Source of the DNA: Eutreptiella sp. 'Long Island Sound 2002'
Taxonomy: Eukaryota > Protista > Euglenida
NCBI GenBank assembly: GCA_964036045.1
Contig: OZ038378.1
Location: forward strand, 15,934,001-15,998,000
Length of the DNA stretch: 64,000 nt
Direction: 5' to 3'
Below, one piece after another: positions 1 through 64,000 of this stretch. The notes under the pieces are model-generated. The model saw only the letters and a list, made by a program, of their open reading frames with translations, was not told where the DNA came from and did no database searches. Position 1 is the stretch's first letter. Every line of letters starts with the position of its first letter. Both the position numbers and the translations under genes were made by a program.

Positions 1-489
1 GGCGGCACGGAACAGTCAAGAAATGAAAAAGCAGGGCGCCATAGCGCCCCCGAGCCACAGGCTCGACACGTTGTCACGCGTTGAACAGCCGAAGCAAGAC
101 TGGGGCGGCGAGAGTGCGGCCCATGTGAGGATGACGGAAGCAAGTAGGCATGAATTTGTGGCATCATGCGCAAGCATGGTGTGGAGCTGAAATGGTATGC
201 GCCACACGCAAAACAGCAATGATTTGTTGAGTTGCCTGATAGACGGAGCACATGCTGAAATGCTGAGACGCCTTTGCGCCAACCAAGGCGCCATTGCGCC
301 CCTGAGGATTGAGTGTGACACGTCCTCACGAGCCAGAGAGCAAGTGCATGACAGAGGCACGACCTGCAGGGCAAGGGTTAGAGACTAACCGGCACTGTGG
401 GTGGGTGGTGGGTGCGAGCTAACCTCAATGTCCAGAGGACCAGTGCCAATGCACAGCCAGCAACCACCTGGTGTGGTACATAACTGGTC

Positions 490-812
490 TACGCTGCAGT
501 GCAGCAAGCAAAACACTGAACAATGTGGTTATGACCATGCGCCTGTGACACGGGGGCGTATGCGAGCCCAGTTTCCGTTGCCTCATGCCCCCCCCCCCCC
601 CTGGTCTGCACTACAGTGCAGCAAGGCAAAACACTGAACTGAGTGGTGATGACCATGCGCCTGTGACACGGGGGCGTATGGGAACCCCGCATCCGTTGCC
701 TCATCCCCCCCCCCCCCCCCGCCACCGATGAATGAACTGAAAGTGGTGACTATGACCATATGCCTGTGTCACGGGGGTATATGCGAGCTCAGTATCCGTT
801 GCTCATGGCCCC
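490..812 (+). repeat. Degenerate tandem repeat, about 115-120 bp unit, three copies
   Basis: The core 'aaaacactgaac...tgaccatgcgcctgtgacacgggggcgtatg...ccgttgcctcat' recurs near 500, 620 and 735. The first two copies end in poly-C. Confidence 0.75.
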
Positions 813-2650
813 CGCCTGGGGATGCTGGTTGCTGTTTGTCACTGTGATGGGTTTGTGCCCTGTGTGTGGGGCGAATTGTGTTCCTATGCACTGTGCACTT
901 GCTGCCTGTCACTGTGCACCTATGTTCTACTGCTAACAGTAAAAGAGAGTGTGTGCGTCCATGCGACATGTGTCACCCTGTTTGCAGCAACCTTGCACAC
1001 ACACTGCCCATCATGATCCAGGCCTGCCGGGATTATTTGTGATAGTGTACAAGTGTTGTGCTCATCACTTCTACTGCTAGGGCAATTCCGTTATTCTCGT
1101 TTGCTTCATCATATGGGTTCACTTATAAGCCACGCATCACTCTCAATTTACCGTACAGCAGTCTTGCATACCATTGGGATTACATTGCATGTTTCTGCAC
1201 ATTTGGACTGTGATGCATTCTTTTTGTTACTCGAGAAACAAAAGTACCAGGTTTGTGGTGAACAAAGTTTTCATAACATCTTTTTGGGGTGCAGGTTCTA
1301 CTGTTGACGATAAAAAAACATTGCAGTCTTGTGACACACCGGTATCAGCCTTGCAGCTGTGTTTCATTTCCATGTGGATACAATGTTGTGCCTGCCTGCC
1401 TTCTATTGTTTCCTAGCAGATCAACGTACCAGGTTGTGTGCCTATGCCTTGGAACAACGCCTTTTTAGGTTACCATTTCATCCAACATTCGTGTTTTCCA
1501 CCATCTACAGACGAGTTCTACTACCAGCAGTAAAACGAGTTTGCAATAGGGATGCGGTTTTAGAAGGGATGCTGTGAATCATAAAATCCATTTTTGGATC
1601 CGTACACATTCGTGAGATTTTGTTACAAAAAAGGGGGTGTCCGTGGTGCACCCAAGCCACCCTTTAGTAAGTTACCCAAAAAAGGGTAACTTTGCACCCC
1701 CAAGTAAAGGCTTCTGGATGCTTGTTGTTGCTGCTTGAAGGTTTCTGTGCACGCAAAGAGCGCTGAAACTGACACCTAAAAAAATGGCTTCGGTCCTTAA
1801 AACACCATGGCAAAATGTGGTACACTTTTGTTGTGCCGAATTTCGCCATTCCAAAATTCGCCCCTTCCTCCCCCCCCGCCCCCCCACCAGTCCTGTATGA
1901 CACTGGCTGATAGACGACGCACGGCTGAGGGTGTTTGGTAAGAATTGGTAACTACTGAGGTAAAACTTCGTAAAAAAAGAGGGGGAAATTATTTGACAAA
2001 AATTGAAATTCTTTTTTCAAAAACTTTTTACTTACTTTCACCAGACCCAAAATTAGGCACGGGTGCCTCAGGGACCTCTACGTAGTCCTGTTGGTTTCGC
2101 AATCAACTAGGCTGTGAGGACATGGACAATGATTCCATGGTGACAGTATGAGGTCAGGTTGGTTTTGCAAGCACCCAACCTTGAGCAACTGCACACTATC
2201 TCCCCCTTGTTGCAAGAAAGGGAGGCACAACCAGCTGGGTACCACATATGACGATGTGTTTAGTTACCAAGTCAAGCTAGGGGATGGGTGTAGGAAGTCT
2301 TTCCCATGTACAACACAATGGTGTACAGCATGCGTCTAGCGGGCGACAGTGTTCGTGAGCAAGGGACCGTGGGTGGACACCGACAGACACCTCTAGTCAT
2401 CTAGGGGCCCAAATGTGGGCAATGGCTGCATAGCCCCTGCCGTCTCGGGGGTCCCCAACACTCAGCGCAGAAGTGGCTACCCGGTGCCATCCCACCGGAC
2501 ATGGCCCCACAGCCACAATATCCATGTCATGTAGCGAGAACTACGCAGCGGGAGCCACAAGGACCAGTGCGTGCGATAGAGAGCATCATGACGTCCACCA
2601 TGTAAGCTATGGGTCTTTGCCTCATGCCCTGGTCGTGCCACGGATCCAGT

Positions 2651-2906
2651 GTATCATATGAGTCTGATGCCCTGGATGCCCCTCTCTGGTGCTGATAGTG
2701 TATGAAATGCAACCCGCTGATCATCTCAGCCTTCAATCTTCACACCTCTGTGGTTTTCAGCCTACAGTCATCGTGCCTCATGCACACTGGGAAGCCGACG
2801 GGGGTGGCAGTCTCCCACTGCATAACCTGGTTTCAGACTCAGCTAATCCTCACTATGTGTCAGATCCGCTACCACCCAAAAAAAGTATCATATGAGTCCG
2901 ATGCCC
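2651..2906 (+). mobile_element. Short retroposed insertion (about 212 bp) with 22-bp target-site duplication and A-rich 3' end
   Basis: gtatcatatgagtc(t/c)gatgccc occurs at 2651-2672 and 2885-2906. The insert ends in ccaaaaaaa immediately before the second copy. Confidence 0.6.
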
Positions 2907-3430
2907 GCTTTTCAAGAACTATCTTGAGTACTCTGCTTTGAACAGCTTTGAGTTATTTAATTTTTCTTGTGTTTTGTCTTGTGCCCTACGATCGTGGTAC
3001 TGCTCACAGTCAGTGATAGCCTAAAACCCAGACCCCCTTCAAACCAATACAAGAAGCACCTCCAGCACGAGGCAAGATCGAGGAAATGGTGCACCCAACA
3101 GGGAGAAATCATGACAACCGTGCAATAGGCATGCTCAGGGGATGCATTGAGTGCAACGCGCATGACGGCGCTTCAGTATTTGGTCGTTGGCCCAGACCAA
3201 GGATTTGTGGGATGAAGTAGTAATGATGTCGCTTGGGTTGGTGTTTGTAGGGCCGTCATTGTGCCGACCTTCTTGAACAATATGCCTGAAATGTAGTGTG
3301 CAGCATGCACGCAGCGGGTGCGCACCACAAGGGCCTCATGTTTCACAGTCCTGCTGAAACTGACAGCCTGAAACTGACAGAATCACATCAGTGCCATTGT
3401 ATTGAGGTGCATCTTTCCTCCCTGTTGATA

Positions 3431-3455
3431 CGACCCACTCCACCTCTTTTGACAG
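3431..3455 (+). promoter_or_regulatory. Putative trans-splice or 3' splice acceptor upstream of the cyclase start codon
   Basis: Pyrimidine tract 'cgacccactccacctcttttgacAG' (AG at 3454-3455) followed by 'ca' and the ATG at 3458. Confidence 0.45.
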
Positions 3456-3457
3456 CA

Positions 3458-5158
3458 ATGCAGGGTGATGCAGGTGATGGGGGCCGCAACTACTTCCCAA
3501 ACTCGTTGCGCAATGCGTCTCAGCACCACAACCACGACGTGAAGACAAATATTCTTCTGGTTCTCGGGGCCCTCTTGATTGTATCGATTCCTTACAGCCT
3601 GCTCCTCTTCCTCCTCAAGCTTGAAGCGCCCGCTCTGGCTGGCTGTTTGGCTGTCTGCTTGTTTGTAGCAGCCATTGTACACCTGTTGATGACCAACAAG
3701 CCTTCGGTTGCCATCCATATCCTGCTCAGCGGAGTTCTGGTACCGGTATTGGCGCTCCACCTGTGTTTCGGCGGTGGTCCTGAAAGTGCGGGCGTGCTGG
3801 CGGCGGCCTTTCTGGCACCCATCTCCGCAGTAGTGCTTGGATTGGGCAACAAGAAAGCCACAGCCATGGTACTGCTGATTGTTGTCGTTGGCCTGATTGC
3901 GGCGGTATTGGAGCAGACGGTTGGACCTCAATCCGTAACACCGAAGCTCTACCAATTTACAGAAGTCTGGCACGCAGTATTTTTTTTCGTGAACATCAAT
4001 GTTTCCCAATTAATCGCTTTTCTCGTGGTGGCTCAGGCGTACCAGCAGTTGCAGACAGGCAGACGCCGCTTGCAAGAAAGCAAACAACAAGTGGATTCGC
4101 TGAATGCCAACTTGGCGAAGCAGAAGGAGCGCCTGGAGCAGGAGCAGCGCTTGACTCAGAGATTGATCCATCATGTGTTCCCCAAAAACATGTCCGATGC
4201 TCTGATCGATTTCGTCAAGGGCTGTTCCCAGCGCCCAGACAATGGAGCCATGTGCGAGGTCGTGGCCAGACAGGCGTGGCGAAGGGGCAGCCAAAGGGCT
4301 CCAACCTCTTCCAATCTCTCAGGTCCAGTCTTCGTCCTTCCAGCCACAGCGGAAGTGCGGAGCGGTAGAGGAAGTATTGCTTCCGTGTCCACGGTCCCTG
4401 AGCAGCCCCACATATCCCACTTCGCTGCAGCCGTTGCTCCCACTCTGCACAGTTTTGCGGTGGTGTTGTTTGCACACATAAGTGGCTTCACGGCGTTGTC
4501 TTCCAAGATAGACCCTACGACTCTCATCCATTTTCTTGATCAATTCTTCGGGGCGATTGACGACTACTGCAAGGATCATGCGGTGGAGAAAATCAAGACC
4601 ATCGGGGACTGCTACATGTGCGTCGCGTGGGAAGAGGAGCCGCCAGCCCGAAGCCGATGTGCCAAGCGGGTGCTGGACGTTGCACACCGGATGCACCACA
4701 TGGCCCACAACAACTTGGTGGGCAAGCAGCGCCTGTTGGTGCGTGCTGGCATACATGCTGGGCCTGTCATCAGCGGCATCATCGGCAGGACCAAGTTTGC
4801 TTTCGATATCTGGGGGGATACCGTCAACGTGGCGTCCCGCATGGAGAGTACCGGCGTGCCCGGGACGACGCAGGTCACGGACGAGGTGTACGAGCTGTTA
4901 CGGAGCAGCAATAGCTTCGTACCGCGGGGCCTTGTGGAGGTAAAGGGGAAGGGAGAGCTGCTCACGTACACCACGCCACTGCTCCAGACGTGGTCGCCCT
5001 CCCCAGAACTGGTCATATCCTCACGTTCCGCGCACTTCAATGTCGTGGATGTGCTGACGAGCCTCATGCAGAAATCCAACATGCCTCCCTCCTCATCCTC
5101 CACCCAGCCCCTCCTTGGTCTCGCGGAGGGTTGCCCCCCGTTTTCTCACCCAGCATGA
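3458..5158 (+). CDS. Membrane-bound class III adenylyl cyclase-like protein (6 TM, coiled coil, cyclase domain), 566 aa, intronless
   Basis: Six hydrophobic segments including FGGGPESAGVLAAAFLAPISA. Coiled coil LEQEQRLTQRLIHHVFP. Catalytic motifs FAHISGFT, EKIKTIGDCYM, RAGIHAGPVISGIIG, FDIWGDTVNVASRMES. The K and D substrate residues indicate ATP specificity. Confidence 0.92.
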   Translation: MQGDAGDGGRNYFPNSLRNASQHHNHDVKTNILLVLGALLIVSIPYSLLLFLLKLEAPALAGCLAVCLFVAAIVHLLMTNKPSVAIHILLSGVLVPVLALHLCFGGGPESAGVLAAAFLAPISAVVLGLGNKKATAMVLLIVVVGLIAAVLEQTVGPQSVTPKLYQFTEVWHAVFFFVNINVSQLIAFLVVAQAYQQLQTGRRRLQESKQQVDSLNANLAKQKERLEQEQRLTQRLIHHVFPKNMSDALIDFVKGCSQRPDNGAMCEVVARQAWRRGSQRAPTSSNLSGPVFVLPATAEVRSGRGSIASVSTVPEQPHISHFAAAVAPTLHSFAVVLFAHISGFTALSSKIDPTTLIHFLDQFFGAIDDYCKDHAVEKIKTIGDCYMCVAWEEEPPARSRCAKRVLDVAHRMHHMAHNNLVGKQRLLVRAGIHAGPVISGIIGRTKFAFDIWGDTVNVASRMESTGVPGTTQVTDEVYELLRSSNSFVPRGLVEVKGKGELLTYTTPLLQTWSPSPELVISSRSAHFNVVDVLTSLMQKSNMPPSSSSTQPLLGLAEGCPPFSHPA

Positions 5159-6512
5159 CTCCACGTGTTCTCACCAAATCTTTTCCGGCCCCAATGCCGC
5201 TGGGGGCGTGCAGACAAATGTTTTGTTGGAGAAATTTTTATTTGGAAAGGCATACGATGTGTGGTATGTCAAAAAAATATCGCACCGGGAGGGGGATATC
5301 ACGAAAGCAGGCAGAGGTGTAATACTACAGACAGCCACCAGCACGTGTGGTAGAACGGCAGTGACAGCATTTTCAGCGAGCCCATGCTGAGGGTTTTTGC
5401 TGCAAGTTGGTTTCACAGATCGTTAATTCTGTGGACGTTCCCTCTACTGTACCCCTCCGGCGGCGGCCTGGTCGGCCCCCCGGCACTTTTGATGTTGCCT
5501 TCTTTTGCCGACGCCTAGTTGTATGCTGGACAGTGCAACACATGTGAGTGGGCAATCGATGCGTATCATCTGTCACTGTTCTCTCGACCCATGAATTGCT
5601 GTGATCGCAGGTGACAGTGTTGAAGTCCAGCAATGTTTTGATGGGAGTTCTGTGTGTATTCGTCATGTTGTGGCAAGCTTTGTTTGTGCATGGAAAACGT
5701 TTGTTTCATCATTTCACCATTTCCAAACAGCAGCAGTGAGCATACATTATCAAATGCAAAGTGGCAGTTGGACAAAAATTGATTGCAAAAAATACATTTA
5801 TTTTTGGGGGTCTATACACAGAGTCCGGCTAGCAAATTGACAATTTTGGGGGCTTGTTTGTGGCAAAAACAAAATTTTTGCTAAATGTTAATTGGTTTCA
5901 TTTTTGCAAAATATTCGTATCTTAAAAATATTTGTATTTGTACGGTACGTTCTCGCTGCAGCTCCATTTGGGAGCGAAAATTGAGGGCGTCCTGGAGGTC
6001 AGTGTGATCACGACAACATACAGATGGGGCAAGTCTGGCTCTGCTATTGTGGAGCTGCACAGCCTGAGAGACCAGCTCAGCTTCGAGCTGAGCCCCAGTC
6101 TCACCCACTCAGAGCTGACCTGGCTGATGGTGGCGAAATTTCTTGATTTCAGCCTTTCACAGTGAATATTATGCCAGAGTGTGCCAAGCATTGGGCACTG
6201 CGGCCTACGCATGCAGTATGTTGACGCGATCTATAGGCACATTGTCCCACAGAATCCAAACCAACCTTCCCCTCACCTGCAACGTATTCACCACACAACT
6301 ACAGATTCCTCACCCTTGCTTTGGGTTTTCCAACAAAAAAATTCCAACAAAATTGTTTCCTACAACAAGTTTGCTTTGATAGAGTAGAGCCCTCAAAGTT
6401 CAGGAAGGAGCCAAACCTGACCTCGATTCCCAGCTGCGGCGTGCACTGGGCCATTGATCAGATCAAATGTGAAATGACAAATGTAATTGATTGTGTATTT
6501 GAATGAATTGAT

Positions 6513-7242
6513 CCCCCCCCCCCCCCGTGTCCAGGAACCACCTTGCGCAAGAACCAACCCCTGGTTCCGCGGTCGAATTCTCGCATCACTTTTTTTACCA
6601 GGGTAGTGGGTTTTTCATGTTTCTGGTGGATGTAGGACAGCTATTCAGGTGTGCAGGACATCATTTCATGTGTGTTACTACCAATGTGTGGATATCATCT
6701 GGGCAAAGGCAGCCAGGGGTGTCTGGGGCTTGGCACATGTGTTCAACAACAAGCTGTTTTTCACAAGGGACATCATGGATGATGATGCAGTCCCCAAGCA
6801 TTTTAACATCCCAGAACCCAAGCCTAAGCCTAAGCCTAAGCCAGCTCCAAAGGGGACTGCAGCACCGAAGCCTGGCCCCAAGGGGCAGCACAGACAGGAA
6901 TTTAGGATGGTGTATCACAGGAAGAAGGGTTTCATGTCTCAGCCAGTTGAACAGTAGATCATCCCATGCACGTTGGAAGGCACCCTACAGCCCAGTCAGC
7001 TGAGATTCACTCCTTTGGTGTTCATTTGTCAACGTGGTTAACTGTGGGGAAGGAGAGGGCACGAATGCCCCGGCGCAACGCGCCGGAAATTTTTTTTCCG
7101 CGGTACGGGGTTGCCCACGGCCGTGCGCAAGAACCAACCCCTGGTTCCGCGGTCAAATTTTGGGGGAAAAGTGTGCGCAAGAACCGACCCCTGGTTCCGC
7201 GGTCAAACATTGCCGGTTCCTGGCTGGACACGGGGGGGGGGG
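6513..7242 (+). mobile_element. Non-autonomous TIR element with poly-C/poly-G termini and subterminal repeats
   Basis: The left end (C)14gtgtccag is the inverted match of the right end ctggacac(G)11. 'gcgcaagaacc(a/g)acccctggttccgcggtc' occurs at about 6545, 7125 and 7175. The internal ORF 6649-6957 is homologous to 13657-13866. No clear TSD. Confidence 0.65.
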
Positions 7243-9269
7243 CATCTATCGTTGTCACGACTCATGTGTGACCTGCCTCCGCCAGACGGTGCACCGGTCT
7301 TCATGGTATTTGCGTTCCCTTGTCTACCTGTTGGTGGGTAAATGTTTTAGCGCTCCATTTTTTTTCTCAGTTGCGCTTCTTCAATTTGCTGCTTCAAAAT
7401 TTTTCCCTGCGAAACTCATAACACCATATGCAAGGGCCAAAAGCTGGAAAGCCTCAGACCTCAAGGCATGTCATCCATGTCAGTGTGGCTGGCTTTAGCT
7501 TTCGTTCCAATTGAAGTGAACTGAAGTTTAAGGTGATGATAATGGACTTTGCATTGCATTTTGACCGAGGAGGTTTTCTTTTTTCCATCCTCTGTGAGAA
7601 TTGATATGTTGTGATATTTTTTTGGTTCTTCAATGGGGATGATGAATGGGAAAGGCACTGCGCTGCAGTTGGAAACTGCATGGGTCATGCAGTCACACCT
7701 TTTTGCACAGCAGACCTGATCGTTCTACCCAACATAAGTTCCATTCTTCAGCAGCTGAGAGTGTTAGGCAGCAGGTCAGGAGTCGCTGTACACGCCCCTT
7801 GTGTGTGCACACGTGCTGCCCATGTCCATGTGTCAATTCATTGGCATCGGTATACAAAATATCCTGCTCTGCTTCTTGTCTTTGTCCCGTTTCCCTTCTT
7901 CGCCTGCGGCACATGCTGCTAAACAGCCATACTTTTGGGTGAGGCACTGTGCGTTAGACTGCAGTGCCCAATGCTCTCACACCTGGGGCCGTGGGTGCCC
8001 TCTCTCTCATATGGATTGCGGTACCCACCTTTTTCTCCCCCGTCTGGTCCCTGTGCTACAGTTCAGGCAGTCTTTGTGTCACCCCGTGTGTGGCTGTGGA
8101 TAACCTTGGGAATATTGTGTGGATTTGTGATCTTATGCCACGGTAGATGTAATGATTTGGGATGCAAGAGGCCCTTTGTGCACTCATGGACAATTCTTCA
8201 ATTTTAAAATTGGTGCTCATGATGGCGCCTACAAGGGGCGCATCCATACAGCTTTGCCATATATTGGTCGCCGGCTCTTGAGTGACACCCAACAAGAATG
8301 TAATGATGTGCATGGTTGCCTTGCACAATTGCAGTTTAGATTTGTAATTGTAAGGACGGAGGATTTTGAACTTGTCGGAATCAGATTGTTCTGTTGTGTT
8401 GTTGCATCCGCCTTTGCTTCACTTGATGTTTCCTCCTTCTCCTCGAGGTATTCGTTAATACATGTGCCCGCAGTGCGCCTGCAGTGCAAAAATTTGGCCC
8501 GTGGATTTTGGCAGTTTGTTTTTCAAATGATGCAAGGGGGTGTTGTGCATGATGTGTGATAACTTGGTATTGAGATGCATGACATCCACACTTTTTGACA
8601 GGGAAGTTGATTCGGCCATGCTGGTGTGTCTAGCACGCTTTGCCTCGCGGCGTCCAAGTAGCATGTCTATCCATCATTGGCCGTTGGTTCCGTCATATTC
8701 TTGCCTTGAGAAAGGCACCATGAGAAACAAACGGAGTAGGCAAGTAGCGCCCTTGACTGCAAGCCACACCTTTTGCCTCTACGTTGTACACTGCCCACAT
8801 CATGGAGGACTTTGGTGTGACACCGATTGACGGCTGACACATGGCAGGGCTCTCAAGCCTCCATGCGGCACCCCCCACCATGCGAAGGTATCTTAGCATG
8901 TTAAAACGGCTAATTTAATTGCCTTCACTCTTGTGTCAAACGGATTTTGGATTCCTGTCATTCCAAATTATATTTTTTTTGTTTTGAAACCCACTTACCA
9001 GCGCAGCATGTACCCCCCCTTGCTCTTTGCTTTCACCCCACTTGCACATGGTTTTGAAGCATGCCGCAGGTTGCCACGGCGCACTAAAATTTGCTCTTTG
9101 CTTCCTTGGCAAAAAATGTTGCATGGTATGGTGTATGAGAGTCATCTACATGATGTGCTTCGTCTTTCAGTATATAGGTCAATTTGCCTATAGCATCATT
9201 TTATTGCCATTGGGGTCCATCTTGAATGCCATCTTGAGAGACCATGTTTCGGGTAAAAACAAGAAATAA

Positions 9270-9400
9270 CTAGATGAGTCCTATGCCATGTCAAGTGGGC
9301 TTTCAATTTGTTGGGACACATCCTAACACATGATCTGCTCAATATGAGTAATGAGACGTTGCGTGATTTGGCAATCATGTATGTCAATACAATGGACCAA
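9270..9400 (+). pseudogene. hAT transposase C-terminal relic
   Basis: AFNLLGHILTHDLLNMSNETLRDLAIMYVN resembles the end of the hAT dimerisation domain (ERxFS...R..L..ETL..L). Confidence 0.5.
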
Positions 9401-9925
9401 AGGCAGAAATGTGTAGAGGAAGAGTACGCCCCGTGTCTAACAAATGTTGTGTCCCACAAACACTTTCGTTCGGAATGTATTTTTTTAGGACATAATTAAT
9501 TACGTGACCGGGCTTGAGAATCGAGGTTTAATCGGCTAAAGGATTGGGGAAATGAGGGGTTGTAGTGAGTAACCGTGGGTAAATTTGTAAAGCAAGACAT
9601 AAGGGAATGGTGTCCCTCAACTACAAGACCTGTATTGCCCACCATGACTGGTTCTCTTCTTGCACCTAGCCAGGAGGTGCTATACAATCGGTACCACACT
9701 GGTGAGCTTGTAGAAGCCACATTGCTTGGCCCTTTCACGGAAGGAGGTGACTTTGTGCGCCTGAAGTACACCAAAAATGGGCGTGACTATGCAAACCCAT
9801 CAGCCCCTCTCCATGTTGTGCAGTTCCATTTGCGCTCCCCATCATCGATGTCATCAGCATCATCCGACGAGCCACCGTAGCCCCCTTCTCACCGCCGCAC
9901 CACCTCTCCCCCATCATCTCCTTCG

Positions 9926-10020
9926 CTTCCACCTGGTTGGGAGCAACATCAAACCCCTGGTTGGACGTGCGTTCTATGTGAACCACACCAAACGGGAAAC
10001 CCAATGGCAGGAACGTCCCG
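9926..10020 (+). pseudogene. Frameshifted WW domain
   Basis: LPPGWEQHQTP in one frame continues as GRAFYVNHTKRETQWQERP in another. Both Trp residues, the FY pair and the terminal Pro are present. Confidence 0.75.
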
Positions 10021-10059
10021 CGCCATATTCCTCCGTGGGCGCTTCACAACCCCCCCCCC

Positions 10060-11495
10060 CCTCCCAGGGCAATGTCATGCTCCTCAAGCCGTGGATACTA
10101 CCACTGCCGGTCTTCCCAGCCAGGGTGGTCTTTCCCACAGACAGTGTCATAAGCACACTCAAGATAGTGTACAACGTGGCACTGCGCCTCACGTCGTGGG
10201 ATCTCACCCACGACATCCTTGCCCTCCCGAGAAATGAAGGGGGCTACTCGCTCCCGCTGCCAAAAATTTTCCTGTAATGGCAACACTCCACTATTTTTCT
10301 GCAATATGTCAAGGACCCGCTACTACTCCCTACATCGGTCACTGCCAGTTTTAAACGTTTTGCACTCCTTTATGGGATGTCGCTACGAATGGCAAACCTA
10401 CCCTTTTTCCAAATGGGCAGCAATGTAGTCTGGCGAACCATGCCGTACCTTGCGTGGAGCGCTAGGGCTTTCTCTCTTGTTAGACAGCCAATACCGGCAA
10501 ACCATGACATCATGCTCAGTTATGATACTCCATTATGGCACAAAAACTGCTTCCGCAACCATCATGCACAAACCTGCTTTTGCCCCCAGCTCATACAAGC
10601 CGGGGTGCTCACTGTGGGACAGCTTTTAGAAGATGACTCCTCTTTTCACCTCATAGCCCCCACGTGGAGGGGTGTCTACCAAACCGCACTAGGTGGAAAC
10701 ACAGACCCCCCCCCCCCACTGCCCCGAACAGGCAGCACAGTCTAGGCAGAAGGGCCTGGCACCACCGGGCACCAAGCCATGGCCCCCCTTGTCATTCTTG
10801 TGTAATTGGACGCACCACCAAATGGTCGAGTTTCTGTCTACATCCGGCCCCCCCAAATCAAGGCAAATACTGGACGTCTGGGCGACACTGGCCCGGGCCT
10901 GCCCACACACCTGCACGATTTCGTACACACGGCTCTTTGAAAAAAGCTCTAGACAGGGGAACGCCAACGAGCTTGGAAACCTTTTGATACACATTGCCCC
11001 ATTGATCACTCCTTGGAAACAATCGCACACTGCATGCACGAATGCACCTTTGTCAAACATGCCTTCAAGATCATCCAAGAATGCTTCAAGGTGGACATTT
11101 CACATATTTTCTTTACGGACACGACAGCCACACTCACCACACCCGCTGGTGTTTTGGCCTGGTCCGCAGTCCACACAAACTGGATCATACGATGTGCCAT
11201 CACAAAACAACAAGCCACGGCGCCGCCGTGGACGGTGTTTTTGACCAAATGGTGCTCGTTCCTGGCGAAATGGGCCACAAACACCCACAGGTTCATCAGT
11301 GATGATGACCTGACACTATTCATTCACACCTTGGAGGTTTACATTGAAAAGCACTACATACCACCGGTCACACTTTCCAGTGCCCCCCCTTGCACCTCCC
11401 CCCACGGCGGCGCAATTACGCTCCACAAACCGACACTTGCGCAAGTTGCAGAGAGCGGAGGAACTGTACACGGAGCTGTGACAAAGGCAGTGTAA
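10060..11495 (+). mobile_element. Degenerate non-LTR retrotransposon (L1/Tx1-like ORF2, 3' part)
   Basis: ILALPRNEGGYSLP (compare LPxxxGGLGLP), YDTPLWHKNCF, and the zinc-knuckle half ETIAHCMHEC. Stops and frameshifts are present. Confidence 0.75.
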
Positions 11496-12094
11496 GAGTG
11501 AATTTCTACAAGCAGGTCCACGTTCTCAATCCTGCCAAATTTGGGTGAGATGTGCCATACGATGCAGGATTTCACAGAACTACACTTTCCCAAGGAGATG
11601 GTGCCTTTCAAAATGAGTGGCACCAGTATTGCCGGGTGGAGAACAACACCATTGACAGCGCCGTGGACGGTGTTTTTGACCAAATGGTGCTCGTTCCTGG
11701 CGAAATGGGCCACAAACACCCACAGGTTCATCAGTGATGATGACCTGACACTATTCATTCACACCTTGGAGGTTTACATTGAAAAGCACTACATACCACC
11801 GGTCACACTTTCCAGTGCCCCCCCTTGCACCTCCCCCCACGGCGGCGCAATTACGCTCCACAAACCGACACTTGCGCAAGTTGCAGAGAGCGGAGGAACT
11901 GTACACGGAGCTGTGACAAAGGCAGTGTAAGAGTGAACTTCTACAAGCAGGTCCACGTTCTCAATCCTGCCAAATTTGGGTGAGATGTGCCATACGATGC
12001 AGGATTTCACAGAACTACACTTTCCCAAGGAGATGGTGCCTTTCAAAATGAGTGGCACCAGTATTGCCGGGTGGAGAACAACACCATTGACAGC
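11225..12094 (+). repeat. Near-perfect 435-bp tandem duplication (11225-11659 and 11660-12094)
   Basis: Direct comparison. The one difference I saw is gaatttcta versus gaacttcta. The ORF track shows duplicated peptides. Confidence 0.95.
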
Positions 12095-12330
12095 CCTAAG
12101 GCATTGGCTGCATTTTGGGCTCGTTGTTGGGGCAGCCTTGCAAAGCTTGCTTATTTCTTGGTTCATGTTCCGGTAACATCTGCAGGTGTTGAGCGAAGCT
12201 GTAGCTTGGCAGGTAACATGGACACAAAGTACCGCCAGGGCTTGCCAAATGTCGTCTAATGTCGTCCCCTAACAAATATCCTCATGTTTAATGGAGACGT
12301 TGAGGGCAGGTTCAATGGAACATAGTTGGA
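11987..12330 (+). pseudogene. hAT transposase dimerisation-domain relic
   Basis: LAAFWARCWGSLAKLAYFLVHVPVTSAGVERSCSLAGNMDTKYRQGL matches the hATC pattern FW...LA..L..P.TSA..ER.FS. An in-frame stop follows. Confidence 0.8.
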
Positions 12331-13290
12331 GAGCAGTGACTGGTATGCCGGTAACCAAATGAGCGGAATGTGTTTGGCTACGTGTGGATGTATGCACAAG
12401 TTATCATAAAAAACGTCTAACACTTTATGGACTGGTTTGGGCTGAAGCAACTTCAAGTTCTTGGGAATGAAATTGCCTTGCGTGTAGTCTCTTGCCCATG
12501 GTGGTCGTGGCCTCCATGCACTGGTACTTGGTGGGGGGGGTCTTAACATCATCCCCATCATTCTCATCATCAGAGCGTGGGCGAATGAAGAAGGCCTTCA
12601 TTGTGAGCTACCCCACTGCAGCAGCCCTTCGGGGGACCTTCGCGGTGTGCCTTGGCTTTGGACACGGCTCGGCCACCACCTTGAGTTTAGGAGGTGCTTC
12701 GGCAACGGGGGAAGCTGCCGGATGAAGAACTCAAGTTTTTGAGAGAGGGCACGAGGTGGATCTACCTGCCCACCCTTCATGTACTCCAACACCACAAACA
12801 GTTCCCCGTTCTCTGATGGTCCCTTCATTGTGGCATCAACACACTCACCGGTAGAACATGTGAAAATAACCGGACACCCAAGTTCAAAAAGAGAAGATTG
12901 CATGGTGAGCTGGTGCAAGAGGGAATATAGTGCACAAATATCCCCATAATCAGAGCTATGTGGGTTCAAGTGGGCAAACACTCACGACAATTGTGTCCAT
13001 GACTCAATGGGACCGGCAAATTTGTCATCAAACCTAGGTCTTATGTGGCTGCACAACGTTTGGTACCGAAGTAAATTAGGTACCAAATTAATGCGGTCAC
13101 TACGCCCGCTATAGCTTGGACAAGGGCGTAGGTTATATAGGGGGGCTAGGCTTCTAGATAAAGAGCTCATTTTCGGGCCCAAAAGAGCTCATCTCACCCC
13201 CCGCTAGGTCAAGATATACTTTATGCCATCGCATAACACCCCTCCCCCTCATTGGAGTGGGGCTTGCATACCTCTCCATTGGGGATTGTA

Positions 13291-14081
13291 CCCCCCCCCC
13301 CTTGCGCAAGCACGGCCTTGTCTAAGCACGAAGACCCCGTGTGACCGTTGTTTTGATGGGTTTTTCTGACCACGGTTTTTATGGTCAGAAATTCATTGTT
13401 TCGTGATTCTGCGCTGATTGTACAGAGAAAGAAGGGCTGGGTCATGTTTGTGATGATTCCTCTTGCTCACAACAACATTATGATTGGTACTGCAACCCAA
13501 TGGTAATTGTGTTGCTGTGGTTTTTAGCCATGAAAAATGTTGCTATCGCTAGCTTGGGTGTCACATACATCCGATCCACTCGTGAGCATGCACTTGCCAC
13601 CATCGTTGGTCCTTCTACGTGTGGAAATGACTTCATTCATTTGAAGTACATGAGGAATGGGCATCAGCTTGAGCATCATGCACCTTTTCACCAAAGATAT
13701 TGTTGATGACAGTTTTGTCCCCAAGAATAGGAAGCCTAAACCTATTTCCAAACCTGCAGCCAAGCGTGCTCCAAAGCCTGCCCCGAAGGGGAAACATGTG
13801 CAACTATTTAAGATGAAGCACAAGGTTGGAAAGGGTTTCTATTCCGTACCCGTTGATGGGCAGTAAGGACACGAGGACCATGCTGAATTTTGCCTACACG
13901 TTGTATTCTAGTGCCATGTTTCTGAGTGATGTGCTTGGTGTGGGGTACGGGCCGGTTTTCCAGTGTGCAGTGTCTCTTTGTGTTGCGCGTCGCGCGCAAG
14001 CACGGGCTTGTCTAAGCACGGCTACCCCGTGTGACCGTTGTTTTTCTAACCTTGGCCGTGCTTGCGCAAGGGGGGGGGGGG
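13291..14081 (+). mobile_element. Non-autonomous TA-flanked TIR element (Tc1/mariner-like target site), about 790 bp
   Basis: TA|(C)11ttgcgcaagcacggcc ... ggccgtgcttgcgcaag(G)n|TA. The subterminal repeat gcgcaagcacgg.cttgtctaagcacg...ccccgtgtgaccgttg occurs near both ends. Confidence 0.85.
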
Positions 14082-14659
14082 TACCAACGTTTCTTTTTGA
14101 AAGCCTCCGGGGTTCAAGAATAATATCACTGTGCAATGTGCGCACTGCACCCACACCCCTCTACAATTGACCATGTGTGTTTTGAAAACTTTCATCAAGC
14201 TACATGTGTGTGCGTGGTGGTTGGGGGGGGGGGGGGGCTAAATTCTCAAAAACGTTTTGGGACCACTTGGTGATAGGTGAAAACTTGCCATGCAACCCGC
14301 CCCTCCCCACATGCTTGGCATGGCTCTTTCATATTTCACGCTTTCAAAAAGGCACACAGGTCCTAGTGCTCCTTCTGCACTTGCTTGTACCACAAGCACT
14401 GAAAAGCAAAGTCTTCCACGAGCGGGGGCAACTTTGCAGCCCAGAAGGCCTTCCAATCATCCGTTGGGGACCTGTGCTGTACCTTGAGAGACGGTGCGAT
14501 GAGCGCCAAGGAAGATGACTTGCCCCAGCACCGTGACCACACTGCTCGTATAGACCACTGATTTGATGGGACAACTTTTTTTTCACGATGGCCCCCGTGT
14601 CTTGTACCACGTGTCTTACGAAGGCTGCTTGTCTTGAAGCCTGTTTGCACCCCCTGTTG

Positions 14660-17467
14660 GGACAGCCCCCTGTCTTGAAACCTGTCTACGCCACGTGTCT
14701 TGTATTAGCACCTGTGTTGGTTCCTCTCTTCCATTGCCATGCCAAAAGTGGACGACCTTGCAAAGGGGTGGATTGGCAGTGTGGGGTCCAAGACGGGGGC
14801 AGCAGTGGTTCATGCCGCCAAAATGCCCACACAATACATCCTTGCGAGGACGTGCAATGTGATGGTACCATGGCGGATGTCAAGATGCTGGTCGCGTTCA
14901 CCTCCCAGCGATCCCCAGGGTGCTTCAATGATGTGCTTCACGATATTTTGGAAGGGAACCCGAATCTGCAGCTGGTGGTGGTACGGCCCAATGGGGAGGA
15001 CCTGCAGCACCTGTTTGAGTACACCACCGCAACCGTCAATGGGGAGGGCCGCCAAGAGACGGTGTGCCTAGAGAACCTAGATGACGGGTGCCTGGACCTC
15101 TGCACGGATGCACCCCAAGGGGCCTCTCGGAAAAACACATCATGGCGAGGCCCTTTGCAGCACCGCCTTTGCTTGTCCATGGAAAAGGATCCAAGTTTGT
15201 CAAGTCCCGTGTATCCCCTCCGAAGTGACTCCCCTCACCAATGGAGTGAACACGGGCCGGGAACAACGTGCGCTGTGCTATGGGGGATACACCACAACAA
15301 CCCCATTACCATCCTTGAGGACTTGCCTGGTCTTTCGGCAGGTGTCCTTTACCACAACTTCGCGGGTTTGTCATCAAGGAGCTTGACAGGGTGCAAGCGT
15401 CCTTTGCGGGTGGCCAAAAGCAGCCCCACCCTTTGTTTGCCAAGTTGGTGCGCATTCCCAGTGAATCACCGGGGCATGTTCATCGTGCTGTTCAAAGACG
15501 CCTTGTTCATGACGATGGGATCTTCCTCACCTCCTACACTCTAATTGTTGGGTCGCACGCGGCGGATTGTGCGACCAACGGGTACTTCGTCCCATTCAGT
15601 TCTGGAGGTTTGCTACAGCCGTGGAACACGTTGCCATTCCCCACGGAGCCTAGCGAGTCGTTGGTTTGCCAATCCGACTGCAAGCGCAGTGGTATGTATG
15701 AGCCGTTGGTTCTCATTGTTATGGGCTTTGGGACACATCGTGTGACCCACCGTGCCGGGTATCCAATTTTGCCGCCCCTTGATTGCACCATGTTCCCTCC
15801 GCTTGACATTCTTGGTCAAGTGGGACCATGCAACAAGGTTGCAACATGAAGCCAAGCACCAGCAAATGGTCCCCGTGTACCCTGTGTCAAGAAGAGCTGG
15901 TGTGCCGCAGCTGTTCCCAAGCAAGTATATGTTGTGGGGTGTGCCGCACCAACCCAGATTGGCACTTGGAATTCAAGGCGAAGATGGTTATGTTGCCGCC
16001 TTGGAAACCCTTGAGGATTGTTTTTCCCGTGGGGTGATCCAGCCGTAGCACCGCGCCACACAATAATCCAAGAGGGGCGTTTGCGGGGGGGGGGGGGGGG
16101 CAGCCCGCCCCCTCACGGGAATTCCCGCTCATGTCGGGCGAGGAGACCACAGACCCGGTCCTGTGCGGCAGTGCAGTGGTCCGGACACCGTCGGATGCCG
16201 CGTGGGACTCGAAGGGGGCGACCGTGTACTACAAGAGAGCAGTCATCAACTTCTGCGACAGCGAGGGGCATCTCAAGCCGTGCGACGTGAAGATGCCCAT
16301 TGCGATCAACAGCCCTGCCTAGAACGGAAACGGTATGCGCGGAGCACTGGTGCGGTGCAAAACTCAGCCTCGCAGAGGTGGCAAGACGCAGATGAAGGAG
16401 CGATTCCTTGTGCAGGCCCCTTTGAACTACACATGAAACCACAGTCGTTGGACCTGCTTGTCAAAGTTCACAACCATTGGGGGGCAGCCAGTCGCGGACC
16501 ACGTGCGCCCCTATCCTACGACAGCGACCTATCTCGGTCTCTATTATGCCCCCTTGTCCTTACGTGCTCTCCCACTTTGGGCCTCAGTGGATGTTCTTCC
16601 GGCCATGGACGTGACCACCCCTATCACCCACCGAGTTCGCCGCTTCGTTCCGTTCGTGGGGAAGAAGGATGTGGGGTACAAGGATGTGGGGCAAAGGATG
16701 TGGGGCATAAGGACGTGGGGCAGAAGGATGCCGAGCGACAGTGCGGACCCACCACCACGATGCGTGAGGGGTGCCGCTTGCCCACGGGTGTGCGCGCGTG
16801 CTGGGTCCACACGTCTCTGTTCGAGCAACACGCCGTCATCCGTGTCCTCGATCCTACCGGTGAGCCGGTGTGGGCGGCCGTTCCCCGTGAGGCTGATGTG
16901 ACAGATTCGTCCGCGGGGCCTGTGCTGTTCACGCCGCGGGAGGGCGCTCACATCGTTGGAGAATGAGTTCCAGGCACGGGAACGAGAGGAGGTGCAAGTT
17001 AAGTCGGAGAAGTCGGAGGCCCAAGACACAGGGGACTCGGACTCGGATGTACATAGCCCGAAAAAGCGGAAAACCACCACGGGCCTCTTGGAGGAGCTAG
17101 TGTCGTCGGCACGGAGCGACGCAAGGGCAAAGCAATCACCGCGCCCTGAACTTTTGTCCTAAGTTGCCATCTGCAAGTGAGGAACGGGATTATAATGTCA
17201 CAATCAATGCGCCATGCAATGGAATGTCCGTAGCACTGATGACTGCCCTGATCACAATGGAGGAGGGGTGTATGCCACGGTAATGCAGGGCAGGGGGGGG
17301 GGGGGGCAAAGGTGTGGCTGTGCTACAGCAGCCGAGAACGAAGGGAGAGGGGGGGCTGATGGGATAGCACGACAAGATACCGAGACAGGGTACACGACAG
17401 GGGGTCTGTCTCAAGACAGGTTACCAAGACAGGTACTAAGACAGGTACTAAGATAGGGGGGCTGTCC
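14660..17467 (+). mobile_element. 2.8-kb segment bounded by about 27-bp imperfect inverted repeats, carrying unidentified frameshifted ORFs
   Basis: Left ggacagccccctgtcttgaaacctgtct versus reverse-complemented right ggacagccccctatcttagtacctgtct. No TSD recognised. ORFs at 14870-15544, 15391-15849, 16131-16322, 16458-16901 and 16956-17162. Confidence 0.45.
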
Positions 17468-17575
17468 AGCTACAAATCCCCTGTCGTTGGACCTATCTCA
17501 CCAATGTGTCATGGGACAGCTCCCTATCATGAACCCTGTCTTCGTAACCTGTCTTGAAACCTGGTTTGTGAGCAT
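17410..17575. repeat. Inverted repeat of agacagg/cctgtct units around a 45-bp spacer
   Basis: caagacaggttaccaagacagg...gatagggggctgtcc is complementary to ggacagctccctatc...cctgtcttcgtaacctgtcttg. Confidence 0.7.
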
Positions 17576-19424
17576 GGCTTTGGGTGTGGTGGATGGCTGC
17601 ATTGAGTTGCATTGTTGGTTGACAAGCAATGGCCTCTGGCAACCCGTCCCAGATTCTTGACACCCCGTGCTCTAGTGTCGCCAAGCTCCACTTGGCACCT
17701 AGTCGGACTTTGTCCAACTGATGGCGCCATGAGAGCTTGCGCATGCTGGAGAAAGCCGCTACGACAATTCTCCGGGAACCCACCCAGATCATCACCGACA
17801 CCAAGGGACACCACACCCTGCGGCTAGACGGGCAGTTTGAGGACTGCGATGAGAGTGAGGAGGAGGCTGTTTTTGTTGATGGGCCAGTTCCACTCACACA
17901 TGCTATGCTGCATATTCTGGTCTGTGAGTCTAAAGGAGTGTGTGTGGTGAAAACTATGCATGAAACCATGCGTGCTCTCTTCTTCCGAAGGATGAAAATT
18001 GTCCGCAATTGGGACAAACTCCTGAGGACATGTAGGAGGTCCACCCTACGACAATTGAGACTTCTGCAATACCTGTGCCCCCCAAAGCGAGGACGACTGA
18101 AATGTGACATGTGTTGCCACAAAGACATTCTCCAACAAGCCTTTGGCTGACAAATCCTCCTATTTGGCACAACGAAGTATGCATTTCCCACCAGTCACGC
18201 ACACCTGGGGCACGTGCCGGAAACTATGAGGTGCAGCCACATAGGATGAGGCCGACACCCCCCCCCTCCCAAAAGTGGTGTATTCCTCCACCATACCCCC
18301 TCACATCCTATGACTTTTAGGTACTAAAACATAGCAAGGGGGTGTCCCTTCTCCAACAAGAGCACATGGGTAAATACGGCATGCAGACACCTGAGGAAGC
18401 CGCGCATTCCTCAGGGCAATGATCATGCCCCATGATTCTCGTGAGCAATGGGTCACTATGCCGCGGGTTCCCCCAGTCCCTACTATTGTGCACATCCAGC
18501 AAGCGGTTGACTCACAACTGTCTTGGGCCGGGGTTTCTCAATAGGAATTGCCGAAATCCTTGCCTTTACTTATTTGTTGCTGCCGATTGGGGAGCAATTA
18601 CCCCATGGAAATATTTGGGCGGGATTTATGGACATTTACATGAAAAGATGTAAGTGGTTAAATGGTCACGCGTGAAGGAAAATAAATGCACACAGGGGTA
18701 AAGGGACCATGCAGCCGTTCCTCTGTCTCTGTCCCTTCGTGTTGACAGCATGTACACACCAACTATTCACGGCGTCTACAGACTGCACACAGGTCAACAT
18801 GCGCATGATGCCCCCAAATGCAACCAGTGTTTACAACCTGCGCACAGAGTCTACACACTGCACACAGGCACACGGACCTCTGCATCTCTATTCTAAAGGG
18901 GGCGCTTTAGCCCCCGCTAAATGGTGTCTCTTCACATCTACAACAATAGCAAAGGCTTGTGTTACGCATAAAGATGTACGTGACATCGCGACCCAATTCT
19001 TCTCTGGCCCCCATGGCTTCTGCCCTCACGCAGAACTGAGATGGGTGGGGAATGTGGGGTCCCAAAATGCACCTCAATGTCCACTCGGTCGGCACGGGCA
19101 GGTCTGTTCGCTGGAAGGCGGTAAGGCCTGGACCACAAGACCATAAAGACATTTTCTAGGATGTGAATCAAACCCTTAGAGCAACATGGAAATTGTGTAT
19201 ACAGGACTGCGTGACGGGTCGAGCCTCGGTTGTAGACCCAGCCACTTTCTGAGGGGAGGACACCTGCCGTGGGGTCTGCCCTCACCAACGGTGGTACCTG
19301 CTGCTTCCGCACACATCTCTGCAGGAGTTGCTATTTTGGGGTCACGGTTGGGGATTCGGAACGTGGATGCAGTAAGGCCCGTCGGTCGCACTCTCTCAGC
19401 CCCCTGACTCTGTCCCCTGTGGGC

Positions 19425-19802
19425 ATGCCCGGCGTGGAACAATACAAGAACTTGGTGAGTCAGGACATCGAGGAGACCGTTCGTGATAATGAGTGGCTCC
19501 GGGAGGAGATACGACAGGTCACACTGCAAAACGAAATGTTGCGGCAGCGCTTCACGGTCCTGAACAAGGCAGAGGACCGGCGCCGGACGCTGTCGCTCGG
19601 GCAGCTGCAACCCGCGCCTCCGGACGCACGGGGACTGTCAGATGCGTGGCGCCCCGACGTGCCACCGCAGAAGAGGGGCACGGGGCCGAGCAGCAGTTGG
19701 AAGGCGCTAGTGGCCGAAGAAGAGGTGCGTAGGCGGGAGTCAAGGTCTCGGGCAACGCGTTGGAATCCGAGCCTGGACCCCGAAGTACGCCACGGGCGGT
19801 GA
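19425..19802 (+). CDS. Hypothetical coiled-coil protein (125 aa), or first exon 19425-19724 of a longer gene
   Basis: Acceptor ctctctcAG at 19398-19399 precedes the ATG. GC3-rich codons. Heptad-like IEETVRDNEWLREEIRQVTLQNEMLRQRF. A phase-0 donor gag|GTGCGT follows 19724. Confidence 0.5.
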   Translation: MPGVEQYKNLVSQDIEETVRDNEWLREEIRQVTLQNEMLRQRFTVLNKAEDRRRTLSLGQLQPAPPDARGLSDAWRPDVPPQKRGTGPSSSWKALVAEEEVRRRESRSRATRWNPSLDPEVRHGR

Positions 19803-22800
19803 GGTGATGCCGCCCCAAGATCTCCCACAACGGAGCTTCTGTCGCCCGCACGCCAGACGGAGGTAGCCCTCATTTGTGGAACAAAAGACAACGGTATACC
19901 AACGCACATGCCTGTGGCCTATGCACGAGGATGTCGTTAGATATAACTCCAATTCGGGCTCCGGTTTGCCACTGCCGACAACGGAAAGACTGCAGTCGCC
20001 GGGAGGAAATTGTTGGGCTCGCAGGCCGAGTATGCGGAATGAAGCAGCGGTGGGAGAGCTGTGGTTATGGGCGTCCGAGCATCCGAGGGGGCTGTGATCG
20101 TCGTGCACGAATTGCTGCAGCGTTTGGGCCGGGCTGAACTACTGTCAGCCATCCCCCAACCGCCGTCCTCCGGCCGCCGTCGGTCCCGTCGCTTATTCCA
20201 ACGGAAGACTGCCATCGGCTTTACGCCGTAAGCCCAACATTGACATGCTTCCCGAGGGGTTGGAGGGGCGCACCTACCCCCCAGGCCCCCACCCCCATTT
20301 GCACAGTCGCCCAGGGGGCCGAGCACCGTCAGCTGCCTCAACAGTGCACGGCGCCAAAGGCGCCGAAGAAAAAGTGTCCTCTCACGGCAATGCAGTTGTA
20401 GTGGAGAGGTCAGGTTTGGGTCCGAGCGTATGCCCCGAGGGGGGGGGGGGGGGGGACTGTCTTTGGTGACGGTTCCGCCCGGGGGTGTGGGACACCGTCG
20501 CACGTTCTGGGGGTCTGTTCAAGGGGGCGGCAGGGGGCGGGATGTGAGGCCCGTGGGCTAAGTTTGGCATGCACTTCACGGACTGGTTTCGGTGCTCGGG
20601 CTCTAAGGGCTGAGGGTGAAGGCCCGCGAGCTGACACTGAAGGCCCAGACACCGCAAGTATTTTGAGCAACCCTCTTTCCGACTATGGCCCTAGTCCATC
20701 ACTGCCCCCTCGATCTGACCAGAGCTATCTCTATAGTGGCGGAGCCCCGTGTATATGATGGATCCCTTAGTTTACACCCGTGGCCCTGGTCTATGGCCAC
20801 AGCCCACTTGTATACCCCAACCATGTAGCCCAGGGATCAGTATTGAGCAGATGAGTTGGTGTGACCCCAAGCATCTGCGAGAGAAGGGGGCTATTGCGGG
20901 GCTATTGCACCGCAGCCTGCTGCACACTTCCTTCACGTTGGAATGTCGCCTCCCGTCTTTTGGGATGTGGCTGCAAGCGGGTGGCCGGCAGCACATCGTC
21001 CGGGAAAGATAGCCCCAGTGCAGGCCCATCCGGATGTGTTCACCGGCAGCTTTCTTCGCCAGTGTCGTCCAGCACCCCACGTCTGCCTGTCCACGTTCGG
21101 CTTGGATACTCCCGCCCCGTTGCATTTTCCTGTGCACCCTGTCCTTGCCACAATAACACATGAAGGCTACATGATGAAAGGCTGTGCATACCGCTGCAAT
21201 TCTTTAACAATGGAGACCGGGAAGATTCACGCAGGGGTATTTCCCACCTAACCTTCAGATATCGCTCACCACATCATTCTTGGTGACCGGTGATGTGGAG
21301 CATCCTGACACCCTTTTTGCAGGGCACATATGTTCATTGCCAAAACATCTCCTGCAGTCAGTTGGCCCCGCCTCAATGTGCACCACGCGTGCATAGTGCC
21401 AGGATTCCCTAGAGAAGCTACATACATGAGGAGACATAGTGGCGACATGGAGCATGGCAGTTGTGCGGCTTTTGCAATTTGAAGTGCACCTCAATCACAG
21501 GGCAATGCTTCGCCCTCTTTGTGATTAACAATGTTAAAGACACAGCACATATGGAAGCCTGAAAATGGGGTGCTGGTCGTGACAACAGTACCAAACTTTG
21601 AAATGCATGCACAACACACAATATGTGGGCTGGCTGCAAGGCCTTGGTTTTGGAGCACAAATATTCTGAAAGAGCTCGAAAGTATCGGAAGTTGAGGAAG
21701 CGGTTGGGTAGTGTTGAACGTGAGGGACACATTGATATTAGTGTATACCATGAGCCCCTAGTGCAGGCCGGGATGTAGTAAGGGTAGAAAGAAGCCACAC
21801 CAACACGTTGAACCACCTGCCTGCACTGCCGAGAGTGCGTCATGCTGCTTTTGATCCATGGTTGGTGACCTGCCTTTCCTGGATTGAAAAGTGGGAAATG
21901 GAATAGACAAGTAAAGCAGTGGTGGTAAAGGGCCTTGGCATCGTGGTAAGGGAGGTAAAGGAGGAAGAAGGAAGGATTTGAAAGCTGTGAGGACGCCCCC
22001 CATGGCCTCCTGGTCCCTTTGGCCAGAATCAAAGTGTCATGTAATTCCACAATTCAACAACAAATGTGGAGCATGTTACTTGAAATGCCTTATGTGATTA
22101 GGTGATTTCACCCGAAGTAGTCCTGCCTCACAGTTCCATGACCTGAAAATTGTGATTAAATGCAGATGCAAAGCACCAACCATTTTTAATCGAAGTATTT
22201 TCTATTGTATACTGATCCCATTCAAGCACCATCAAGGTACCCTGCATGCACTCTGGCAATTGTATGCCCGATTGAATCACCGAGAGGGTGGCGCCAATGT
22301 GTGTATTCTAACCCATGGTATGCACAGGGTCATGCCGATGGAACAATGCATGGATGGGTTCTATCAGAGAGTTGCACGACCATGTGCATATTTTAGCTAC
22401 ACCTAAGTTAGTTTTGTATCCGGGGGAAACGACATACCAACCGTATGGACCTTGGCCCTATGTTCCTCAGTCCATTTGGGCACAAGAGGAATCCTTTGCA
22501 AAGGAAGAAGAAAATGATGAGGGTGTTTGTTTCCAATCAGGTGTGCACACCATCTAGGTGATATATCTGAGTGTAGCTTTGCCACCAGAACATGTAGACA
22601 ATCTGTATGACATTGCAAGCTTTAGGTTGGGTGCCTAATTTGATTTGATTGTTTGTCGGTACAATGAAGTACAAGGTTGGCTATCACAGAATACTTCCCC
22701 TGTTCCCCTTGTATCTTGCCCTGTTTGGTTGGTGGTTTTGGGTGGGTTTCCGTTCTAGTGGGATTTACCACCCCACACAGTGCCAACACAGTGCACACAG

Positions 22801-23540
22801 TGCACAATGCCGTGCAAAATCATTGCCCTTGTTTGAATATCCAAGGATCTTGCTACAGAGCTCTTAGTACAAGCCCCCAAAAACGGGTGTGGTCTCCCAC
22901 TGTGGCCAACAGTGGGCTCGTCGTGCAGTGCTTGTCACAGGAGCTGGAGCCCCCAGCCAAACCTGCTGCCCAGCTTGCTCCCAAGGCAGCCAAACCCTGT
23001 GGCAAACCTTCAAACCAAGAGCGCAGCCAAACCCGCGGCCCACAGGTGGCAGCCAAGCCTGCAGCTGGAGAGCCCGTTTCAGTGGCCCCTGCTCTTCCAA
23101 GTCAAATACCCGCGCCAGAAAAAGTGGCACACAGAGCCTGTCTCTCACTAGAACGCGCATCCGAACAGGCAGTTTCCGGGTCATTTTGTAGATCATATGC
23201 CTTCGTGTGTGCATGTTTTGCTTCGTGCCACAGATCTGTTGTGTTTCCTCACGGGGCGGGGGAGGGGGGTCGTTTTGGCTATGTTCCCCCAGGGGTGTGG
23301 TGATACTGTTGCATGCAGGCGTCTACTGATTCGGGGGGGGGGGGGGGCACAAGGCCTCGGTATTAGGTTGTTTGCCTTTGCAGTGCCTATTGGCCTCTGG
23401 TCACAGCTCATTCTGACCCTCCTTGGGTCCGAACGTGTTTTGGTTGTGTCAACGGAGCCCCTGGATGACTTGTCCTGTTTGACTACTCCGGGGTTGGCTG
23501 TCCCGGAGACGGGCCGTTGCCCGTGCCGTTGACCAGGTGC

Positions 23541-24688
23541 CAGGGAACGTTTATAAGGAATTAAGATAACTTGGGGGGGGGGGGGGTCTGCGTGGGTGCC
23601 CCAGGATGGGTGGGTGGGTCAAAAGTCTGGGACCCTCCCAGTTTAGAATTGTACTCTGGGTGGGTGGGTCTGTAGTCTAGGACCCCCCGTTTAATGTTAG
23701 TCTGCAGGCTGATGGCGCTTTTTTTCAATTTCAAATGTGGGCAATCAGCTGAATGGGAAAAACATTCGAAGGATCTAGAATGTAGTACAATGGTAATGCA
23801 GTTGTCTATTGCTCCAGGGATCTGAGGATCAATTCCTGGTGAGGGAAACACTTTTGAGCTCCGCTTTTTTTGCAAGGTTGGGAGCAGCAGTGACATTGCA
23901 AGGTTGGGAGCAGCAGTGACAGGGGTTGCTTTGTGTGTACCTGCAGACTTGTGTATCTGCGGACCTCATTGTTTGATTTTGTTGCCATGCAGCAGCCTGG
24001 GAAGTACCGCTGTGGTTGTGGAGTACTCATATCCAATGTGGAAAAGGCTGAACGTGAGCACTGCAAAAGTGATCGACACCAAAAATGGTCGAAAAGCCAG
24101 CAGACTACAAAGACCCTTTCAGCATGGGCAGTGGATCCTGGTCTAATTCATAATGCTGCCCAAGCCATTGCCTCCCCAATGTGGAACAAGTGGTCTACGG
24201 CTGATCTGAAGGAGGTGGTAACGGCTGCAGCAGAGCAGAGGCCGTGATGTGTGCCTCTCCCATTTGCTGTTCGCATATTAGTAGCGACAGCGACAGCAGC
24301 CGCAACGACACTCAGGGTACCAATGGCAGTGACCGCTCAGAGACCGACGAACCACCCTGGGCCCCGCCTTCCCCAAGCCCAAGCCCAGGGAGCCCAGCTG
24401 GAAAGCGTCTCTAAAAATAAAAAAACACAGAAAATGCAGAAAACCCAGAAAAAATCAGAAAATTACAAACCCCCCCCCCAAAAAAGGCGGGACCATGTGC
24501 TTCGGCAGCTGTGGTAGCATCACCTCGGGTGGGGCTGGGGAGCCGTTCAACCCCGGGACAGCGCCTCAAACCCCCCCTCAAATGTTTATAAGAGTGGGGG
24601 GGGGGGGGTTCTGGTTGGATGGCTTGGTCTTGGGTGGGTGGGTGCCTCAAAACCCCAAAACGCCCCAGCCCCTTATAAATGTTCCCTG
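23541..24688 (+). mobile_element. hAT-type non-autonomous element, 1148 bp, 8-bp TSD ccaggtgc
   Basis: TIR cagggaacgtttataagg / ccttataaatgttccctg (17 of 18 match). Perfect TSD at 23533-23540 and 24689-24696. Confidence 0.92.
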
Positions 24689-26269
24689 CCAGGTGCATCC
24701 ACATGCACACTCTGAGTCCATGCTGGGTTTGTTGGGTTTTGGGGGGGGGATAGGGGCCCAAAGGTATGAAAAAGAGTGTACAACGTACAAGAGTGTACAG
24801 CGGTGTGTTGGCAGTGTGTGAAGCAGAGGAATTTGGGTGAATAAATATCCAACCACCCAAGCTGTGGTCGCAGAAAGTTTTGGAGAGTGTGATGCGAGAG
24901 CCCGTGGCACAAGCAGGGGTGACAGATCCCAGACTCGATGCATACTTGCATAAAATTGGGTGAATTTCCAAATATGCCATATCTCCGATGCGGAGGAAAC
25001 ATCAAAATACCTGTTCCCAAACAATTCCATTCGTTCTCAGGGGGTCACTACGTCCTCCTCCAACTGCAGTGGGGCTGCGAGCACACTACGCTGCATTCTT
25101 GGGCAAATGCAGACCTCAAACCAGTGATAGTGCAGGACTATTTGATCCCCAACAAGGCCTGCATGCATGCATGCAGGCAGGCACCGGGGGGGGGGGGGGG
25201 GGCCTTGACGCCGACCCCCCTCCCCCTCCCCCTCCCCCCTCCTTGGAAATTGATTTCCCTGTGGCCTCGCCGTCAGCCGTTCCACTGCACGCGGCGAGAG
25301 CTGAGTCTATCCTGCAGTTAGTCCAGCTCAAGGTTCTTTCGGATCCTGACACGGATAACATAGATGCGAGTTGCACTGATTCCGGGCTCGACTCAGGCGC
25401 CTCAGACACGGCGTCAACCGTTTCATGGGCCCGCGGCTCCGACAGCTTCAGCACGGATGTGAGCGACTCTCGTTTGCGCTAGGCACCTTTCCATTTGCAC
25501 CTTTCATGATTGTATGTTAGACTGCCATGTACTTTGCAGATATACATTACACACAAACACACCAAAGGGCCCAGGTGACACCGCCCACTCCAGCACACAA
25601 AGCACGACGCAAGGGAACAGAAGGTCAACCTCAAAGGCCAAAGGAGTGCCGAGGGGGACAATCTATGCCGCCTGCCGTAAGGTTTCACATGACCATTGTC
25701 CGGCTCTAAAGCATGGATGGCCTTAGGTCTTACAATATGATGTGTACTTAAACAAGGAAGCACGAAAACACTGTACTAAGTGGATGACAGCTTCGCTGTG
25801 GCGCACACAAACTATTGGACTAAAGGCTGAACGTGCCTCTGGCGGGGGCATTCAGTCAATTGAAGCCGACCATTGCTCTCTCTCTCTCTCTTGGCTAGAA
25901 AGTGCCGGACCATCGGCACCAAAGGCGCCTTCAGCAATTTTGCTTGATGTGGCAAAGGGAACAAAAATGTTTTTTCACCCTATGTGTCTATACTCAATAT
26001 AGTCGGAATTCAATAATGGACAAAAATGCACATTTTCTTGGTCAATCCAAAATCATTATCTCACTTCAGAGCAGTAGTGATCAGTGGTGGCCAGTACCAT
26101 AGTTGGTGGCACACTGCACTTGCAATGTGTTGATCCTGAGTTCAATTTTTGCAAATTGCATAGGTGAGCCAGTGGCAGATAGGGATGGTTGGGGGCTGGA
26201 CCTTGTTTTTTCCTTTTTTTCCATGGCTCATCATGAATCTACTGTGCAAAGGCAGGTTCTTTAGCTACT

Positions 26270-26432
26270 TCTCTTTTTGTCCCTTTTTCTGCGGACCCCC
26301 AAGAACACAGGGGTAACATAGCAATTCCGCCCACTTGTGGGCCCTAGAGAAGGCACAGGTGAAGTAGCGACGTCTGATTTTGTCCCCTTTTCTGGGGACC
26401 CCGAGCACGCAGGGGTAACGCAGCTGGGAGTG
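26270..26432 (-). repeat. Fragment of a dispersed or satellite repeat, related to about 2405-2470
   Basis: Internally duplicated gggacaaaa...ggggtcc units. The reverse complement resembles ggggccccaaatgtgggc...ggggtcccca near 2405. Confidence 0.4.
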
Positions 26433-27858
26433 CTACGCCCTGAAACAAAAGTACCACCTACCATGCCCCCCCCTCCCCTTCCCCGTTTCAAATTTTTTAC
26501 CACAACATACATACCTCAAAATTATCAGCGCGATGAGGCGGTCATTTTAAGCCATACATGTTGCGGTGTGGGAGCCCCCCCCCCCCCCCTCTGGCTGGCT
26601 CCCCCCCCAAAACCCAGCCCCCCCCCCCCCCCTCCCTGAAAGTGGCTGGAAAGTGGGAGGGAGTCGGCGTATGGCCCATTGCTACGCCCCCCCCCCCTGC
26701 ATGCAGGCCACCACTGGGACGCATTCATGTTTGGGCCTCAAACTATCTCTGCGGTGTTTTGCAGCCATTTGCATGCTGCACAATGGCCCCTGATGCCCAC
26801 TGCTGCCTCTGGCTGTGACCCAAGTGCCTCGATCGCCCGCGCAGGGCCCTGGCTCGGTCTGAATGGGGACCGAGAGGCGGCTGTTCTACCTTCAATTTGT
26901 GTTCTCTGAATTGACAGGTTTCCCTCTTGCTTCAGCCCCAGCTCTGATCTCAGACCGGTCTCAGACCGCGCCCAAGTCTCAGCCTCAGCCTCAGCCTCAG
27001 CCTTGGCCTCACTCTCAGCCCTAGCCCTTGGCCCCGGCCCCAGCCGAAGCCAATCCCAGTTGGCTTCTTCGCAGAACGCAGCCTGCCCCCTTGGGGGAAT
27101 CATGGTTTTTTGGAACCTGTCCGGGGCTTAGACAAGCAGGGGTGGGCACCGAGTCCGCAGTGCTCTGTGATATAGGCCTCTGTGCTACACCGTCTGCTGT
27201 CTGCTGCGCAGTCTGTGCTACAGGGGTCTGTGTGTGCTAGGTTCTTTCTTCCGGGTCTGTGCTACAGGGAGTAGGTGCTACTGGGGTCTGTGCTACACCA
27301 GTTTCTGATACTGGGGATCTGTGTCACACAATTTCTTCTGCGCGCGTCAGGTGCTCCAGTGTTTGTTTAATTGTTTTTTTTGGCCCAGTGCCCATGGGGC
27401 ACGTATCTGTCAACCCTTAAAAAAAAAAAAGGCCGTCCCCAGTCTGTGCCTTTCTGGTTGTTTTGTTGTGCCGACGTGATAAAATGGCTCAGTAACTTTA
27501 TGCCATGACCTCATTCTTCGGAGCCCAACACACAGCCAGTTCCTGATCTGAGGCGCCGGATCCCACAGGAACAGCACTGGCTACAACAATGGGTGGAGCC
27601 CCAGGCGCCGAAACTCTGGGAGCGGCTGGCATAGCGCGCGTCAAAGGTGATCATCGATGTCCCGTAGTACTGCACAAAACCAATCATTCGAAGGCATCAC
27701 ATATCTGGCGATTGGAAGGCCCCTGGCACAGCCAATCATTGGAGGGTACCTGCTACACAGGATGCGGGCAGCTGATACACCCGAGTGGCGCGTGGGGCCA
27801 TTCACCCGGTCCCCACTCACCCCGCGCAGCCGCTCCAAACACCCCTGCTCTCACACAG

Positions 27859-30800
27859 GGCTGGACGTGGACAAGGTGTACTACATCTCATGGAAGCAAA
27901 AGAAGGATCGAATCCTGACAAGCACCAAGAGCGCACACCAGAGCGATACACGATGTCCCTCGAGTGCAGCGGATTCCCGCAGCCCGCCATCCATCAAATG
28001 GGACATTCCATACACCCTTGAACTGAAGAAGGAGAGGGAAACAGGCCTCTGGAAGCGCACCAAACTGGTACGCCCTGCCCGATCTGGTCTACTCTGGGGT
28101 ACGCGACCGGGCTGCCCCACTCACCCCCCCCCCCCCCCCCACGCAAGACCTGATGGTGCCGCGATGTGGGGTGCGGGCCCCTCCCCACCCGCCATCATCG
28201 TGCCAGACACAAACACGATGTGCCCCAGTGACGTGTGTCCCAGCGCACCGGTTGTTACCGGAAGCCGACACACACATCCGGTACAACTACACGCACCATG
28301 TCCAACTTAGTTCACACATGTCCGACTGGCAGACAAACGGTGCGGCAGACGAACGGTGGACGGTACCTCCGCAAGGCTGATCGTGTTTCACAACCCCCGC
28401 CAGGACCTGCAGGCCCCCTGCGGAGTACCTCACTTTTGTCTCAAGTCTGGAATACAGTCAATCCATTCCACTGTGGGGTTGGGATACGCGTATGGCAGGG
28501 CTACCGTGGCGCTTTTGTGGCCGCGCGCTTTGTTTGTATGTCAGTCTGGGCAATGATCTGTGATGGTGGACATGCCGGTTACCAATGTGTCTTCCAGGGG
28601 CAACGGTGGTAAGTCGTAAGGTGTGCATGGGTGAGGGAGCTCCAATGGACACGTTGAGTAGTTGGTGGGCACTGATCTGTAGTAAGTGGGCATGGGTGCT
28701 TAGCTCATCGGCACGTCAGCTGCTTTTTTTGTCGGCCGATCCTGCGGAAAGCAGGGGCCCACTCACAGCTTCCTCGGAGGTTGCTTGCTGTGTCGCTGCT
28801 GCTTGGGTGTATGACTCGTTCCGTTTGGCGATGCTACGGGTTGGGTGTGCGTGCCGTATCGATGCGGGACGCCATCGGAAGTCGTTGCTGCATGGGCCTC
28901 TTTCGCCGGCCCGGCCAAGGGCGTCTGTCCGGGGCGTTGTGGGTTGGCAGCAGCTTCTCCCCCGTGTCCAGCCCCCCCCCCCTTGTCTAGCACCCCACCC
29001 CCCAGGGGGGGGGGGGGCGTCACTTGGCCCACGAACAATAGGAAATCAATAGGAAATCACAGGCGCCGAAGAAGAATTTTAATTGGATATACTGTCGTTG
29101 CCGTATTTAAAAACGGTCAAATTTAAAAACGGTGCCCTCGGCGTTTTTAATTATGGCGTTTTTAATTATGGCCACCCACAAGGACACTGCACGGAGCACG
29201 AAAAAGTCGCCGCAGATTCCAACTGATGACCCCAGTGCAGGTTTTAATGGCATTGGACTGTGTGATTATCGAGACAATCAGAACACAAATGCTTCCTGCA
29301 TACAACACACTGCGCTGGTGGAGAAGGCTCCGAACAGTCAGCACAGGGGACCAAATCCGCTTCCGGGGCCAAAACGAAAATCCAAAACGACATTTGCTGG
29401 AACAGCAAATGCTTCCATCAAAAAACCACCTTTGGACAGGAAAAGTGCACAAAAGCGGCTGACCGTTTTAAATTATGGCCAATTCTGGAAATCCCCCAAA
29501 ACCCCCGGCGTTTTTAATTATGGCGTTTTAAATTATGGCCGTTTTAAATTATGGCCGTTTTAGTACTAGAATTGGCAGCTCGGGAGTGGTGTACGCCCCC
29601 CCCCCCCCAGGGGGTACCCTCACCCCCCCCTTGTGCAGCCCCCCCCCCCCCCCCCCCCAGGGGGGGGACCGTCGCTCCTGGGGGGGGGGGGGGGGGGGCT
29701 GCACAAGGGGGGGGTGAGGGTACCACCGCCAGCGCCGCCAGTGTGAAGTCCAGTCGACGTGTTGGGCGCGTTTGCAACGCCTTGCCCTTTGCTTTGCGGT
29801 CCCTGTAGTATTGTGTGGTGGGTGGGCCGTGGCCCTGGGTGGTTCTTGACTGAACATGGTGGTGAGGGGGTGCCCCCCCCCCCCCCCCCTGCCATCCCCT
29901 CCGCCCCGGCCCCACCCTTCACACAGACTGCCCCTGAGAACGGACCTCGATCAGCAAAAGCAGGGCATACAAAAGACACGGCACCAGACATCGGTCGCCA
30001 AGCAGCCTTTCTGCAGCCCCCCATCCCCGCCCTGGCAAACACTGCGTCCAGGCGGAGGTGCCAACCGGCACGCTGACGGAGCCTTCACCGGGCGGGGGGG
30101 GAGGGACTAGAATTTCTGCATTTCAAATTCTGTACAAAAATTTTGTACGCAATTTGTTCGGTGTTTTTAAGGATTTGTGCAGGTAATAACAGCAAGCGCC
30201 CACTGGTTCTCATGAGCAATTATTGGGAACCACACATGATTTGTTCGCTCATTGTTCAGAAGTGGTACAGATTTTGTCGCGCCAGAATTTGTAGATTCAT
30301 ATTTTCCCCCACACGGAATACCCCCCGGTACCCAACCGGTCTGCCTGAGAGCCCCCCGGACGGGGCACAGTGCATCAGAAGTCCAAGTGGGCCGTCACTA
30401 GCCGGGCAGACTCTACCGGCCTGAAACCACCGCATGCGCGCGAGCGACTGGGCCCCGGAGCCTTACCGCGCACCTCAGCGGCACAACACTCACTGGACAC
30501 TCAAGGCGACCACACACTGAAGCAAAACCAGCCACAACGTGGCGATACTGCACCGGCTTCCGAGCGAGTTCAGCCGTCCCCCGCTGAAGCTCCGGGCGGT
30601 CCAACCGCAACATTATTGGGGGATGACCTTTGATGGGGTTGGACATGCATTGGGTCAAAACCCACGAGACTCCCCCCTCCCCATCACCCCTTTTCCTGCT
30701 GAACGCATGCCCCTTTACTTCTGCACGACTGGCGCCCGGGCCCTCTGTACAGGTCATCAGCGTCGGCGAGCAGCCCAAAGGCAAGCCCGGGGCCACCGCA

Positions 30801-33800
30801 AAGCTCAAGACGGAGGAGCTGAACCTCGAGGACCTGTACGAAGAGTGCCAACAGTCCGGCCGGACCCTGCGTCGCAACGTCTGCTTTGCAGAGGGCCGCA
30901 TCACCCTCGTCTACACCGTCGGCGTCGTGGATACCACGCAGGCCATCCCCCCGGCCCCGAACTGCACCGCCGGCACCGGCAACCGCGGCAGTTCCTCCGA
31001 AGCGAGCCTCGAAGGCGGCGATCGGCCTCCCGGCGCGCCGGGCCCCGGAGGGCCGCCGCAACTCCCTTCGCCGGCGGCCGGGGCACGGAACGGACAGGGG
31101 GGCACCGAACGGGGCTCGTTCTGGACGCCCGCACCAGCTCCAGCAGCCAATGCGCCTTCTGCGGTCGTTGTGGAGGCGTTGAAGGAGCTCTTCCCGGCGC
31201 ACCCCGTGGAATTCCTCGAGGAGGTCGCGCGCGACTTCCCGGACCGCAACACGGCCATTGAGCACGTGCTGTCGATCCCGATCCCGGACGACGCCATCAC
31301 GGCGACGCCCCCAGCGGCGAACGCTGCACGCGCGGTATCCCCCGTGCCGCCGGCCCCGCAGCCCCTGCCCCGCACCCCGGCGGTCGTCGTCCGGGAACCG
31401 CTGTCACGCACCCCCGCGCTCGTCCGCCCCGAACCCATTTCGCACACCGTGCCCCCCTCCGACCCCGCCTCCCGCACCAAGTCGCCTGTGCAGCCCGACC
31501 CACCGCAGCCTCCGGCCCGGTCCCGCAGCAAAGCGGCGGCGCCAGCGGAGGCCACATCGCGCACCCCTGCGCTCGTGCACCCGGAGCCGCTGCCCCGCAC
31601 CCCAGCGCTCGTGCGCCCCGAGCCGCTGCCCCGCTCCCACTCCGGCGACGCCGCCGCGACGATGGCGAGTATTCACGAGCTGTTCCCGGAGCTCGGGCCC
31701 GCGGAGGTGTGCAGCGCTCTGGAGAACACCAACAACGACGCGGAGCAGGCGATCAACCTCCTCCTCATGCAGGGAGCTGCGAGCGTCGCGAGCGCCCCCC
31801 TCCCGGCCTCCACCCCGGCCCCCGCCCTCCCGCGCTTCGACATGTCGCGCCTCGTCGCCCCCGCCGCCGCTCCACCGCAGCAGCGGGAGCCCCTGCTGGC
31901 GTCCTCCAAAGAAGCGCAGCGCCGGCTCCGGGAGCTGTTCCCCGACTCCTCCGAAGAGGAGATCACGACGGCGCTGAAGCAGGCGAACTGGGACCGCAAT
32001 GCGGCGGTCGGCCTCATTCTGGAGGGGGGCACCGTGCCCGGCGCGGCGCCGGGTCGGGCGACCGCGGCCTCGCGCGACGCCCCCCCGGCGGTCGCGGCGC
32101 GCGAAGTGCAGCACCTGCAGTACTGCTTCCCCAACTGCGGCACGCGGCAGATCCAGCAGGCGCTGGCCCAGGCCAAGGGGGACGCGGAGCGCGCCTCGGA
32201 GCTGCTGCTGCTCGCGGGCCAGTCCGCACCGAAGCGGACCGCCAGCCACTCGGCGCTGGCGGCGGTCCCGCGGCCCTTGGCGCGTGACGTGCCGCCGCCG
32301 ATGGAGGCGGACATCGCGGGGCTGCGGGAGATGTTCCCGGACTGCCTCGACGCGGTGCTCTGGCAAGCCCTGTGCGAGGCCAAGGGCGACCACAACGCCG
32401 CGGCCCTCGCGATCTTCAGCCTCCCCCCCGACGCCGCGCGCGCGGGCCCGCCGCCCGGCGCGTTCCGGGGCCTCATGGGCCTCGGCAACCGCCCGCAGAC
32501 GTGGCTGGACGGCGACGCCGTGCCGCATCCGGCGGCCGCGGTGGCCCCGGCCCCTGGAGCGGCGGGGGGGCTGCCCCCCGTCGGGGACATCGGGCCGCCG
32601 CTCACGCTCAGCACCGCGCGGCCGACGCGGACGCACGTCGGCCCCGGGGGGGCGCCTCTGACGGCGGAGCAAGTGGCGATGTCCGGGCACCTGCAGCAGA
32701 TCCTGCGCCCCGGCCTCACGCCCTCGGACTGCCGCTCCGCCCTCGCGTCCCCCGGAGGGTCGCACGGCCCCGAGAGCGGCCCCGTGGACAGCCCGAGGAC
32801 CGGGGAACTGGGCGGCGCGGAGGGCGAGGCCCCCGCCAGCGCGGAGCTCGAGCAGCCGCCGCGGATGGGGCCCGCGGTCGCCGTGCAGACCCTCCGGCCC
32901 GTGTCCGGCAGCGCCTCCGGGTCGAGTGCACCCCCGCTGCCCGTCACGAATGCAGCCCAACCCCCGCCTCAGACCTCCGATGCCGAGCCGCCGCCCTCCC
33001 CCCCTCCGACCCCCCCCGGCACTGGGCCCGTGCTGCCCCCGCCGCCCGGGGCTGGCGCGCCTCCGCCTCCGCCACCCCCTCCACCTCCGCCCCCCATCGC
33101 AGGGGTCCCTCCCCCACCTCCACCGCCCCCACCCCCACCGCCGCCTGGCGTCGGGCCTCCGCCCCCGCCGCCCCCGCCCCTCCCTCCCCCGGGGGTTGGG
33201 GGGATCCCGCCCCCGCCCCCGCCCCCGCCCCCTCCCCCCGGAAGAGGAGCCCCTCCCCCTCCCCCACCCCCACCCCCGCCTCCGGGGGGCCGCGGCGCCC
33301 CCCCTCCCCCACCCCCACCCCCGCCTCCGGGGGGCCGCGGCGCCCCCCCCCCTCCTCCCCCTCCCCCTCCGCCCGGCGGCAAAGGCAAGGGTGCCCCGCC
33401 CCCGCCCCCGCCTCCTCCCGGGGGCAGGGGGGGGCCTCCACCGCCCCCGCCCGGAGGCCCGGGCGGCCCCCCTCCCCCCCCCCCTCCCGCCTTCGGGGAC
33501 AAGAAGAAGGCCACGAAGAACTTGTACTGGCAGCCCATCGGGGCCGCCGCGGTGGAGCACAGCATCTGGGCGTCCATCAAGAATCAGGAGGGGGACGACA
33601 TCGCCTCGGAGGATGCGGAGGCCCTGGCGGAGATGTTCGCGAGGAAGCAGCGCGAGCAGAAGGTGTGCCGCATCCCATGTACCCACCTCCACCACGAGTC
33701 TCTCCGATGAGCAGCGATGCGGCGGCCATGCCTCACCCCTTCCTCTGGCTGCCACGTCACTCAGTATCTTGTCTCACATCGTGCCCTCTTCGCCATGTGC

Positions 33801-36800
33801 TCGGGCGGCCGCTGCTCATCGGGGCTACACCGTGGCAGCGGAGTGTCTGGGGGGGGGGGGGGGGCGTGTGGCTTGCTGCGATGGTCATTGTGTTCATTGG
33901 CCCGCCGACTTGCACGCCAGCTCGTTCATGCCGGGGTTCGCCGACTCGGGGGTTCACATCGTATCACACCGCACCGCACTGTACCGTACTGCACCACGCG
34001 ATACTACGCTTACCTCGTTCCGTCCTAAGCATCGTCTATCGTGCATATCATATCGTATTTCATCACACCGCATCGCGTGTGATCTGCCCTTTGGACGAGG
34101 TGCCTCCTTTTTCATTCCAGTGGGCAAAGTGTGCATCCCGCTCCCACTGGGCTCTGTGCCCCCATCCCGATGCAGGAACAAGAAGCCCCGGCTGCACCCA
34201 AGCCCAAGATTTTCCAGCTGGACTCCCGGCGGGAGCAGAACGTGGGAATTGTCCTGAACTACCTCAAACTGCCTGTGAAGCAGGCGTATGACGCGCTTAT
34301 TGAGATGGATGAGGACACGGTGACCCGGGACGTGCTGGAGGCCATCATCTCAATCAACCCCACGCCCGAGGAGGTGGAGCAGGTCAAGGAGGCGGAAGGT
34401 ATTGTGGCATCCGTCTCTCCGTCCCTCGCTCTTTGGTGACCTCGGCCCTTGCATTTTCCCTGCGGCAGTACGTCACCTGCTCTCCCCCCAGCGCCCGTGC
34501 CTCCCTCCCCTGCTATTTCTCTGACGAACACCCCCCCCCCAATCGTTCCCCGCCCCCACTCCTGCTCCGCCCCCCCTGCCTCCCCGAGTGCCCCGATTAC
34601 TGCACTCCTATATGCACTTGACATATCAGAACACGGACCGCCCACCACTGATGCATCCCATCTGCAGACTAACGACCGCTCCGCCCAGTCCAGGTCAATG
34701 CCGATCGACGACTGAAGGGTCTTGGTCCCGCCTTCCCCCCACACACCCTTGCCCTCTGCCCCTGGGTTTCACGTCGTTAACAGGCAGCGCAATGTCTTCC
34801 ACCGCACGTCCATGTCCACACCGAATGCAAACCACAGAGGGCCATCCACCTCCAAAACATCCATTTCTGGTTGGAGCAAGTGTGGTGCCCTCATGTGCGG
34901 CATCCCGTGCGGCACGAAGCGGCAGGCCCTCCTTGGCGCTCGGGTGTCCACCCCGCAACGGTTCTCGAAGGGGTTTTCACCGCCCATATGTGCCTGACAA
35001 TGCCCCGCGCGACGCGATGGTACCCACGCACCCCGTGTCGACCCCCCTCAGATGGAGTAGAGGGGGCGGCTTGAGTTGGCCAGGGCCCCTCCTCCACACC
35101 CTCGCGTGCCTGATCCTGCCTCGAGCCCCTGGCCCAACCGCCCCAAAAACCAACTGAGACCGCAGGCCGGAGGAGGAAGGGGGAGCAGGATGGTGACGGT
35201 ACGCTGCAGTCCGGTCGCCCAGGCACGTGCCTCGATGTACCTCCAGCCCCCCCTTGCACACCGGCCGCCCCCACCTGCATGCCTTCGGACATGCTGCTCC
35301 CCCGTACCTTGGCCCCGCAGAGCCGCTGCAGGTTCGCCGTGATGCATACGCGCGCATGACACACCAACCCACACCACTGCCCACTGCAGGGACGTTCTGG
35401 AATGGCACACCCCTCCCCCGGGCCCAATGCCTCCCCTCCGCCCCTGCCCCGGGGCCCGAGAACACATTCGTCGGGGGAAAGCCCGATTTTATGCAACAAA
35501 AACATTCCGGACCATTTTTTTGGTCCTCAGACCTTTTGCCCCCCCCCCCCCCCCTCCGCCCGTTCCCCTGCTCTGAAGCCTTGCTCCCACACTCCCTTCA
35601 CTCCCTCGCATCTCCTCGCATGCCGAGCCTGCCCTTTCCCTTTCACAGCCAGCGACCTCAAGCTCAGCGCCCCCGCAGCGTTCTTCCTGATGACCAGCCG
35701 GATCCCACGGTATCAGGCACGTCTGCAATGCTGGCTCCTGAAGCTGCGCTTCCCCGGGCTCATCGATACCGTCCAAGAGGAGCTGACGTTGTTGCGGGAC
35801 GTGTCGACGCAGCTGCGGAGCTCGCAGCCCTTCCGGAGGGTACTGCGGGCCATCTTGGACCTGGGCAACGTGCTGAATGCCGGGGCGAGGCTCGGGGGGG
35901 CCATGGGCTTCCGCATGGGGGACCTGCGGAAACTGAAGGATCTGAAGTCTGCGGATGGGCAGGTCTCGCCAGGGCATCACTGGCACGGGGTTTGGGAGGT
36001 GGAAGGGGTGCAACCCCTGGGGAGGCCCCTGTCCCTCTGGCTTGTCTGGCCCCTGTCCCTGGCCGTGCCCCTCACCTGCCCGGCTCGTGCCCTGGGCCTG
36101 TGCTCGAATGATGTTTGACCAGGGCCGGTCCAGCACAACGGATGGAGTGGGCTACTGCCCCCGACGGTCAGTGGCAGATGGCACAGCTGTTCTTCTTTGA
36201 CGGTTGAAGATCCGGTCCGATATTCCCAATCACCGCTCAGCCGCTGGGGGGGTCATATCCCCTTGCTGCCGGTGTTTCCAAGAGCTGCCTGAAGCACTTT
36301 CTGTTGCCTGCATTTCTAAGGGCACTCAAGTCAGTCGTGCGGGGTGGGTATCTTATCAAATGAGTGCAAACTTCAGTCGTCTCCTCTTTTACAGTTGCTC
36401 AGTTGCTCCTGTTTGTTCTGCTTTCTAGAAGAACGTTTTCCGCCTTCTTCACCAAGAAACAAACAGCCACACCGTGTGCCTTTCTGGAGTTTGGTGCGCA
36501 GCGAAATGCGCCCCGCAATCCACGCTCTTGTAGCGTATGGCCCCAAGACAGAGGACAAAGGGCGGCCCACAGGAAGCAGAGGAGGCGGCTGAAGAGTATG
36601 CACAGGAGCAGGCACAGGACCTCGAGAGACAGAACGTTGTGTCCAACGTGAAGAGCCCTCCCATAGTGTTGTGTGAAATGCAACCTCCCACCAGCCTCGT
36701 CCTGCCCCCGTTCTCTGGGATTGAGTATGGGGGAAATACCGCCTGGAAAAATTTAGTACGCCCAATTGTGGCACAATTTTACTTTATTAATGTTACTTAC

Positions 36801-38732
36801 TTACTTTATTTTACCCATCATTTCTAAGGATTGTGGCGCAATTTTTCCCGTATTTTTTTTGGACATCAAGTTCAAGGTTTGTACCCTCTGCAGGGGGGGG
36901 GGGGGGGGCAAAAAAATTCGGCTGGGGGTCCTTTTTCCACCCACTACCCCATTCCGCTGGCAAGTGTACAGGACCCGAGCCCAAGGGGATCTGGGCCTCC
37001 TCCCGTTGCTTGTGTCTGATGCCCATGTCTGATGGTTGGACGGACCAGGATTTGATCGGTCTACAACGGGGAGGAGTGTGCCGTTGTGGCGGGGGGCCAC
37101 AAGCCAAGGCCGTCGGCAACAAGATCGCTGCTTTCGAGTTTGAGATTATTGGGGGCTAGCCAGAGAGTACCGCTGTCGCAGCGCGATGAGTGGCGGTGCC
37201 GTGATAAAATATGTGTGTGCGCCTCCTTCACATGGGCTGTGTACCTTGTGACAAGATGAATGTAAATTAAGGGGCATCGAGGTGGCCCGGTGCGAACGCT
37301 TCTACACACTCCATGAGTACAAGCTTCGTGGTTTGAGATGACAACCTGCGCATTCTGAGGCACAGAGGATTCCGCGATGGAGTTGTGCCTGTCACCCGGG
37401 GCTTGGCTTGGTTTCGCTTTGAGGTGGAGGAGCAGTAGTGCGCGTGTGTGCGTGCGTGTCCGCGCCGGGGTACGCCCAGTCAGGGGGGGGCGGACAGCAA
37501 AAACAGTCCAACAACCCCAGCAACAACCAGCACATCCTCAATACGCCAATTATTGGGCGCCGCTGACGCGCAAATGGCACATCATGCCACATTCAGCACA
37601 GCCCCAACACACCAACTACTGGGCTCCGCGAACGCGGAAACGACACCAGCAAGAGCACCGGCCGCAGCGGCTGACAGACAGCAGCGACCCGACGCAACAT
37701 GCGAAGGGAAGAACGGGTGCCTGTCCAGGGCCCCGTAAAGGAACAACAACCAGACGGAATGTCACAACGGGGGCTGGATACCCAGGCCGTCCCAGTGGAG
37801 ACCCAAAGCCGAAGCCGAAGCAACAGCCCCTGCCCCTGCTCTGTCCCTTGCAGATCACGTTCGTGGAGTACCTTGTGGAGCACCTGCAGAAGAAGGACCC
37901 CACGCTGCTGGATTTCCCGCAGGGCCTAAGTCTCTTGGCCCGTGCCCGGGGCAGCAGCATGCAGGACGTGCACGGGTGGCTGCAGGACATCAAACGGGAG
38001 ATGAAGACCCTGGAGACGCAGCTGCGCGTGGCCTCCGCCGCCGCGAGCCCTGACCCTGACGACGCGTTTGTTGAGGTCATGCAGCCGTTCCAGGGCACGG
38101 CCGCACGACTTTCGGAACAGGCGGAAGCACGCGCCGACGAGACCAATCAGGTGCGCGATGCCGCACAGGGGCCTGCTCTGCCTGGCGCCCCTCTCCCGCC
38201 CGTACCTGAGCCCAAGGAGGAGGTCTCGACACTCTTGCGCCACCGGCGCTGTGGCCTGTCGGTGGTGCACACCTTTTTGGATCCCAGACACCGCCCCCCC
38301 CCTCTTCTACTGCCCTAAGCGACGACCCATTCCGCAGAGAGCGGAAGCCTCGCGGGAGTTGGGCCCCTCTGTCTCCGTCTCTTCTCTGCCTCTTCCTCCT
38401 CTGATTCGCCCCCCGATTCCCTCTCTTCCTCTGCCACACCCTCTCCCTCGCCCGCCGCCCGCCGCTCCACCGCCTCTGCCTCGTTGCATTTACAGTTGCT
38501 CAAGGATCTGGCGCGGTACTTTGGCGAAACCGGGGGCACACTGGACACCGCTGCGTTCTTCGGAGGTCTGTGGGATTTCTGTGAGGATTTCGAGGTGGCG
38601 AAGCGCAAGCACGCCGCGGCTGCCGCAGCCGCGGCCGCGGCCGCGCCGGCAACCGGGTCCCCGCCGTCCCCGCCAAAGCAGGAGCCCAGCGTCGAGCGGG
38701 ACAAAGGCGGTCTGCAGGAGAAGGACGGTTGA
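27859..38732 (+). CDS. Multi-exon formin (NT-C2-like, 5x CUE/UBA-like, FH1, FH2), more than 1390 aa, 5' end unresolved. Exons 27859-28067, 30753-33662, 34176-34398, 35649-35962, 37854-38150, 38496-38732
   Basis: All five introns are GT-AG and the phases (0,0,1,0,0) give one continuous frame. FH2 motifs KNLYWQPI, RREQNVGIVLNYLK, ILDLGNVLNAG, GFRMGDLRKLKDLKS, TFVEYLV, LARYFGE. Polyproline FH1 at about 32990-33490. The first exon (C2 part) is less certain than the rest. Confidence 0.9.
29092..29563. mobile_element. AT-rich MITE-like element, TA-flanked, in the formin intron
   Basis: tttaaaaacgg motifs at the left end and repeated ccg/gcgttttaaattatgg motifs at the right end, with TA on both sides. 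The extreme termini match poorly. Confidence 0.45.
29613..29725. repeat. Near-perfect fold-back (about 45-50 bp stem, short loop), miniature TA-flanked element
   Basis: ggtaccctcaccccccccttgtgcag(C)n agg ... cct(G)n ctgcacaaggggggggtgaggggtacc. Confidence 0.85.
31161..32425 (+). other. Five CUE/UBA-like ubiquitin-binding repeats within the formin
   Basis: LKELFP..AIEHVL (about 31161), IHELFP..AEQAINLLL (about 31661), LRELFP..RNAAVGLIL (about 31917), LQYCFP..AERASELLL (about 32106), LREMFP..HNAAALAIF (about 32310). Each follows the L..(M)FP...I..AL...GD...A...LL pattern. Confidence 0.8.
34957..35161 (+). repeat. 205-bp dispersed repeat, copy 1 (formin intron)
   Basis: Matches 58487-58691 with three substitutions seen. 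Confidence 0.92.
37495..37773 (+). mobile_element. SINE-like dispersed repeat, 5'-truncated copy (formin intron)
   Basis: High similarity to 40715-40996. Flanked on both sides by gggggc. Confidence 0.8.
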
Positions 38733-40612
38733 CGCTGAGGTGCTGGGGGCTGCTGTTGTCACACGGGGGGGGGGGGGGGGCTGTCGACGCCCCCCGCCGC
38801 CTCCGTTGTTTGCACCGAAATGGAGTTGACTGACTGGCAGAGCTGCTTGATTGGCCTGACGTGCACAACGCTGTGTTGCCTGCATTGGCCTTGCACTACA
38901 GGAACTGTCCACAAGGAGGGACCCCCCCCCCCATACAGCGCTGAGGCATATCTGGGTCCCCGCTCTTGTGAAGGACGACTTACAGCCGCACACGTCTGGT
39001 CCCGTTTGGCAGTCGCTGTCTCAATGTCCGCTATTCGCTGATCCTCCAGTGCCTGTGTGCCCCGTCCACGTGGGCGTGGCTATGCGTAGGTGTGTGACGG
39101 TCAGACGTTTTTTTTCCTGCAATTTTAGGCTGACGAGACGTGAACACTCTGCCTGGGCATATCTGTGTGTCAGGGTTGTGGCGTGCACCCTGGGCACCGC
39201 GGAGCCCCCCGGGCGTTTCCCTGTGTACAGTGGCGAGGTGGGAGATGCTGATGATTGGCCTGCGGGGAGTGCCCCTGATGAGTAGCCACTCGGCGCCTGA
39301 AGCCTCACACGGACGGGGTGTGTTTCCGGGTGAGATGGGGTGTTGGGTGGTTGTGGTGTGTTTTCAGGGAAGAAATCTTCCGTGCCGCTCTGCTTTTGCG
39401 ATAGAGGTATGTGTGGCTCCGCGCTGCAGCCTGCGGGCAGCATGCTGACTGCCATCAACTGCCGTGCAGTCGGTTACTTGCCAACTGCCGTCGTGGAACC
39501 GCCAGCAGTTTCCCTCTACACGCCGAAGCACGCCTACTTGTGCTACAGCTGTGGGGGGAGCAGCCCCCCCTGCGTGGACCGATCCACGACTTGGGCTTTG
39601 AGGGGTCGGGTGTAGCGGGAGTCCCCAGGCCTAACACGCGAACCACTCCGCCCAATTTCTCGCCAGCCCTTTGGAAAAGTGGTTTTGGCCAAGGTGCTTC
39701 GACATTTTCAGGGTCTGCCCGCATTACGCACTCAATCTACACCCAAAGCCCAAAGAGCCCCCCAGGGCCTGTTCCCCCTTTCCTGCGACTACCCGTTCCC
39801 TGACCCTTTGTCTGCCTAACCCCCCCTCCCCTCCCCTGTGACCTGTCGGGAAGGACGTTGTTGCCCCCCCCCCCCCCCCCCCGTCCGTCATACACACACG
39901 CTGAGCACCCAAGCCATGGGCGGACGGACCGGGGGGTACTGCCTCCGCATGAGAGGGGGGGCCGGGAAGGGGGGCGCGACGGCTGAGGGGGGACGCCCTC
40001 AGTTACGGGACGCACCCGCCCGCACTGAGCCACATAGCTCCTTTCTGCAGTGCGCCCCCCCCCCCCCCCCCCCCCGAGAGACTGCCACGGTGCTTCTCTC
40101 CGTAACACGATAGAGACGTAGAGTTTCTGAGCCCGTTCCTCTGACCTGCCACATCACTGGGGCTGGCCCACAGAGGCAGGGCGGGGGTCACACCCCTCCT
40201 CATCCCGGCAACCAGCCCCCAGACGTAACAGGGCCCTCGTACCCCCATCCGCACACCCACAAGGACCTACATAATACCCCCTTTACTTGTCCAAGAGACG
40301 CCCTTGCCCAGCGTACAGCTCACATCCGGACCCGTGTTGTTTGGGGACTTGATGATACTTCGGTACCAAAATGCAGCGAAGCATCGACCTGCGGAGGTTG
40401 CCCTGCCCGAGGGCATGGCATCGCACTGCCTGCCCCATTCAGTGCCCTGAAGGCCCTGCTGTTGCGTCAGGCTTTCTTTGTCTGGAGCACGCGATGATTC
40501 ACTGTGTGCCTCATTTGCTGGGCCCCAACACGTGCAAGAGACCCCTCCCCCCGCCCGATGGACAGGGGGTGTGGGATAGAGGCCGTGTCATGGACAAAGG
40601 GGGGGGGGGCAT

Positions 40613-40988
40613 ATGGTGGACGGCCCGGACAGCGCGTGGAGGAACAGGGCACCTGGGCCGCACAGAAACACAGCGAGGCAGGCTATGGACGGCCTGTGGA
40701 CAGAGGCGCGTGGGCAGCAAAAACAGTCAAACGACCTCGGCAACAACCAGCACATCCTCAATACGCCAATTATTGGGCGCCGCTGACACGCAAACGGCAC
40801 ATCATGCCACATCCAGCACAGCCCCAACACACCAACTACTGGGCTCCGCGAACACGGAAACGACACCAACAAGAGCACCGGCCGCAGCGGCCGACAGAAA
40901 GCAGCGACCCGACGCAACATGTGAAGGGAAGAACGGGTGACCGTCCAGGGCCCCGTAAAGGAGCAACAACCAGACAGAATGTCACACA
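40613..40988 (+). mobile_element. SINE-like dispersed repeat, longer copy with apparent 11-bp TSD ggggggggcat
   Basis: Same core as 37495-37773. The direct repeat ggggggggcat lies at 40602-40612 and 40989-40999. Confidence 0.75.
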
Positions 40989-41395
40989 GGGGGGGGCATC
41001 CAGTGCCACGGGCGGTCGACCGACAGCTATCGTACACACGCCGGGCCTCGTCGTCTGCTACGAAGGCACGTTTTGGCGGTCGGTGGGTGCTGCTGCCGGG
41101 GGCATGTAAATGCCGGTGAGCCGTGTGCCCGTGTCTGGCGTGAGTTTGGGATGCAGTCCGCAGGGGACCGACCGGGGGTTGGCGTGTGCACGCAATGTGG
41201 ATTGGCATATCCCCGACAACCGAAACACGTGTATTGGCATGTGCCGGACGGCAGCCGGCATTGAAGGTGACGGCAGTCGGCACTCAACCGATGAGAGGGT
41301 GACCCACAGGGGGCGCATGGAATGGACGGGCACCGAAACGACAGAAGGGGCTGGCGTCTGACCCGGGGTGGCGGCGAGGACTATCGTGTCCCGAA

Positions 41396-41982
41396 CAGGC
41401 TTCGTTTATAAGAATTAAGTTGCAATGGGGGGGGGGGTCTGGGTGGGTGGGTCTTCAGCCGGGTGGGGGGGTCTAAAGCTCTGGACCCCCCGCACCTCTC
41501 TTATAATTCCGAGGGTTTCCTGGGTTGGGCTCCTGCCACACCTTCTTTCTTTGGTCACAGGAGCCTTGTCTGGCTGTTTGCTGGTGCCCCTTTCCGCTTT
41601 GTCGTTGTGCAGGTGGCAGGTGTGCAGGTGGCAGTTTTTCAGATGGGGGACCTTTTTTTTTAAAACATCTGAAACCTGTGGACCTTTTGGTGTACAAAAC
41701 TATCAGAGCTGGTTCGTAGCCCAGTTGTCAAGGTACATGACTGCAGTTCCAGTGATCCCTGGTTCAAACTCTGGGATTGTCCAGTTTTTGGTGTGTCACC
41801 CTTTGGGGTTGCCTAACACGGGAGAGCGGCTTGGCTTCAATTTGGTTCACAAAAAATGCTCCCCACAGATTTATAAGAGGGGGGGGGGGTTTGGGGGGGG
41901 TCAAAAGTTGGGTGGGTGGGTCCAAAGTTGGGTGGGTGGGTTTTGTCCAAAATACCCCCCCCCCTCTTATAAACGAAGCCTG
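41396..41982 (+). mobile_element. hAT-type MITE, 587 bp, 8-bp TSD gtcccgaa
   Basis: Perfect 18-bp TIR caggcttcgtttataaga. Perfect TSD at 41388-41395 and 41983-41990. Confidence 0.95.
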
Positions 41983-44900
41983 GTCCCGAACGACGGCTGT
42001 TGGCATGCGTCTGGCGTGGTTTTGTGGGCCACAACGGCCTGCAAGAGGCTTTTTTTGATCCGTGGCACACTATGCGCAGGTGCTTCAGGCACCATCCTGT
42101 CCACCAAGTCCCACGCACTCCTCGAGAGTCAGCCCGGGGGTCCCGTAAGTTCAACTCCTGGGGATTAGAAGGGGAGGGGGGCGTTGGAGGTCATGGTCCG
42201 CTGATGCTCAAATAAAAGTCAGGTTTCAACCCCCCAAAAAATAAACATGAGGTGTTTGAGTGTGAGTCCCAGACGTAGTGAAGTACACTGTGGCTTCTGT
42301 TGCTGCTACCCCCCCCCCCCGCCCCCCAAAAAAAGCAGAGCGAGCACTGGAACTCGGGCCGCAGATGGAAGGGGGGTGGGGTGGGGGTGGCACGGGCCAC
42401 CACTCTGCTGGTGGAGGTGGGCAGAACACCCGCGGCTGCGGTGTTGTGCCACAGAATTGCACATGAACTCGCAGTCTGAACGACGTGTGTACACAGTGCA
42501 GCCAGTGACTCAAACTTTGAATGTGAGATCCCTTGCTAATAGTTGTTGGCAGATTGCATTCTGTTTGTTGGTCATTTTGGCGCTGTGTATGGGAAATGGG
42601 TCCAAGTGCCTGAATGATAAAGCGGTCCGACCAAGTGGCATGTATCAAAGGCGTTGCCTTCGATACAACAGGTGTAGGCTACCTGAAGGAAACTGAGTGA
42701 GGGATGGTTTACTGAGGGCCGCAATTTTTGTTTGTTCAGCTACGTGGCAGCGATGGCGACAGCAGGTTCTGGTCAAGTGCTGAGCACAGGGCAACCGAAG
42801 TGCATTTTGTGGCATGTGTGCCCACAAATTCTACACCAATAGAACAGGGCATGGGATTGAACATGGCTGGGGGTAATGCACTCAAGGGAGGCACACCAGT
42901 GGATAAGGAAATGCAGAGCAGAACACAATGCGCACCTGGCAATGCTTCTGAGATGTACTCGAACACCTCAACCAAACCGGAGTCGTGGAGGGGGGTGGGG
43001 GTTGACTGGGCCTGCCCCGTGTATGCAACCCCTGTTAAACCCCCCCCCATCTGCCCCCCTGGTTTCATTGATAGTGGTCGACGGGACAATAGTGTTCACG
43101 CAGTGCACATGTAGTGCATGCAGTGTGGCATGCAGTGCAAAGTTTTATATGACAACCGGAACCCTAGTTTTGGACTTTTCCCAAAAGCTACTCGGTGTGT
43201 TGTGTGGAAAGTTAGTGGGTGCTGAGGGGTTTGGCCAACACAGTTGACACACAGTTGCTATGTGCACTTTTCGCTCCCTTTCTGCCCATTTGTACCCACT
43301 TTTACTAGTGGTCGGTGCAGATTGGAATATGGTAGGGAATTGACGTGACAACCAATACATTCATGGCGCTATGGCCGTATACAGCTCGTTCGCATGACAA
43401 GGCTGATTGGTGGGTTGAATACAATGCTCGGGTTGGTATTGATATCAGTCTCAAGGATACATGATCCCATATCGATCAAAAGATCATCCATTTGGAGAGA
43501 CCAAAATTTGTACCTGGTGGTGTTGCAAAAAAAAAAAATTGCTGTGCTCAATGAATTGGTGGTTTGGTTTAGTAGTGGGTTTCCTATCTGGTGGGTTTTG
43601 CCATACATGCATGCAGTGCGCACGCAGTGCAACAACATTGCCTGGGCGTCATGGTGCCAGTGGCCCAAAAAATGTTTTGCATGCCCGCAGCAAGTTTTCA
43701 GTTTTACCCAAATTGTAAATTGTGTATTCGCATGCTCAGGATCCAACATAGATTTGAACTATGGCAGAAGAACATGTTTGAGGCATACATCACATCTGTT
43801 CTACCATTTAAGGGGTAGCTGAGTTGGTCTGCATGCATGTTTCGCATGTGGCATTTCGTGGCTTTCATCCTGCTGAGGGCCATTGTTTGCTGTGCGTCAT
43901 TTGCATGGCTGGACGTTTTCTCTCTGTTTCCCCTCGCTTCTCCTACAAGCCTGCCACTCACCAAGTGTTCTAGGATTTGGGTTGTTGGGGCCCTGGGCCC
44001 ATGCCTGACCTTGACCTCAATCTGAACCCTGACGCTAGTGCAGAACGATTGCAGGTTTGGTGTGGAGGGTCTGATGTGTTTGCCCCCAGTCAATAACCCC
44101 CCCTTCCCCCACCAATCACCTGCACCCCAATACCCCCCATCCCCAGCACAGCCAGCTTTCTTCCCCCCCCTTCCCTAGGCCAGCACCCACACCGCCTCCA
44201 CGGCCTCCCCTCCCCACAGTTTTGACCGACAGTTGGAGGTTGGATCGCATTGGGACCAGATCCAGCCACCGCCCCATGCCTCATACACGCCTCATACACG
44301 CATTAAGGACGGGCAGAATAATGCCTGCCATTAAAATTATAAACGCCTGCAGACTGCAAACTGTAGAATGCTGTCTGCTTACTGCACGTCGATGTCTGGT
44401 TTCAACAAGGATTGAGGCCCTTGTGGGCCGATTCTGCTGCCTAATCTCTGGGTTGCACAATTTGGGTGACTGTATTGCAGCCTGTAGGTCGCTTGTGATG
44501 CATATCGTCAAGACCACTGGCTTCTCGTAGCCAATGATGCCGTGAACTACTGTTGATGCAATAAACACAAGAGTAACGCCGTGGGCGTGACCCCTCTTCT
44601 GTTTTAGACCGGCCAGGACCCTCGCCAGTCCCGAATGCAAGTTTCACTGAGTTGATGCACCGTCGCCAGTTTCAAGGGTACAGCAATATAATCAAGCATG
44701 TCCATGAATGGACACAACGAGTCTGGCAGCTTTTGCATTTGTGTGCAGTGTCTTGGCATGTCGGCTCGCCCAGTGGGGCCCCGCATATTGGGCAGGGAAG
44801 TGGTGACACCTACTACGGCCAGTGGCATTGTGCAGGTCATCACAGCAGGTTGGGAGAGGCTGGGTAATCACCACCCATTCTGCATGAATCACGATTGCAG

Positions 44901-47900
44901 GCCAAAGGGTGTTGTTGAGCACCAACGTGTCCCACATGAAAATTTAAGTCAGTGGTGTCAGATATGTTGGAATCCAGAACGGCGATCTGACGGATTTGTC
45001 TGCACTCTCCACCCTCTTGTGTCTGTACGATTTTTCAACCATGAATGATGCACTTCATTCTTTTATGATGTATTTTCATTTGGTGATATCTATCACCCAG
45101 CAACACATGAGGTTGTTGTCCTGCGACTGCACAAGAGGAGGTGGGCCTTGGGGGGGGGGGGGGGCTGGAGGTTTGCTTGGGTGTCCGATAATATGGCTGC
45201 CAGCACTGCGTAGCTGCGCAATCACCCATGCGTTTCCCAAAGCACCCATCCCCCTGGTAAAAAGGGGGAGCGAGACACACAGTGCGCACCGTGCATCTTT
45301 TTTATTTGGAAAATATACCTGACTATATTATTTTGCTTGGTTATTGCCCCCTGAGGTGCTGTGTTGCTGAGCTGTTACCCCATTTCACCCTAAATGCCCC
45401 GAGGGCTGCATTGTACTTGTTGTCCCTTGGTCTATAGCTCAGCAACATGATGTCATTGTCTTGGGGTCAAGCTGGTACCCCTGTCTTCTATCACTGCAGC
45501 AGTGCAAATGAGCGGGCTCCTGCTGTTGTTCTGGGGCCCTCGCAGCACCCTGGTGATTACCTACATACAAGGGTGAATGGGTACCCAGTGATTCATGATG
45601 CTGCTACACTTCACTGCCTCCAGTTCCACAATCGGAGCCCATCTCCATGACTCTCAACCTCTTCTACACTTGAACCTGATGAACAGCATGCTTTAGTCGA
45701 TGGTGGGTCACCGCCCCCACCCCAAACCTGATGGACAGCATGCTTCTGTGCCTGGACAGTCACGCACCACCCACCCTGAACCTGATGGACAGTGATAGAC
45801 GGTGAGAACATGATCAGATGCCCATTTGCTTGCTGTTTTCTTGGTGCCCTTGTTGCTATGTGGGGTGTTCCTGTGAGGGTCGAAAGCTGTGTACTTGCCC
45901 CAAAAGGTGCGCACCGGGCGTGCACCGTGCGCCTGTCACCCCCAAGGAGAGATACATCTCAATACAAATTCAAGCCAACAAATGGGAGACCATCTCGCCA
46001 GCCCACCCCTTGGTCCCAGAATGGTTGGACAGTCAGGAGGATACCCATGGTACGTTCAGCGGTTGTGTCTCTGGTGTGCCCTTGCATGAGGAAACGTCTG
46101 CCAGTTTAATTTGGTGCGTCGTTTCATTTGATAAGCCCCAAGTTTATTGTGTCCAACCAAAAAAGACAAGGGTGAACTGGTGCGTTACATAGTGTCAATT
46201 CAAGATTTTCTGCTTCATTGATGTTTGGGGTTGGATAGGATCTGCTGTCGTTGGGCAGCACACCTCAGCATGTCTCTCATTCTGTTTTGAGTTGGATGCC
46301 ATGCATGGGCGCTTAATGGGCACACCTTCATATGGGGCTCATTGATTTGAGGGCCTTCAATGAATTGGTTTTGGAAAGCACATCTCACCACGGAATGCAG
46401 TGATTCGGTGTTTAGGTGCCATGAATCGGTGCCGGGGCAGGTAGCGCGCCCATACATGCAGTTCTTTTTTTTGTGTGGTTGCAAAGATTTGGGGCTCGCA
46501 GAATGCATGCTGGTGAAACGGAGTTCCATCCTCGAGCAAGTGCCAATGGGGTTGCAGCCGCGTCTCATGCACAACAGAGCAAGGTGTGATAGGGGTCCAC
46601 ACCGTATGGATTTAGCACGTGGGCGTGCATTAGACGTGGGGCTCGGCTGAATGAATGAAGTCCACCGAGTTACCCCTGTTCTCTTTGTCCGCGCCAGCCC
46701 TTGTCTCAGCTCATGCCTCAAGGGGCGGTGTCATAATGCTCCCCCAGGGTACCAGCTGCTGGGCGCACGGCTAACCGCTCCAACACCTCAACGCTGTCCA
46801 TCCCGCACCTTGCGCGCACAAGGGGGAGGGGTTAGTGTCCTTTTCCTTGTTATGATGGTAAGCCGCAAAGCTGTATGCCGGTACCAGGAATTGTTTTTCT
46901 ACCCCCCCCCCCCTGAACACAAACACAAACCCTCTCAACGTACTCCGCCAACGAAAGACCTTGGGGGCAAGGCACGGGCAGTTCTGGGCGCACCGCACAC
47001 CGCGGCCACGAAGTCCATGACCCTCAGACTACTCCATGCCCCCATAGAAACCTGCCACCGACAACCTGCGCTCATAGACTATCTGGAAGCACCAAACCAC
47101 TTTCCACCAGCTGCCACCCCTACCCCGACCCTTCTACTTGAACATTGCACCCCTTTGATGCGCGCGCTCGACCAGTGCAGGTGCAGCGTGTGTCCTACCC
47201 TCAAACAACGTCATTTACTCACACATTGGGGAGCCAGACCGAGCACCTGCATACGGTGGTGCCACAAGATCTATGAAAATGCTTCCAATGCCACCCTCCA
47301 ACTATACACACGGGCGACACACACCATACGCACACACACATACACACAGATACACCATACCTCTATAGGAGACATGCCAGCTAGTTCCACTGCCTGACGC
47401 GACATAATCACCCTCTGGTTTGTGACCCAACTACATCTGTACCACTATGAATCCCCGACCACATATGCAACTGATTGAATAAGGGATGCTTCGTTGTAGT
47501 GCACTGCCATGCACCAGAATGCTCTACAGATGTTATTCCGGGACGCATGAGTCATCATGCGACTGAACTGTACTCTGCAGCACTGGTGTAGAGACCGGGC
47601 AATTAGCCCGAGCACCTTACTACGACTCAGCACAGGCCTAGCACAGGCCTGATGTTTCAAAAAAAAACCAGAGGGTACACCCATCACACAAGGGGATTGT
47701 GCAGGGCGCGACGTGCAACCCACAAACATCAGATACCATGCGTTACTGTTCTCAGCGTGATGCATCTGCATGTTGGTACAGCGCCATCCTGCTCACGACA
47801 GTGCAGTGTTGGTGGCTTTACAGACGCAAAACCAGGCCCATCCACTGCATTCCATGCCTTCCAGACATGCCAGACAGCACATGGCGAGCACAGCACAATA

Positions 47901-48065
47901 AATCACCCGACCCGAGAGCAACGCCCTTGTCAGAGCAACAGCAGGTGTTGTTTCCGCAACTTTTGGAACCATGTCCCACTTTGCCTTTTCATAAATGACC
48001 CCCCTTGTCAGAGCAACGGTAAGTAGTGTTTCCGGAAAATTATGGGATTTTGGTGTTGCTCTCCA

Positions 48066-48275
48066 GCCATTGAGGATTTCTCTGGGCCTATTGAGGATAC
48101 CTTTCGGCCCTTGAGGATTCTCTTTAGGCCATTGAGCATTCCTCTAAGCTATTTCAGATTCCTCTCAGCCATTGAGGACTCCCCTAGGCCATTGGGGATT
48201 CCTCTAGGGTATTGAGGATTCTTAGAAACCATTGAGGATTCGTGTGGACCCTTGAGAATGCCTCTAAGCCATGAG
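48066..48275. repeat. Degenerate minisatellite, about 21-bp unit (ccattgaggattcctctaggg), about 10 copies
   Basis: Periodic attgaggat motif seen directly. Confidence 0.8.
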
Positions 48276-48567
48276 CAAGGGGAGGAGGGGGGGGGGGGGG
48301 GCGGGGGGGCATTTTGATGCACAGTAGTTGAACAGGGCAGGTTGGGATAGACATCTAATTTCCCTCTGTGCAGCATCTCCTCCTTTCAACAGGGCTTTCC
48401 AGTAATTGTGCGGTCAGGACCACATGGGGGGCAGTAGGATGCACAGATGGAGACTGTCACTCTCCACTGCGAGCGGAACTGATGCCTCGTGGTGGCGCAC
48501 CTCTTTCCTGCCTTTCAGATGATGCGCTTCATGGCACTGTGCGAGGGCTAGCCACACGGCGTTTGGG

Positions 48568-48765
48568 ATGGTGGTCGTGTGTGTGCATCCAACACGAGCA
48601 GAAGTGGAAATTCCTTCGGCTTCCACATGCACAACGGTACTCCATGTCAAACAGATTCTGTCCAAGAAGACTGGTGTGGCCCTGCCCCACAGGCCCCCCT
48701 TTGTCACTCGTTTTCGCCTTCGTTTCTTAAATATGAGTACTGCCCCAAGGGAACGCCACCAATAG
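48568..48765 (+). pseudogene. Possible ubiquitin-like domain fragment
   Basis: EVEIPSASTCTTVLHVKQILSKKTGV...FRLRF loosely parallels ubiquitin [22 protein letters not shown]..QRLIF. No gene context found. Confidence 0.3.
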
Positions 48766-51700
48766 CGTGCAGTCCATTGACAACAGGTAGCCGTCACAGG
48801 AGCAGTGATCCAGTGCCCTGCTTTTTGTGTGACCTGCTTTTGATCGATGTCATTTGTGTCGCTGTGGAGTGGGGGATGAAAAGTGCAGTTTTGTGGGTCA
48901 GAGTTTGCCCCAGTGCTCAGCCTACCGGATGTAGTACGTGGCTCCCAACCTTCATTTAAAGCATCGCCAGTTGTGGGGCAAGGCACGAATCTGCCACTGA
49001 CAAAGCACTCAGCTGCAGCTCCTCCCTGCCTCCCTCCCTTCCTGCCTGCCTCCCCCCATGCCTCCCTCCCTCCATGCCTCCCCCCATGCCTCCCTCCCTC
49101 CATGCCTCCCTCCATGCCTCCCTCCCCCCCATCCCACCTCTTTCTGCACCTCCCGCCCTCCCAGACCATGACAGGGTTCATGTGCCCTTAAGCACAAACA
49201 CCCGCTGGTAATCAGAGGCAGCTGGGGTTCATCCCCATCAACTGAGCCTTTTTTTCATGACGGGGGCTCAGTGCCCCCTCAAAGAAACACCGAAGTTCTC
49301 GCTTTTCAACCCCATCACAATTTGGGCCAACTGCTTCAAACCAGTTGACATTGAGCCGTCCCCTACGTTAGCCCAGGTCTTAGACAACTGAGTAATCTCC
49401 CTGATTACCGTGACCATCACTGCACCTTTCTTTTCCCTCATCACTCCACTATAATAATGCACCGGACTAAAATGAATGGATGTTTGGCTATCAATTCAAT
49501 GCCATCTTCTCAGCTCCAGCTGTGCAGTCGGTACCACTGAAATGCACACAAGGCCCATAGAGGCAATAGCATGTATGTTGTAAGTCATGTAATTTATTTT
49601 TGCGGCGATTGCGAGTACCAAAAATATTGCACCGTCGTCTAATTTTTTTTCGCAATAAACTCGAGTACAAAAAAAAATGTGTTGGCGAGTACAGCAAAAC
49701 CAGGTACTTGCATGTACCCCAACAAAATTGCAGGACATTACGATTTTTTTGTACTCACATTTCCCGCAAAAGACAGGACGAATGTGCGAAAGATAGTACA
49801 TGCTAAGCAATGAGGACCCCTGAGAAGGTAGGGGTTATGTAGCTCTTTCAAACCTTTTTTGGCTTCGCCACGGGGTAAGAAAGGGGGGAAAAAAAGAGAG
49901 AGGTCCGGTCATATGATCAGGAGGTGGACCTCTTTGCGCCTCCACTCGCCTCAAGCGGGGCGTTGCCGCAAGGGAAGAAGGGGAAGGGGGGGAAAGCTCC
50001 TTCGCTTGTCCCTCCTCCAGCCACCAGCACAGTGGTGCAGCAAGGGAAGAAGGCGAAGGGAAAGAACACCGGCGTCAAGCACGAGATGCACCCTCTGTTG
50101 CACCTACCGCTTCTCGCTGGCATACTCGGAGTACCATCTCGAGCAAAACGGACCCGTTGGTGGAGGAAGATTGGTTGACGGACAAGGATACCTTGTGTTG
50201 GTTGAACCAAGAGATCTACCACATGGAACATGAACCACGTGCATGGACAGGGAAGCTCGGTCACCGGTTCCAAATCATCACAGGGCCTTTGAATGATCCG
50301 CATAGAGCGATTAGCATTAACCATGCTCAATGCATAGCCTGCAGAAATGGAACCCTGGTGTTCAACCAATCGGTTTGTGATGTGAAAACTACAAGTCCGA
50401 CCGTCCTTTTGGAACCACAAAGCTCGGGGCTTGATTGTAAAGCCGTGCCGCTTGAGTGCCTCTGAGAAAGGGCGGATCAAAGCAATGGAGCTCAAGGGTT
50501 CCCAAACCCAAATTATGAGAAGGTCCAACCAGACACAACAATCCATGCCACAAACAAACCAAATGCAACCCCTCCTTGTCATTGCTATTGACCACAGAGT
50601 GGTGACGGCACCAAGCCATGTCGTCTAGTGCGGAGCTAGATTGAACAACTTGCATCTGCTTGGGTGATCTGATATAACTAACAGCAAAAGCCCTCCTACC
50701 TCACCCAAGTTCAGCGTGCACTTTTTGAGACCAAGGAAGAGTGTTTAGGCCACCCCCACCACGCTCAAAGGCAAGGATGCCTCCTTTGAGCGAAGTATGG
50801 AAGGTTGAGACCCCAGGGGGCAACATTTCATGGCCCCACATGCCACAAAGGAGGACATCCATAGAGGAGGACACCCGTCAAAAGGTCCTCATGTGTGGAG
50901 AGGTGTTAGGTGCCGGATAGCTACCCCAAAAGTGCACCTAGCCAACTAGAGCATGACCAGCAGTTCATCGATGACCTAACCCAGCAGCTGAAGACTCATT
51001 TGTACAAGGCTTGTGAACGGAACACCAGTCCTGGTGCAAAGCCCAAGTCCTCCGATTCTAAGATTGACCTCATCTACAAACGTGCATTCTGCAACTACTT
51101 GTAGCGCTGCTTGTCGCGCTCCTATCTATCCTCCACTTCTTTCGTGTATTAAAGGTGGTGTCTATAAACGTGCTTTCACATGTGCCACTACTTGTAGCAA
51201 TGCATAAGTTGCCCCTTCTAGTGTAGCGCATCAGCTACCTACCTCTCACAAGCTACCTACCTCTCGAGCTCCTTGGTAGCCAACCTCCATCAGGCCTCCG
51301 AGTCCCAATTAATTGGTGGCCACACAGAGTATTTTGTGCTTTGTGGACGTGGCGTCCCATCGTTAAGGTCGCTATGGGGTATTTTACAAAACCGGCAATT
51401 GTACATATTGTGCACATACCGCAAAAGTGGGGTTATTGTGGGGAATAAAATTTACTCGCCTTTACAGTAAAAAAATATTACATGACGTTACCACAAAAAA
51501 AGTACACGCAACGACAACTCTTTTTTTCAGTGGTTTTTATAATTGCACAACACTACCGCAAAAAAACACTACACGATTTTACCGCAATAAAAAAAATAGC
51601 ACAAATTTACCGCCACAAAAAAGACGACAAGCACGGAAGTTTGTTTTACTCAAGTTACATGTTTCACGGCAATAGCACCATTGCATTGTACGAACGTCTT

Positions 51701-52932
51701 ATGCCGGAAGCTGCATGCATCATCAAATCTTCCAGTCATTCCATTTTCTTTGACTCCTTTGACTTGGATACTGACTCAACCACAAGCAACGGTCAGGTCC
51801 TCGACCAAGCCTTTTTTTCAGTGCCTCCCCCCCCCCCCCGTGTCCTTCAGATGGGACCCCCCCCCCCCCCCCCTGGGGCTGGGGTTGGGCCAACGATGGG
51901 TTGGTGGTGTTGAGGAGAAGAATTATATTCCTGGCACCGAAGGCACTGCAAATTTTTTCCCTTATATTTTCCTTCTTTTCTCATCCTTATTCTTATCTAT
52001 TTCTTTTCCTTTCTTATTTTCCTTATTTTCCTTTGTATTTGTCGGTCGGTGAGTGGGTGGGTGCCTCTTGGTAATCCCCCCCCCAGTGGGGGTAGGTCAA
52101 GTGCTGTGCGTGCCTGCCAAAAGTGGGTGCCTCCCTTCCCATTCTGCCCAACCCCTTCCTTGCTAAAAAAAAAAAGCCCTGTCCTCAACAATGTTTGTGT
52201 CCAGGTCATGTGATGTAAAGGTTGTACACCATGACCTTGTACAATTTTCAGGGTCGGTGTGTGTATGCCTCTGTGATTTGACCCCCCAACACCCCCTTAC
52301 TGCCCCTACTACCCCATTTGCACCAGCTGTGGGTGGGTGGGTGGGTGGCAGGCTGAGTCCCAACCCCCCCCCTCCCCCTGCCCCGACAGTCACTCAGCAA
52401 AGGTGCGGTTTCCATGATTTTGCCCTCTTCCCATTGCCGAGCCATGCCCACGCCAGCCCAAGCCATGACAACAACTGTGCACATGCATCTCCACAGGCAT
52501 TCCATGTTGCTGCCTGGTCTTCTTCTTGGGAGGGGCCAAGCAACATGACTGGGACCGTATCGAATCGTTACCACACGGTCACAACACCAGATTGAATCTT
52601 GGTATGCAAGGCCAATACCTTTGCCCAACCTAAGGCTATGGTGCAACAGCTTGGCACAGAAATGATAGGGCCCAGGCCGCTGAAGCACAGCCCCATGTTT
52701 CCTGGTTTCAGAGTGACCGTGCCCCTCCCACTGGTTCGGTAGGGTCTCCCCAGGGCGGGCGCGAACTAGGACTGCGCTGGAGGGGGAACCGAAAGTCTAC
52801 ACCCTCAACACGCCTTCGACGATCTCTCGGGTCTGTGCTACCAGGGTCTCCCACGCAGACCCCTGTGGCACTCCTGTTGCACAGGGGTCCGTGCTATGGG
52901 GCCTATGCCTATGCCAGGGCGGGGTCTATACT

Positions 52933-55900
52933 ATGGACATTGCTGCATGCTACGGTGGCCTGACACTTGGAAATTGGCAGTCAACCTGCTTTCTAGTGCC
53001 AAGCGTGTCCTCATTTCCTATTTTCCTATGCAGTCATTGACTTTGATGTGGGGGCTATTCTGCGGGTGCCTTATGAGGTGGTCCTCAACATCATTGGGTA
53101 CATCGACGTCAAACCGAAGACGCCAGTGATGAATGTCTGTCGGCAATGGCGACAGGCTGCTCGGCTGTGTATAAAGGTGTGCCTTCTGGAGCGCAGGCTG
53201 ACTTCCCGACAATCATTCAATGCGCGTTCCAGATGCGTCATGGTTTGCGCATGTGCGGATGGGAATGTCGGTGGGAAAATGTGGATGTGGAAGGGGATGC
53301 TGATGTCGATGTGAATGTGAATGGGATGGGGAATGCGGCAGTGAAATGTGGGTTTGGATGTGGATGCGGAGGAGGCGGTAAATATGACTGTGGCTGTGGA
53401 TGTTGATCAGGCCTTTTCCTGGTGCAGCGGATACCCTGCGGGTTGGGGGTGTGGTTTCTGAGGGGGTGGTCCAGAATGGAACCCTCCCTCGCACCCCTTT
53501 AAGGTGGGCTCTGGCCAGATTGGGGGTGGCGGGCTGGTCAGATCGGCATGCGGATTGCTTTGCGCCTTGTGGCTTGTGGCTTGTTGCATTTTCTTCCGAA
53601 TTGGCTTGTTGCACTCTCGTGTTTCCATCGGTGGGCCTGTGTCCTGGTCTAACAGCTCACCACGAAAATGTGGTAGATCCATCACATTGAAACCGCTGTG
53701 CGGGGGCGTTTGCAGACTGCACGGCACTGGGGCCGGTTGGCAACTGCTGCACAAGGGTAGGCGCGCGGGTGGATTGGTTGGTTTGAGGGGTTGGTGGGTC
53801 CAACTCCGCCCCGCCGCCCAAGTCATTACGAAAAGCCCTGATGTGGATGTGGACGTGGATGTGGACGTGGAGGTGGTTGTGGTTGTGGATGTGGTTGTGG
53901 ATTTGGATGTGGATGTGGATGTGGATGTGGATGTGGATGTGGATGTGGATGTGGAACGCAATCGGAGTTTATATATGCACGTGGACGGGGATGTGGACGT
54001 GTGGAATGGGATCCATCTGCCCTGTGGGCTCGACTACGCTGGCACTTTTGCGCTCGCAGAAAATTGGTCCATTTACGTCCCGGAGGCGCATGCGCGGTCT
54101 GATCTCGAACGACGTTGTGTCTCACCTCCTGTACCCCAACCTCCAGTCCCTCGACTTAGCGGAGTGTCAGCAACTGACGGATGAGGTTGTCACCTCATCT
54201 TGTGCTATCGTACGTTGCATCGAGGGGCCAAAGGGGGCTGGCCTGGCAGCGTGTGGTGATATGCAATGAGGGGGTCTGGACAGTGTGGTTGTGTGAGCTC
54301 AGATGGGCCACAAAGTGCTCGAGGCGGAGAAAAGGAGCACTTCCTTTTCTGCTGCATCCCCGAGGGAGGGGAATAAAACTGACAATGGTATGACCAATTT
54401 ATGCCAATTTTATGTATTCGGGGTTACCGCAATAAAAAGACTTGTTTTAGCACTCGGCTTCGATAGAAAAAAAGTTTTAATAGGGTAGAGCCAAACAGCA
54501 ACACAAAAATACTTGGGTTCATTCCAAGTGCAAGCTGTATGCATGGCACAGGAAGTATGGCAACAAGCAATTTGGGTGTGTGGCCCTGATGCAGCAGGCG
54601 ATACGTAGCCACAATCCGAACGCTTTTGGGTGTGTGGCCCTGGTACAGCCGGGGTTGTGCGGCCACAATCTACACTCTCTCTTGGAGCGTGGCCCCGTAG
54701 GTGGACGTCAAGTTTTCCCTCTCTGAAGCCACATTGCCCCCTGTGCTGTTGCATGCGGAGCTGTTATGCAATTGCACACCCCGACAAGGGAGGCGCGACA
54801 AAGTGCCCAAAGAGCAGGACCCCTCCATGCCACAAACAAGTCAGGATTGGGAGCTTTTCTGAAGAAAACAAAACTGTGCCCACTGTTGCCCCTCAAAACG
54901 TACGAGACCTCTTGTTGATGGAAGCAGATGGCTGTCTGCAGGTGTGAAACTCGGCACAATGTTCTAGAGGGCTCTTCCAAAGATACAGGGGGTCAATTTG
55001 ACAGTGACGAGCATTTTGTGATAGCGTGGTGCCCCCCCGAAAAGGGGAGTCCGAGAAAGGTTGTCGGGTAGAAGCCAGGCTTCGTTTATAAGAATTAAGT
55101 TGCAATGGGGCGGGGGGGCCTTCAGCCGGGTGGGTGGATCTAAAGCTCTAAACCCCCCCCGCTCTTATAATTCCAAGGGTTTCCTGGTTGGGCTCCTGCG
55201 ACCCCTTCTTTCTTTGGTCACAGGAGCCTTATGTGGCTGTTTGCTGGTGCCCCTTTCCGCTTTGTCGTCGTGTAGGCACCGTGCCAAAATCTCTTTGCGG
55301 TTGTGGGGTATTCATTGGATCCTCTGAACAAGCCAAAGGGGACATCTAAAGAGTGCGAAGCACAAGCAAAGGGTGCAAGGAAAGGAGAGTCAGCACTCAC
55401 TCACTTTTACCAAGGTGGCCCCAGTGCAGCCAACAGAAGCTTCAGCAGCCCGTTCTCGTCGCAACAGCAACAACCCACCCCTACACAACAACGTTGCACA
55501 GAGTGGCAGTTTTGCACAGAGCAAGAGTGCTGCACAGAGCAACAGTGCGGCACAGAGTCCCAGGTGGTCCCGAACAGAGGAGAATTGCTGCACAGGGCAA
55601 GATTCCTGCATGGAGCACCAGTCCTGCAGAGATCCCGGGACCCGCCTTTAACATTTCCCCGGGGCAGACCGGAGACCGGTCAACAATTAACGAAACGGCA
55701 CGAAGCTACTGGCGGGGCCGTACATTTTACTGGCATGTACAGGGCATCAATGGGTGACTTGCATATTGATGATTTTCTTTTTGCTATGTGTGTCACCTTT
55801 TGGGGCTGGGATGCCTAACCCGGGAGAGCGCCTTGGCTTCAATTTGGTTTATCAAAAATGCTCCCCACAGAATTATAAGAGGGGGGGGGGGTCTGAGTGG

Positions 55901-58900
55901 GTCAAAAGTTGGGTGGGTGGGTCCAAAGTTGGGTGGGTGGGTCTTGTCCAACCCCCCCCCCCCCCCTTATAAACGAAGCCCGGTAGAAACCCCACTCCGG
56001 CGCAGAGCCACAAAAACGGGCCAGGTCGGATTTGATTTGTAAGCCTGCATTTTGCAGCTGCTTGTTGTGCGTGCACCCGTGTCTGGCATGGCTCTTGACC
56101 CCACGTTGTCTTCTTCTTTCCATCTTTGATGGGTCCCAAAATTGGTGTGGTTGATGATTTTCGGGTGCCCCAAAGGTGTCAAAAGAAGCTTTTGGGGGGT
56201 CAAAGACCGTTGGAAGGATTTTTCACTGAATGCCAGGCACATGATGATTTTTGTGGACCCCCTTGTCATGCTGATGCCAACAATAAGATTTTCAGTGGCT
56301 CTTGGGGGGGGGGGGGGGGCTGAGTGGCGGGGCAAATGGTAATGAGTGGGAGGAGGCAGGGTGGGGCGGGATGTTGCAGGAGGTGCGGGGTGTGAATATC
56401 AGCAGCCGGATGCCGGGTGGGCAACGTTACGCAAATGCCATGAACCACGCCGTCCTGCTTTATCGCGCATCTTCCTTTATCGGCCCGTAAAAGGGGACAT
56501 CTGACAGAGTGCGCTTTCTGAATGGCATGGCATGCCCACACGTCCAAAACCAAGGGCGCCGCAGATGCGGAGAAAAGTGTTCGAAACAGTTGTTCACAGC
56601 ACACTATGGACCCTCAAGTGGTGGAGTTGTTTTGCGCAATTGTGTTGGTGTCTGCCGCGATCCCCCTCCCCAAGCCCCCTGCGGCTGCCTGACCCTGTTC
56701 CCAACCCTTGGGTCGAAGCCTCCCCTCCCCCCCACCCGCCCACACAGACTACTCAGAACCAGCCCCTGTTTTTCAGCACGCCCCAAAGGATCCTCCAAAA
56801 AGGTTTCAAAGGTGTTTCATAGTTAGCCCCCCCCCCCCCCGTGACCAGTCTGAGCCCAGTCTCGCTCCCCGCAGGAGCAAGGGCCACTGCGTGGCGTCAG
56901 GCAGATGCTCTTTACAGATGGTTTCTCACCCACATCACAACGGGGCACAGAAGCCAGCGATGATGATGAATGGCTGGCACCCTCCACACCGGACACCGCG
57001 TCCACGATCACGTGCAGCACAGAGGGCTTACGCTGCTGCACACCAGTAGCAGAACTCATGCACATCAGCACCCCCTGATCCCTGTCAAACCTGAACCCCA
57101 TGTCTGTGGCTGTGTGTAAGCTAACACCGAAACACCTGTACCCACTGGGGTTTTTCAATCCTAAGGACCAGCAACAAAGCCGGGATTGGTGGCGGCAATC
57201 CACTTGGTTGACCTCTGACTGAACCCCATACCCTCCGTGACCCGGTGGAAGTAGCTCGTAAGGTGTGTGGCCGAATGGGGCCAGCAACAGCAAGCGCACC
57301 GCGCAGGCGACGGCGACGGCAGCCAACATGGAACACTACAAGCAAGCCACGACCCAAACCCAGTCCACTAGGTAGCAGGCGCTAAAGCCCTGAACCCGCA
57401 GCCAGCTGGCCACCGCTGACCCAGACCAGGGAGGTGAGGGACGAGCACAATGGAGCGAACATGGCATCAGCCCGGCACCATCACTGGAACTGGAGAGGCA
57501 ATGAAGGCCGTGGGGCAGGCGCGGCTGGAGCTAAGTGGCGTGTCCACACCTGACCATTTGAGGCCCCCCCTGACCACCCCCACACACACACATACTGTGG
57601 GAGACGTGTGTGGAAGGGTGTGGGATGGAGGAGGGCTCATACAGGGTGGTGACGGTCCATTCTGTGTCTCAGGCGGTGCTGACCATTTCACAAGCATGTG
57701 CCAAGGGCTGCCCTTTGGTGAGGCTCAATCTGGAGTGCTGTCCATTCCTCTGCGATTTGCAGGTGCGGTGCTGCCGCGGTGCAGCGGGCAAAGGAGGGAG
57801 AGAGGGTTGGGGGAGGGCCCGAGGGGGATGGAGCTGGGACACGGGATTGGAAACGGGGCTCCGCGCCCGCCCAGGGACCATTGTGACTGTCCTGGCGGAT
57901 TTGATGTGCGTGACTCACATGCTGACGCCTGCCTTGCTTGCGCCCACACCCCCTGTTCAAGCCAGCCCTCCTGCCATCAGCAGCTGTGAAATCCCAATCA
58001 CGTCAGCTATGCGGTGGCAGAAACAAGTTTGGCTGCTGCCGCACTGTGGCTGTCAAAAGGCCTGGCAGGATTCGATTCAATCGGAACCGTTTGCGTTGCA
58101 TTGGATTCGATTGGAGTTCTAAGATCGGATGAGTGTTTCAGCCTCGGGGATCACCATTGAAGACTGGCCATGTGAATGCACTTCAACGAGCTCCGAAAGT
58201 CGTGGCACTTGCCACAGCACCACTGGACTTGTGTGGTGTTCTCCAGCGGAGCACGCCTCCCCCTGGCGGACCACTCCCCGTCGCGTGTCCGCCTCCGAAG
58301 CACCCCCTTGGTCGCCTGGATGCGCCCTCTTGCATTGCTTAAGCTCCTGGACGCTTCAAGCAGCGTTCCAGCCCCACGCCGATCCCACGCAGGGTCTGTG
58401 TCCCCGTGCGGACCTTGTCATGCGAGTCCGTGAAAACTGCCCCTCTTTTTTTTCGTGCCTACGCCAAGAAGGAAAGCTGCCAGGAGAACGGTTCTCGAAG
58501 GGGTTTTCACCGCCCATATGTGCCTGACAATGCCCAGCGCGACGCGATGGTACCCACGCACCCCGTGCCGACCCCCCTCAGATGGAGTAGAGGGGGCGGC
58601 TTGAGTTGGCCAGGGCCCCTCCCCCACACCCTCGCGTGCCTGATCCTGCCTCGAGCCCCTGGCCCAACCGCCCCAAAAACCAACTGAGACCTCCGCCTTG
58701 TTCAGGCGGAGCCCCAAAAGGACGTCAAGACAGAGCGTTGCATCCGTTCGAACGGCGCCTCCCCTGACCCCCAACCCCAACTTCCGATCACGAAGTCGGT
58801 TGCTGACGCGCCGCCTCCCGGACTCGCACCTTCGCTTTGTCTGCTTTTGCAGGGCCTGCGGAGCAGCACATTGCAGTGGCTCAACATCAATGGATGCTGC

Positions 58901-60327
58901 CGCCTGGAATACCCCCCAGTGCACGCCAATCTGCCTGCGCTGACTCAGCTGTTGTACTCTGACAGGTATGCTCTGTGGTGGTGGTGCATCCGTGTTGGCT
59001 CCTGCGCAGGGGCGTGTGTTCGGGCTGCGGCCCAGTGTCCCTGTGAGGTGACCTCCACCCTACCTCACCCAGGCGTGCTGCACGGGCTGCTCTTGATACG
59101 CCACGCATCCACGACTGCAACATGTCTCCACTGGCCATCCCTCTCCAGTGGTATGACGGGCCGCCCTTTGGCGGTGGTACCCAATGCTCCCTCTCACCGC
59201 ATGCCCTCCACACGTGTGCGGCATGCAGGGCGCCCCCTCACGGCGTGGGCTCAGGGCAGGCGTTCCCGTCCTTTGTGGGGCGGGGACCGCCAACTCCCGC
59301 CCGATGATGCGGCGGTGTTCACGCAGCGCAGCGGTAGGCCCCATGACCCGACTCCGTGCCTGTTCACGTGCCTGTTCACGTGCCTGTTCACGGCTGCCTT
59401 TCTCTTTAAGTCTGGCTATGCCCCCCCCCCCCCTCCCCACGCACGATGCCTCGCTGCACACGTACACGAATCCCTGACACCGACTCTCAACCTCCAGCCA
59501 CGCCACGCCCTCACGCACAGTTCGGGGCAGTACTCGTCGACCTTCGCAGTGCGGCTGTTGCAGATGTTCCCTCCCGCGGTCCTTTTGCCGGTCATCAACG
59601 TCACGGTCCGCACGGTCACGGGGGCCTCGTTTGTCCTCCACAATCTTCCGAAGGTATGCCCTCAGAAGCGAGGGCAAGAACACCACGAAGAGGGGGTGCC
59701 CGTGCCCCCGCGTGTCCCTGAACTGTCTCTGCCCCATCGATGCTTACTGCCTCGACCGCCCTCACCGCGCTCGTCCCCGCCCGTTTGTGACCTTCAGAAG
59801 TTACTCTGCAACCATTTTTCCAACCGCCAGTAACCGCTGACATTTAAGTACAGCCCCACCCCCTAAAGGGGCAGAAGCGGCGGGCAGCGTTATAGATTCA
59901 GTCCGCTCAGTGCCCCCCCCCCGCCCCGGCCGCTGCCACCCTCCAACCCATGTGCGTTTATAGGTAACAACTGTTGGGCAGCTGCGAAAGCTCGTGGCAC
60001 GTCATTTCCAGGTATGCCCCCTTCCCGAGTGTGCTCCTCACGTGAACCGCCGGCGTTGTGCCCTAATCTTGCTTTGCCCTTCACGCCCCCCCCTCTACTA
60101 CAGTCCTGCATTATCCTCATCACAGCCCCCCCACTGCGCATGCCCTGCATCACGTGCACTCGGCTCTTTGCATCCCTCAGACAACCAAAACCGTATACAC
60201 ATTGGTCTACAAGGAGCAGGAGCTGTCGTTCGACACGCAGTCTGTGGCGGACTACAACATTCGGAACAATGCCGTGGTGTACATATCGTTCCGGATGTGC
60301 TCCGACGATAACACGATTTGCACTTGA
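52933..60327 (+). CDS. F-box/LRR protein with C-terminal ubiquitin-like domain, about 270 aa. Exons (52933-52954 tentative), 53034-53176, 54060-54185, 57673-57762, 58853-58965, 59521-59653, 59964-60011, 60181-60327
   Basis: GT-AG introns with consistent phases. F-box ILRVPYEVVLNIIGYID..VMNVCRQWRQA. LRR units LQSLDLAECQQLTDE|AVLTIS, LVRLNLECCPFL, LQWLNINGC. UBL INVTVRTVTG...|VTTVGQLRKLVARHFQ|...YTLVYKEQEL...SVADYNIRNNAVVYISFR. The tentative first exon lies in repeat-like sequence. Confidence 0.85.
53279..54003. repeat. Two GATGTG-type hexamer microsatellite blocks (53279-53402 and 53839-54003) in an intron of the F-box gene
   Basis: Runs of gatgtg/gacgtg/gttgtg seen directly. Confidence 0.85.
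55076..55982 (+). mobile_element. hAT-type non-autonomous element, 907 bp, same termini as 41396-41982, 8-bp TSD gtagaa(g/a)c
   Basis: caggcttcgtttataag ... cttataaacgaagcccg. TSD matches at 7 of 8 positions (55068-55075 and 55983-55990). About 200 bp at each end are shared with 41396-41982; the core differs and contains 18-bp tandem units. Confidence 0.92.
58487..58691 (+). repeat. 205-bp dispersed repeat, copy 2 (F-box gene intron)
   Basis: Matches 34957-35161. Confidence 0.92.
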
Positions 60328-62609
60328 GCCGCCCAGTGCGACCTTCTGCCGAAGGGTGGCGCAGAGCTAACTACTCCGGCCCCGCCCGCCGGTGTCCGCT
60401 GCCGACGCCGCTCTTACTGCGCCTCCTTTGCGTCGTATAGTCTCCGCATCCACATCCTCAGCGCTTGTACATCTGCAATCGCATGCGCGTCCCATCTTCC
60501 ACCCCCAAGTCAACGAGGATGGCGTTTGCACACCACTTGCAACTGCACCGATACGTATCTCTCGAGGACGGTCATTTATGCGCCAATGTGGAGCACGTTG
60601 GCACTTTTTGGGGTTTTTGCACGTTTCTCTGCGATGTCGTTCCCTGGTGGTTGGGGGGGGGGGGGGGTATGTGTGTACTTTTCCAAACCTGCAGGAAACG
60701 GGCATTCAAGATGAACCACCTCTACCCTTCGGGATACGTGGAAGTAATGTGAAAACTGAGTCATGCAAATGCCATGTCGCGCCTTTTCCCAGTCACTCTG
60801 GCCCTTCAGAAGGTGTCCTTTTCGAAAGAAAGCCCCCCCCCCCCTCCTACAGGACACTCACTGGGCACGAACCAGGCAACAACTTCACCGACCCTGACAA
60901 ACGCCCGTGCTGGTGCGTTTGTCGGCGCCCCGAGAGATATGCATCCCCTTATGCACATCCCCATCCGTCTCCAGCCTCTTCGCAGTAGCCTGATAGTGCT
61001 CGGTATGAGAAACCTTGCGCCAGTCAAGCGCGGGTCCTGGGAAATGTGCGTCGTACTCTTGTTAGGTGGGGCTTCAGGGATACCGATGCCCCAATGCCCC
61101 CCCACCCCACACCCTCACCACCCTCCTGCCTCACATAGTTTTGTATTCATATGTCTGCACATGTCAGGGGGTGCTCACAGTTGTTGTTGTTGTTGTTGTT
61201 TTGAAAAAATGAGACGGCTGCACCCGCCGCCGGCAACAAGCTTTTCATCGGTTTCTGCAACCGGCGGCAGCAGTGCCACCACAGCAGACGTCATCCCTAC
61301 TGCAGTGCAGCAGGGTCGAAGGCCAGATGATGAAAAGGGGATGCTTTGCGACACCTGCTGGACACACCATGACACATGTTCGGGGCGTGCAATTCAGGCG
61401 TTGAGTGTTGCAGGGTTCTGGAGACTCTGCGTCAAAGCCTCGATATCGAGAAGGACCATGGGAGCGAACGTTTCATTTGGCTACTGCTGTGTTCGGAGTG
61501 CTCAATTTGTGCACACAGCACGTCATGCACTTCATGACTGCACGGGGTCGGCTTTCTGTCGCTGCTGGTGTCAGGTTCTTCCTCGGGGCAGGTCGGGAGT
61601 GGGGGCTCTCGGGGGGCTCCCAGAAACCTCGTGGTGCGGCAGACGTCAGCACCTCTAACCCGAACCCTAAACCATGAACCGTGAACCGTGGATCGTGCTG
61701 AAGCATCTGCTACTACAGTACAGAGCGCAGTCGTATCTCCGTGCGGATCAGTGACTCTAAGCGTATAAAAGAATCTCGCTGGAGGTCCTACCCCGAAGTG
61801 CTGCTGTATTTGTTTTGCTATTTCCTTTTGACCAAAATGACCATCCCAGGGTCAGTGCAGTGCTTTTATGGTTCGCCCCAGCAAATGTGGATTCCGTTTG
61901 GATGTCGGACTTTGCACGCCCTTTAAGCGATTCAGTATGAATGCAGGGTCCAGTTGGCAAAGGTGGTGGACGTGCAACTCTGCTGAACAAAATTCTGATT
62001 GGGCAAACCTAAAACGAACAGGCCCAAGTCCACAAAGAAAGGGGTGTACTAATTGCCTGACGTTTTTTCGGTTGGGGTGCGTATTGGTTTGTGCCCTGGT
62101 GCCTGGTGGCTTATGAAGGCGACTACTTCAGTTTGCGGTTCTTCACTGTTTCTGGTCCCCACGGACTGCCACATGACCGAGCCTCGCCTGCACACCATCA
62201 GCGGCTGCAGACCGTTGATTGTACAACAGCCACGTATAACACGCCCCTCCCTCGAGCGGGTTTGCCCATGTGACATGCTTGACTCTTATCTGGCGCCGGA
62301 GCACGGGCAGGGTTGTCCTTCGGCCGCAGTGGTGCGCCCCTAGCCACGAGAGGCCCTCCTTTACCGGGCAGTAGTGTGCCCGGTGACGAGGTCAGGGTGG
62401 ACCAAATGGCAACGTCGGGTGCGCTGAGTCTATGCGCTGCAGCGTTGGGGTCTCAGGGTCCGCCGCATGTCTGTTGAATGGACGCAGCAGCGCTGTGCCA
62501 CATTGGGGGGCCCGCACAGGCAAGTGCTTGCGCGGATTCATTGTTAACATTTGGGGCGCTCCCTGAGTGTTGCGTCCTCACTGCAGTACGACGGCTCTCA
62601 CTGATATCA

Positions 62610-62927
<318 letters not shown>

Positions 62928-63645
62928 TCAGACATCCGACCCCCAAACGATGAGTGCAAGGCCCCGTGCAAACGGGTATATGTTCAGCTGCGGGTTTCAC
63001 AACATGAGGGCTCCTCTGGTGTTGAGACTGCTGAAGGACACGCGACCCCCCCCCTCCCCGTCAGGATGGTCACGCTCTCTCTCGCCATGCCCCAATCGCA
63101 GTGTATAGTAATTGGAGATTCTCCACCCCCTCCCCCCTGGGGGGGGGTGCAGACCCTGACCTTTATACCTTTATCCTCTGTCCGATTGTCCCACCCTCGC
63201 CCCCTTTGGCCCATTTGTTGCCACACGGATATGCGCTCGCTCACCTCATTTTATTGTAACAACATCCGTTGTTCTTCGGAGTGTGTTACGCCGCTCATTC
63301 TGGGCAAACCTGTCCTTTCTGCACCAATACTCACCCTCCCCCTTGGCGCTGCCACGGCCCGGTCCAAGCACGGCGCCCTCGTCTGACAGACGGTTTTCTG
63401 ACCACAGCCTTTCTGATCAAGAACGCCGCATGACACGTGTGCGAGTCGGTTAAAGTGGGAACGAGGGGCTGTGGCCTGCTAATCATAACGGTGTGCCTGA
63501 AACCCACGCCTCTTCGGTTTGGGTGTCATTCCGCACCGATGCTGCTGCACAGGGGCGTAAACCCCCCAAGGACCGCGGGCCTGTGGATCGTGCGGCCTTT
63601 GACTAAGTACGGGTTCTCCGTCTGACCTTCGTTTTCCCTAACTTG

Positions 63646-63671
63646 GGCCGTGCTTGTGCAAGGGGGAGGGG
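63646..63671. mobile_element. Solo right-hand TIR related to the 13291-14081 family
   Basis: ggccgtgcttgtgcaagggggagggg versus ggccgtgcttgcgcaag(G)n. Confidence 0.5.
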
Positions 63672-64000
63672 AGGGGTGGGGGGGATCAGCACAAAAAGAG
63701 CCCGAAATTGGGAGGAACCTAAGCAGCAAAGCAACTGGGCACAGGGCCGCCCCACACACGACAGTGAGACGAGCCCCAACAGGACACACAACAAGACACA
63801 AGGGAACCATGAGGTGCGAGCACTGCAGCAACCACCAAATGCGGCGCACGCCGAGCGAGCCATCAGCAACCCCCCCCCCCTCTCCCTCTACAAGGTGCCC
63901 ACGTACTCCACAAGGGCGGAGGCTGCACCCCGCGCGCCGGGAGGTGCCCGCCACGGGGGTGGCAACAGGGCCGTGCCCAGCCAACCGCGCACGCAACAGT

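What the first reader, a model, noticed from the sequence alone, without database searches (positions are those of the whole stretch)
27859..38732. Formin with an array of five CUE-like ubiquitin-binding repeats and an N-terminal C2-like domain
Seen: the spliced protein has intact FH2 signatures (lasso Trp, the Ile in NVGIVL, GNVLN, Lys in LKDLKS) and a long FH1. Five CUE-like helical repeats precede them, and a possible degenerate sixth lies near 32690. Splicing 28067 to 30753 gives SIKWDIPYTLEL...WKRTKL|VISVGEQ...LKTEELNLEDL, which resembles an NT-type (EEIG1/EHBP1) C2 domain. Known: formins usually use GBD/FH3-DAD or PTEN-C2 N-termini. I do not know of a CUE-array formin. Inference: an actin nucleator recruited to membranes by C2 and to poly-ubiquitinated cargo by avid CUE binding, coupling ubiquitin to actin in endocytosis or phagocytosis. 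No DAD-like motif is obvious at the C-terminus.
Basis: partly seen in the sequence, partly recalled or inferred. Interest (0 to 1): 0.82.

Follow-up and report, generated by a model that had tools for sequence, protein, structure and literature searches.

The report
Formin with tandem CUE ubiquitin-binding domains
This protist (reportedly euglenid) genome carries an intact gene for an actin-filament builder (a formin) whose front half holds four to five ubiquitin-binding CUE domains. I found this combination in no paper or related protein, and it would link ubiquitin tags directly to actin assembly, but there is no RNA or biochemical evidence yet.

Summary
The core observation holds. A six-exon model on the + strand (27859-38732, all GT-AG, phases consistent) encodes a complete FH2 domain. 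Pfam profile positions 7-371 of 372 are covered colinearly, and the catalytic Ile and Lys align with DAAM1 and mDia1. Before it lies an FH1 with ten poly-proline tracks. In the same 2,910-nt exon and the same frame lies an array of CUE domains.

Four repeats (R2-R5) are solid. R1 is a divergent CUE-like three-helix bundle. The proposed sixth repeat scores no better than shuffled sequence. The repeats most resemble the Tollip CUE domain.

The NT-C2 reading of the N-terminus is not demonstrated. Neither half hits any C2 profile, and the spliced peptide could not be submitted. Exon A looks coding, but it is an internal exon that lacks its 5' partner. I offer a speculative first exon at 20067-20121.

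No RNA run was available, so no junction is confirmed by transcripts. An exhaustive search of 1.84 billion proteins found only three weak CUE-repeat relatives, none a formin. No paper in the library mentions a CUE domain together with an FH2 domain.

Verdict: a real, probably functional formin with a previously undescribed ubiquitin-reader N-terminus. It is a new variant of a known kind, and its function is inferred only.

The parts
20067..20121 (+). Speculative first coding exon. It has an ATG, 18 codons plus 1 base, and a weak donor GTTTGG. It would supply the missing base and an N-terminal beta-strand (AVIVVHELL) before exon A. Low confidence, about 0.3.
   Evidence: It is the best of only three candidates within 8 kb upstream that start with ATG, end in phase 1 and score positive for coding. 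With it the model reads as 1,414 codons without a stop. No RNA or profile support.
27859..28067 (+). Exon A: an internal coding exon of 209 nt that starts in phase 1. It encodes the front part of a beta-rich, C2-like N-terminal domain.
   Evidence: The acceptor CACAG|G matches the YRCAG acceptors of the other introns, and the donor is CTG|GTACGC. The codon log-odds score is +0.16 to +0.18 per codon inside the exon. It is -0.25 in the in-frame stretch upstream and -0.49 downstream, and only 0.3% of stop-free intron segments score as high. No Pfam hit.
28068..30752 (+). Intron 1 (2,685 nt), rich in repeats.
   Evidence: GT..AG ends. DNA word depth is 100- to 1000-fold higher at 28950-30350, which indicates dispersed repeats. 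No codon periodicity upstream of 30753.
30753..33662 (+). Long exon (970 codons). It holds the C2-like tail, the CUE array with Pro/Ala-rich linkers, FH1 and the start of FH2.
   Evidence: Open frame. GC3 is 0.86-0.98 in this frame throughout, including the linkers; in FH1 the GC1/GC2 values of 0.94 fit CCN codons. DNA contigs of two runs cover 30297-33198 with no differences. The same ORF is called on an ENA contig.
30753..30926 (+). C-terminal part of the unresolved N-terminal beta-rich domain.
   Evidence: AlphaFold2 on the single sequence gives a helix at residues 25-34 and a beta-hairpin at 37-58, with pLDDT 58-72. No Pfam, PDB or Atlas hit.
31155..31274 (+). CUE R1: a divergent CUE-like three-helix bundle. 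It has the LFP motif but no di-Leu.
   Evidence: Pfam CUE 17.4 bits, matching helix 1 only. Three helices at pLDDT 87-90. Top PDB matches are CUE domains: 2ekf, SMARCAD1 CUE1 and gp78.
31355..31638 (+). Two pairs of a 36-nt (12-residue) Pro-rich repeat in the R1-R2 linker, consensus about PRTPALVRPEPL.
   Evidence: the repeat finder family D1 has four copies with spacing 36, 153 and 36. Translation.
31662..31772 (+). CUE R2 (LFP ... LLL).
   Evidence: Pfam CUE 31.7 bits. Foreign-CUE HMM 27.7 bits. AF2 pLDDT 82.7 with three helices. Best PDB match is the Tollip CUE 1wgl, TM 0.81, rmsd 0.6.
31920..32027 (+). CUE R3 (LFP ... LIL).
   Evidence: Pfam CUE 25.6 bits. HMM 26.8 bits.
32106..32216 (+). 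CUE R4 (CFP ... LLLL).
   Evidence: Pfam CUE 19.4 bits, just under the cut-off. HMM 26.4 bits.
32310..32420 (+). CUE R5 (MFP ... AIF).
   Evidence: No Pfam hit when scanned alone. HMM 16.8 bits against a shuffle maximum of 1.6. It aligns to the CUE consensus.
32688..32744 (+).
   Evidence: HMM 1.6 bits, equal to the best of 200 shuffles. No Pfam hit. It lacks the FP motif and the third helix in the alignment.
32985..33488 (+). FH1: a proline-rich region with ten poly-Pro tracks of 6-13 residues.
   Evidence: Short-read contigs break at 33199-33422 because of the repeat.
33501..33662 (+). Start of FH2 (lasso region with both Trp residues).
   Evidence: Pfam FH2 profile 7-58, 13.9 bits on its own. 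Donor AAG|GTGTGC.
34176..34398 (+). FH2 exon 3. It contains the conserved Ile (NVGIVL).
   Evidence: Pfam FH2 48.3 bits, profile 64-139. Alignment to DAAM1 and mDia1. Splice sites.
35649..35962 (+). FH2 exon 4. It contains GNVLNAG and the conserved Lys (DLKSAD).
   Evidence: Pfam FH2 88.1 bits, profile 140-244. mDia1 E = 2e-13 with the motifs aligned.
37854..38150 (+). FH2 exon 5.
   Evidence: Pfam FH2 38.0 bits, profile 243-338. Splice sites.
38496..38732 (+). FH2 exon 6 and the C-terminal tail (poly-Ala, then a Pro/Ser-rich stretch, then the stop). No DAD-like motif.
   Evidence: Pfam FH2 profile 339-371, weak on its own. Translation.

Best explanation
This is a real multi-exon gene for a formin of at least 1,396 residues.

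Shown:
- The C-terminal half is a standard FH1-FH2 actin-assembly machine. It has ten profilin-type poly-proline tracks and a complete FH2 with the lasso Trp residues, the barbed-end Ile and the Lys.
- The N-terminal half lacks the GBD/FH3 module of Diaphanous-type formins, and the C-terminus lacks their DAD motif.
- In its place are four solid CUE domains of the Tollip type and one divergent one. Long disordered Pro/Ala-rich linkers separate them.
- An unresolved beta-rich, possibly C2-like, domain precedes the array. It is split over exon A and the start of the long exon.
- The CUE hallmark FP motif is kept in all five repeats. The helix-3 di-Leu is kept in R2 and R4, and as LIL in R3.

Inferred:
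- Each CUE binds ubiquitin weakly.
- FH2 dimerises, so a dimer would present 8-10 CUE domains on flexible tethers. That would give avid binding to poly-ubiquitin chains or to surfaces dense in ubiquitinated cargo.
- This binding would concentrate, and perhaps release, the FH1-FH2 module there. Unbranched actin filaments would then be built at ubiquitin-marked membranes such as endocytic, phagocytic or autophagic sites.

I put the domain architecture at about 0.85 and the ubiquitin-recruitment mechanism at about 0.5.
For: - FH2. The Pfam pieces are colinear over profile 7-371. The key residues align with solved mDia1 and DAAM1 structures.
- FH1. Ten poly-Pro tracks.
- CUE. Pfam 68.5 bits for the exon; R2 and R3 pass the cut-off singly. 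The foreign-CUE HMM scores R2-R5 at 17-28 bits against shuffles of at most 1.6.
- Repeat profile against the PDB. The best match is the Tollip CUE, E = 3.8e-9, with MFP and LL aligned.
- Structure. AF2 gives three-helix bundles for R2 and R1, and their top structural matches are CUE/UBA domains.
- One protein. The same exon and frame carry CUE, FH1 and the FH2 start. Codon periodicity runs continuously through the linkers and stops at both exon ends.
- Splicing. All five modelled introns downstream of exon A are GT-AG with YRCAG acceptors and consistent phases, and the spliced frame is open.
- No Drf_GBD or Drf_FH3 Pfam hit.
Against: - No transcript evidence. The three runs that hold the locus are DNA, and the RNA-labelled runs of the species hold none of it.
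- No orthologue with this architecture was found, so conservation cannot support function.
- R5 and R1 lack the di-Leu and fail or barely reach Pfam scores singly.
- Some CUE domains bind partners other than ubiquitin. SMARCAD1 CUE1, which binds KAP1, is among the structural matches.
- The 5' end of the gene is unknown.
- Short-read contigs do not bridge 33199-33422 inside FH1, so continuity there rests on the long-read assembly.
Confidence: 0.6

Rival explanations
1. The architecture is the same, but the CUE array does not read ubiquitin on cargo. It acts instead as a regulatory or scaffolding module. It could bind a ubiquitin-like domain or another partner. It could dimerise. Or it could mediate coupled mono-ubiquitination of the formin itself followed by intramolecular binding, which would replace the missing DID-DAD autoinhibition.
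For: - No GBD/FH3 or DAD is present, so some other regulation is needed.
- The structural neighbours include SMARCAD1 CUE1, which binds KAP1 rather than ubiquitin.
- R1 and R5 lack the di-Leu.
- From general knowledge, not tested here: CUE and other ubiquitin-binding domains can promote mono-ubiquitination of their own protein and so inhibit it, and Tollip and Vps9 CUE domains dimerise.
Against: - The FP motif is kept in all five repeats and the di-Leu in R2-R4, and these are the ubiquitin-contact motifs.
- The closest solved relative by sequence profile is the ubiquitin-binding Tollip CUE.
Confidence: 0.2
2. The gene model is wrong in the part that matters. The CUE-coding stretch and the FH1-FH2 stretch would then not be translated as one protein. 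Possible causes are internal trans-splicing, an unrecognised intron, a collapse or indel in the assembly of the poly-C FH1 region, or a silent pseudogene.
For: - No RNA evidence.
- At 74-87% GC, long ORFs also occur in other frames and on the opposite strand, so ORF length alone proves little.
- Short-read contigs break inside FH1.
- The precomputed Pfam record for the called 1,025-residue ORF is empty, and the protein is not in the 15-billion-protein collection.
Against: - GC3 periodicity stays in one frame from 30753 to 33662, through the linkers and on both sides of FH1.
- There is no in-frame stop that could end a separate CUE protein.
- CUE and FH2 Pfam matches lie in the same frame.
- The ENA contig carries the identical ORF.
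- About 1,396 codons across six exons are intact, with the catalytic residues conserved.
Confidence: 0.1
3. The repeats are generic UBA-like three-helix spacers with no specific ligand, and the protein behaves as a plain FH1-FH2 formin like those of kinetoplastids.
For: - Three-helix bundles are common, and the Foldseek E-values for such short domains are not significant.
- Kinetoplastid formins were reported to have only FH1-FH2 (PMC2386819).
Against: - The sequence-level CUE signal is strong: 68.5 bits in Pfam, and E = 3.8e-9 against the Tollip CUE with the motif residues aligned.
- Four to five copies are kept in frame with their hallmark motifs.
Confidence: 0.1

Closest known systems
Diaphanous-related formins (mDia1, DAAM1)
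   Same: - FH1 with multiple poly-Pro tracks, followed by a complete FH2.
- The best solved-structure relatives of the FH2 exons are mDia1 (E = 2e-13) and DAAM1, with the Ile, Lys and GNxxNAG motifs aligned.
   Different: - No GBD/FH3 (DID) profile hit and no DAD motif.
- The N-terminus is a CUE array instead, so Rho-GTPase release of DID-DAD autoinhibition is not expected.
Tollip / Cue5 (CUET) ubiquitin adaptors
   Same: - The CUE repeats match the Tollip CUE best, by sequence profile (E = 3.8e-9) and by structure (1wgl, TM 0.81; the Atlas Tollip cluster).
- Tollip also pairs a lipid-binding C2 domain with a CUE domain.
   Different: - Tollip has one CUE at its C-terminus and no actin-assembly module. 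This protein has 4-5 CUE domains before FH1-FH2.
- A C2 domain here is not demonstrated.
Kinetoplastid formins (the same phylum, if the euglenid assignment holds)
   Same: FH1-FH2 core without GBD/FH3 (PMC2386819).
   Different: They were reported as bare FH1-FH2. No kinetoplastid protein appeared among the relatives of the CUE region in the exhaustive search.
Plant class II formins (PTEN-C2 N-terminus)
   Same: A non-GBD targeting module placed N-terminal to FH1-FH2. This precedent shows that formins swap their N-terminal localisation domains (PMC2386819).
   Different: That module is a PTEN-like phosphatase plus C2 domain that binds lipid, not a ubiquitin reader.
CUE-repeat proteins of other protists: P0003 (euglenid Chasmostoma nieuportense, EukProt) and P0001 (Chromera velia C2-CUE-CUE-metacaspase)
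   Same: - These were the only significant relatives of the CUE region (E = 9e-5 to 4e-4, 35-36% identity).
- Both have tandem CUE domains with FP and LL motifs. P0001 also has a C2 domain in front of its CUE domains.
   Different: Neither has FH1 or FH2. Their C-terminal parts are a metacaspase in P0001 and a Cys-rich region in P0003.

Membership tests
Formin (FH2 domain, PF02181) | FH2 profile match above the Pfam gathering score, covering the whole domain | tested here: met
   The pieces score 48.3, 88.1 and 38.0 bits against a cut-off of 34.8. Two weaker end pieces complete a colinear match over profile 7-371 of 372.
Formin (FH2 domain, PF02181) | Conserved barbed-end residues: the Ile of the knob, the Lys of the post, and the GNxxN motif | tested here: met
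   GIVL aligns with DAAM1 NILL. GNVLNAG and DLKSAD align with mDia1 GNYMNAG and DTKSAD.
Formin (FH2 domain, PF02181) | Proline-rich FH1 directly N-terminal to FH2 | tested here: met
   Ten poly-Pro runs of 6-13 residues end 5 residues before the FH2 match.
Formin (FH2 domain, PF02181) | Actin nucleation and processive elongation activity | not testable with these tools
   Needs pyrene-actin or TIRF assays.
CUE domain (PF02845) | Profile match above the gathering score | tested here: met
   The whole exon scores 68.5 bits with 4 stretches. Singly, R2 scores 31.7 and R3 25.6 bits, above 21.1. R4 scores 19.4 and R1 17.4 bits, below it, and R5 has no hit. R5 is recovered at 16.8 bits by a foreign-CUE HMM.
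CUE domain (PF02845) | Three-helix bundle fold | tested here: met
   R2 has pLDDT 82.7 and three helices. R1 has three helices at pLDDT 87-90. The best PDB matches are CUE or UBA domains. R3-R5 were not folded.
CUE domain (PF02845) | Ubiquitin-contact motifs: Met/Leu-Phe-Pro after helix 1 and di-Leu at the end of helix 3 | tested here: met
   The FP motif is present in all five repeats (LFP, LFP, LFP, CFP, MFP). The di-Leu is present in R2 and R4 and as LIL in R3. It is absent in R1 (VLS) and R5 (AIF).
CUE domain (PF02845) | Binds ubiquitin | not testable with these tools
   Needs pull-down, ITC or NMR.
NT-C2 (EEIG1/EHBP1 N-terminal C2, PF10358) | Profile match to PF10358 | tested here: inconclusive
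   Neither half, scanned alone, hits PF10358 or the classical C2 profile PF00168 at E <= 10. The spliced peptide has no reference, so it was not submitted.
NT-C2 (EEIG1/EHBP1 N-terminal C2, PF10358) | Beta-sandwich fold | tested here: inconclusive
   Only a modest-confidence beta-hairpin is predicted in the part encoded by the long exon. No PDB or Atlas hits for either half. No similarity to the Chromera C2 domain: 45% of shuffles score as well.
NT-C2 (EEIG1/EHBP1 N-terminal C2, PF10358) | Position at the extreme N-terminus of the protein | tested here: inconclusive
   Exon A is internal and starts in phase 1 with no in-frame ATG. The candidate first exon at 20067-20121 would put the domain at the N-terminus, but it is speculative.
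Diaphanous-related formin | N-terminal GBD/FH3 (DID) and C-terminal DAD | tested here: not met
   No Drf_GBD or Drf_FH3 Pfam hits in exon A or the long exon. The tail after FH2 is poly-Ala and Pro/Ser-rich, with no MDxLL-type motif.
Tollip/CUET adaptor | C2 domain plus a single C-terminal CUE domain (with a Tom1-binding or Atg8-interacting motif) | tested here: not met
   The CUE type matches. But there is no C2 profile hit, the CUE domains are multiple and internal, and the C-terminus is FH1-FH2. Tom1-binding and Atg8-interacting motifs were not examined.

The most novel reading that the evidence does not exclude
This would be a direct, adaptor-free link from ubiquitin to actin polymerisation. 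A dimeric formin, with its 8-10 tethered CUE domains, would be recruited to and switched on at membranes carrying poly-ubiquitin or dense mono-ubiquitin. In a euglenid these would be the reservoir/flagellar-pocket endocytic zone, phagosomes or autophagic cargo. Ubiquitination itself would then nucleate unbranched actin filaments, with an N-terminal C2-type domain adding coincidence detection of lipid.
Probability: 0.3. Interest if true: 0.75.

Novelty: new variant of a known kind. Interest (0 to 1): 0.55.

Why it matters
Formins are targeted and regulated through their N-termini. The known solutions are Rho-GTPase-binding GBD/FH3, PTEN-C2, transmembrane segments, PH and PDZ domains, among others.

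A ubiquitin-reader array would be a new input. It would make ubiquitination a direct spatial cue for the assembly of unbranched actin. In yeast and animals that coupling is thought to need separate endocytic adaptors.

The locus also gives a concrete, testable candidate for how euglenozoans organise actin. Their formins lack the canonical regulatory domains, and their endocytosis depends on both ubiquitin and actin.

The claim is limited. It rests on one genomic locus in one organism, with no transcript, orthologue or biochemical support.

Tried and rejected
- **RNA confirmation.** Laying them showed even depth over introns and exons. The 'joints' were poly-C repeat artefacts and no splice joints appeared.
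- **Word-index protein searches.** The search with the CUE region was swamped by low-complexity candidates and returned nothing. The search with the FH2 start (residues 913-970) also returned nothing.
- **Atlas feature searches.** The long exon and both halves of the N-terminal domain gave no usable hit.
- **C2 / NT-C2 tests.** I tried Pfam on each half, PDB sequence search on each half, and Smith-Waterman against the Chromera C2 domain with shuffles. All were negative.
  - The spliced 130-150-residue peptide has no reference and was not typed in. So hmmscan and AlphaFold2 of the joined domain were left out.
- **In-frame ATG at 27657 as the start codon.** Rejected: the coding score of 27657-27860 is -0.25 per codon, the same as intron.
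- **ATG at 30633 as the start codon.** Rejected: there is no codon periodicity upstream of 30753.
- **Upstream coding-like pieces** at 14.8-19.8 kb and 25.3 kb. They have no Pfam identity and no link to the formin could be shown.
- **Spliced-leader sequences.** Rfam found nothing.
- **Related genome for synteny.** The closest cyclase relative lies in the same assembly, so it is a paralogue.
- **Cluster look-ups.** The FH2 ORF pieces are singletons.

Full report
**What is there**

The region is GC-rich eukaryotic DNA, 58-87% GC. On the + strand one long open frame (30630-33710) is followed by four shorter open pieces.

Pfam finds FH2 (PF02181) on five colinear pieces:

| Piece | FH2 profile positions | Bits |
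|---|---|---|
| End of the long ORF | 7-58 | 13.9 |
| 34131-34439 | 64-139 | 48.3 |
| 35402-36118 | 140-244 | 88.1 |
| 37377-38318 | 243-338 | 38.0 |
| 38484-38732 | 339-371 | 11.2 |

The same scan finds CUE (PF02845) on the long ORF at 68.5 bits, in 4 stretches.

**Gene model**

Reading the DNA at the borders gives canonical GT-AG introns whose phases fit:

| Exon | Coordinates |
|---|---|
| Exon A | 27859-28067 |
| Long exon | 30753-33662 |
| Exon 3 | 34176-34398 |
| Exon 4 | 35649-35962 |
| Exon 5 | 37854-38150 |
| Exon 6 | 38496-38732 (stop) |

- All acceptors read YRCAG.
- The spliced frame is open for about 1,396 codons from exon A onward.
- No FH2 profile positions are missing between pieces, so no FH2 exon is missing.
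- Introns 1, 3 and 4 carry dispersed repeats. Intron 1 shows DNA depth spikes. The segment 34957-35161 is 99% identical to 58487-58691, and 37481-37773 is 92% identical to 40701-40993.

**The formin half**

- The exon-4 peptide aligns to mDia1 FH2 (E = 2e-13). GNVLNAG aligns with GNYMNAG, and DLKSAD with DTKSAD.
- The exon-3 peptide aligns to DAAM1 and mDia1. The Ile of GIVL lies on the Ile of NILL.
- The two lasso Trp residues are visible (LYW, SIW). That 59-residue piece alone finds nothing in the PDB.
- FH1 has ten poly-Pro runs of 6-13 residues.
- The tail after FH2 is poly-Ala followed by a Pro/Ser-rich stretch, with no DAD-like motif.
- No GBD or FH3 profile hits anywhere.

**The CUE array**

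| Repeat | Pfam CUE alone (cut-off 21.1) | Foreign-CUE HMM |
|---|---|---|
| R1 | 17.4 bits, helix 1 only | -0.7 bits |
| R2 | 31.7 bits | 27.7 bits |
| R3 | 25.6 bits | 26.8 bits |
| R4 | 19.4 bits | 26.4 bits |
| R5 | none | 16.8 bits |
| R6 | none | 1.6 bits |

- The foreign-CUE HMM was built only from the CUE repeats of three unrelated proteins. The best score over 200 shuffles was 1.6 bits.
- R1 folds without any alignment into three helices at pLDDT 87-90. Its best PDB matches are CUE domains: 2ekf, SMARCAD1 CUE1 (rmsd 1.0-1.4) and gp78.
- R2, folded with the small repeat alignment, has pLDDT 82.7. It matches the Tollip CUE 1wgl best, at TM 0.81 and rmsd 0.6. It also matches the Atlas Tollip cluster.
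- A profile of the repeats hits the Tollip CUE at E = 3.8e-9, with MFP and LL aligned.
- The FP motif is present in all five repeats. The di-Leu is present in R2 and R4, appears as LIL in R3, and is absent in R1 and R5.

So there are four solid CUE domains, one divergent one, and no sixth.

**Is it one protein?**

In DNA this GC-rich, long ORFs also appear in other frames and on the opposite strand, so ORF length alone is weak evidence. Three other observations are better:

- GC at codon position 3 is 0.86-0.98 in the proposed frame in every 150-nt window from 30753 to about 33000. In FH1 it switches to the pattern expected for CCN codons, then returns to 0.92. It is absent just upstream of 30753 and downstream of 33662.
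- The CUE and FH2 Pfam matches share that frame.
- DNA contigs of two runs cover 30297-33198 without a difference. They break only inside the FH1 repeat at 33199-33422. An ENA contig carries the identical ORF.

I put the single-protein architecture at about 0.85.

**The N-terminus**

- Exon A has a positive codon log-odds score of +0.16 to +0.18 per codon. Only 0.3% of stop-free intron segments reach that. The in-frame stretch upstream, which includes the ATG at 27657, scores -0.25, and the stretch after the donor scores -0.49.
- Exon A is therefore probably a real internal exon. It begins in phase 1 and has no in-frame ATG, so at least one upstream exon is missing.
- A scan for ATG-initiated, phase-1, positively scoring candidates within 8 kb upstream gave three. 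The best is 20067-20121. It has a weak donor and would add a hydrophobic beta-strand-like start. This is a lead only.
- The C2 or NT-C2 reading has no support from any tool: Pfam on either half, PDB sequences, Atlas features, or comparison with a genuine C2 domain.
- AlphaFold2 shows only a modest beta-hairpin in the part encoded by the long exon.
- The joined peptide has no reference, so I did not submit it. That test remains open.

**Relatives and novelty**

- The exhaustive search of 1.84 billion representatives with the first 700 residues of the long exon gave three hits, all weak (E = 9e-5 to 4e-4).
  - P0001 is a Chromera velia C2-CUE-CUE-metacaspase.
  - P0002 is an unnamed metagenomic CUE/UBA-repeat protein.
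  - P0003 is a CUE-repeat protein of the euglenid Chasmostoma nieuportense.
  - None has FH2.
- That search would miss a formin that carries a single, dissimilar CUE domain. It therefore shows there are no close orthologues, not that the architecture is absent everywhere.
- The long ORF itself is not in the protein collection. This explains why no self-hit appeared.
- No paper in the library holds both 'FH2 domain' and 'CUE domain', or both 'NT-C2' and 'FH2'. Other formin/CUE searches returned only the everyday word 'cue'.
- A survey of 295 formins lists no ubiquitin-related domain, and reports kinetoplastid formins as FH1-FH2 only (PMC2386819).
The Chasmostoma hit is consistent with that. The window's cyclase finds paralogues in the same ENA assembly, and a Euglena gracilis transcript at only 38% identity. 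I did not verify the species.

**Mechanism**

- Shown: domain identities, motif conservation, and the intact catalytic residues.
- Inferred: each CUE binds ubiquitin weakly. FH2 dimerisation would give 8-10 tethered CUE domains and so avid binding to chains or to densely ubiquitinated surfaces, which would localise or activate filament assembly there.
- Rivals: the array may be an autoregulatory or partner-binding module (0.2). The gene model may be an artefact or the locus silent (0.1). The repeats may be inert helical spacers (0.1).

**Verdict**

The core of the finding is real and appears undescribed. The NT-C2 claim and the sixth repeat are not supported. The function is untested. This is a new variant of a known kind, of moderate interest.

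Noticed in passing
window 31355-31638: Four copies, in two pairs, of a 12-residue Pro-rich unit (about PRTPALVRPEPL) lie in the linker between CUE R1 and R2. It may be a short linear motif, such as a Thr-Pro phosphosite or an SH3/WW ligand.
   Followed up: partly
window 34957-35161 and 58487-58691; 37481-37773 and 40701-40993: Dispersed repeats sit inside formin introns 3 and 4, with copies elsewhere in the window at 99% and 92% identity. Intron 1 (28950-30350) shows 100- to 1000-fold excess DNA word depth. The introns are loaded with transposon-like repeats.
   Followed up: partly
window 14846-19727, + strand: Several pieces score as coding and have high GC3, including a coiled-coil-like stretch at 19395-19727. 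None has a Pfam identity. They may be an unannotated upstream gene or, less likely, far-upstream formin exons.
   Followed up: partly
window 3458-5158, + strand: The intronless class III cyclase ORF (Pfam Guanylate_cyc) has several paralogues in the same ENA assembly, at 74% and 57% identity. It is only 38% identical to the nearest Euglena gracilis transcript protein.
   Followed up: partly
window 11350-11930: A tandem duplication of about 435 nt gives two near-identical ORF pieces on both strands. The same peptides appear at 11404-11478 and 11839-11913.
   Followed up: no
window 28100-28145, 29870-29890, 33199-33490 and many other places: Long homopolymer C or G runs are frequent in introns and intergenic DNA. 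They cause short-read contigs to break and produce false 'joints' between distant poly-C tracts.
   Followed up: partly
window 30633-33707 (ENA ERZ25074135 ctg10866): The 1,025-residue ORF is called as a gene on the public contig. Yet it has no precomputed Pfam hit on record and is not in the 15-billion-protein collection, so database searches cannot find this protein by itself.
   Followed up: yes
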